DNA of 41,306 nucleotides, from positions 1-41,306 of IMG/VR virus record IMGVR_UViG_3300016263_000355; one strand, given 5' to 3'. This document shows, piece by piece, positions 1-41,306 of this stretch. This DNA is from a virus (lineage: Duplodnaviria; Caudoviricetes). The first letter of the stretch is position 1. Every line of letters starts with the position of its first letter. Below the pieces are notes generated by a model, which did no database searches, was not told the DNA's origin, and worked only from the letters and a program-made list of their open reading frames with translations. The translations under genes and the position numbers were made by a program.

Positions 1-17
1 AAACTTGTAGCAGCGTA

Positions 18-1046
18 ATGGAAATCAGAAAAGAAGATTTTTGGAAGACTTACTCCATGTCAGTGGAGGATTATGAGAAGCTTGCAGCATTTTACAGCCA
101 GAGTGTACCCTTCAAGGGTACCTCTGGTAAATATGCCATCTATTCTGGGATTAATTATCCTAGATATAAGATCAGAGCTTCTTTCAACATGTATAATGAA
201 AAGAGTGTTTCTAAAAGAAGTATTGCCAAGAACGTAAGCTATGCTGATTATTATGTAATGCCCTTGAAAGAAATCCAAGAAGCTCTTAAAGGAAGTATAC
301 TTCAAAGTGAACTAGGTCAAAACAGCAGTTATCAGAACAATAAAATTGTTTTTGGGTCTCCCAGACATGTGTTCAGATACATTGAAAGATCAAGTCTGGA
401 TATCATAAGTGCTGCCATACAGTATTACAAAAGTTGTGAAGCTGATCCTAGTCTTGTAAAGCCTGTCATAGATTTCCAAGACTTTGCCAGCAACATGGAT
501 GATCTGAAAGAAAGATTGACTATACCTAAAGCAGGATTTCTTATAGATCTATTGAGAGGTGATAAATCTTCTGTAAGATTGGCTATGGAAAGTCTGACCA
601 ATTTCGATCTTACAAGATCTCTTCCAGGTATTCTATATGTAGTTGGCAGTGTAACTTCTTTTACAATGAAAGACTGTGATTACTGGCACAGCACAGCTTT
701 CAGAGCTTTCAAGCAGAGATTCAACTCTCTTGTAGACAGACACATAGAAGGATGTTTCAGTGAAGACTTGACTCAAGTTTATGACCGTCTTAAGCAAGAT
801 ATAACTCTTACTAAATCAGAGTATTTAGCCATAAGACAAGCTATCTATGAAAAGTATCTGGATAGAGCTAAAAACGATGAAATAGTTTTGGCAATTACAC
901 CAGAATCCATAACTTTGAAGTTCAAGCCTGAAAACATCATAGATGATGAACTTGTTGAGGCTGAAGACAGGATAAGGGAGGAAAGTGCCCTTGATGATAC
1001 AGATACTGCTTATATTCTAGTGGATGATACCAACACATCTACATAA
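18..1046 (+). CDS. Hypothetical phage protein (342 aa), acidic C-terminal tail; N-terminal ~90 aa loosely BRCT-like
   Basis: Long ORF. The ATG overlaps a TAA (TAATG at 16-20) that likely ends an upstream gene. The BRCT resemblance (INYPRYKIR...KNVSYADYYVMP) is weak and by eye only. Confidence 0.75.
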   Translation: MEIRKEDFWKTYSMSVEDYEKLAAFYSQSVPFKGTSGKYAIYSGINYPRYKIRASFNMYNEKSVSKRSIAKNVSYADYYVMPLKEIQEALKGSILQSELGQNSSYQNNKIVFGSPRHVFRYIERSSLDIISAAIQYYKSCEADPSLVKPVIDFQDFASNMDDLKERLTIPKAGFLIDLLRGDKSSVRLAMESLTNFDLTRSLPGILYVVGSVTSFTMKDCDYWHSTAFRAFKQRFNSLVDRHIEGCFSEDLTQVYDRLKQDITLTKSEYLAIRQAIYEKYLDRAKNDEIVLAITPESITLKFKPENIIDDELVEAEDRIREESALDDTDTAYILVDDTNTST

Positions 1047-1560
1047 AACTTTGATATTCAGAGCTTTAAAGCGTCTGAAGGTATGGGAGGATGCAGAAGA
1101 TGCGGTACAAAGTGCCTATCTTCTGTACCTCAAGTACCAAGGTAAACTTGACACTTCAAATCCAGAAAGGCTGATCAATTGGCTTGTGGATCAAGAAGTT
1201 ATAGGAATATGGAAGAAAAATAATGGAATAACTTCTACTAAAAAAGTCCATGGTAAAATGCTTAAATTTGAGGATATTAAAAGCTGGGAAAATGTTACTT
1301 CTGAAGAAGAAGTAATTGCCAGAGCCTCATATTTTGCCTACAATGAAGGGGAAGTGCTTTATGATGGTAAAGTATTAAAAGCTACAGGAGGTGCTTTATA
1401 TGCAAAATCTCAGTACCTAGGAGAGTCTTATGCTGAGAAAGAGTTTGGTCTTACAGAAACTTTACAAAACACCAAATATGGAGTATATGTAAGATTAGCT
1501 TTAAGTAGCGGTACTCCTAGAAAGTATAAGCAGATCAGGTGCTATAAACCAAAAGTATGA
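1024..1560 (+). CDS. Sigma70/ECF region-2-like protein (178 aa), no recognisable region 4
   Basis: N-terminus LIFRALKRLKVWEDAEDAVQSAYLLYLK...PERLINWL matches the ECF sigma region 2 pattern (DAEDxxQ.a...W). Overlaps the neighbouring genes. Confidence 0.6.
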   Translation: MIPTHLHKTLIFRALKRLKVWEDAEDAVQSAYLLYLKYQGKLDTSNPERLINWLVDQEVIGIWKKNNGITSTKKVHGKMLKFEDIKSWENVTSEEEVIARASYFAYNEGEVLYDGKVLKATGGALYAKSQYLGESYAEKEFGLTETLQNTKYGVYVRLALSSGTPRKYKQIRCYKPKV

Positions 1561-1823
1561 ACACATCTAAATATGAGTACACATCTATGGCCAAATCTGA
1601 GGTTGAAAGATATCTCAAATTGTTAGGCTTTGCAGGAGAATTTATCGAAGAATTCATACCTTTGATAAAAGATCCTAAAATCAATATGATCAGGATCAGA
1701 GGTGGTAAACCTTCAGGTGCAGATGGGTTTATCAGCAATGATATAAACTACTGCATAGACAAGCATAACAAACCACTTTGTGAGTGGATATACCTGACAG
1801 ATTCAGAAACTAAACTAAGATGA
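1557..1823 (+). CDS. Hypothetical protein (88 aa)
   Basis: ATGA overlaps with both the upstream and downstream ORFs, consistent with translational coupling. Confidence 0.7.
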   Translation: MNTSKYEYTSMAKSEVERYLKLLGFAGEFIEEFIPLIKDPKINMIRIRGGKPSGADGFISNDINYCIDKHNKPLCEWIYLTDSETKLR

Positions 1824-2068
1824 GTAACGTGATTTCTTATGTGAGAGCTCAAGGAGAAATTGACTCTCAGGATTATGGCAAAGTATTCTATGACTTTACT
1901 ATAAAGCCTACCAGAACAGTAAGTACTGAAAAGCTGATAGCTTTCAAGAATGATGTGGAGGACTTTGAAAGGTACCTCCATGAAAAATATGTAATTGCAA
2001 AAGTCAAGAATATTGACAAGTTTCCTGTTTGGCAGAAACTCAAGAATGCAATAAAAAGAATTCTGTAG
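1820..2068 (+). CDS. Hypothetical protein (82 aa)
   Basis: ATGA overlap with the previous gene; ends just before the terminator hairpin. Confidence 0.7.
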   Translation: MSNVISYVRAQGEIDSQDYGKVFYDFTIKPTRTVSTEKLIAFKNDVEDFERYLHEKYVIAKVKNIDKFPVWQKLKNAIKRIL

Positions 2069-2091
2069 TGTGTAATAGTGTGTTTAGTGTG
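2066..2091 (+). repeat. Three direct copies of TAGTGTG
   Basis: TAGTGTG at 2066, 2076 and 2085 (spacing 10 and 9 nt). Confidence 0.7.
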
Positions 2092-2116
2092 AAGGGGGCC
2101 TGTAAGCCCCCTTTTT
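2092..2116 (+). terminator. Intrinsic terminator between convergent transcription units (possibly bidirectional)
   Basis: AAGGGGGC-ctgtaa-GCCCCCTT stem-loop followed by TTT, located between the + strand stop at 2068 and the - strand stop at 2119. Confidence 0.85.
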
Positions 2117-2118
2117 AC

Positions 2119-5100
2119 TTATTCTTCATCTTTTTCATATTCTCTCCACCACTTTTCTAAGTGGTTACTTGCTGGAAACAAGTTAAGAACTCTTCCAATA
2201 GGTCTGTTTTTTTCCATTTGTTCTTCATCTCCAGTAACAAATCCTACAGTCTGACCTCCAAAATCTGCAAGAGTATTTCCTATATCTACAAGTAATCCTA
2301 ATAAAGGTATTGCAGGTTTGCCATAACCTATAATACTAGAAGCACTTTCAGGACTGACAAAGAATGATAATTCATCCAAGTTTCTTTTACTTTGTTTGAT
2401 AAACCATCTATCAAAAGCGGTTTTTTCATCATCATCATCTCCTTTCAAAGCTGCAAAAAGCAATACTGTTGCAAGAATTAATTGCATTTCCATTGCATTA
2501 GCTTTTAGATTTGCCAGATACATTTCGGCATACTCTTCCCTAGTTATTTCTTTTTTCAATTTTTCAGAAAGACTATCATAATGTCTTTCAGCAGCTTCTT
2601 TTATACTATTAGTACTAAAGCCTGCACCTATTCCTAACAATCCATTAGCAAATAATCCCGTAAGTAAGTTACTAAAGTTCTTAAAACTAGTGCCAGCAAT
2701 GTGATTCCACATAGTCTTATATCTACCTTGCTCCCATACTCCTAGATCTTCTGTATATCTAAGATTGCCAAATCTTTCATCTGCCATTCTAGGAATCCAG
2801 TTCTTAAACTGCATCATGACTTGACCCCAAATAGTAAGTTTTGACAAAGCTATATCTTCAGCATTCATGTTACCTTTCATAGTGCTATAAAGGTATTTTA
2901 TCTTACGTCTGAACTTTGAGTATTCTTCATCTGTAAGTCCCTCAATCTGGACTTTATCATCTTTTACTTGAGTCATTTCCAGCAAAGATTTTTCACTCTC
3001 TGACTTCTTGACAATCTTACCATCTTTAATGGTATGACTTTGAAGCATTGACAAAAGCACAGCATTTTCTACAATCCATTCACCTTTTTGCTGTAAGATG
3101 TAAAACTTGTCAAAAGTCATGTTTTTACTTATGCCAGATGCTGAAAGTTTACTTGCTCTCTGGTAATCACTTTTGTTAGATTCAATATCCCAAAACTCTA
3201 TAGACATGTAAGGAATAGCGTCTTTACCTTGAAAAGATCTCTTACCTAACATTGCCAAAGCTTGTACATACTGACGTTTGCTGTAAAATCTTCCTTTAGA
3301 TCCTTCTATAAGACCATTCATGTTACCGCCAAACAAGTTAGCAAAACCTGAGACAAGATTCAAAGAAAGAGATTTAGCGCTATACCATTTCAAAGATTGA
3401 CTAAGTGCTTTTTTACTGCTAATCTCTTTTCCTTTTATAACAAAAGGTTTATCTTCTCCACTGGTAGTTATTCCATAAAGATAGTAGTCCATGAATTTAT
3501 TGAACATATCCAATGTGTCATTGGAGTTCATGATTTTTTGGACTTTCTTAGTCAATGGGTTTTGAACAGGATTACCTTGAGCATCTGTAAGGATGGTTTT
3601 AGAAGATCTCTCCAGCACATCTTTTAGAATATGAGTAGAAGCTTCTATTTCAGCCATATACCTGTGGTTCAACCCCATATTAGCAAACAGAAACAAAGAT
3701 CTTCCAAGATCTTTAGATTTGGTTTCTGGACTGATTTCACTAGTATAATAAATAGGAATACTCTTTTTAAGCTCTCCTGTCACTTCATCCACCATGCCAT
3801 AACCTGCATCTGATCTAGCACTGATAGCTTGATCAAAAGATTCTTTCATACCACTAATACTGAAGAATCCATTTTGAGCTATACTGTCTATCAAATCATT
3901 ATGAATATTAGGAACAAAACTGTATCCTAATTTCATATCCAAGTACTCTTCATTCTGTTTGATAATACCAGTAAATAATTCATAGAACTGCTTTAAAGCA
4001 GGAGTATTCATTACATTCTGATACTCTTTAGAAAGCCATCTTTCATTAGGAGTGAGCAAAAAGTTTCTAGGCCCAAAAGCAGTAGTAGGATTAGTAGATA
4101 TATTGAATCTTGCATCAAAATCTGCAAGCTTCTTTTTGATAATAGCTTCTTTATTCTTATCTCTTTTGTAAAGTTTTTCCCAAGTTGCTATACTTTCTTT
4201 ACGCATCTTGTCAAATTTCTCTTTATCAATAGAGATGTTTTCTCTAAGCCATTTTATAGATGCTTCACTCTTGTCATTAAGAGCTGCTTGACGTTTTTTA
4301 TAAAACTCAGAATCATATTTACTGATAAGGTTACCAGTCCATTTACCATCCTTCATTTGAAGTAAAGGATTAAATACATCAGTGCCTTTAAGACCAGCCC
4401 CTTTCCCCCACTCTTTCAAGATTTTTACAGAAGCACCTATTTTATTTTCCAAATCTTTAGATTCTTTATAGACTTTTGCCTTTTGGTTGGTCATAAGTCT
4501 ATAGAAAGATTTGATGATAGGGTTGTCAAACTGTGAGATACTTCTAAACCATCTGGCAAGTACATGAGACTCTTCTTGAGGAGCAAGTATGTCTTCTATT
4601 TCAACTGAATTAGCTACTTCAACTGCTCTAGCTTCAATTTCTTGGTTGATATCAGCCAATACTTTACTTGCAGCAGTCTGTACTTCAGAAAACTCTTCAT
4701 AGTTTTCCTTCAAAGATTTTTTGCTGATCAGACTGTTTTCAATGATTCTAGCATAAAAAGTAACAGCATTTCTTGCTTCTAGCAATTCTTCATTGTCATA
4801 TTTATCAAGACCTGAGTTTGCTATCAGTCCTAATTCAAAGTTAGCTTCTTCCAAAAAGGCTTCATAAGTCTGTTTAAGCTGAAGTTCTTTGATACTGGCT
4901 TTAAGATTCTCCATTCTAGCCACTTTGATTTCTAATTTCTTAGTATCACCATAGGCAATCTTAATTTCAGAAATCTTTTTAAGTCTGGCTGCAAGTACTT
5001 CAATCAGTTTATCTATCCTCTCATCCCCTGTAAATTCAATATCTCCACCTTTTAGACCAGTAATAGGTACTTGTTCTAATTGTTTGGTGCCTATACTTAT

Positions 5101-6903
5101 ACTTTGAAGCTTGTTATCCTTATCAAACTTAGTACCTATAGGAATTACGCGAATCCTTCCAAACTTAGTTAGTCCATAACTCTCCAAAGAAGTCTTATAA
5201 GAAGTCAACTGGACATTCCAATTCTCTTCCTTATACCAAGGAATAGAAGACTTACCAGACATGTTAATGGTTTTCCAATCAAATATGTCTATAGTACCAT
5301 CAGGTTTAATGACAAGCAAGTCAATAGTACCAGCGATATCAGCAGTCTTATTGTATACTGTTATTTCAGGTAAGAAGATAGATCCAGGAGGATACTTTTT
5401 AAGCATTCCTTCCACGTAGTTCTTAAGCATAGCGTACTGACCTTCAGTCACTCCATGCCTATCCAAAGCAGTTACTTGAGTACCTTGAAGGTTTTCTGAA
5501 TACCTAGTAATGATATTCCGTAAAGCAGCGTGAGTTCTATCTCCTGTAAGTCTTGCTGCTTCATCAGATTTTTGCTGATCTGCAGTTCTTTCAGACCATC
5601 CTCTTTGCCTATCAAGTGCTTCAATCAAATTAGTAGTACGTCTACTTACCAGTTTTTCATCTGTTTTACTGTCAGGCTTATAAAAATATGCTCCAGGCTT
5701 ATTGGTTCTAGGGTGTACAAAATCCTTATCATACCTAAGTTTAGCAGCTTCTGATTCTATCAAATCTCTGGCTTTAACAGCCTCTTCAGCAAACTTACCT
5801 TTTTGCAAGAACATTCCAGCAGCTTCTGTATTCCGAAGTTGGGATATGTCTCCCTGCATAATCATTTCAGCACTCACTTCAAAAGCATTTGCTTTCTTAG
5901 CAGTCTCATAAAAAGCTTCTTTATTGAAATTAAAAAGTTTCTTAGTAAGCCAATTCCACAAAAGATTCCACCACTTATAAGCTTTTTCAAGATTAGCAGT
6001 AGTTTCTGTTCCTTGGTAATTATCAATGATATGTCTGGTGATAAGCTTAGCCATGGCTTCCCGTCTAAGTTTATCAGGATTGTTTTTATACAAAGGGTCC
6101 TCTCCATATTGACTCAATACTTCTGCATAGACTTCATATTGCTCAATAGAATCATACATGACCTTGAACAAATGAGAATCTTTAGGAAGCATTTCTACAA
6201 AAAAGTGAGAAGCTTCCTCAGTCAATGTGTCTACTCCAGCTTTACCTTCTACTACTTGAATAATCTTATCAAGTATATTAGCCATAGCAATACCATCAAT
6301 CACATTACCATCAGAATCTCTAATTTGCTCTACAGCTTCTATAGATACGCCTATTTTAGCTAAGAAAGCTTTGATAGTATTATTAAGATCTTCTGCAGAA
6401 ACTTCTGACACTCTTGCAGTGGGTTCTTTTTGTAAGAACTCAAGTCCTAATTGAGTTCCAGGACCTCTTAAAGACTGTCTATCAGCATTTGTAATATCTA
6501 CCCAATCAAAAAATGACTCATTGAATACTACTTTAGCTCCATTAATTTGAAAAGGTTCCATAGTCTTATTAGTACCAGGAACAAAAGGTAAAGTATTATA
6601 TTTCTTTAAAGCATTCTTTTTGATATGGTCAGAATAAGATTTAAGACTTTGTTGGACTTCTGCAGGAATTTTTTCAAATTCCTTGTTAGCTAAAGCAATA
6701 AACTCTTGAGCATCTTTTTCAAGCTTTTTAGCAGCTGCCATGTCTTTACGAGATCTGGCTTCTCTGGCTTGTCTTACAAAATCTCTAGCATATGCTAAAG
6801 CTTTATCTCTTGTTTCAGATTCTGTCTTTTCTATAAAGTTATCCTCATTGATCAACTTTAAGTTGACCATCTGCTTTCTAGTGTTTTCTAAACTACAAGC
6901 CAT
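2119..6903 (-). CDS. Large virion-ejected (cargo) protein, 1594 aa, with degenerate zincin-like domain and RecB-type PD-(D/E)xK nuclease domain
   Basis: TLTEEASHFF (HExxH-like, 6205-6219). G..H...E...AGTIDLL...FDWKT...QLTSY nuclease motifs (~5090-5560). Hydrophobic C-terminal segments. Lies directly downstream of the RNAP gene, as in crAss-like phages. Confidence 0.8.
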   Translation of the reverse strand: MACSLENTRKQMVNLKLINEDNFIEKTESETRDKALAYARDFVRQAREARSRKDMAAAKKLEKDAQEFIALANKEFEKIPAEVQQSLKSYSDHIKKNALKKYNTLPFVPGTNKTMEPFQINGAKVVFNESFFDWVDITNADRQSLRGPGTQLGLEFLQKEPTARVSEVSAEDLNNTIKAFLAKIGVSIEAVEQIRDSDGNVIDGIAMANILDKIIQVVEGKAGVDTLTEEASHFFVEMLPKDSHLFKVMYDSIEQYEVYAEVLSQYGEDPLYKNNPDKLRREAMAKLITRHIIDNYQGTETTANLEKAYKWWNLLWNWLTKKLFNFNKEAFYETAKKANAFEVSAEMIMQGDISQLRNTEAAGMFLQKGKFAEEAVKARDLIESEAAKLRYDKDFVHPRTNKPGAYFYKPDSKTDEKLVSRRTTNLIEALDRQRGWSERTADQQKSDEAARLTGDRTHAALRNIITRYSENLQGTQVTALDRHGVTEGQYAMLKNYVEGMLKKYPPGSIFLPEITVYNKTADIAGTIDLLVIKPDGTIDIFDWKTINMSGKSSIPWYKEENWNVQLTSYKTSLESYGLTKFGRIRVIPIGTKFDKDNKLQSISIGTKQLEQVPITGLKGGDIEFTGDERIDKLIEVLAARLKKISEIKIAYGDTKKLEIKVARMENLKASIKELQLKQTYEAFLEEANFELGLIANSGLDKYDNEELLEARNAVTFYARIIENSLISKKSLKENYEEFSEVQTAASKVLADINQEIEARAVEVANSVEIEDILAPQEESHVLARWFRSISQFDNPIIKSFYRLMTNQKAKVYKESKDLENKIGASVKILKEWGKGAGLKGTDVFNPLLQMKDGKWTGNLISKYDSEFYKKRQAALNDKSEASIKWLRENISIDKEKFDKMRKESIATWEKLYKRDKNKEAIIKKKLADFDARFNISTNPTTAFGPRNFLLTPNERWLSKEYQNVMNTPALKQFYELFTGIIKQNEEYLDMKLGYSFVPNIHNDLIDSIAQNGFFSISGMKESFDQAISARSDAGYGMVDEVTGELKKSIPIYYTSEISPETKSKDLGRSLFLFANMGLNHRYMAEIEASTHILKDVLERSSKTILTDAQGNPVQNPLTKKVQKIMNSNDTLDMFNKFMDYYLYGITTSGEDKPFVIKGKEISSKKALSQSLKWYSAKSLSLNLVSGFANLFGGNMNGLIEGSKGRFYSKRQYVQALAMLGKRSFQGKDAIPYMSIEFWDIESNKSDYQRASKLSASGISKNMTFDKFYILQQKGEWIVENAVLLSMLQSHTIKDGKIVKKSESEKSLLEMTQVKDDKVQIEGLTDEEYSKFRRKIKYLYSTMKGNMNAEDIALSKLTIWGQVMMQFKNWIPRMADERFGNLRYTEDLGVWEQGRYKTMWNHIAGTSFKNFSNLLTGLFANGLLGIGAGFSTNSIKEAAERHYDSLSEKLKKEITREEYAEMYLANLKANAMEMQLILATVLLFAALKGDDDDEKTAFDRWFIKQSKRNLDELSFFVSPESASSIIGYGKPAIPLLGLLVDIGNTLADFGGQTVGFVTGDEEQMEKNRPIGRVLNLFPASNHLEKWWREYEKDEE

Positions 6904-6911
6904 CTTTATTT

Positions 6912-9900
6912 TTAGTTACAATTTAAAGTATCATCTTGACCGCTAAAGTCATCTTTAGGAGACCACATTCCAGTCTCGTCATTTCTGACATAACCATTGT
7001 TATTCAGATACACAGCTAAAGCCAACTCACCGACATTATAAGACTTAGTATTTTCCAAATGCTCAGCAGTATCCATAATGATCTTACCTTTGGCTTTAAT
7101 TACTTTATCCACATTTTTATAGACTCCTTGAAGTACATCTCCTACAATAGGATTGACTCTACCAGTTCTTTTGCCATTGGAAGATACCCATACAATGTCT
7201 TCAGAAGAATATTTACCAGTATTGGCAATTCCATATTCTTGATAAAGAATCTTGTATCTGTCAGTGCTTGAATTCTTAGAGCCCTCTCCTATATATTGAG
7301 TAGCTATCCTGCTCTTATATTGCTCTTTTGAAAGATACTTTCTAGCAGTATCACTGATTACTTCAGGAAGACGCTTGGTTATTTCAGCTCTTACTTTGCT
7401 ATCAGCTCTTGAAAGTTTCTTTTCAACAGGAGATATTTTGGTTTTAGTCTTGATTTTAGAAGTCTTTGTAGAAGGTTTAGCTACAAGTACATTGTCTTTG
7501 ATTACAGAATCACTTGTATTCCCAAAGTATTCTCTGAGATAAAAGCCATTACCTCTTTTAGGGACTTCTTTGTATACTGACATCTCTCCATTACTGGTTT
7601 GAAGTTTATAAAGCTTCACTATCTTATTGCCATTTTTGTCTTTAAAGCTTGTTTTAACATAAGGCTTACCGTAATTTCTAGAGCTTCTATAAACTACAGC
7701 CTCACCTTCTTCTGTGTTTCTCACAGGAATCCAAGGTACAAACTCATTTTTATGCCAGTTGTTCATATAAAACTCGTCTCCAAAGCTTGAGGTGTCTACA
7801 GAAGAATTTTTATATTGACCAATTACAGCCTTTGAAAGCAAAGGAATGAACAAGTTATTAGGTACATGACCATATAAAGATACTGGAGAAAGGTTAGGAC
7901 CTCCTTGCAAAAGCATCAATACCATAAGATCACTTGCAAATACTCTGACATTATCATTAGGAGCATTGAATAACTGCTCAAATCCTTGGAACAATAGATC
8001 AGCTTGATAACTATTGAAAGCGCTATCAAAGAATCTGATGTTGTCAGTACTGGTTCTGTTAGGGTTGATTATAGGTATCAGATTACTGATTACAAAGTTA
8101 TTCTGGAAATCAGGATCCTGTTTAAGCCTTCCTAGTCTGTGAGCTAAACTATTCTCTCCTGTAAACAGCTTCTTAATATAAGTATTTAATTGGATATTAC
8201 CAACTTTTTGTTTGGAAAACAAGTAAATCAAAAATTCATTTTCCATGTAGCTAAGAAGTCTGCCCTGCTCTTTGACATCAGTCACATCTTGAACAGCTTC
8301 AAACATGAACTCTCTGACATTTTCTGCTTTAGGGAGATCAAGTACATAACCTTCGTTATATACATCAGCTGCCATCTTACCTACATTATAAAAACTTTTT
8401 ATCAAAGTATCATCTAGGATTTTACCAGCATTCTTGAATACAGTTTTTTCCAATACTGAATCTACTTTTCTTAAAAGAGCTCTAGATTGCCATCTGGTTT
8501 TTCCTACTCCTGCAGTATCAAAAGTGGTGATCTTTTGGATATCTGAAAGATCGTTGGCCAGTTTTTCATAAACCAACAAATCTTTGATAAGAGATCCATT
8601 GAAAGACTTATTTTCAGCTCCTTTGGTCATGTTAGCTTTTAAAGAAGCTTCAGTCTTAATGTCTCCACCAATATACAGGTCAGTTTCATTAAGCTCATAC
8701 TTTTTAAGTACTTCTCTCAGAATCTGAAGGTTAGTCACTTCATCCTTTCTAGCTTCCAAGAACTGTGACTTATAGCTTCTCTTCATATCAAAGTAATCTT
8801 TGATGATGGGTTGAGACATGAAGTAAGCGATTTCTCTGACATTTACTCCAGCTCTGATAAGCATAAGCCAGATATTAGCAGTGTCTATACCAGCATTCAA
8901 TTTAAGAATGAATGGGTCTTTTGCAATATCCACATAAGCGTTAATGAATTCTGCAAGCAGATCTGAAATCCTATTGTCATTATTGACATCCATCTCATCT
9001 GCAAATGAAATTCCTCCATCTTCAGCTTGATTATGATTGAAGTTTATAAGCAAAGGAATATCCATTTTTACAGGAATGTCCTTATTAAAGATGCTTTTTC
9101 TAGTAAATCCTGTATTTACATCAGAAAGAACTTGACCTGCAGGTACATAAAGATTTACTTTTTGAGACAGAGAATGGTGAGAGTTATGTAAAGCTGCTAC
9201 GCCTACTCCTCCTTTACCAGTCCAGAAAGCCAAAGCTGTTTTGATGTTGTTTACAAATTCCAACATCTTCCCTTTAGGTTTAGGAGCCTTTTCAGGTTTA
9301 CCAGCAATCTCTTCTGAAAGACCTAATAGGGTCTTGTTAGTGTTAGCTCTGATAAGGTATTTATAATTGTCTGGAGAAGTAAGTACTTGAGTGGCGATTT
9401 CTATCAGCTTATTCTGCTTACCCTCTTTAGAATTTTCAGAACTTTCTACGTAACTCAATTTAAAAGGAGCACTACGCATAAATTCTTTATAATACAAAAC
9501 AGCTCTACTTTCAGAACTTGTAAGACTGTCACCGTCTTTCTGTCTTGTCAAGATATCTTGTAAAGCTTCTATGCTGGCAATAGGTTTTACAGCAACTCCT
9601 CTAAAAAATCCTTTTAAGCTGGTATTGACAAAAGACAAAGCTTCTGAAGTATCATAAGTAATCTTATAATTAGGAATCAGAAGGTTCATCTTATCTATAT
9701 CAAAGTCAGATCCACCTTTAGCTGGAATGTTTTCAGGAATAATAACTACATTACCTTGTTCAGGAGGCAAGAATTCAACTACTTCAAGAACATCCATAGA
9801 AGAATAATCTTGAGTAGGAATACGGTAACCCACTATGTTAAGAAGTCTTTTATCCAAAGATTTGATATCTACATCTCTTCCAAAAACATCTTTGAACCAA

Positions 9901-12900
9901 TGAGGCAGCTTGACTTGAATATGTCTTACTTTCCCAGATGCTGTATCTACCTCATAAGACTTAAGCTCACTTGATTTTTTAGATGTTGTAGGAGCTGTTC
10001 CAAAACTTGACATTTGGACTTTCATATCTCCAAAAGTCTTTTGTCTGATAAGGTTATTGTTTATAAGAGAGGACAAGATAAATTCTATCTTGGTCTTGTT
10101 TGCAAGTACATCAAGATTGAAAGTAGTGTTATTGATAGCCATATCAATTCCCATCCTGATATTCAAAGAAGCTCCTCTTTTTTCTGCTTCTCGCATAAGG
10201 ATCTCTTTGAATTTGATAGGGTCAGAAATCAAATAGCCTCCGTCTTTCTTAGTAACATTCAGTTTCTTAAGAAGACTTTCCATTTCTATTTTGGTAAGAT
10301 CTTCAATAGCATTATCCCATTGTTTACCAAGCTCTTCTGTATTTACTGTTTCTAAGTTACCAGTAGTGGAATTTACAACTCTAATGTTCTTGCCCTTACC
10401 TTTGATAAACATGTTAGAAAACAAAAGCTTTCTAAACTGAGTACCAAAAGTAACTTTATACTTGGATTCAGGAGCTATGTCTACCTGTATTCCAAAATAT
10501 TTATAATCAAGCTCTGAAGCTACAGGTTGAAAAGCGCTATTAATAGCATTGTTATCAGTAAGATAATTTTTATTGATAATGGCTCCTATTTTAGCTCCTG
10601 TCCCAAAAGTAGCTACTCCTACACTGTTATCCATCATCATTTTATTAAGCTGCTCAAGTTTGGTCCCTTTGATCATTCTAGGGAGAAGAGGTACCAATGA
10701 GAACTTAAGAAAAGTAGGAGTATAACTATTAGTAGTAGTCTGGGGACCAAAGTACTGAGGCTTAAGAGGTTGAAATAATTCTACTTCAAAAGCAGTCAAA
10801 GCTCCTCCTCTAAGTACTTTAGGATAAGCTCTGTCATGAGATACAGACCATTGACCAGATCTAATCAGAAATTCACGATATTCTGGAAGAGTGATATATC
10901 CTTGAGCATTAGCAAATTCAATGTTCTTATAAGGATCCCAAAAACTTTCAGGTACTTTGATACCTTCTTTTTTGAAAAAGGCTTTAGCATTTGCTATAAA
11001 TTCTTCATCATTAAGAATAGGATCTTCAAAGACTGCAATATTGAATTTACCATTAGGAGTTTTCTTATCAGCTCTTTCAGTTTGAGAAAGCCATTTATTC
11101 AAAGCTGGGTCTACAGAAACATTTCTTTTGGTACCAGTCAAACCGCCTACACGTTTAGGACCATCATTCTTAGCATGATTGTAAAAAGCCAAATCTCCTA
11201 AGAACAATTTAGACTGCTCAATAGAACCCATCAAATGTCTTAAAGTGATTTCCAAAGTGACATTATCAAAAGCTTCCAAAGTCATAGTACGCTTTATATC
11301 AGGGAATCTGGCAATCTTTGTAGAGATGCCATTATTCTTGAAAGTTGCACCATCTTTACTTTCAACAACCATTGTTTTCAACAAATGCTCTTTAAGGAGT
11401 TCTTGTTGATTAGCAATATACTGTTGGATACCTGCAGTAACATCAGGATCAGCTAATATGCTAGGTATGCTTTCTTTAGTTACTCTTGCAGGAAGAATGA
11501 TTCCTTTTTCCTGTAAATAATAAAAGGTCACAAGATTACCACCTTGTTCTTGGAACACTGCTATATCATTCCTATCACCTTCATTGAACATGGCTACTCT
11601 TTCCAACTCATCAGCAAGGTAACCTTTAAAAATGTTAAGAGCATCTTTTATGGAGGAATCCATGTTGATCTGGAATCCGTATTCCAGTTTCTTATCTCCT
11701 GCTCTCATCAAAGGAAATACATTGTTAAGAAGAGCATTGATATGGGTAACAGTAAGATCCCCCTCACTAAGATTAGAAGTGATTTCTCCTTGTTGTCCAG
11801 GTTCATTTATTTTCTGACCTTCCAAAACAACAAGTTTCAAAGCTCCTTGATTCTTTTGCAGGATCTTCTTCCAGATAGAATTCTTAGAATATACATCATT
11901 TTTCAAATGAGCCAAAGAATTTATACCCTTGGAATTAATCTCATTGACAATGTTAGACAGATAGTTATTCAAAGTGATACTATATACTGTCTCTCCTTCA
12001 GGATTCATATGACTCAGTTCAATGGCTTCCTTAGTGTAAGGGATATCAATAGCAGCAAGTTGGGAAATCCTACCTTTTACTGCATCAGCCATGAACATAT
12101 CATCAATACCTTCTTGAGTCTTTCTGCCAAAGTATTCAATGATTTTTGAAGTAGCCTCATTGACTATCTTTCTCTCTTCTATAGTATATTGATTAGCAGT
12201 CCTGGTCATAGGAATGCCGAACATTTTCAATAAGTACAGGTTCTGACCTGTGTCATTGGCATTATAAGGAATACGTGATCCTTGAGTAGTTAACAAACCT
12301 TCTGTAAGTATTTTGTCAAGAATATCTCTTTTGAACACATACTTTCCACCATCTAACTTATAAAAAGACCTATTAGAATCCACATCTTGTTTAGACTTGG
12401 CTTTCCAAATAGAAACCATTTTGTCTTTAAGAGATTCAGAAGTAGCATCTATTTGATAAATCTCTCCAGTTTCAGGAGAAATCATAGTCAAAAGATATTC
12501 ATTCTTGGTCTTAGCAAATTGCTGTACAAAAGCAAGTTGCATAAGCACTTCTGAAAGAGTAAGATTTTCTGAAAATCCTCCATCAGACATCTTGAGTTTA
12601 GCCATGAGTTCTTTCAAAGGAGGATACACAAGAGAAAGCTCATGCATCTTAAGAACCATGTCATCAAGTTCCAAACTACCTGCAAGCTTATCTTGCAAGA
12701 AGTTCATAGTATAATCGAAGTTTGCGATTTTAGGAACTCCAAAATAAGAAGAATTATTAGCTACAATTACTTGCTTGCTTCCTACTTGTTCAAATCTCTT
12801 ATCTGTCAAAGACAGCATCAAGAATTTGAGAGAGTTAGTCATGTTCTGCTTGGGACTGAACTTTACAGACTCAATCCAGTCAGGAGCATTAGGACCTTTC

Positions 12901-15900
12901 TCTTCAGTATCTTGATCTACAGAATCTTTATTGTTATCATTAGACTCTAACATAAGCCCAAACTGAGCCATGTAAGCCATGTGATTCTTGATGAATTTAT
13001 TTCTATTTGCAGGACTTGTGAATACAACAAGATTATCAAGATAACTGTTTCTAAATTCCACCCACTCTTCATTAGTGAACTTTCTGCCAAATCTTTGTTC
13101 AGCATCAGCAGGAGGGACATCTTTTTCCTGAGCACTCTTTACAAAATTCTTTCTGAATGTGGCTTTAATATCTTCAAAAGCCTGATTGTATTTGGCAGCA
13201 AGATCAATCTTATGCAGATTATTCAATACATCAATATCGAAATTATCTCTAAGTATGGAATTTATAAGGAAGCTTGTAAGAACCTGATTGGCATCTTCAT
13301 GGAAATCTATACTGAGATCTGTTACTTTGTTATAAGCCATAGTAGGTCTGGAAAGAACAGGCTTATTAGCATAGTTACCAGCTTTGATGTTTTCAAACAA
13401 AGCTTCTGCCATTCCTGGAGTATTACCTACTCCAATAAGAGCTTTTAAAAGATCTACGATTTTTTGGAAAAGACTTTTCATTACAGGAGGCAAATCAAAA
13501 TCTCCTGTAATCATATAGTTTCTGAAAGATTCTGCAAGTATTTCTTCAGCTTCTATTGCGCTTAACTTAGGTCTATTCAGTCTCTTACGAAGTTCATCAT
13601 AAAGTCTTTCTCTTTCAGAATTTTCAAGTAAGAACAAAGACACTTTGTGAAATGCTTCGTGATAAGTAGTACCAGGAGAAGCCAAGTCAGAAATCAAGAC
13701 TTTACCAGCTTGAGTTACTTGTCCTACAGCTCTACCTTGAATAAGACCTCTGATTCTTTTATAGTCATTTGCAAATTGAGGGAAGGTTTTTTTAAACCAA
13801 GCTTCCTCAGCATCAAGTTCAGCTTTAGTAGCTGACTGCTCATTTTGAAATAACTTGAAAGGACCTTTGTTATCTTCATCCTCTTCCCAAGGATTAGTGT
13901 CTACTCCAGTATCTCCTGATAAGATATCATCTGCTTGCTTTTCTGCAGACTCTTCTTCTTGTTCAGTAGTTTCTTCAGCAGCCTCTGCAGCTTCTGTAGT
14001 GAATGCAGGACCTTGATCAGTAGTAGCAAAACCTTCTTGCTTTTTAGTGGAAGCAGCTTGAGTAACAGGTTTATCTCCACCAATAAGATCAGGTGCTATT
14101 CTTAGCATCTCTTCATATTCAGCCAGAGGATCATCTTCTGATAAAGCTTCATCTTTTTGATAAGGAGCTTCTTGAGTATCATAAGGAGCTTCATCCTCAA
14201 CAGCTTGATCTTCAGCATATTCAAGATCTTCTTGCTCTCCTTCAAGAAGAGAATTAGAATCAAACTTGAGATATACATTCAAGAACTGTTGCTCAGCCAA
14301 AGGAGCAAGAGTCACTTTTACAGGAACTTGATCTTCAGTTCTTCCTTCAGAAGACATCAAGTAATGCTTATATGAAGGGTACTCTTTGTTATTCAGAGGA
14401 TCTGTAAAAGGCTCATTCTTATTCAATAGATACAAGTTCACATTGAAAAGCTTGCTTTGGAAAAAAGCCCTAAGCTCATCTGCAGGGATCTTGTCAAGGT
14501 CATAAGACTGACCATTGAATACAAATTTACCTTCTTTCTTATCAAGAAAAATACGCTTGGTTTTGAAATCTACCTTCTCATAATTGCCATAGTTAATCAA
14601 AGCTTTGATATTGTTTTCAGCTTGATATACAGCTTTTCTTTTAGATTCTTCAGGAGACTTTTCTCCAGGTACAAAGTTTTGAGCAATGGTGTTTACTTGC
14701 TGCATAAGAAAATCAACAGCACCAGGAATCTCTTCCATTGTAGGGAGACTCACAGGAACAACTTGATTCTTATGGCCTATGAGTACAAAACCTCTTTTAC
14801 CTGAAAGGTTACTGAAAATAGTACCTCCTATGTTCTCAGAGTCAGATCTTACTACAGTAATCTGTACATCATCTATCTCTTCAGCAGTTTCTACAAGTCT
14901 GCTTACTACATTACCAGTAGTAGCTCTACCTCTTACACCAGCACTTTTACCAGTTACTTTGAAAAACAGAGGAGCATCTTCTTCAGACATGCTTAGGAGT
15001 CTTTTCCTAATAGCTTCATATCTGGTGAACATGGCTTGTAAAGCCTCTTCACTGTAATTCTTATTATTAGTATATCTGCCTTCAGAAATCTCGTCAAAAG
15101 TAGGAGTCATGCCCATAGAAGTATAGACATAATCATCTCCTATTTTTATAGGATTACCTTTATAGTAAAGCACTAACAGAATAGTTTCAGAAGCTTTATA
15201 AGGACCTACATCTTTAAACTGTAAGGCTCTACCAAATGGATTGGTCTTTTGGGTCACAGGTCTCAACATAAATCCTTCAGCAGGATCAAGGTTCTCTGTA
15301 ACTGCAAACCACCTACGTTGATCAGGATTGTCTGTCAGAATCTCATCAGAAAATTGCCCATTTGGCAACACTAGCATGTTGTTACCCCTAGTAGCATTCA
15401 TAGCCCAGAAGATATCTCTTACAGGGCCACTTATCATTTCTCCTACACCCTCTTCAAATTCCTTATCAGTAAGGTTATCAGGTTCAAATACATTCCTAGT
15501 AGACTCTTTATTGGCTTTGGCTTCTGTAGTTTTCTTAGTAGCTACAGTCTTATTCAAGATCACATTGATCTTGGAAAAAGCGTCTTTTAATGCCCCCAAA
15601 GTATTGGAAGCAGCATCTATATTTCTAAGATCCTTAGCAGCATTGTTGGCATTCTCAGCTGAAGCCATGAATGTAGTATAAGATTTGGAAAGACTATCCA
15701 TCTCTGCCTTAGAGAGACTCAATTGTTCTTCCAGATCCTTAAGTTCTGTTTCAAGTAACCCTGCTTTTTCAATGATAGCAAGTACAAGATCAGGATTCCT
15801 ATTCAGCATTTCAGAAGCACGTTGTGCCAAAGCTGTCCTAGTCAATGGAGAAGCATCTCCATATCTCTTGTAAGCCCGTAAAGTTTCAAAATCTTCTCTA

Positions 15901-18900
15901 TAAAGATTCTGCACTATTTCTTCTGGAAGACCCATCAAGAATCTTTCAAAAGTATCAGCTTCAGAAAGACGTTGTCTTACTACTGCAAGTTCAAACTTTT
16001 TTCTTGTGATGATATCTTGAATAGCTTTGATAAGGTTATCCAAAGATCCTAACTTCTGGGTAATAGCCTCTGCTTTTACTCCATAGTCTTTAGCCATTCT
16101 TTCCAATTCAGTTATGGAAAACCCAGCTAATTTGTACATATCTTGAATAGCACCTTCTTCTATGGCTTGTAAGCTATCAAGTTTTTCTTGAGCAGTAACT
16201 TTAGGATCAAGAAGATATTCTTGGTACTCTTTCAAGAACCTGATATTATTATCAAGCTCTTCATAAGTCTTATTGATATTATCAAGTTGTTCTTGATAAA
16301 GATCTCTTAGAGCAATGGCATCATCAAGAAGTTTTTGGTATTCTTCCAGAGTATAGACTTTGCTATCTTTTGTAGTAAATCCTTTTCTAAGCTTACCGTC
16401 TTTGCTGACTTTATAACCTTGAAGCTCTTCTACTTTAGCAATAGCTTCCATAAGATTCTGCTCAACTTCAGCAGCTTCTCTGATAAGTCTAAGCTGGGTT
16501 TCATCATCAGTATCAATAAGGCTTTGAACAGCTTTCAATCTTTCAAGTACTGTTTTCTCACCTCTATATTGAGATTCTGGAACAGCTTTAGTGACATCCA
16601 TAAAAGGCATAGCATCCTTTATGTTTATCACTTTACCACTATTAAGTCCTATAAGGATATTAGGATTTACTTCTCCATTCTCATTTTCAGCAAATACAAA
16701 ATCATCAGTTACTGCATTAGGGCCTTCTCCAATAGTCTGATCTTTGAATACTTTTTGTTTATGATCATTATAAAATTGAGCTGCTTCCCTATCTTGCGCG
16801 TTAAAAGTCACATTAGCATCTTGATCATCTTTATCAGATTCATTCTTAGCTGCTTGTGCTGCAAGTTTTTCCTTCTCAATTTCAGAAGGAATAGTCATTT
16901 TATTTACTCTAATGTTAGAATCTTTTAGAGTATTTATAAGATCCTTTTTTCTATTAGTAAGAAGATTAAGTTCTTTTTCTTGCTCACTTCCTTTCTCAGG
17001 AGTTTCAAGTTCTTCTACAGGAGTACCTTCTCTTTTAGTATTTACATTCTCTTTGTAAATATTACCTTTAAGATCGGTGATCTTATTATTGATATTATCA
17101 ATAGAAGTAATAGTTTCTTTCTGAAGTACAGCTTCTTCAAAAAGTTGTCTTGCTACTTTTCTATTTGGAATCTCAAATCTAGAGTTAATCTGATTATAAA
17201 TCTTTTCATACTCTAAAGCTTTCTGCTTATATCTTTCAGCAATTTCAGTAGGAGTGACTATTCTACCTTCAGAATTTCTGAGGTCCTGACCCACTATACC
17301 TTTTTGTTTTGCAGTATCATAATCCAAAGAACCTATATCTTCAATCTTTTTGTAAAGATCTTCAGCTCTTCCTGCTTCAAAATGAGAGTAGGCCCAGTTA
17401 CCAAATCTAATATTATCAAGAGCCTTATAAGCTTCTTCATAATCATTGCTAAGAGCAGTTACCATTTCTTTTGAAAGGTAGCCATCTCTTACTTGATCAG
17501 TCAGCAGTCCTAAAATCTTGGCTTTATTCAGAGTAATCTTTCCAGTCTTCTCATCTTTGACGGTAAAGTCAGCCATGTTTTCTTTCAGGTACTCATTGTT
17601 TGTAAGTTTCTCCTGAAGATATTTAGCTTGTTCTCTAGTCTGTTTACCTGCTTGACCATAAGCTTGAGATACTCCACCGAACAATCCTCCTAGAATCATT
17701 CCAGCTCCCATAGCATCCCAACCTTCTTTTTTGGTAAAGCCGTCAAAATATTCTTTTAATACTCCTGTAACAGCATTATCTTCTACTCCTTCTACATATT
17801 TCTTATTAGCATACTCTTGCATTGCATACTGAAGTCCTTCTTCAAGTATACCTTCACTAAAAGCATTTTTACCAGCTTGTTTTGCAAAAGCTTTTCCAAA
17901 GCTAGGTACTGCTACTTCTAAAGCTCCAGTCTCTCCAAGTCTTAACAGTTTGCTTTTGGATTTAGAAAAAGTCTTAAACCATCCACTATACTGTTGATAA
18001 TCCAGAGGAGTCAACAACATATTCAATCCTGTCACAGCCATAGCAGCTTGAGCTGCTTTGTTTCCTGCTTCCTGCTCAGAGTAGCCTTGATCCACTAAGC
18101 TATTGAAAACTTGATTATAAGTCTGTTTACCCTCTGCAATAGATTCTACAGTTCTAGAAGCAGTTGCAACAGTTATATTGTTTGCAAGCTGCATATTTTT
18201 TGCAAGATTGCCTTTTACTAAAGACGTGCCTATCAATTCAGCTTTAGCTGCTTGATTACCTGCAGCTATTGCGGATTCTAATTCAGCAATCTTGGCAGCT
18301 TCTGTTGCTGCAGCTGCTTCTAATCTTGCCCCATAAAGAGCTTTAGTAGCTGGGCCTAAAAGTTTAGCGGCCCCCATACCAGTAAGATAGGCTGAAATCA
18401 TAAAAGCAGCTCCATCTACCATGTCATTTGTCCAGAAATCAAGATCTGTTACAGCCCTATGCAGAAAGTTTTTACGTTGATCTGCTCTAGTATTATAAAC
18501 AGGAAAAGCTTCTTTAATAGCTTCTTCCATAGAATCAAACAGTCCACTAAGAGGCGTAGCTCCAGAAACATCTTCATCTAAAGCTAAAGATGCTGCACTG
18601 TTCATGATTACATCTCCTACACTGCTTACTCCTGACAAAAGTTTTGTACCTGTAGTAAGTCCCAATCTAGCTATACCATTTCCTAGACTAGAGTACCAAG
18701 ATTGAGCTTCTGCTCTTACATCTTCAGCTTCTCCTTGAGACCAACCTGCAAATTTTGGTAATTCTTGGAAGTCTTCTAAAGAAGTAGCATCTATAGGAGT
18801 AGTGGCAAATGAAGGTACTTGTGGAGTAGATAATCTTCCAGTTCTTGTAAAATCTGCAAGTTCGGTAGATAAGTTTAACTCTTTCTGTGGAGCAGAAACA

Positions 18901-18956
18901 GGTAAACCCGTCATAGGATCTATACCAACATAATTAGGAGCAAGTTTTTTTGCCAT
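6912..18956 (-). CDS. Giant virion-packaged RNA polymerase of crAss-like type (4014 aa), fused with N-terminal ejection/coiled-coil region and zincin domain
   Basis: GYRIPTQ...GGSDFDIDK catalytic motif (DFDID at 9693-9707), typical of phi14:2 gp66/crAssphage RNAPs. HEAFH zincin motif at 13647-13661. Gly/Ala-rich hydrophobic N-terminal segments. Acidic linker ~13870-14250. Confidence 0.92.
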   Translation of the reverse strand: MAKKLAPNYVGIDPMTGLPVSAPQKELNLSTELADFTRTGRLSTPQVPSFATTPIDATSLEDFQELPKFAGWSQGEAEDVRAEAQSWYSSLGNGIARLGLTTGTKLLSGVSSVGDVIMNSAASLALDEDVSGATPLSGLFDSMEEAIKEAFPVYNTRADQRKNFLHRAVTDLDFWTNDMVDGAAFMISAYLTGMGAAKLLGPATKALYGARLEAAAATEAAKIAELESAIAAGNQAAKAELIGTSLVKGNLAKNMQLANNITVATASRTVESIAEGKQTYNQVFNSLVDQGYSEQEAGNKAAQAAMAVTGLNMLLTPLDYQQYSGWFKTFSKSKSKLLRLGETGALEVAVPSFGKAFAKQAGKNAFSEGILEEGLQYAMQEYANKKYVEGVEDNAVTGVLKEYFDGFTKKEGWDAMGAGMILGGLFGGVSQAYGQAGKQTREQAKYLQEKLTNNEYLKENMADFTVKDEKTGKITLNKAKILGLLTDQVRDGYLSKEMVTALSNDYEEAYKALDNIRFGNWAYSHFEAGRAEDLYKKIEDIGSLDYDTAKQKGIVGQDLRNSEGRIVTPTEIAERYKQKALEYEKIYNQINSRFEIPNRKVARQLFEEAVLQKETITSIDNINNKITDLKGNIYKENVNTKREGTPVEELETPEKGSEQEKELNLLTNRKKDLINTLKDSNIRVNKMTIPSEIEKEKLAAQAAKNESDKDDQDANVTFNAQDREAAQFYNDHKQKVFKDQTIGEGPNAVTDDFVFAENENGEVNPNILIGLNSGKVINIKDAMPFMDVTKAVPESQYRGEKTVLERLKAVQSLIDTDDETQLRLIREAAEVEQNLMEAIAKVEELQGYKVSKDGKLRKGFTTKDSKVYTLEEYQKLLDDAIALRDLYQEQLDNINKTYEELDNNIRFLKEYQEYLLDPKVTAQEKLDSLQAIEEGAIQDMYKLAGFSITELERMAKDYGVKAEAITQKLGSLDNLIKAIQDIITRKKFELAVVRQRLSEADTFERFLMGLPEEIVQNLYREDFETLRAYKRYGDASPLTRTALAQRASEMLNRNPDLVLAIIEKAGLLETELKDLEEQLSLSKAEMDSLSKSYTTFMASAENANNAAKDLRNIDAASNTLGALKDAFSKINVILNKTVATKKTTEAKANKESTRNVFEPDNLTDKEFEEGVGEMISGPVRDIFWAMNATRGNNMLVLPNGQFSDEILTDNPDQRRWFAVTENLDPAEGFMLRPVTQKTNPFGRALQFKDVGPYKASETILLVLYYKGNPIKIGDDYVYTSMGMTPTFDEISEGRYTNNKNYSEEALQAMFTRYEAIRKRLLSMSEEDAPLFFKVTGKSAGVRGRATTGNVVSRLVETAEEIDDVQITVVRSDSENIGGTIFSNLSGKRGFVLIGHKNQVVPVSLPTMEEIPGAVDFLMQQVNTIAQNFVPGEKSPEESKRKAVYQAENNIKALINYGNYEKVDFKTKRIFLDKKEGKFVFNGQSYDLDKIPADELRAFFQSKLFNVNLYLLNKNEPFTDPLNNKEYPSYKHYLMSSEGRTEDQVPVKVTLAPLAEQQFLNVYLKFDSNSLLEGEQEDLEYAEDQAVEDEAPYDTQEAPYQKDEALSEDDPLAEYEEMLRIAPDLIGGDKPVTQAASTKKQEGFATTDQGPAFTTEAAEAAEETTEQEEESAEKQADDILSGDTGVDTNPWEEDEDNKGPFKLFQNEQSATKAELDAEEAWFKKTFPQFANDYKRIRGLIQGRAVGQVTQAGKVLISDLASPGTTYHEAFHKVSLFLLENSERERLYDELRKRLNRPKLSAIEAEEILAESFRNYMITGDFDLPPVMKSLFQKIVDLLKALIGVGNTPGMAEALFENIKAGNYANKPVLSRPTMAYNKVTDLSIDFHEDANQVLTSFLINSILRDNFDIDVLNNLHKIDLAAKYNQAFEDIKATFRKNFVKSAQEKDVPPADAEQRFGRKFTNEEWVEFRNSYLDNLVVFTSPANRNKFIKNHMAYMAQFGLMLESNDNNKDSVDQDTEEKGPNAPDWIESVKFSPKQNMTNSLKFLMLSLTDKRFEQVGSKQVIVANNSSYFGVPKIANFDYTMNFLQDKLAGSLELDDMVLKMHELSLVYPPLKELMAKLKMSDGGFSENLTLSEVLMQLAFVQQFAKTKNEYLLTMISPETGEIYQIDATSESLKDKMVSIWKAKSKQDVDSNRSFYKLDGGKYVFKRDILDKILTEGLLTTQGSRIPYNANDTGQNLYLLKMFGIPMTRTANQYTIEERKIVNEATSKIIEYFGRKTQEGIDDMFMADAVKGRISQLAAIDIPYTKEAIELSHMNPEGETVYSITLNNYLSNIVNEINSKGINSLAHLKNDVYSKNSIWKKILQKNQGALKLVVLEGQKINEPGQQGEITSNLSEGDLTVTHINALLNNVFPLMRAGDKKLEYGFQINMDSSIKDALNIFKGYLADELERVAMFNEGDRNDIAVFQEQGGNLVTFYYLQEKGIILPARVTKESIPSILADPDVTAGIQQYIANQQELLKEHLLKTMVVESKDGATFKNNGISTKIARFPDIKRTMTLEAFDNVTLEITLRHLMGSIEQSKLFLGDLAFYNHAKNDGPKRVGGLTGTKRNVSVDPALNKWLSQTERADKKTPNGKFNIAVFEDPILNDEEFIANAKAFFKKEGIKVPESFWDPYKNIEFANAQGYITLPEYREFLIRSGQWSVSHDRAYPKVLRGGALTAFEVELFQPLKPQYFGPQTTTNSYTPTFLKFSLVPLLPRMIKGTKLEQLNKMMMDNSVGVATFGTGAKIGAIINKNYLTDNNAINSAFQPVASELDYKYFGIQVDIAPESKYKVTFGTQFRKLLFSNMFIKGKGKNIRVVNSTTGNLETVNTEELGKQWDNAIEDLTKIEMESLLKKLNVTKKDGGYLISDPIKFKEILMREAEKRGASLNIRMGIDMAINNTTFNLDVLANKTKIEFILSSLINNNLIRQKTFGDMKVQMSSFGTAPTTSKKSSELKSYEVDTASGKVRHIQVKLPHWFKDVFGRDVDIKSLDKRLLNIVGYRIPTQDYSSMDVLEVVEFLPPEQGNVVIIPENIPAKGGSDFDIDKMNLLIPNYKITYDTSEALSFVNTSLKGFFRGVAVKPIASIEALQDILTRQKDGDSLTSSESRAVLYYKEFMRSAPFKLSYVESSENSKEGKQNKLIEIATQVLTSPDNYKYLIRANTNKTLLGLSEEIAGKPEKAPKPKGKMLEFVNNIKTALAFWTGKGGVGVAALHNSHHSLSQKVNLYVPAGQVLSDVNTGFTRKSIFNKDIPVKMDIPLLINFNHNQAEDGGISFADEMDVNNDNRISDLLAEFINAYVDIAKDPFILKLNAGIDTANIWLMLIRAGVNVREIAYFMSQPIIKDYFDMKRSYKSQFLEARKDEVTNLQILREVLKKYELNETDLYIGGDIKTEASLKANMTKGAENKSFNGSLIKDLLVYEKLANDLSDIQKITTFDTAGVGKTRWQSRALLRKVDSVLEKTVFKNAGKILDDTLIKSFYNVGKMAADVYNEGYVLDLPKAENVREFMFEAVQDVTDVKEQGRLLSYMENEFLIYLFSKQKVGNIQLNTYIKKLFTGENSLAHRLGRLKQDPDFQNNFVISNLIPIINPNRTSTDNIRFFDSAFNSYQADLLFQGFEQLFNAPNDNVRVFASDLMVLMLLQGGPNLSPVSLYGHVPNNLFIPLLSKAVIGQYKNSSVDTSSFGDEFYMNNWHKNEFVPWIPVRNTEEGEAVVYRSSRNYGKPYVKTSFKDKNGNKIVKLYKLQTSNGEMSVYKEVPKRGNGFYLREYFGNTSDSVIKDNVLVAKPSTKTSKIKTKTKISPVEKKLSRADSKVRAEITKRLPEVISDTARKYLSKEQYKSRIATQYIGEGSKNSSTDRYKILYQEYGIANTGKYSSEDIVWVSSNGKRTGRVNPIVGDVLQGVYKNVDKVIKAKGKIIMDTAEHLENTKSYNVGELALAVYLNNNGYVRNDETGMWSPKDDFSGQDDTLNCN

Positions 18957-18964
18957 AGCAGTAA

Positions 18965-19399
18965 TTAATAATCAAATTTTTTCAAATGTGATAACCTTCT
19001 TCTAGCACTCTCTTGAGCGTTAGCAGGTCTTTCCCAATTCACAGTAAACCAAGTACTGGCTTCCTCAGGACTTTTGAAGTTAGTATTTAAATAAGTTTGT
19101 GTAGAATCTTCACTTAAAGCATAATCAATCTGTGACTGCCAATTGACTGCCCAGTTAGGATCATATTCTTGTAAATTTTGGAATCTGTTAGCGTGATGCT
19201 GAAACAATCCTCCGCTAGTATAAACTCCAGTAGATTGGTCTTTATCTCCTAAACTTCCTGGATTAAACCCAGACTCATGCTGAATATTAGCCAACATTCC
19301 TTTAGCATGAATAGGAGATACACCTCTCTCTAAAAGATAGTCATATACATCTCTAGGATTTACTCGGACTCCTGTACCCCCTGAAGTTTGTCCATTCAC
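18965..19399 (-). CDS. Phage tail lysozyme domain (Phage_lysozyme2-like), probably expressed as a -1 frameshift extension of the upstream gene
   Basis: AKGMLANIQHESGFNP...GLFQH...QIDYALSE...SPEEAS.WF...WERP motifs. The only upstream start is a GTG buried in a hairpin. Confidence 0.85.
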   Translation of the reverse strand: MNGQTSGGTGVRVNPRDVYDYLLERGVSPIHAKGMLANIQHESGFNPGSLGDKDQSTGVYTSGGLFQHHANRFQNLQEYDPNWAVNWQSQIDYALSEDSTQTYLNTNFKSPEEASTWFTVNWERPANAQESARRRLSHLKKFDY

Positions 19400-19420
19400 T
19401 CCAAAGGGGGTTACTTTTTT
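19365..19420 (-). promoter_or_regulatory. Putative programmed -1 ribosomal frameshift cassette (slippery heptamer plus hairpin/pseudoknot)
   Basis: In-frame A_AAA_AAG (19420-19414) immediately before the TAA of the 833-aa ORF. Stem ACCCCCU..GGAGU/ACUUC.AGGGGGU (19411-19376). The -1 frame is open into the lysozyme ORF. Confidence 0.8.
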
Positions 19421-21912
19421 CCTGAGTACTGGTTATAAAGCTGACCGTGTTTGTTGATAGCACTACTCAAATCAATAATACTATTGAAATGTTCTGTATC
19501 ATGCATACCTGTTTCAGGATTTACAGGTACTCCAGGAATTCTAGATCTATAAGTCAAGTCATAACCTGATTGATCGTTACCACTTATATAGACTTCTTGC
19601 ATTCCAAAGTTTTCAAACACTTGCTGAATCTTAATGTCTGAAGGATCTACTTCTCTTACAGCCCCTGCCCCAACATTATTATAAGGCATGCTTTCAAGTA
19701 CCGCTCTTACAGAAGATACTGCTTCAGCAGTTCCAGGATTCAAACTCATATTATTAAGAATGGTTTTATTGAAATCCTCTTGGTTAGAAGGCCTAATCAA
19801 TACTTTAGTACCTTCATAATCTTTATCAGTAGATTGTAAATTTCCTATCCACCAGAATCCAGAATCTCTATCATAGATCAATCCTTGGGTTTCAACTCCA
19901 TGATTTGCTGCAAATGATCCTTTAAATAAAGTGCTACCAGAAAACATTTTACCTTCAGACGCTCCAGGTTCTACCCAGTAATATACATAGTTATCAATTG
20001 CAGAACCTTTTTGCCAAACTTTTAGTCCTTTATCAGTAACTGTCAATTTACCTTCAAGATCTTTAGTTATAGCTTGTTGAATCTTAGCAAGGTAAGGAGT
20101 GTCTTTATCAGTAGTAGAAGGCAAATCATAAGAGGTAATCTTATACTCATTCAACTGACTTTGTGCCCAAAGTTTTTCATACTCTTGTTGAACCTTTTTA
20201 CTCTGTCCTCCTGCAAAACTTTCTTGATCATATGCATAGTTATTCAAGACTTTAAATCTAGGATCTTGGGATTTGTCTCTATACAATCTTTGTTTTACTG
20301 CTGGAGTAAGGATACCTCTGCTAAAAGCGAGTTCATTTTCTTTTTTGTTTTTTACAGAAGGAGCATTTTGAGGCTCATCTTCATACTGCCAAAAAGGCTC
20401 TTCTCCAAGACCTTGATCTAGCTTTTCATTCTCATAAGCATCATCAAACATAGTTTCAATAGTTTGCTTTACAAGTAAATCAAATTCTTGTTTTTCTTTT
20501 CCAGTAAGTTGGTTATATTTTTCTACTTTATTAACAAACCCTTCAAGTTCTTTTCTGTTAGGATTATAGCCAGGAGCTTTAGGATCATTACTTCCAAGAA
20601 TCTTGTCATTAACATTTTTAATAGCTTGATTATATCTTTGAATTTGTTCCTGCTCTTCTAGACCTTGTCTATTGTATTCCATTACCATGCTTCTGTATTC
20701 ATTCCTAGCTTGCTGTTTATTGGCATCTGGGAATTTAGATACAAACTCATCTTCTGTTACTCCTATCTTATAGGAGACTTTATCATTCTTGGAATCTACA
20801 GTACGAGTAATTCTTAAATTTTCAGGAGTATAATCTTTAAGAGTAATACTTGTTTGCTGTAATCTTTTGAAAGGTTCTGTTACAAACGCAGGATCATTAC
20901 CTTTATATTTTCCAGCTTTAGCTGCTACAGCCTCTTGAGTCCTTTCTTCTTCTGTAGCAATAGCAAATGGGAAAGTACCTTTCTCAATAAAAGGCACTCC
21001 AGCACCTACAGATGAAGGAGTTCCTGAACCACCATCTGCTGCAGCTCTTTCATTAATTTGATGAATCTGAGTATCTCCTTTTTCTTCTCTGCCCCAAAGA
21101 GGTTTAGAAAGTTCAAGCAGTACTTTAGAAATATCATCTTTATTAAACCTATCTTTTTGACCTCTAAACTCAAGATCTGCTCTATACCATCTATCTTCTG
21201 GAGCTCTTTGCTGAAGAATGGTATTACTTAAACCGTCAATAGCATTTTTAAATGTAGCGGCATCTTTGACATAGGTTTTTACACCTTTTGAATCAATCCA
21301 ATATTTATTGCCGTACTCATCTGTTGTAGTCTGAACTTGATTACCATTCCTATCTTTTGGAATAACTGTAGCTACAACTTCTTTAAGTTGATTAAAATAT
21401 CTAGTGTTGAAATCTGCATAAGGTTGATAGCTCAAACTACCTGCATAAGCAGTTTTGTTTTGTTTGAAGTTATAACCTCCTCCAGGCAATGGTTCTAAAT
21501 AACCTGCCATAGTTCCTCCAGGCACATTCAGCTGAGCTTCTTTGTTAGCCATATAAGGAGCTAGGATCTTATCATAATACTCTTTATTATTAAGAATAGT
21601 CTTAACATCGGTATTACTTAAAAAGTGAGCTTTGATCCTCCTAGCATCTGAAATGGTTTGTTGGATAGGAACCTTACCCAAATCATTAGTTACCTTTTCA
21701 AAAGCTTGGTTATATTGAGTACTGATATCTGAAGCCCACTTTTCATTTCCAGGGGCTGGATTAAGAGCAGCCAATAATCCTGCAGCCTCATCAAGAGTCT
21801 TAGAAGCAGCATCTGCTTTTTGGTCTTGGTAAGCTTGCGCTTTAAGAAGAAAATCAAAATCAAGTGGCTCTAATTTTAAGTCAGGCCATTTAGTATAGGG
21901 GTTGATATTCAT
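19411..21912 (-). CDS. Virion cargo/ejection protein (833 aa), cysteine-free
   Basis: Long ORF between cargo genes and the RNAP. The N-terminus (NPY....EPLDFDFL.KA...Q) resembles crAss-like ejection proteins. No Cys seen. Confidence 0.7.
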   Translation of the reverse strand: MNINPYTKWPDLKLEPLDFDFLLKAQAYQDQKADAASKTLDEAAGLLAALNPAPGNEKWASDISTQYNQAFEKVTNDLGKVPIQQTISDARRIKAHFLSNTDVKTILNNKEYYDKILAPYMANKEAQLNVPGGTMAGYLEPLPGGGYNFKQNKTAYAGSLSYQPYADFNTRYFNQLKEVVATVIPKDRNGNQVQTTTDEYGNKYWIDSKGVKTYVKDAATFKNAIDGLSNTILQQRAPEDRWYRADLEFRGQKDRFNKDDISKVLLELSKPLWGREEKGDTQIHQINERAAADGGSGTPSSVGAGVPFIEKGTFPFAIATEEERTQEAVAAKAGKYKGNDPAFVTEPFKRLQQTSITLKDYTPENLRITRTVDSKNDKVSYKIGVTEDEFVSKFPDANKQQARNEYRSMVMEYNRQGLEEQEQIQRYNQAIKNVNDKILGSNDPKAPGYNPNRKELEGFVNKVEKYNQLTGKEKQEFDLLVKQTIETMFDDAYENEKLDQGLGEEPFWQYEDEPQNAPSVKNKKENELAFSRGILTPAVKQRLYRDKSQDPRFKVLNNYAYDQESFAGGQSKKVQQEYEKLWAQSQLNEYKITSYDLPSTTDKDTPYLAKIQQAITKDLEGKLTVTDKGLKVWQKGSAIDNYVYYWVEPGASEGKMFSGSTLFKGSFAANHGVETQGLIYDRDSGFWWIGNLQSTDKDYEGTKVLIRPSNQEDFNKTILNNMSLNPGTAEAVSSVRAVLESMPYNNVGAGAVREVDPSDIKIQQVFENFGMQEVYISGNDQSGYDLTYRSRIPGVPVNPETGMHDTEHFNSIIDLSSAINKHGQLYNQYSGKK

Positions 21913-21916
21913 GATT

Positions 21917-21945
21917 TGTAAATGTAATAAAAATTAATTAAATAA
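21917..21945 (-). promoter_or_regulatory. Putative promoter motif TTATTTAA-n6-TTTATTACATTTACA, 4 nt upstream of ATG
   Basis: 23/29 identical to the motif at 39507-39535. TACATTTA resembles the Bacteroidota -7 box TAnnTTTG. Confidence 0.45.
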
Positions 21946-24900
21946 TTATCTTCTATAACGTGATTTTCTCCAAGCTGCAATTCCTCCTTCTGTTGGATCA
22001 AATAGAGGCCTGTTTAACTGCTCTTCAGTCATAAAAGTAGGAGCAGTTTTTTGCTGAGTCTTATCAGTAATAATAGTACCAGGTAAACTGCTTTTTCCTG
22101 TATAAGTATTGCTCATATTATCCAAATAGCGTTTCATAGCTAAATTGTTTACATACTGATTTTGGGCACCTGCTGCTGTATAAAGTCCTTTGAAAATACC
22201 CTCCATTTTATTAGCTTCTCCTCTATCTTTATAGTCTTGAGCTGTTACTCCCATCTGGTTATTATACTGCAAAGCTGCTCTCTTATTTGCTTCAAATTGA
22301 TCAAGCTGTTGAGATCTATAATTCTTTTCTCTCTCACTGACTTCAGATATTGCTCTGCTCTCATCTAGGTCTGTTGCAGACAAGAATCTTCTAAGATTTG
22401 TAGGATTTGCTTGCTTTGCTGCATAAATACGTGCAAGAGCCTGATCTTTAACAGCTCTTTTAGCTTCAGTATAATCTACTAAATTAGGAGCTGCTACAGT
22501 CATAGGATCCCATGAAAGCTCAGATACTGGAGTAAATGCAGAAGTAAGAGCTTCTATTGCTCCTAAACCCATACCAAGATTTCTAGCAGTTCTAATAGGT
22601 CTACAAATGCCTGAAGAACAATCATGTTCTACTCCATTAATTATTCTACTCATGCCCTTCTTTACTCTCTGCATTAAATTTAAATTAGATTTACTAGAAG
22701 GAGTTCCAGATTTTTCAGATAGATCAAGTTCTATTGTAGGAATATCAGTATTAACACTACTAGGTAAAACAGTTCCAGTAGATTGATCATAATAATCTCC
22801 TCTAGCATCATAGCGTTCATCTGGGCTAGATGGTTCTCTTGTAGCTGCATTATATGTACCAGATTGAGAAATTGTAGGATATCCTGATGAAGTATTTTCA
22901 GTTATTCTATATTCAGGACTATATCCAGGAGCATAAGAAGCTAAAAAATCATCAGCACTAGAACCTTGTAATCCAAAATAACGTCTAGCTGTTGGAGGTG
23001 TGTATTTTTCAAACTTAGGTAAAGTTGGAGTAGGCATACGACTTAATATGCTAGCCACTTTAGGATCTGAAGGTCTAGTTCTAGCAGAAAAATCTGCTAA
23101 AGATTCATCTTCTCTTCGAGGCTCTTGCATTAAATTTGGAGAAGTAATTCTACTCATCCATGCATTATAAATATTACCAGGGGAATTAGGATTTATAGAA
23201 AAATTTTGTTTATCTAATTTTCCTACTAAATTAAGATCTGATAATTTCTGATCTCCAGAGTAATCAAAATAGTCTCCACGTAATTTAGGATTTGTAGTAT
23301 TAGCATAGTATGAAGGTTCTAAGTATCCTGGAGTTATTTCAGAGTTTAGATCATAACCACTTGGATAATATTTTCCTGGTAAGTATACTTCAGCACGAGG
23401 ACCTGCACCAAGCCCAAAACTTCTTTCTAACATAGAATTCACAAAGAAAGGCATTTCTTGTTCTTTTCCATATCTATCATATGTAATACTACTTTGAATA
23501 GCTTCTTCTTCAGGAGTCAAAGGAGTATAATTAACCACTGAATTTACATCATATCTTTTTCTTCCAGACATACTGGTAATCATACCATTTTTAGCCATAG
23601 CTTTAAATGTCTTAGCCAGATTGTATCTACGAGAACCAGGAGGGCAAGAACTAGAACCAAACTTAGATCCAGTACATACACCTTCAGTACCACGTCTCTT
23701 AATAGACTTAGTGGCTTTTTGAATCCAGCCGCCTTTTTTATAAGTCATCATTGAATCTAGACTTTCAAGATTTATTCTATCTTGGTTACCCATAGGCATT
23801 CCTCCAGAAGCATATACTCCTCCTACTTGGTTACCAGTCATTCCACCATAGGCCATACCTTGGTCACCCATTCCAAAGGAGTAGTATCCACCATCTCCCA
23901 TTTTTCTAGATTTTTTCATTTCTCTATCTTGTTGCTGAGAGACAAGACTTCTCTCAATTTGTTTTCTTTTAATCAAACCTGCTTCTAGGTATTCTTTAGT
24001 TCTGTTTTTAGGAATCACAATAAGTCCTTCAGGAGCATCATCATTACCAAGAGGATTCTGACCTTCAGAAGGATGTGGAGGTCTGCCAACATAGTTCTTG
24101 ATGATCTTGCCATTAATAACAAGCAACTCACCTTTTTTAGCATTAGGTCCTGAACCTTCACTAAAGTTAGCACCTTCAACATTAATAGGCACTAAACCAG
24201 CTTGTCCTCCATCAGCCATTTTTACATAGCCGCCCATTCTATTAAGCTGAGATTGAAGTCCAGAACCTGGATTTGCATAAATATTTACATTTGGCATAGT
24301 ATTTCTTTTTAAAGAAGATGTCCTAGGTCCATATCTGGAGCTAGCCTGGAAAGTGTTTTCTCTTACATTAGAACCTTGGTTATACAAACCAAGTCCTATA
24401 TTTGCAGCAGTGCCTGCAATTTGAGCGGGGTTAAAATCTCCCTCACTAATATCTTGAGTAAGTCTAATACCTTGTGAAAGATAAGGAGAATATTTAGTGT
24501 ATTTATTTAAATTTGTAGTAAACTGTTGTACTTCTTTGCTAGGTTGTCTAGGAGTATCAACTGGACTAGGAGTATAAATAGGAATATTACCCATTCCTGC
24601 TCCAAATGTAGGTGTAACTGCGGGAGCAGAGGGCGCAGACATTGTATAAGTAGGAACAGTTGTACTAGGAGCAGTAGGAATATTAGCAGCACTTTGCATC
24701 CAAGTATTAGAAGCTGCTGGAGATGCTGCAGTCAATCCAGTAACTTCTGCAGTTCCTTGAGTAGGAATTGTAGATGGAGCAGCTGCATTAAAAGCTCCAG
24801 CGCCATATGCCGTTCCTACAACAGATCCTGCAATAGGTAAAGCTGTTCCTATAATTTGAGCTGTTTTATTATCAGGAGCTGCAAAATTTTGAATAGCTTG

Positions 24901-25956
24901 TCCTGTTCCTTTAGATGCTGAAGCAATACCAGCAGGTATAGCAGTTGGGTTAATAATACTGGCTCCCACAGCTCCAGTTGCAGTTCCTACACCTCTGACA
25001 GCATCTAATTTTCTTTGTTGTTCAGCACTAGTTTTATTATCAGCAATATCTGTTAAAGCTTTGTAACCAAGATCTGTAATAGGATCTGTGGCTCCAAAAG
25101 TAAAAGTATCTACAGCTCCTTCAAGAATTCCATAAAGTGTTGAGCCTAACCCTCTCCAAAAATTAGTTTTATTTCTTGGTTTTGAAGGACCTGCCCAATT
25201 ATAAATAGGAGTATCAGCCTCATAAGCTGTCCCATATTTATTCATGTAGTTTAAATCATCCTGAGTAAAAGTTCCATCATTTTGATCAGAAGTCCAACCT
25301 CCTGCATAATACATTCCTCTTCTTTTAAAAGGAGTATTAATGGTACCATCAAAATTCATGTTACCCATAGTGTAACCACCATGTTTCTTACCAGCTCTTA
25401 CATTTACTCTATTAGCAAGAGCTTGATTCATAAGATAATCCTCTGGCTTTGAAAGATTTAAAACTCTTACAGATTCTCCCGCAGGTCCACTGCTTTGAAT
25501 TTCAGATCTTTCTGGAGTACCATAAAAACCAGTAAATGCTGGACCACTTTGTCTTTGGTAAGACATCATGTCTGGAGTAGCGGTATAATTTTCTGCAAAA
25601 TTGTTAAAATTACCATTTTGCTGAGATGACATTTGAGTCATGGTACTTCTTACAGGATATTCTCCATCTGTTTCTCCACCATCACCTTGTTTAGCTCTAA
25701 TTTTCTTTTCCTGCCTAAGCATCTCTTTAGTAGGCTTTCTACCAGAACCTCTATTAGCTCTGATATTATCCCAAAGACCTCTTCTAGAATAAGAGCCATC
25801 TTTGCGTTTAAGCATACCACCTTTTTTATTTATAGAACGCTCTTGCAAACTTTCAGCAAACTCAGCAAGTTTACCATTAGCTTGAGCTTCAAAAGCAGCA
25901 GCTTCCATACCATCAGGTACAGTAATTAATTCTCCTTTAGGACCTTTTAATTTCAT
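21946..25956 (-). CDS. Mosaic cargo protein (1336 aa) with GG-delimited modules, Gly/Ala-rich membrane-like segments and a Pro/Thr/Ala linker
   Basis: Hydrophobic GVGTATGAVGASII / IIGTALPIAGSVVGTAYGAG segments. INVEG...GELL...PH module resembling crAss-like cargo proteins. About 10 xxxGG/MAKNG motifs. Confidence 0.75.
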   Translation of the reverse strand: MKLKGPKGELITVPDGMEAAAFEAQANGKLAEFAESLQERSINKKGGMLKRKDGSYSRRGLWDNIRANRGSGRKPTKEMLRQEKKIRAKQGDGGETDGEYPVRSTMTQMSSQQNGNFNNFAENYTATPDMMSYQRQSGPAFTGFYGTPERSEIQSSGPAGESVRVLNLSKPEDYLMNQALANRVNVRAGKKHGGYTMGNMNFDGTINTPFKRRGMYYAGGWTSDQNDGTFTQDDLNYMNKYGTAYEADTPIYNWAGPSKPRNKTNFWRGLGSTLYGILEGAVDTFTFGATDPITDLGYKALTDIADNKTSAEQQRKLDAVRGVGTATGAVGASIINPTAIPAGIASASKGTGQAIQNFAAPDNKTAQIIGTALPIAGSVVGTAYGAGAFNAAAPSTIPTQGTAEVTGLTAASPAASNTWMQSAANIPTAPSTTVPTYTMSAPSAPAVTPTFGAGMGNIPIYTPSPVDTPRQPSKEVQQFTTNLNKYTKYSPYLSQGIRLTQDISEGDFNPAQIAGTAANIGLGLYNQGSNVRENTFQASSRYGPRTSSLKRNTMPNVNIYANPGSGLQSQLNRMGGYVKMADGGQAGLVPINVEGANFSEGSGPNAKKGELLVINGKIIKNYVGRPPHPSEGQNPLGNDDAPEGLIVIPKNRTKEYLEAGLIKRKQIERSLVSQQQDREMKKSRKMGDGGYYSFGMGDQGMAYGGMTGNQVGGVYASGGMPMGNQDRINLESLDSMMTYKKGGWIQKATKSIKRRGTEGVCTGSKFGSSSCPPGSRRYNLAKTFKAMAKNGMITSMSGRKRYDVNSVVNYTPLTPEEEAIQSSITYDRYGKEQEMPFFVNSMLERSFGLGAGPRAEVYLPGKYYPSGYDLNSEITPGYLEPSYYANTTNPKLRGDYFDYSGDQKLSDLNLVGKLDKQNFSINPNSPGNIYNAWMSRITSPNLMQEPRREDESLADFSARTRPSDPKVASILSRMPTPTLPKFEKYTPPTARRYFGLQGSSADDFLASYAPGYSPEYRITENTSSGYPTISQSGTYNAATREPSSPDERYDARGDYYDQSTGTVLPSSVNTDIPTIELDLSEKSGTPSSKSNLNLMQRVKKGMSRIINGVEHDCSSGICRPIRTARNLGMGLGAIEALTSAFTPVSELSWDPMTVAAPNLVDYTEAKRAVKDQALARIYAAKQANPTNLRRFLSATDLDESRAISEVSEREKNYRSQQLDQFEANKRAALQYNNQMGVTAQDYKDRGEANKMEGIFKGLYTAAGAQNQYVNNLAMKRYLDNMSNTYTGKSSLPGTIITDKTQQKTAPTFMTEEQLNRPLFDPTEGGIAAWRKSRYRR

Positions 25957-25960
25957 TTTA

Positions 25961-28900
25961 TTAATCTATTAGTTGCCAAGTGCTAGTTGTTCTGTAATTT
26001 GTTTTGGGCACAGTCACAGTTTTACTTGCACTTTTCCCACTGTTAGCATCTTCTTGTAAGATATTTATGTATCTAGAGTTATTCCAAACTCTAGTTGGGT
26101 AATTGCCTCTGGAATTCCATTTAGCAGGAAGATTTTTCCAAAGATCTTTCTTTTGCTCACCAGTAAGCTGCTCATTGTATCTAATTGCTAAAACAGCTAC
26201 AGTACCCATAGCTGCTTTTTCAGGATCTAAGAAATCTTTGTTAGAAGTAATTCCTAATTCACTAAGAGCTTTTTTCTCTGTAGCATTCAGATAACCCCAT
26301 TTAAGTTGGGTAAGTCCAACACTTTCATAATTCCCATCTCTAGAATAAGTAGTATACTTGCTATCGTAATCAGGAGAGCTTGCGTCATAATTAATTCCTA
26401 AAGACTTAAGACTTTTACTTGCAAGTTTATTTAGAGCTTTTGTAGCATTTACAATTGGAGTGTGGGTATCTCCAAAATTAGACTCAGTTCCATAAATACC
26501 AAAAGCCATTTTAGCTAACTCGTTATATATATCTCCGTTAATCTTAGCAGCCTTCATTACTTTCTGCTTATTTGATTCTAAAGATTTTATAAACGGAAGA
26601 GTGGTTCGATGAAGTTCATTCTCATCATCAAAATCATAAAATTGAAAAACATTCTGCATAAATGATTTTTCATTGAAGTTTACTTTAATAGGTTTATAAT
26701 TCAAAGTAGCTTCAGTCTTATTGACTTTAGGATTTTGAGATTTGAATATAAGTTTACCATTAGAGATTTGAAACTTGTTATTAGGATCATCAGGCAGTAC
26801 ATAAAGTTTATCCCCCTCATTATAACCTTGTTTGTACAACTGTTTTAGATCATAGCATAATCCGTTGATGCAGCCATTAGACAATCTATTATTAGCAGGA
26901 TCAGTGTCTCTAATTTTAGCAGTCCTATCTCCAAAGCTGCTATGCATAGCCATAGGCACACTGATACCTTTTTCATTCTTAAAATTCCAAGTAGGAGCAT
27001 TTGAATAATGAGGGTCTGCAGCACTTGCCCCAGCTACTGTATATACTCCAGCTCCAGTCATTCTGTTACCCTTTTCCCAAAGAACCTTATTATCTTTTAC
27101 AACTGTATAAGTTTGCTCATCTCCTACATTCATACCAGTACCAACATTATAAGAAGCTATTGCTTTGTCACCTTGGTACAAATGGATCTTACCTTTACTT
27201 TTGTCCAAAATCAAATATTGGTCATTGGAACCTTTATGATAATTTCTAATGATTTCAGCTTGATCCATTTTATTGATCTCATCCTGTCTCTTTTTTACTT
27301 TTTCCCACTCTTGATATTCAGGCTCAAGTTTGACAGTGACTTTATCAGAATAAACAGATCCTACCATTTTATTCTGCTGTTCTAATCTTGATTTAGTTTT
27401 AGGAGTATTCAATCCTGCAGCAGTCAAAGTATCTTGAGATGGATTGAATTTTTCTCCAGCCAGATTAGTTCCATATTTCCTACCTTGATATTCAAAGATT
27501 TGATTAGGTCCTAATCTTTCTCTGGCAATTTTAAAAGCTTCGTTGAAATCTTTAGGTGCAGAAGCTTGAGCTGCAGCATCTAGTTGAACAGGAGATGGAA
27601 AATTAGTAGGAGCAGGTGCTGAAGCATAATCATTGAATTCTCCTGCAAGCAATCTCTTTCTTAAAGCTAAATTACTTTCAGCAGTACCTGTAGTAAGATT
27701 GGAAGCTTTAGCTTGATTCCAAGGTGTATTTGTAACAGATTCCCAAACTTTATATACAGGCATGTTATTTAATCCTGTAGATCCTCCTTCAGCATACATA
27801 GGTCTAGATACTTGACCACCTTTTTTATAAAGTTTTTCAAGTTTAAAATTAGGTACTTCAATCATGAAGCCGTTTAAATTTTCATTAAATACTGTCCTTG
27901 CTTTTACTGCTTTTAAATTAGAGGGCATTTTAGAATTCAAAAATTGCACAGCTTCCTTAGCATCATTTTGATTATTAAACAAAAGAATATTGTTATTTTC
28001 AAAAGCTTTTGCTTGATTAGGTAATTTAAAATGAACAGCTGCAGAATTTAAAGGAACATGTTGAGCAGGATAAACTTGAAATTTATCACGATTTCTAGTT
28101 CTTCTTATTAAAGAATTCCAAGAATCCATACTTAAACTTCCAGTAGGAGGTTCCATTATAAAAGATCCTTTAGGAATTTCTTTCTCCAATCTTTTAAAAG
28201 CCTTACCAGCTTCTATTGGATCTTTCATATAAGCAGAAAAATAATAAGCATGTTCTCCGTTAGGCAAAGTATGACTTTTTAATTCAATACGTTGCTCAGG
28301 ATCAATTTTAGAATTAACTCTAGCTAAAGTTTTTTGAAATCCTAATGCAGATTCTCTGCTATACCTTCCTGGAATTACATATTCTAATGTTTCACTTACA
28401 TCTTCTTGACCTGTCCAAATTGGTGATTTTTTTGATCTAGTTCTAGTTGAAAGACCTTTTTCTAGTCTTAAACCTGTACTTGTAGAAGGAGTATTAATAG
28501 GATCGCCAAAAGTAATAGTACTAGCATCTTTTTTTGCAGGAGACCCTATTAAGCGCATTTCTTCTTTAGCTTGAGATAAAGAACTAAGTTCAGGAAGAGG
28601 ATCTCCTACTTTATAAGTTTTTTCACTAAACGGAGTAATAAACTTATATCTATTCATTACTGCATCATTTATAGTGGCATTTAAATAATTTTTAGCTTCA
28701 CCTAAATCAGTAACTTTCATAGGTCTCCCTACTTCTTTACTTTTTATAGAACTTGCCCATTCTAGTAATTCACTTGGTTTACCATATAAAGACTGTAACT
28801 CCATTATTTCTGCTTTTACTTTTGCAGCTTCTGCTACATAAGTAGGATTATAACTTACAGAAATAGGTTGTAAAACTTGTTGCCCTGGATATCCAATAGA

Positions 28901-31498
28901 AACACCTTCTACAGAAGATTTAAAATCTATAGGTCCAAAAGCAGCATGTTGTCCTGGTTTTAATTGGCTTCCTGAGTTTTCTAAACTTCCAACAGATATA
29001 TTTTTAAAATCTTCTAACCATTGCGGAGCCTCGCCTCTATATTCAAAAGGAATCCTTGCTTTTACAGTGTAAGGTCCATACTGATAATCTATTTTTCCAA
29101 GTTCATCTATTGGCATGCCTCTATAGTGATAAAGACTTCCATATTTTGGTGATAAAGCTTCAGTTCCTATTCTCATCCCATAATTACTATGAGGTACATG
29201 AGTACTAGCATAAAGAGCTTCTTGTAAAGGATTTCCCCAAACTCCAGCATCTTTCATAGCTTGAACATCTCTTGGGTCTAATTCTCTAAATCTTCCTGCA
29301 GATGTTTTAGCTACTCCAAGAGTAGACGCTGGCGGTGTTACAGATCTTACTGCAGTAAGTTGATTTTCAATTCCCTGACGTATTCTATTTTCTAGTAATT
29401 TTTGACTGCTGCGAAGAGAAGGATCAAATAAAAGATCCAAAGATTTAGGATTAAAATCTATAGGTAATATATTTAAATCTTGAGCTTGTCTTATAAGTTG
29501 TTGTTGGTGAGAAGGTAATGCACTTATTACTTTAGCAGCTTCTTCTGCAGGTGTAAGAGTTTTTGTTATACCTAAAGTTTGTTTAGCAGCCTTAACTCCT
29601 TTACCAGCTAAACTAAATACAGAAGGGAGTTCACCAAGAGCTTGTAACCCTGGAATAGGTACTCCCATACCTATTACTCCCATTTGAGAATGCTCATATG
29701 CAGCTCTAGCAGGACCTGTTAATCCTTCAGGAACCATATAACTTAAATTAGGATTACCCATATAAGATTGACTTCTCATATCAGTACTTGGGTAATCTAT
29801 TCTATCTCCTTTCCATTCTCTGTTATGTTTATCTACTTCAGCTCTATAACTAGGTCTAGTATCATATTTCATTTTATGAGAACTAGTACCATATTTAGTT
29901 CTAAAAGCTTCTTCTACCTTTCCACGATCAATTAAATCTGTAGCATCTACAATATTTATATCTTTTTGAACCTCTTCTGCTTGTAGTTTATCAGCTACTG
30001 TCTGGTAAATTTTTAAATCTTTATTAACATCAACTCTTTGAGTACCCATATCAATACCCAAATCTGCAGGAGGCATTCCTGTAAATAAGCCGTTTTTAGC
30101 CATAGGTCTATCATCTATGATTTCCCATACAGGACCTCCATCAGCTTTTTTAGACCTTAGATACTCTTTCCAATCAGCTTTAGTATTGTAAGATAATGCT
30201 GGAGTTTCTTTCTGATTAGTGTAGTAAATAGACTCATCAGAAAAACTAGGATGCCAAGGATATTTGTAAGTATCAGGAAAGTGCTGAGAGCCTTCATCAA
30301 ATCCCATAGGATTTAACCCTCTTACAGCATCATTATAATATCTTTGGTAATCATAACTAGAATAAGAATCTGGAATACCTTCTCTACCTTCTGGAGTATT
30401 ATATCTATACCAAGATTCATAAGCAGTATTACCGCCTTCACCAAAAGACATATAACCACCACCAGGAGTATTACCAATAGATCTTTGAGTAATAGGGCCA
30501 GTAGTCATACCACTAGGATTCTGATTCATATAATCAGGTCTAGGGCCGTACTTTCTTCTCTTCTTACCTTTCTTAGTAAGTCTACCCCCTCTACCATATT
30601 CAGGGTAAGCGGTGTTAGCAGGATATACCCAACCTCCTTGTCCAAATTCTGTATTATCTACTATTTTAAATTTAGGAACAGGATTTGAGCGAGATTTTTT
30701 AGATGTAGGTAAAGGAAACTCTAAAGGTATTTTTTCTGTAGTGTTTACAAGATCTACAACACTAGGATTCTGTTTAAGTACATTGTCCCGCAAATCCAAT
30801 ATGTTTTTTCCATATAGATTTGTTTGAGACATATCAAGACCACCTGGAGGAATTGGAACTCCAAAAATGGATTTCATTTTAAATCCATGATAATCTTGTT
30901 CAGTAGTTGGATATATTTTACCGTAACCTTGATAAGCTTGGACAACAGACTCTGGAGTTTTCTTTCCAAGTCTTTTTGCATATTTTAGCTTATCAAGAAA
31001 TGTAAGTACCAATTCTTCTTCAGGGGGAGTATCTTTAGCAACTCCTGGACCAGAATGAAGTACGTGTCCTACATTTGGATCAGATGCTCCAAAATTTGTT
31101 TCTGCTAGTCCTATAGCAAGAGCAGTATAAGGATCTATATTATGTTTTTTTGCATATCCTATGATATTTTTCATGACCTCAGAGTTGTAATTTCCACTTA
31201 CATAGTCTGAGCCAGGTCTCATAGGTTGTCCAGTAGTAGCTCTTATTTTTCTAGGATCGTTTATTCTAAAATCTTTAGAAGCTTCTCTTCGCAATTCGGC
31301 ATCTTGCTCTATAAATTCAAGACGTTTATCTTGAATGAATTCAGGACTAAAAGGACCTACAAATCCTTCATTGATAAGTCTTTCTTGAAATTTAAGATTT
31401 CTAGAATTTCTTTCATCTAAAGGATTAAGCCATCTTGGAACTTTACCAAAGTAATCTTCACCAGGAATTGCTACAAAAGGAATAGGAAGCTGTGGCAT
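25961..31498 (-). CDS. Polyvalent virion protein (1845 aa): N-terminal lysozyme-like domain, YkuD-type L,D-transpeptidase, C-terminal lysozyme-like domain and other modules
   Basis: IDPYTALAIGLAETNFG (SLT-like). ILDKSKGKIHLY...GTG...TGAGVY...MH...RLSNGCIN (YkuD His 26942-26944, Cys 26870-26872). GIYGTESNFG...SVGLTQL...DPEKAA (lysozyme-like). Confidence 0.8.
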   Translation of the reverse strand: MPQLPIPFVAIPGEDYFGKVPRWLNPLDERNSRNLKFQERLINEGFVGPFSPEFIQDKRLEFIEQDAELRREASKDFRINDPRKIRATTGQPMRPGSDYVSGNYNSEVMKNIIGYAKKHNIDPYTALAIGLAETNFGASDPNVGHVLHSGPGVAKDTPPEEELVLTFLDKLKYAKRLGKKTPESVVQAYQGYGKIYPTTEQDYHGFKMKSIFGVPIPPGGLDMSQTNLYGKNILDLRDNVLKQNPSVVDLVNTTEKIPLEFPLPTSKKSRSNPVPKFKIVDNTEFGQGGWVYPANTAYPEYGRGGRLTKKGKKRRKYGPRPDYMNQNPSGMTTGPITQRSIGNTPGGGYMSFGEGGNTAYESWYRYNTPEGREGIPDSYSSYDYQRYYNDAVRGLNPMGFDEGSQHFPDTYKYPWHPSFSDESIYYTNQKETPALSYNTKADWKEYLRSKKADGGPVWEIIDDRPMAKNGLFTGMPPADLGIDMGTQRVDVNKDLKIYQTVADKLQAEEVQKDINIVDATDLIDRGKVEEAFRTKYGTSSHKMKYDTRPSYRAEVDKHNREWKGDRIDYPSTDMRSQSYMGNPNLSYMVPEGLTGPARAAYEHSQMGVIGMGVPIPGLQALGELPSVFSLAGKGVKAAKQTLGITKTLTPAEEAAKVISALPSHQQQLIRQAQDLNILPIDFNPKSLDLLFDPSLRSSQKLLENRIRQGIENQLTAVRSVTPPASTLGVAKTSAGRFRELDPRDVQAMKDAGVWGNPLQEALYASTHVPHSNYGMRIGTEALSPKYGSLYHYRGMPIDELGKIDYQYGPYTVKARIPFEYRGEAPQWLEDFKNISVGSLENSGSQLKPGQHAAFGPIDFKSSVEGVSIGYPGQQVLQPISVSYNPTYVAEAAKVKAEIMELQSLYGKPSELLEWASSIKSKEVGRPMKVTDLGEAKNYLNATINDAVMNRYKFITPFSEKTYKVGDPLPELSSLSQAKEEMRLIGSPAKKDASTITFGDPINTPSTSTGLRLEKGLSTRTRSKKSPIWTGQEDVSETLEYVIPGRYSRESALGFQKTLARVNSKIDPEQRIELKSHTLPNGEHAYYFSAYMKDPIEAGKAFKRLEKEIPKGSFIMEPPTGSLSMDSWNSLIRRTRNRDKFQVYPAQHVPLNSAAVHFKLPNQAKAFENNNILLFNNQNDAKEAVQFLNSKMPSNLKAVKARTVFNENLNGFMIEVPNFKLEKLYKKGGQVSRPMYAEGGSTGLNNMPVYKVWESVTNTPWNQAKASNLTTGTAESNLALRKRLLAGEFNDYASAPAPTNFPSPVQLDAAAQASAPKDFNEAFKIARERLGPNQIFEYQGRKYGTNLAGEKFNPSQDTLTAAGLNTPKTKSRLEQQNKMVGSVYSDKVTVKLEPEYQEWEKVKKRQDEINKMDQAEIIRNYHKGSNDQYLILDKSKGKIHLYQGDKAIASYNVGTGMNVGDEQTYTVVKDNKVLWEKGNRMTGAGVYTVAGASAADPHYSNAPTWNFKNEKGISVPMAMHSSFGDRTAKIRDTDPANNRLSNGCINGLCYDLKQLYKQGYNEGDKLYVLPDDPNNKFQISNGKLIFKSQNPKVNKTEATLNYKPIKVNFNEKSFMQNVFQFYDFDDENELHRTTLPFIKSLESNKQKVMKAAKINGDIYNELAKMAFGIYGTESNFGDTHTPIVNATKALNKLASKSLKSLGINYDASSPDYDSKYTTYSRDGNYESVGLTQLKWGYLNATEKKALSELGITSNKDFLDPEKAAMGTVAVLAIRYNEQLTGEQKKDLWKNLPAKWNSRGNYPTRVWNNSRYINILQEDANSGKSASKTVTVPKTNYRTTSTWQLID

Positions 31499-34400
31499 TA
31501 TCTTGCAGATTTTCTAAAGTGAGTCTTGAAAGTATGAAAGATAAAATTGTAGTTGTTTATGTTATCATACTCAAGATCAACAATAATATATTTATCTCTT
31601 AAACGCTCTCCAAAAACTTTATCCCCTAAAATAGTAGGGTCTGTAGTAGATAAATATACAGGGTCAAATATATTAGGAGAAGGTACAGGAACTGCAGGTA
31701 AGTTGTAATCGTAATACAATACTCTGTTCCTGAGATTACTTAAGTTCCAAGTACGCTCTTTTCTTTTAGCAATGACTTTAGAGCCATCAATAGGAAGAGA
31801 CTGAAAATCAGTATTCTGATAATCATTGTAAATTCTGATGCTGGCAAATATATCATCTACTATATTGGCTCCAGTGATATCTATAGATTCAGAAACTATC
31901 TCATAGTTATCAAATACTTTAGTTTCGGTAGGAGATTCATTTACAAGTATGCTTACTTTACTTGGATAGACATTTCCATAGTACTCTCCATGTGGGCCTA
32001 CATCATGTCTATAAAGATTGGTAAGGTTACCATCAGGAGTGAATATGCTTACAGAATCATTCACATATACTGCTGGAGTATAACTATAGAAACTTGTATA
32101 AGCATCTATAAAGTCATTATATCCTAAAGTAAATGCATTTGGAATAAGTCTATAGATTGTAATCAGGTCTGTAACATTGAAAGATACAGACTCACTAAAT
32201 GATAAACTTATATCAGCTCCAGCAGATGGAGGCTGTACATAAGCCACATAATTAGTGGAATTATTTTTTACAGAAAGCACAATTTCTGTAGCTGTCCCTA
32301 ACCAGTTAGTACCTGTAAGAATAGGAATACTAAAATCGTAGATTCCAGTAGAAGGATTGTAACCTATATAAACCAAAGAAGTAGGTTGGTATGTAGGAAG
32401 GTCAATATTGAAATCAGGAAGTTTGTCTCTGAAAGTCATTATGGCTTCGTTGTATCTGAAGTCATAAGTAGCTGTGATTCCTTTATGTTTATAAGGATTA
32501 TCAGAGATTTGAATGATACCATTAAGGTTACTATTCAAATAACTACTCATACCTTTTGCTACAGTAATGGCTACAGGAGGATTGGCTTGTTCTCCTCCCT
32601 GCATCTTATAAGCATTTTTGGTGTTCATGTCAAACCAGAAAATAGCATCATTACTGGTTGTAAAACTGAACTGATGTCTAGAACCTATTACTTTTGAATA
32701 GTAGTCATATCTGGAAAGAACTCCACCAGATCCTAATATGATATCAGAACCTGAAGAATCTTGAGTAACGGATCTTTCATTTACAGATAAAGTTGCAATT
32801 CCTCTATCTTGGAATCCCATTAACCTGTCTTTAAAAATGATAAGATTATTCAAAGGTCCTTGGTAAGTATCAAGGTCAAGGTAATCTTCACTCTTGAATA
32901 TGGTCCAAGAATCTGAAAGTTCTCCATTGGATTTTACCTGAGACCTGTGAGTCCTTACATCAAATACGTCTTGAAAGATATAAGGGCTAGGTTTAGGAAA
33001 GAATTTCAGAATATTATTTTCATTGACATAATCTTGGTCATAATTAAATACTTCAGTCCATTCTGCAGTAGTGCTAGGACCTCCACCTCCAGTAATAGAA
33101 TTAGGCCAGTCATCATAAATATCAGATTTGTTAGGAGCACATCTTGGCGTAGATGTATATCCATCATCAACTACGTTAGCAGGTCTGGCATTTTGTTTTC
33201 TAAGCTCTACAGGAAAAGAACATTCAACAGCAGTAAGAAGTATTTGATTAAAAGTGTCGTCGTACTCAGTATTGAAATTTGTCCCAAGTCCCGATGTATT
33301 ATTTATCTCTTTACCAAAAATATTTGGGTTTCTTAAATGAGTAGTATAGTCAAATAGAGTAATCAGAGTGTCTCCTCCAAATACCATACTGGTGTTTGAG
33401 GTAGTAGTTCTATCTACAAGTTGAACATGATTAGTAGAAATATATTCACTATAAGATCTTGCAGAATAAGTATTTCCTCCATATTGAATTGTAGTAGGTC
33501 TTCTGTAATTACCTATGTACCAATTAGGGTTATCAGTAAATAGTTTATTACTTACACTTGTAATAAAATCATAGCCAAAACATGTTGCATTCCAATTAGG
33601 ACCCCCTGCACCAGTAGATAAAGGTCCTACTTGATCCAAAGATCTATTTCCTGCAGGAAAATCAAATCCTAATAAAAGTTTAGTTCCCCCATAACTTCGT
33701 GGATAAACTCCTCCACCTTGCTGATCTTTTATATAACGATCATTATCCCCTTCACAAGGATACTGTATATTATAAGGAAAAGAAGAGTTTTTTACTGTGC
33801 TTTGAGGAATAGTTCCATTGAAACTAAGTGCTGCAGTTTCTCCAGGTCGTATTACAACAGAATCTTGAAAAGGTATTGGAGTACCATTATCTAAAACATA
33901 CTCACTTCCAGCAACAAGTTTTCCAGTACGTCTTGCAGCCCAGCTATACCCCCAAGGAGTATAATATTTTAAAATCTGACCACTATCATTACAATAGTGT
34001 ACATTAATATTTTTTTCAGCGGTTGTAGTTCCACTGATAGGAATCCAATTAGCGCCCCAAAAAGTTTCATTTGTTTGAACAATATCTAACTCATCTCCTG
34101 TAGAATAGCTAGGATGGGTTTTAAATAAAAATTCAGGAGAAGCAAGTGTAATACAAGAATTATTCATTCCAGAATTATTTCCTCCTCCAGGTTGCTTTCC
34201 AGCTGCCCAACTACCATAACTTCCTCCTGCAATAGCATAATTGACACTGTTTCCAGGTCCAGTATCTCCTTGGTAGTTAACTGGACTTACAATTCCTTGT
34301 CCTAAAATAGTTCTGTCCTCTTCAGTTCTTACTGACCTTACAATAGAGTATCCAGAAATTTGAGTATTTACACTAGAAACATCTACTGTAAATTTTATTC

Positions 34401-36477
34401 CAAGATTATTTCCATAGAACTTTCTATCAGTTCCTATGTTAGATCCTCCGCCAACTGTTTTACTATAATCATAATTGTTATTGATTCCATTGCTATCCAT
34501 ACTTGCTATAGGAGCAAATGGAAGATCTCTATTTAGAGGATTAGGGCTATTAGGATCTGGCATATAAGGTTTAGGCATTCTTATATCACCTATCCAATTT
34601 ACATAAGAAGGTTCTCCAGTAAGAGAATAGAATACTATACCAAACCTATATACTTCATCTCTTTGATATCCTTTTAGTCCATATTGAGCATACGGACTAC
34701 TTGCATTATAATAAGCAGCAGTATTAGTGACTTCGTCATAAGAATTGGTTCCACCAAAAACGCTGTCAAAATCTATAGTAACTGTACTTTGTTTTATAGA
34801 CCCATATGGAGCACTAGTACTAGTAGTGTCATCTAATTTAGTTCTGAAAAAACTATTGATACTTGTGTCATCATAAGTATACATTTTCACAAACTCATAC
34901 TTTACATTAGGACCTTCCCCTCCAAAAGTAACTCCATCAGATTGGTAAAGGTAATTTTCTGCAGTATTAGGAGCTTGCATGTGAATGTCTTGAATGACAT
35001 CTGCATTAGAAGGAATAGCATTGAATTGTGAACTCAATGGAAGAGTACCATCTATTACATAAGATTCAGTTTTAAATAAAGCTGTTCTAGAAGGTCTTCC
35101 TGATGTACCTAAATTAGAAAATTTTCCAGTAAACCTATAAGCTCTGGCATCAAAGTTTACATCAAAATCGCCATACTTGACATTTCCAAAAAACATCATA
35201 TTGTTTTTGGAAGTCATTGTTTTGACAGTAAGAAAATTCAAATTAGTGGTAAGTAGCTCTTCTATGGTTATAGGAACAGTAATTTCTCCTCCACTATAAA
35301 CAAAAGTAACTATACCATTTGCAGGAATAGGTTCTTGAGGAAGAAGATATACTTCAGGAGTAGAATTACCAGTTTTTCTGTATATAATTACAGGTTCTAC
35401 AGTATCGTAATTAATATCAAGATTATAAAGAATTCCTTCAATAGATTTGGATACTTCTATTCCAGTATCTCTTGCTTCATATCTATCAAATACCTCAGAT
35501 TCTTGCTCATTGATAATAGGAATTCCTTGACTAGGGACTAAAAAATCTGAAGCTCCTCCTCCTAGCTTTTTAAGTCTGGCACTTACATAATAAATACCAG
35601 TTTTAATATTACCATTTCCAAGAATTTGTTTTACTGCAGAAATCCCATGAGCAATTTTAGGAACCATTTCTAGCTGGTCCAAACTTAATGCCATAAGATT
35701 AGGATCCGCAGTATTGCAATATCTTGGCTTATTGAAATTATCAGTCCAATAAATCTTTTTTAAAGCTGGAGTCTCAAAATTACCCACGCCTCCTCCGGGA
35801 TTAGGAATAGGATGAGCAAGAGTAAGATTTAAAGCATTAGTATAAAGAAGACTGATTACTGGATTAAATGTATATTTATCATAAGTCAGTTTCCAGATTT
35901 GACTTATAGGATTAGTTACAGGGTCTTGTTCTTCTAAAGAAGTAAATAAAAAAATCTCGTCTCTTATTGTGACCCACCCTAGAATTTTAGAAGAAGCAGT
36001 TTGAGCAGGTACGTAAGAGTTATTTATATTAAGTATAGGTCCTGCAGGAGCAGAAGTTCCAGTTATCGAAATAGTTTGGTGAGCAAGTAGATTGTTTGAT
36101 AGCAAACTATAAATTACTACTCTATCATCATTATAAGCTATTCCGTAAAATCCTAACTTTAAATTGATATCATTTTGAAGAGCTATTCCTAAAGCAGTAA
36201 GAGTTGTAATGTTACTATAAGTAACTACATACCCATCAATATCTAAAGTAATGCTAAGTGGTACAGTAAAATTACTAATAGTGATTTCCACTACATTGGA
36301 ACATGCAGGGATATCCACATAAAAAACATTTCCATTGGTATTTCTAAGAGATCCTGTAGAAAGACCTACATCAGTAATAAGTGTAAAATTTTCAGCATGG
36401 ATATAACACCCGTCCTTGTATACACTTTTGGACAGGTCTTTATTCATACCTCCACTGAACATCTTAATGTTTTCCAT
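31498..36477 (-). CDS. Tail stabilization / muzzle protein (crAss-like; P22 gp10 / T7 gp12-like), 1659 aa
   Basis: FSGGMNKDLS start, KIYWTDNFNKPR, GYQRDEVYRFGIVF, YGGNTYSARSYSEYIST, VFGGDT, KRKERTW, RLRDKY motifs typical of crAss-like stabilization proteins. TAATG coupling on both sides. Confidence 0.85.
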   Translation of the reverse strand: MENIKMFSGGMNKDLSKSVYKDGCYIHAENFTLITDVGLSTGSLRNTNGNVFYVDIPACSNVVEITISNFTVPLSITLDIDGYVVTYSNITTLTALGIALQNDINLKLGFYGIAYNDDRVVIYSLLSNNLLAHQTISITGTSAPAGPILNINNSYVPAQTASSKILGWVTIRDEIFLFTSLEEQDPVTNPISQIWKLTYDKYTFNPVISLLYTNALNLTLAHPIPNPGGGVGNFETPALKKIYWTDNFNKPRYCNTADPNLMALSLDQLEMVPKIAHGISAVKQILGNGNIKTGIYYVSARLKKLGGGASDFLVPSQGIPIINEQESEVFDRYEARDTGIEVSKSIEGILYNLDINYDTVEPVIIYRKTGNSTPEVYLLPQEPIPANGIVTFVYSGGEITVPITIEELLTTNLNFLTVKTMTSKNNMMFFGNVKYGDFDVNFDARAYRFTGKFSNLGTSGRPSRTALFKTESYVIDGTLPLSSQFNAIPSNADVIQDIHMQAPNTAENYLYQSDGVTFGGEGPNVKYEFVKMYTYDDTSINSFFRTKLDDTTSTSAPYGSIKQSTVTIDFDSVFGGTNSYDEVTNTAAYYNASSPYAQYGLKGYQRDEVYRFGIVFYSLTGEPSYVNWIGDIRMPKPYMPDPNSPNPLNRDLPFAPIASMDSNGINNNYDYSKTVGGGSNIGTDRKFYGNNLGIKFTVDVSSVNTQISGYSIVRSVRTEEDRTILGQGIVSPVNYQGDTGPGNSVNYAIAGGSYGSWAAGKQPGGGNNSGMNNSCITLASPEFLFKTHPSYSTGDELDIVQTNETFWGANWIPISGTTTAEKNINVHYCNDSGQILKYYTPWGYSWAARRTGKLVAGSEYVLDNGTPIPFQDSVVIRPGETAALSFNGTIPQSTVKNSSFPYNIQYPCEGDNDRYIKDQQGGGVYPRSYGGTKLLLGFDFPAGNRSLDQVGPLSTGAGGPNWNATCFGYDFITSVSNKLFTDNPNWYIGNYRRPTTIQYGGNTYSARSYSEYISTNHVQLVDRTTTSNTSMVFGGDTLITLFDYTTHLRNPNIFGKEINNTSGLGTNFNTEYDDTFNQILLTAVECSFPVELRKQNARPANVVDDGYTSTPRCAPNKSDIYDDWPNSITGGGGPSTTAEWTEVFNYDQDYVNENNILKFFPKPSPYIFQDVFDVRTHRSQVKSNGELSDSWTIFKSEDYLDLDTYQGPLNNLIIFKDRLMGFQDRGIATLSVNERSVTQDSSGSDIILGSGGVLSRYDYYSKVIGSRHQFSFTTSNDAIFWFDMNTKNAYKMQGGEQANPPVAITVAKGMSSYLNSNLNGIIQISDNPYKHKGITATYDFRYNEAIMTFRDKLPDFNIDLPTYQPTSLVYIGYNPSTGIYDFSIPILTGTNWLGTATEIVLSVKNNSTNYVAYVQPPSAGADISLSFSESVSFNVTDLITIYRLIPNAFTLGYNDFIDAYTSFYSYTPAVYVNDSVSIFTPDGNLTNLYRHDVGPHGEYYGNVYPSKVSILVNESPTETKVFDNYEIVSESIDITGANIVDDIFASIRIYNDYQNTDFQSLPIDGSKVIAKRKERTWNLSNLRNRVLYYDYNLPAVPVPSPNIFDPVYLSTTDPTILGDKVFGERLRDKYIIVDLEYDNINNYNFIFHTFKTHFRKSAR

Positions 36478-37289
36478 TATCTGAATCTACGTTGTTCTTG
36501 TACACCAAGAGTTTTATAGAAATGAGTCCTAGCATTAATCTTAGGAATAAGCCTAACCATAGTATCCTTGAGACTATCCATCTGAAAGTCATCAGGAATC
36601 TTAAGTTCACTGGCAGCACTGGCAATTGCCCAGTTCTTATTGTTTACAGACTCACGATATACTGCTTCTGGTAAAGCTCCTTGTCTCCATTGGATATAGT
36701 CATGCTTCCAAGTAAGATAGTCTGTAACAGCTCTTTTGAATTTAGCCTCATCAGGAATCATGACATACCCCTCATTGTCTAAGGGATAAGAGTAATAAGC
36801 TAAACAGACTTTACCTTCCTTGATATTAAACTGGATACACTCATCATAAACATCAAAAGTGATATCCTGCAGGATTGCAGGAGTATTAGGATTGACAGTA
36901 CTTTGAGGTGAGAATTCATTGCCAAACTGATCTTGAAACAAGTCCATGATCTGACCATTGAGATTCTCCATATCACAGCAGTCACCATCCATAAGATAGT
37001 GGAAACTGTTGGATCTCCATCTTACAGGGTTACCGTTTACTGCAATGCCTCCAGGAATGAAAGCTTTAAAGTCGCAAGGAAGTGGAACTTTATAGTCAGT
37101 AAACTCATAAGCTGGGTCTTGCTTATGTCCAATCACTTTTGGAATATATTGTAAAGGATACTTCAAAAAATCAAAAATCTCGGCAGTCCAAATCCTAGCT
37201 TCATCAGGAGTGATGAAATTCTGAGATCTAGTGTCAAGATAAAATTTCTCTACAGCCTCTTTAGAACTTATAAGCTTGGTAACTATCAT
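36477..37289 (-). CDS. Tail tubular / ring (adaptor) protein, P22 gp4-like (270 aa)
   Basis: LPCDF...GKVCLAYYSYPLDNEGYVMIPDEAKFKRAVTDY pattern. Position directly upstream of the muzzle gene, as in crAss-like phages. Confidence 0.75.
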   Translation of the reverse strand: MIVTKLISSKEAVEKFYLDTRSQNFITPDEARIWTAEIFDFLKYPLQYIPKVIGHKQDPAYEFTDYKVPLPCDFKAFIPGGIAVNGNPVRWRSNSFHYLMDGDCCDMENLNGQIMDLFQDQFGNEFSPQSTVNPNTPAILQDITFDVYDECIQFNIKEGKVCLAYYSYPLDNEGYVMIPDEAKFKRAVTDYLTWKHDYIQWRQGALPEAVYRESVNNKNWAIASAASELKIPDDFQMDSLKDTMVRLIPKINARTHFYKTLGVQEQRRFR

Positions 37290-37819
37290 GATGTCTCGAA
37301 AAAATCTAAAGTTAAATTGTTAATAAGACTCTTGGCCAAAGCTCTTTTATTCTGTCTAGTAGGCTTGAATACATAAGCCCTTGTAATCTTGTTGCCTGCA
37401 GGTTTGTGCCAATAGAACCTGTAAGCACAATAGCTTCTATGTTCATTCAAATAATAGACTATCATTCCCTTCTCTTTGGAAGTTTTGTAATCTATTTTAA
37501 GTCCCCCTGGTTTATTGGACAGCTTCTCGAAGTCCATCCTTTTCTTAGTCACCTGAAGGATACCCATTGGAGATATCCTTACACCATCAGGATCAGTCAT
37601 GATTTTATTTGCAATCAGACTGAAATATTCTTTTATGATCTTATAGTAAGTCTCTTTGCTTACTATCAGCCCTGTGCTAGGCTGGCTGTATTTTGAACTG
37701 AAGCTTTCAAAAGTTACAGTCTTTTGATAGTAATTGTAAAAATCTTTTAACCCGTAATCAGTTATTACTTTTGATTTTCCACGCTTACCTACACAAAACT
37801 TCTCAAAATCAATTGACAT
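37286..37819 (-). CDS. crAss-like IHF/HU-like protein (177 aa)
   Basis: YYKIIKEYFSLIANKIM...VRISPMGILQVTKK (HU/IHF-like helix plus beta arm), IDYKTSKE...YLNEH...YRFYW...FKPTRQNKRAL. Conserved position between ring genes. Confidence 0.7.
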   Translation of the reverse strand: MSIDFEKFCVGKRGKSKVITDYGLKDFYNYYQKTVTFESFSSKYSQPSTGLIVSKETYYKIIKEYFSLIANKIMTDPDGVRISPMGILQVTKKRMDFEKLSNKPGGLKIDYKTSKEKGMIVYYLNEHRSYCAYRFYWHKPAGNKITRAYVFKPTRQNKRALAKSLINNLTLDFFETS

Positions 37820-38508
37820 TATTGGTTCATTTTATTCTCTACTTTAGGAGATTCATCTCCTGAAAGATCAGCAGGTGCTGACCTCATTCTCATAAGATCT
37901 TCAATTACCATTTGTTTTAAAGCAGGTACCATATGAGCACTTAGAGGATATTCATCAATAGCATTATTGTAACAAGGAGTTCCTGAACAACTTGGAAAAC
38001 TAGCCAAATCAGTAGGATTTTCAAATACTCCTGAAACTGAAATTTTACTTACTGCTGGAGGGTTTATAATGTAAACATAACCTCCTTTAGTAAACCACTT
38101 TGTAGAATCCTTAGTCCATTTAGATAGTCCTGCCCAAGGGATATGAGCCAGAGAGATATAATTCCAAGATGGCCCAGTAATATCGACACCACTTACTCTG
38201 ACAATCAGATCCCTCTGGTAGGTCTCAATAGCCCTAGGAAGTTCAAGCTTGGTTCTGTAAAGTTCACAAGGAGATGTGATACCACAGCACTCAGAAGCGT
38301 TTACTTCAATTACCTCAAGACAGGGTAGAGTTTGTAATACATTATCAGACAATGATCTGCCTTTAGCTTGATCCTGTCGAATAAGCATAGCTCTTGTAGT
38401 ATGTATTTTAAAATACACTTGGTCAACAGAAAGTTCACTATCATCAGAAATACGTGAAGTACCTTCTATGTTAGACAGTATATCATATGCTATTTCATTC
38501 AGCGTCAT
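37819..38508 (-). CDS. Tail ring / head-tail connector protein (229 aa)
   Basis: MTLNEIAYDI...SDDSELS..Q..F.I...RAMLIRQ...QTLPCLE...GVFENP...YPL pattern typical of crAss-like ring proteins. Confidence 0.7.
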   Translation of the reverse strand: MTLNEIAYDILSNIEGTSRISDDSELSVDQVYFKIHTTRAMLIRQDQAKGRSLSDNVLQTLPCLEVIEVNASECCGITSPCELYRTKLELPRAIETYQRDLIVRVSGVDITGPSWNYISLAHIPWAGLSKWTKDSTKWFTKGGYVYIINPPAVSKISVSGVFENPTDLASFPSCSGTPCYNNAIDEYPLSAHMVPALKQMVIEDLMRMRSAPADLSGDESPKVENKMNQ

Positions 38509-38689
38509 TGTCTTCAGATAAATTTAATTGTGATCTCTCTTTTCTTAGAGTGTCTATGTTTTCCTCTTCTCTTAAGATCTTCTCTGCCAAGTGATTCAAT
38601 CTTTCGCTCAGCTCTCTTTTTGTCTTTTTTAAGGATCTCTTTCCTCTTATAAGACCTCTTGAGTTTCTCTGTAATCTGTTTGGCTTCAT
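38495..38689 (-). CDS. Small basic coiled-coil protein (64 aa)
   Basis: ATGA-coupled to the exonuclease stop and overlaps the ring gene start by 14 nt. A competing frame (38514-38693) is also open. Confidence 0.5.
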   Translation of the reverse strand: MKPNRLQRNSRGLIRGKRSLKKTKRELSERLNHLAEKILREEENIDTLRKERSQLNLSEDNDAE

Positions 38690-39450
38690 TCATGTTTAGC
38701 TTGCAAAGCTTTATCATATTTGGTTTCAGAGACAGAAAAGTATTTTCCGCAATCTTTACATTGCAGAGTTATATATTTCATACCTGCAGCAGTTATCCTG
38801 TGCTTATTGATTACAGTATTTTGGCTTAGGCATTCAGGGCAAGTAGCAGAATCTCTCTCAAACATCACAGCGCAATTGGTCTTATGAGGAATGTAAGGAT
38901 TCAGTTTTTGAAAGACTTTCTCAAGAAGAACTACATCTTGCTTGCAGTAATCAACCATCTTAGTCAAGGCTTTCTTACTGTTTTTCAGAACAATATCTTT
39001 CCACAGGTCAAACCCGCCTGTTTCCATTTTCTCTCCTACCCCCAGATACTTTCCCAGGTAATCCAACTTATTGGAATTAAACCTGAACTTGCCTCTGCTG
39101 GCTTTCAGAGTATCAATGCTTTTGATATCATGAGTCATATTGATCCCATGATATATACATCTGGTCCTGACCCACTTGATATCAAAGTTGTCAGAGTTAT
39201 GCCCAATTACCTCATCAGCCTCATTGATGACTTTGGCAAACTTTTCCAACATCTTTTTGTCATCACCTTTATTCCAAGTCAGATGATAGACTTTATCATT
39301 ACCTTCATACTTGTAACAGATACAGATAATTGCCCTTTCTTTGACAATATTATCATGTCCTATTCTCACTTCATGCCCTACATTCCAAGAAAACACTAGG
39401 TTTGGACTGGTTTCTATATCAAAAAACAGTCTCTTGAACGCCCTTCCCAT
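38686..39450 (-). CDS. DEDDy 3'-5' exonuclease (RNase_H_2/YprB-like) with C-terminal Zn ribbon
   Basis: FDIETS (ExoI), GHNSDNFD (ExoII), YCKQDV (ExoIII); CPEC...CKDC. Confidence 0.88.
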   Translation of the reverse strand: MGRAFKRLFFDIETSPNLVFSWNVGHEVRIGHDNIVKERAIICICYKYEGNDKVYHLTWNKGDDKKMLEKFAKVINEADEVIGHNSDNFDIKWVRTRCIYHGINMTHDIKSIDTLKASRGKFRFNSNKLDYLGKYLGVGEKMETGGFDLWKDIVLKNSKKALTKMVDYCKQDVVLLEKVFQKLNPYIPHKTNCAVMFERDSATCPECLSQNTVINKHRITAAGMKYITLQCKDCGKYFSVSETKYDKALQAKHE

Positions 39451-39464
39451 CAGTCAGTTTTGGA

Positions 39465-39493
39465 CCTCTGAAACCTTACGGGGTTAGTAGAGG
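39465..39493 (-). other. 5' leader hairpin of the exonuclease gene
   Basis: CCUCU-acu-AACC-ccguaa-GGUU-uc-AGAGG, ending 14 nt before the ATG. Confidence 0.45.
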
Positions 39494-39506
39494 GTATATT
39501 ATGGGA

Positions 39507-39539
39507 TGTAAGTATAATAAATATATTTTAAATAAGCAA
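39507..39539 (-). promoter_or_regulatory. Putative promoter upstream of the exonuclease gene
   Basis: TTGCTT (39539-39534), 17-nt spacer, TATACT (39516-39511). Also shares a 29-nt motif with 21917-21945. Lies in the largest intergenic gap of the operon. Confidence 0.6.
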
Positions 39540-39546
39540 GAAAAAC

Positions 39547-40068
39547 TTACTTTTTCTTTGTAACTGTCTTCACAATAGACACCACAGATCCTGCTAGGAC
39601 AACCCACAGGTTTTTATTGAACATAATCAAGCCTGCCAATAGAGCCAACAGGATCCAGAATCCAATAGCAAAGAACTTAATTACTCCAGGAACCTTCTTG
39701 ACAATCACTATTTCAGTCTTACTGGAATCACTTACAGAAAGCTGATAATGGTCAAGTTGCTGACGTAACTTAGTGATAATCAAGTCTTTCTCATCACAGT
39801 TAGTTTGGACAGTAACCTTACCTTTGTTTACAGCAACTAGGCTGGTGCTAGCTTTACTCTTGACAATAAACACAGTGTCATTGTCACAAGGAATTTGAAA
39901 CCTGACTGTATCTCCAGGAATCTTAATGATAGTGTCTTTGTAAACAGTAGTAGTTTCTGTAATGATAGAATCCCTGTTTACATAGATAATTTGAGGAGCT
40001 TTTGTTTTACATCCTAAAATACTGATAATCAATGCAGTACCTAAGATGATTTTAGTCAGTAACTTCAT
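39547..40068 (-). CDS. Unimolecular spanin (u-spanin)
   Basis: Lipoprotein signal MKLLTKIILGTALIISILG-C, beta-rich periplasmic region, C-terminal TM helix FFAIGFWILLALLAGLIMF. Lies in the lysis cassette. Confidence 0.8.
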   Translation of the reverse strand: MKLLTKIILGTALIISILGCKTKAPQIIYVNRDSIITETTTVYKDTIIKIPGDTVRFQIPCDNDTVFIVKSKASTSLVAVNKGKVTVQTNCDEKDLIITKLRQQLDHYQLSVSDSSKTEIVIVKKVPGVIKFFAIGFWILLALLAGLIMFNKNLWVVLAGSVVSIVKTVTKKK

Positions 40069-40294
40069 TTTCTTTAAAGAGTTTCAATATGAATTTGGCG
40101 GCAATACCAGTTATAGTGCATACACCTGACCACCAATACTTTTGAGCATCAGTAAGGTTAGGAGCATCCTCTATAAGCTTGGTTACAATAGGAATCATTA
40201 CAAGAGCCATATCTCCAAGTACAGAAGCCCATACTTGAGTCTTACGGCTATAAAAATCTGTAATAGTCTGTTTAGGTGTTTGGAACTTCATCAT
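40052..40294 (-). CDS. Small membrane protein, holin/antiholin-like (likely start Met-Met-Lys at 40294/40291)
   Basis: Two hydrophobic segments (WASVLGDMALVMIPIV; WWSGVCTITGIAAKFIL). Located between endolysin and spanin. Confidence 0.55.
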   Translation of the reverse strand: MMKFQTPKQTITDFYSRKTQVWASVLGDMALVMIPIVTKLIEDAPNLTDAQKYWWSGVCTITGIAAKFILKLFKENEVTD

Positions 40295-40721
40295 GGCCAG
40301 GCTTGATTTCAAAATGAGGATAATCTTTGAATTTCTTCCAATCTCCACCCCAACCAAGATTAGGATGGTATTTCTTAGCTATAGCTGCAAACTTGTGAAA
40401 CAGATCTAAGTTCCAATCTAAAACACCGCTAGCTTTTTTAAACCCTACATCAAAGGCTCTGGCAGGAGAATGGTTATGATAAGACTGTCCAGCCTTAGCA
40501 TTAGTGACTTTTTCTCCAGGCTCATCTATCTTACCATTCTTATTATTATCTATGCCATCCCAAGGATAGTTATAAAGCTGAGCTTGCTCCTCATTGGATC
40601 TATAAGTACAGGTAAGCATAGGCTTGGCAAGGTTAGGATAAGTATCCATAAACTCCTTAGAAGCCTTATTCCAGACTTCCTGAAGCGCTGGAATGCAGAA
40701 TTTTATATCTCTTTCTGGCAT
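40272..40721 (-). CDS. Endolysin, peptidase M15 family (L-Ala-D-Glu endopeptidase)
   Basis: YRSNEEQAQLY, VTNAKAGQSYHN...AFDV, WGGDW...DYPHFE motifs (Ply500/CwlK/T5-type). Confidence 0.92.
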   Translation of the reverse strand: MPERDIKFCIPALQEVWNKASKEFMDTYPNLAKPMLTCTYRSNEEQAQLYNYPWDGIDNNKNGKIDEPGEKVTNAKAGQSYHNHSPARAFDVGFKKASGVLDWNLDLFHKFAAIAKKYHPNLGWGGDWKKFKDYPHFEIKPGHDEVPNT

Positions 40722-40722
40722 G

Positions 40723-40965
40723 TTATTTCTTGTTTTTGAATCTCTTTCTGAGATTCACATCAAATCCAAATGCTCTAAGTAGGTTTACAATACCCACTGC
40801 TATGGCTATAACAAAAGAAGTAGTCTGAAGAAACTGAGTCACGTAGTCCCAATCAAGGACAGTGTGTATTACACTGCCGATAGCATACATGCTCCAGCAA
40901 ATTATAAATTCCAGAATACCTACCGCAGGGTCGTTGTGTGAGTTGTACATAGTTGGTTTCATCAT
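40723..40965 (-). CDS. Putative holin (80 aa, two TM segments, basic C-terminus)
   Basis: Hydrophobic helices ILEFIICWSMYAIGSVI and SFVIAIAVGIVNLL; ends LRKRFKNKK. Immediately upstream of the endolysin. Confidence 0.6.
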   Translation of the reverse strand: MMKPTMYNSHNDPAVGILEFIICWSMYAIGSVIHTVLDWDYVTQFLQTTSFVIAIAVGIVNLLRAFGFDVNLRKRFKNKK

Positions 40966-41306
40966 TTAGGAGGTATTGCCGCATAACAATATCTTTTGGT
41001 AAACCACACGAATCCCCTGAAGTTAATCCACTGCTTTTGAAAGGCAGTCATACTACCATAGATGTTGTTATAGGCTTGTTGCTCAATATATAAATAAGGG
41101 TTAATTTGATTTTTTGCAGCTGCTAAAGCAGGCCCAGTAAAAGTATTGCTGGCACCCCAAGCAGTGTTTTCAGCAGATATGATAATATAGAGGTCAATCC
41201 TTTTATTAGCTTGCCTGGCACCTTTAGCAATAATGTCCAGTCTTCCAGCAGTAGCGCCAGTGCTTCTAGCATTAGCATAAGAATAAGTAGGAATACCATT
41301 TTGATA
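40962..41306 (-). CDS. 3' end of a truncated gene (114 aa visible: YQNGIPTYSY...INFRGFVWFTKRYCYAAIPPK)
   Basis: My own translation: the frame is open from the window edge to TGA at 40964-40962, ATGA-coupled to the holin start. Not in the ORF track. Confidence 0.75.
   Translation of the reverse strand, partial: YQNGIPTYSYANARSTGATAGRLDIIAKGARQANKRIDLYIIISAENTAWGASNTFTGPALAAAKNQINPYLYIEQQAYNNIYGSMTAFQKQWINFRGFVWFTKRYCYAAIPPK

Follow-up and report, generated by a model that had tools for sequence, protein, structure and literature searches.

A candidate −1 frameshift cassette that may add exchangeable wall hydrolase domains to a cargo-type protein of environmental crAss-like phages

Introduction

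Why does the gene of a putative virion protein end on a slippery heptamer, with a lysozyme encoded one base out of frame directly behind it? The question is raised by an 833-aa gene on the minus strand of the viral record IMGVR_UViG_3300016263_000355, of which positions 1 to 41,306 were analyzed (a stretch of 41,306 nucleotides, here called the window). The 3′ end of this ORF reads GGA AAA AAG TAA, and the original prediction was that a programmed −1 frameshift at this point appends a muralytic domain to a fraction of the copies of an ejected cargo protein. Here the junction, its relatives and the competing explanations are considered.

Results

The slip site and the open −1 frame

The elements of the junction, all on the minus strand, are the following.

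19411..21912, minus strand: 833-aa cargo-type gene, from ORF calls; the zero-frame product ends in Gly-Lys-Lys
19414..19420, minus strand: slippery heptamer A_AAA_AAG in zero-frame phase, from the sequence
19411..19413, minus strand: zero-frame stop TAA adjoining the heptamer, from the sequence
18965..19414, minus strand: −1 extension of 149 residues in an open −1 frame, a Gly/Thr-rich linker followed by a lysozyme-like domain
18998..19354, minus strand: PF18013 Phage_lysozyme2 domain (phi29 gp13 N-terminal type), Pfam E 2.7e-18
19397..19399, minus strand: GTG at which gene callers begin the lysozyme ORF, in a hairpin arm, from the start comparison
19377..19408, minus strand: predicted 3′ stimulatory hairpin of 11 bp (19408-19398 with 19387-19377), separated from the heptamer by 5 nt; −14.6 kcal/mol in the predicted fold
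19365..19394, minus strand: pseudoknot pairing of the first reading (19394-19390 with 19369-19365), possible but unsupported, chance level 36%

The heptamer that had been noticed directly before the stop of the 833-aa ORF is present at 19420-19414 and conforms to the X_XXY_YYZ pattern of programmed −1 frameshifting of the dnaX/IS3 type. Its description as the strongest bacterial −1 site agrees with assays in E. coli, where A_AAA_AAG was the most shift-prone heptamer tested (PMC5009743). The −1 frame, which ends in the stop at 18967-18965, is open back to 19432 and encloses the 144-aa ORF beginning with GTG; a tandem −1 slip would thus join the two ORFs, as anticipated, into a product of 982 aa carrying a phi29-gp13-type lysozyme domain. 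Among the 11,287 codons of six long genes, A_AAA_AAG occurs in frame five times, and a long −1 frame follows only the copy described here (150 codons, versus 2-10 at the other four). No 5′ Shine-Dalgarno-like stimulator was evident by eye 5-16 nt upstream of the slip site at six loci; such an element is not obligatory for a −1 shift, cso2 having none (PMC5009743).

The PF18013 match scores 66.9 bits against a cut-off of 28.2, and the profile of the domain matches PDB entry 3CSR with an E-value of 2.4e-9. An invariant glutamate, Glu42 in the numbering of the 144-aa ORF (codon 19276-19274), is aligned to gp13 Glu45 and is the presumed catalytic residue. Strain comparison shows 19 substitutions in the −1 frame; 13 of them are synonymous and no stop arises, consistent with selection on this frame as coding sequence. 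The GTG of the lysozyme ORF does lie within the stem, as had been remarked, since 19399-19397 belongs to the 5′ arm. Compared with the other starts examined, it is the sole non-ATG start of 14, lacks the A at −3 that 10 of the remaining 13 possess, and has the most structured start region of the set. It is therefore likely that GTG 19399 is not the main start of the lysozyme.

The downstream hairpin

The arms of the GC-rich hairpin exist as originally written. However, the ACCCCCU/AGGGGGU register would begin only 2 nt after the heptamer, whereas the 11-bp stem fits the standard spacing; in the predicted fold the stem that can be used most likely begins at 19408-19407, rather than at 19411. 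The 35-nt stretch beginning 5-7 nt past the heptamer folds with −14.6 kcal/mol, a value equalled by one of 600 coding stretches drawn at random from the window. Measured against shuffled sequences, the hairpin alone gives a z-score of −3.0, and the fold of 19360-19413 is unremarkable (z −0.98). Positions +7 to +15 are paired in the predicted folds of all six signal-bearing loci. The H-type pseudoknot proposed on top of this stem fared worse: loop and downstream complement are present in the sequence, but this pairing does not exceed chance, because a loop match of at least 5 bp arises in 36% of 5,000 random 25-nt coding stretches. A free loop of the pseudoknot kind is absent from the predicted folds of the hairpins at two distant loci (L144 and L152), and the end pair of the pseudoknot is kept in one strain variant (U-G to U-A) and broken in another.

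Contigs and strain variants

The suspicion of a homopolymer error at the A-run is not borne out, since in contigs from seven of eight sequencing runs the sequence passes through the junction free of indels. In this set the overlap of X4 at the junction is borderline and X5 gives no cover there; leaving out X1, the possible source run, six bridging runs from five studies are counted. A variant contig from run X9 (record 12), read by eye over 30 letters, has A_AAA_AAA at the junction and an ATG overlapping the stop, and GTG 19399 is replaced in it; re-initiation is therefore possible in that variant. No substitutions were found in 19420-19378 among near-identical strains, which is not significant as about two would be expected.

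The cargo-type gene and its neighbors

Two neighboring genes, also on the minus strand, define the context of the 833-aa gene.

21946..25956, minus strand: 1336-aa C1-like cargo gene, upstream; its alignment profile matches phi14:2 g069, E 1.4e-5 among six proteins
6912..18956, minus strand: 4014-aa virion RNA polymerase gene, downstream; phi14:2 g067-like N-terminal part and g066-like catalytic part

The phage is of the freshwater crAss-like kind; in its record, a linear fragment of 45% completeness, no terminase, portal or capsid genes were identified. Muzzle and ring proteins typical of Crassvirales are encoded (crAss_MUZ, E 4e-138; CrAss_Ring_1, E 2e-42; Ring_2, E 8e-38), as is a protein of 1594 aa matching phi14:2 g065. 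The 4014-aa protein matches phi14:2 g067 and g066 with E-values of 8e-16 and 4e-59 and carries, as DFDID at residue 3084, the DxDxD-type motif of the giant virion RNA polymerases of Crassvirales; its gene starts 8 nt past the lysozyme stop.

The 833-aa gene is flanked by the C1 gene on one side and by the first RNA-polymerase-associated gene on the other, as C2 is, and from this placement it likely corresponds to the C2 position, that of crAss001 gp46 and phi14:2 g068. The profile of its family gives a weak match to phi14:2 g068, with a full-length E-value of 0.07 and a domain E-value of 5e-4 among six proteins only. With the structural model of the protein, Foldseek retrieved crAss-like proteins with low TM-scores, including a 593-aa structural protein of phi14:2 (E 1e-3); as both g068 and g070 have 593 aa, the match could be to either. 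No fold match for the model was obtained in the PDB. The protein g068 was detected by mass spectrometry according to its database record. Gene order and weak homology would suggest, tentatively, that the 833-aa protein is an ejected cargo. A tail chaperone of the lambda G/GT type was considered for this gene and rejected: it has 833 aa, lies between cargo and RNA polymerase genes, and shows neither the position nor the homology of a chaperone. No Pfam lysozyme domain is found in the 1336-aa C1-like protein of this phage.

Relatives of the junction

The original prediction had pointed to related genomes, in which heptamer, stem and −1 offset should be conserved or an in-frame fusion might be met, and relatives of both kinds were found. 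Five of six closer homologues (33-52% identity) end in Gly-Lys-Lys, the sixth being apparently cut short. Taking the 22 family members of at least 700 aa, the window's own protein counted, 18 end in GK, GKK or KK, two have an in-frame extension and two have neither, while GK or GKK ends occur in none of 163 unrelated fetched proteins. We infer from these protein ends that the 33-52% homologues probably also have slippery last codons and a −1 frame downstream.

Homology between the window's family and the distant families covers about 300 N-terminal residues (hhalign 99.7%), with about 22% identity, and the families are syntenic. Heptamer, stop, hairpin and open −1 frame occur together at five of the six distant loci that could be evaluated (L141, L142, L144, L145 and L152). 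The heptamer is A_AAA_AAG in the first four and G_GGA_AAG, the slip site of lambda gpG/gpGT, in L152. In all five a TAA or TAG adjoins the heptamer and a hairpin follows 5-6 nt past it, with a stability matched by 0-10 of 600 background stretches, and the −1 frames span 169-199 codons. As L141 and L142 are close kin, these loci represent about four lineages; L146 and L147 are the same contigs as L142 and L141, the weak matches L148 and L149 stand outside the counts, and L153 ends at a contig edge. The sixth locus, L143, ends GGT AAA TAA and has neither hairpin nor −1 domain, so that a GK end alone is not proof of the signal.

The domains behind the slip site differ. The −1 frames of L141, L142 and L145 encode a lambda-lysozyme-like domain (a label based on Foldseek, probability 0.90 and E 0.05, together with PHROG endolysin matches), that of L144 an NlpC/P60 domain and that of L152 a transglycosylase/endolysin-type domain. 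L145 has no ATG, GTG or TTG ahead of codon 68, beyond the conserved Glu motif at codons 41-43; an ATG stands 7 codons upstream of this motif in L141 and L142, and L144 and L152 have one ahead of the domain or early within it. Two further homologues, P0196 and P0202, have such a wall-hydrolase-like domain fused in frame.

No DNA of close homologues was retrieved when viral, metagenome and genome contigs were queried with the 833-aa protein or alignment A1, when alignment A3 was run against genome contigs, or by tblastn against annotated phages, and the single lysozyme ORF as query gave no viral locus. The junction motif, searched as an exact string, matched 60 viral loci, none homologous to the cargo protein or the lysozyme. 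This lysozyme clade was examined in the 80 viral loci kept out of 157, where it stands inside longer ORFs, behind its own ATG or cut at a contig end, and in none of them behind a slippery junction; nor was any of 120 longer lysozyme-bearing proteins a fusion to the 833-aa cargo family. Weak matches of P0007 to P0086, P0088 and P0090, with E-values from 4e-4 to 0.06, were dismissed as helical noise.

Discussion

Every comparative test that was run was passed by the core claim, and we estimate a probability of about 85% that the junction is a programmed −1 frameshift site, at which some ribosomes would slip at A_AAA_AAG, giving rise to a plain cargo-type protein and to a 982-aa form with a predicted peptidoglycan-cutting domain. 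With the ribosome stalled by the hairpin that lies 5-6 nt past the site, the two Lys-tRNAs would move back by one base and pair anew, with AAA AAA in place of AAA AAG, and the stop adjoining the heptamer probably contributes to the pause. A second Lys-tRNA in the host, if there is one, would make the slip less frequent. Both forms might be packed in the head, like the cargo proteins of crAss001, and be extruded at infection, where a few enzyme-bearing copies would open the host peptidoglycan for the ejection channel.

The lysozyme could instead be a small gene of its own, started at GTG 19399 or by re-initiation past the cargo stop, the terminating ribosome opening the hairpin (translational coupling). 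The GTG is in frame, 11 nt past the stop and ahead of the entire Pfam domain; gene callers report the ORF; intergenic gaps of 4-33 nt are usual in this operon; the X9 variant has its ATG over the stop, and at another locus, L120, a lysozyme of this family has an ATG of its own within a TGATG overlap. However, this arrangement leaves unexplained the GKK, GK and KK ends and a heptamer kept at about 22% identity, and L145 has no start ahead of its conserved Glu motif. The GTG itself is atypical in codon, in the base at −3 and in structure, and is replaced in the variant contig, and in-frame fusions occur in the family. We consider a separate gene improbable.

It is still less probable that the shift takes place in transcription, the RNA polymerase adding an A within the A-run and the longer mRNA being read normally. 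The site is a run of six A (seven in the X9 variant) and Thermus dnaX makes use of such slippage (PMC5009743), but G_GGA_AAG of L152 has no long run, the heptamer always stands in the X_XXY_YYZ codon phase, and the hairpin lies 3′ at ribosome spacing, whereas a stem that stimulates slippage forms in the nascent RNA behind the hybrid (PMC5009743). The least credible alternative is a decaying remnant of a formerly fused domain, cut off by a frameshift mutation, or an assembly error. In-frame fusions do exist in the family and the break falls in a homopolymer; nevertheless, the bridging of the junction in seven of eight runs, the 13 synonymous changes among 19 with no stop, and the recurrence of split and signal in distant lineages with different domains have already largely refuted it.

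The proposed −1 frameshift has close counterparts. E. coli dnaX combines A_AAA_AAG with a 3′ stem-loop, a simple stem of 11 bp, and a 5′ Shine-Dalgarno element (PMC5009743); heptamer and hairpin are common to both, whereas here no 5′ element is evident, the gene is a phage virion gene and the extension is an enzyme domain. In some bacteria, too, the zero-frame stop lies directly past the site and the shifted product is the longer one (PMC5009743). In lambda gpG/gpGT the upstream ORF carries at its 3′ end a conserved −1 site that sets a ratio of short to long product, as would occur here (PMC5009743), although G and GT serve long tails as chaperones and are not virion proteins, and this phage has a crAss-type ring/muzzle tail. 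In T7/T3 gp10B, the Lactobacillus A2 capsid and the capsid and major tail proteins of Listeria A118/A500/PSA, frameshifting places a C-terminal domain on a share of a virion protein, and phage Ig-like domains are found in frame or out of frame, like the hydrolase domains here (PMC5009743). Those extensions are of the display type and belong to outer capsid or tail proteins; in the present case they would belong to an internal cargo-type protein and be predicted wall hydrolases from four domain families.

Regarding the enzyme, the nearest relative is the N-terminal domain of phi29 gp13 (PDB 3CSR; PF18013), of the same family and with Glu45 aligned. gp13 is responsible for virion-associated wall degradation, and T7 gp16-type ejection proteins carry a transglycosylase domain. 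Nevertheless, gp13 is a tail protein that is translated in the ordinary way and has a peptidase as its second domain, and the gp16 enzyme is in frame, whereas here the domain lies in the −1 frame and would reach a cargo protein by frameshifting. In crAss001 the order of muzzle, cargo genes (C1, gp45; C2, gp46) and RNA polymerase genes is the same as in the window, and C1 and C2 were proposed to form the ejection channel (PMC10172136); the words frameshift, lysozyme and peptidoglycan do not occur in the available main text of that paper. In phi14:2, unlike the 833-aa gene, g068 has no slip site at its end and directly adjoins g067. No report of a frameshift of this kind in Crassvirales was found in the main texts of openly accessible papers. 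Frameshifting that extends phage proteins at the C-terminus is known; what would be new here is an exchangeable enzyme module.

Taking these comparisons together, we slightly favor a wider model in which a conserved frameshift cassette, ending the second cargo gene of environmental crAss-like phages, acts as a plug-in socket. Slip site and hairpin would be the fixed part, and the linker and enzyme behind them would be exchanged between lineages, with at least four unrelated hydrolase families swapped. Evolution may have adjusted the enzyme dose per virion along a scale: none where the signal is absent, partial with A_AAA_AAG, G_GGA_AAG or A_AAA_AAA, and full with an in-frame fusion. To this picture the window contributes a further lineage, together with the swap and fusion series.

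The locus would indicate where the wall-cutting activity resides in part of Crassvirales. Annotation misses such wall-enzyme frames because several of them have no usable start. Besides chaperones, capsids and tail tubes, phage frameshifting would then also serve internal cargo proteins, giving them an enzyme extension, and the natural series of loci (lacking the signal, carrying one of three heptamers, or fused in frame; four enzyme families) could be used to test how the enzyme dose of an ejection machine is set. If the model is correct, the socket would supply the ejection machine of crassviruses with its missing wall-breaching activity, hidden until now from gene callers.

The probable slippery cassette of the 833-aa gene

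The likely cargo-type gene of the window ends on a slippery heptamer placed directly before its stop codon, just as originally noted, with a predicted hairpin downstream:

21912–19411, minus strand: 833-aa ORF, last codons GGA AAA AAG TAA
19420–19414, minus strand: heptamer A_AAA_AAG, read from these last codons
19408–19398 with 19387–19377, minus strand: predicted hairpin, 11-bp register, −14.6 kcal/mol, beginning 5 nt past the heptamer

According to PMC5009743, no heptamer tested in E. coli is more prone to shifting than A_AAA_AAG, which in dnaX functions with an 11-bp stem, efficiency tracking stem strength. The −1 frame, free of stops from shortly ahead of the heptamer as far as 18965, contains the 144-aa GTG ORF; a tandem −1 slip at the gene end gives a 982-aa product, the lysozyme fusion that had been foreseen. 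Across the window's six long genes (11,287 codons), A_AAA_AAG stands in frame five times, and a long −1 frame follows only the copy at 19420–19414 (150 codons), against 2–10 codons before a stop at the other four (16950, 16002, 27296 and 35761, minus strand). Of 600 random coding stretches, one equalled the 11-bp hairpin in stability. The stem first put forward is present in the sequence, in a register that begins only 2 nt past the heptamer. The H-type pseudoknot proposed with it is at chance level, 36% of 5,000 random stretches pairing equally well with the loop. No Shine-Dalgarno-like helper is evident upstream of the heptamer.

An assembly error, including the homopolymer error raised with the prediction, was rejected: contigs from seven of eight runs (freshwater or unlabelled) bridge the junction without a listed insertion or deletion. 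Run X1 is possibly the source, the six other bridging runs represent five studies, X5 has no cover at the junction and the overlap of X4 is borderline. Selection acts on the −1 frame, where 13 of 19 strain substitutions are synonymous and none creates a stop; three of the other six lie in the linker.

The domain behind the slip site belongs to PF18013, related to the lysozyme-like domain of phi29 gp13, and its invariant Glu aligns with gp13 Glu45. Other long proteins also contain this family in frame (P0008, P0016 and P0076). Since the first two look like cargo proteins of the C1 type, the domain seems to have moved from one cargo gene to another. Elsewhere in the window, a 1845-aa protein encoded between the muzzle and C1-like genes (25961–31498, minus strand) has a weak YkuD (L,D-transpeptidase-like) match at residues 1427–1557 (E 8.5e-4, under the Pfam cut-off), possibly a second wall-active virion domain. 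A separate M15-type, endolysin-like peptidase gene lies at 40272–40721 (minus strand).

Identity of the gene

The virus record is linear and 45% complete, and the window carries crAss muzzle and ring genes. A single ORF of 4014 aa (6912–18956, minus strand) joins an N-terminal part matching phi14:2 g067 to one matching the catalytic RNA polymerase g066; a 1594-aa protein (2119–6903, minus strand), with a PD-(D/E)XK nuclease-like domain at residues 451–576, matches g065, and the profile of the 1336-aa protein family matches g069. From these neighbours, the 833-aa gene occupies the place of g068, which corresponds to that of cargo protein C2 in crAss001. The direct homology found is weak (domain E 5e-4, six proteins compared); Foldseek matched crAss-like proteins, among them a phi14:2 structural protein of 593 aa that may be g068 or g070. 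In crAss001, MS detected proteins C1 and C2 in virions, and the two are the proposed components of an ejection channel; the main text of the paper lacks the words 'frameshift', 'lysozyme' and 'peptidoglycan' (PMC10172136).

Conservation of the cassette

Five of six homologues at 33–52% identity end in Gly-Lys-Lys, the sixth appearing cut short on a 2.9-kb contig. A profile search of the family gave 44 proteins. Ends were counted in 45 of 47 proteins, the cut P0003 and an N-terminal piece of 73 aa being excluded, and 22, the window's own included, terminate in GKK, GK or KK. Among the 22 members of at least 700 aa, 18 do so, two have a long extension and two have neither; a 64-aa C-terminal piece also ends in GKK. 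Of the 22 shorter members (100–699 aa, among P0180–P0212), only 3 have a GK or KK terminus, which ties the cassette to the protein's long form. A GK or GKK terminus was absent from all 163 unrelated proteins fetched. The relatives with an in-frame fusion that had been sought do exist: P0196 (974 aa) and P0202 (990 aa) continue through a linker into a lysozyme-like domain where others stop.

The DNA comparison concerns a distant branch whose homology spans about 300 residues at the N-terminus (hhalign 99.7%). Seven loci were found, one of them (L153) cut, and the homologue of the 4014-aa gene comes next in all four tested. As anticipated, heptamer, stem and −1 frame recur: the gene ends on A_AAA_AAG in L141, L142 (close kin), L144 and L145 and on G_GGA_AAG in L152, in each case with a stop directly 3′, a hairpin 5–6 nt past the heptamer and a −1 frame of 169–199 codons opening with a low-complexity linker. 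Equally stable background stretches numbered 10, 3, 0, 0 and 5 per 600, respectively. With each sequence folded to its own minimum, every one of the six signal-bearing loci is predicted to be paired at +7 to +15 past the heptamer, by one to three pair types per position; this common pairing is suggestive rather than a demonstration of covariation. The appended domains are lambda-lysozyme-like in L141, L142 and L145 (Foldseek 1AM7, probability 0.90, E 0.05; PHROG endolysins, E 7e-12 and 5e-7), NlpC/P60 in L144 (E 2e-7) and transglycosylase/endolysin-type in L152 (E 1e-20). L143 (5998–8094) is a natural negative control: its Gly-Lys end is encoded by GGT AAA, non-slippery codons, with no hairpin and no −1 domain, and the next gene begins 4 nt on. 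Hence, a slip site cannot be taken as proven from a GK end.

Frameshifting versus separate initiation

An A at −3 marks Bacteroidota starts. The main rival, independent initiation of the lysozyme at its GTG, has to accommodate the only non-ATG codon among 14 starts examined, and also the most structured, without the −3 A that is present at 10 of the 13 others. L145 contains no ATG, GTG or TTG before codon 68, past the conserved Glu motif; in L141, L142, L144 and L152 an ATG does stand ahead of the domain or near its beginning. One variant contig (X9 record 12, depth 7, window 19310–19423) shares the lysozyme start region and differs upstream. Read by eye over 30 letters, it keeps the register with heptamer A_AAA_AAA, replaces GTG by ATA, and in the stem changes two U-G pairs to C-G and breaks one top G-C pair. 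Its TGA stop overlaps a newly gained −1-frame ATG, making re-initiation possible there, and the contig suggests that the end of the upstream gene was swapped recently or that drift is leading to a separately started gene. Transcriptional slippage, which could also yield a fusion, fits poorly with G_GGA_AAG in L152 and with a hairpin placed 3′. The anatomy of the signal, the open frame, the identity of the domain, selection on the frame, conservation and the in-frame fusions are established. The observation is real, and a programmed −1 frameshift at the end of the 833-aa gene is very likely (probability about 0.85).

The frameshift resembles dnaX in its signal and the Ig-like extensions and T7/T3 gp10B in its product, as these are described in PMC5009743; identity with the tail-chaperone frameshift was rejected. 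In the openly accessible literature searched, no report of frameshifting in Crassvirales cargo genes was found. In their available text, PMC7886860 names frameshifts solely where Zeta RNA polymerase genes are disrupted and bioRxiv 10.64898/2026.08.21.746148 mentions them in general terms; the PRFect paper (PMC10885494) counts lysins among the genes in which frameshifts are known, its main text containing neither 'crass' nor 'lysozyme'.

In the frameshift model, tandem Lys-tRNA slippage on a hairpin-paused ribosome would produce a minor long form, both forms would be packed in the virion and later ejected, and the few copies that bear the enzyme would open the cell wall. What the window contributes is a series that begins without a signal, passes through three heptamers and ends with in-frame fusion, a single conserved cassette being followed by any of four enzyme families.
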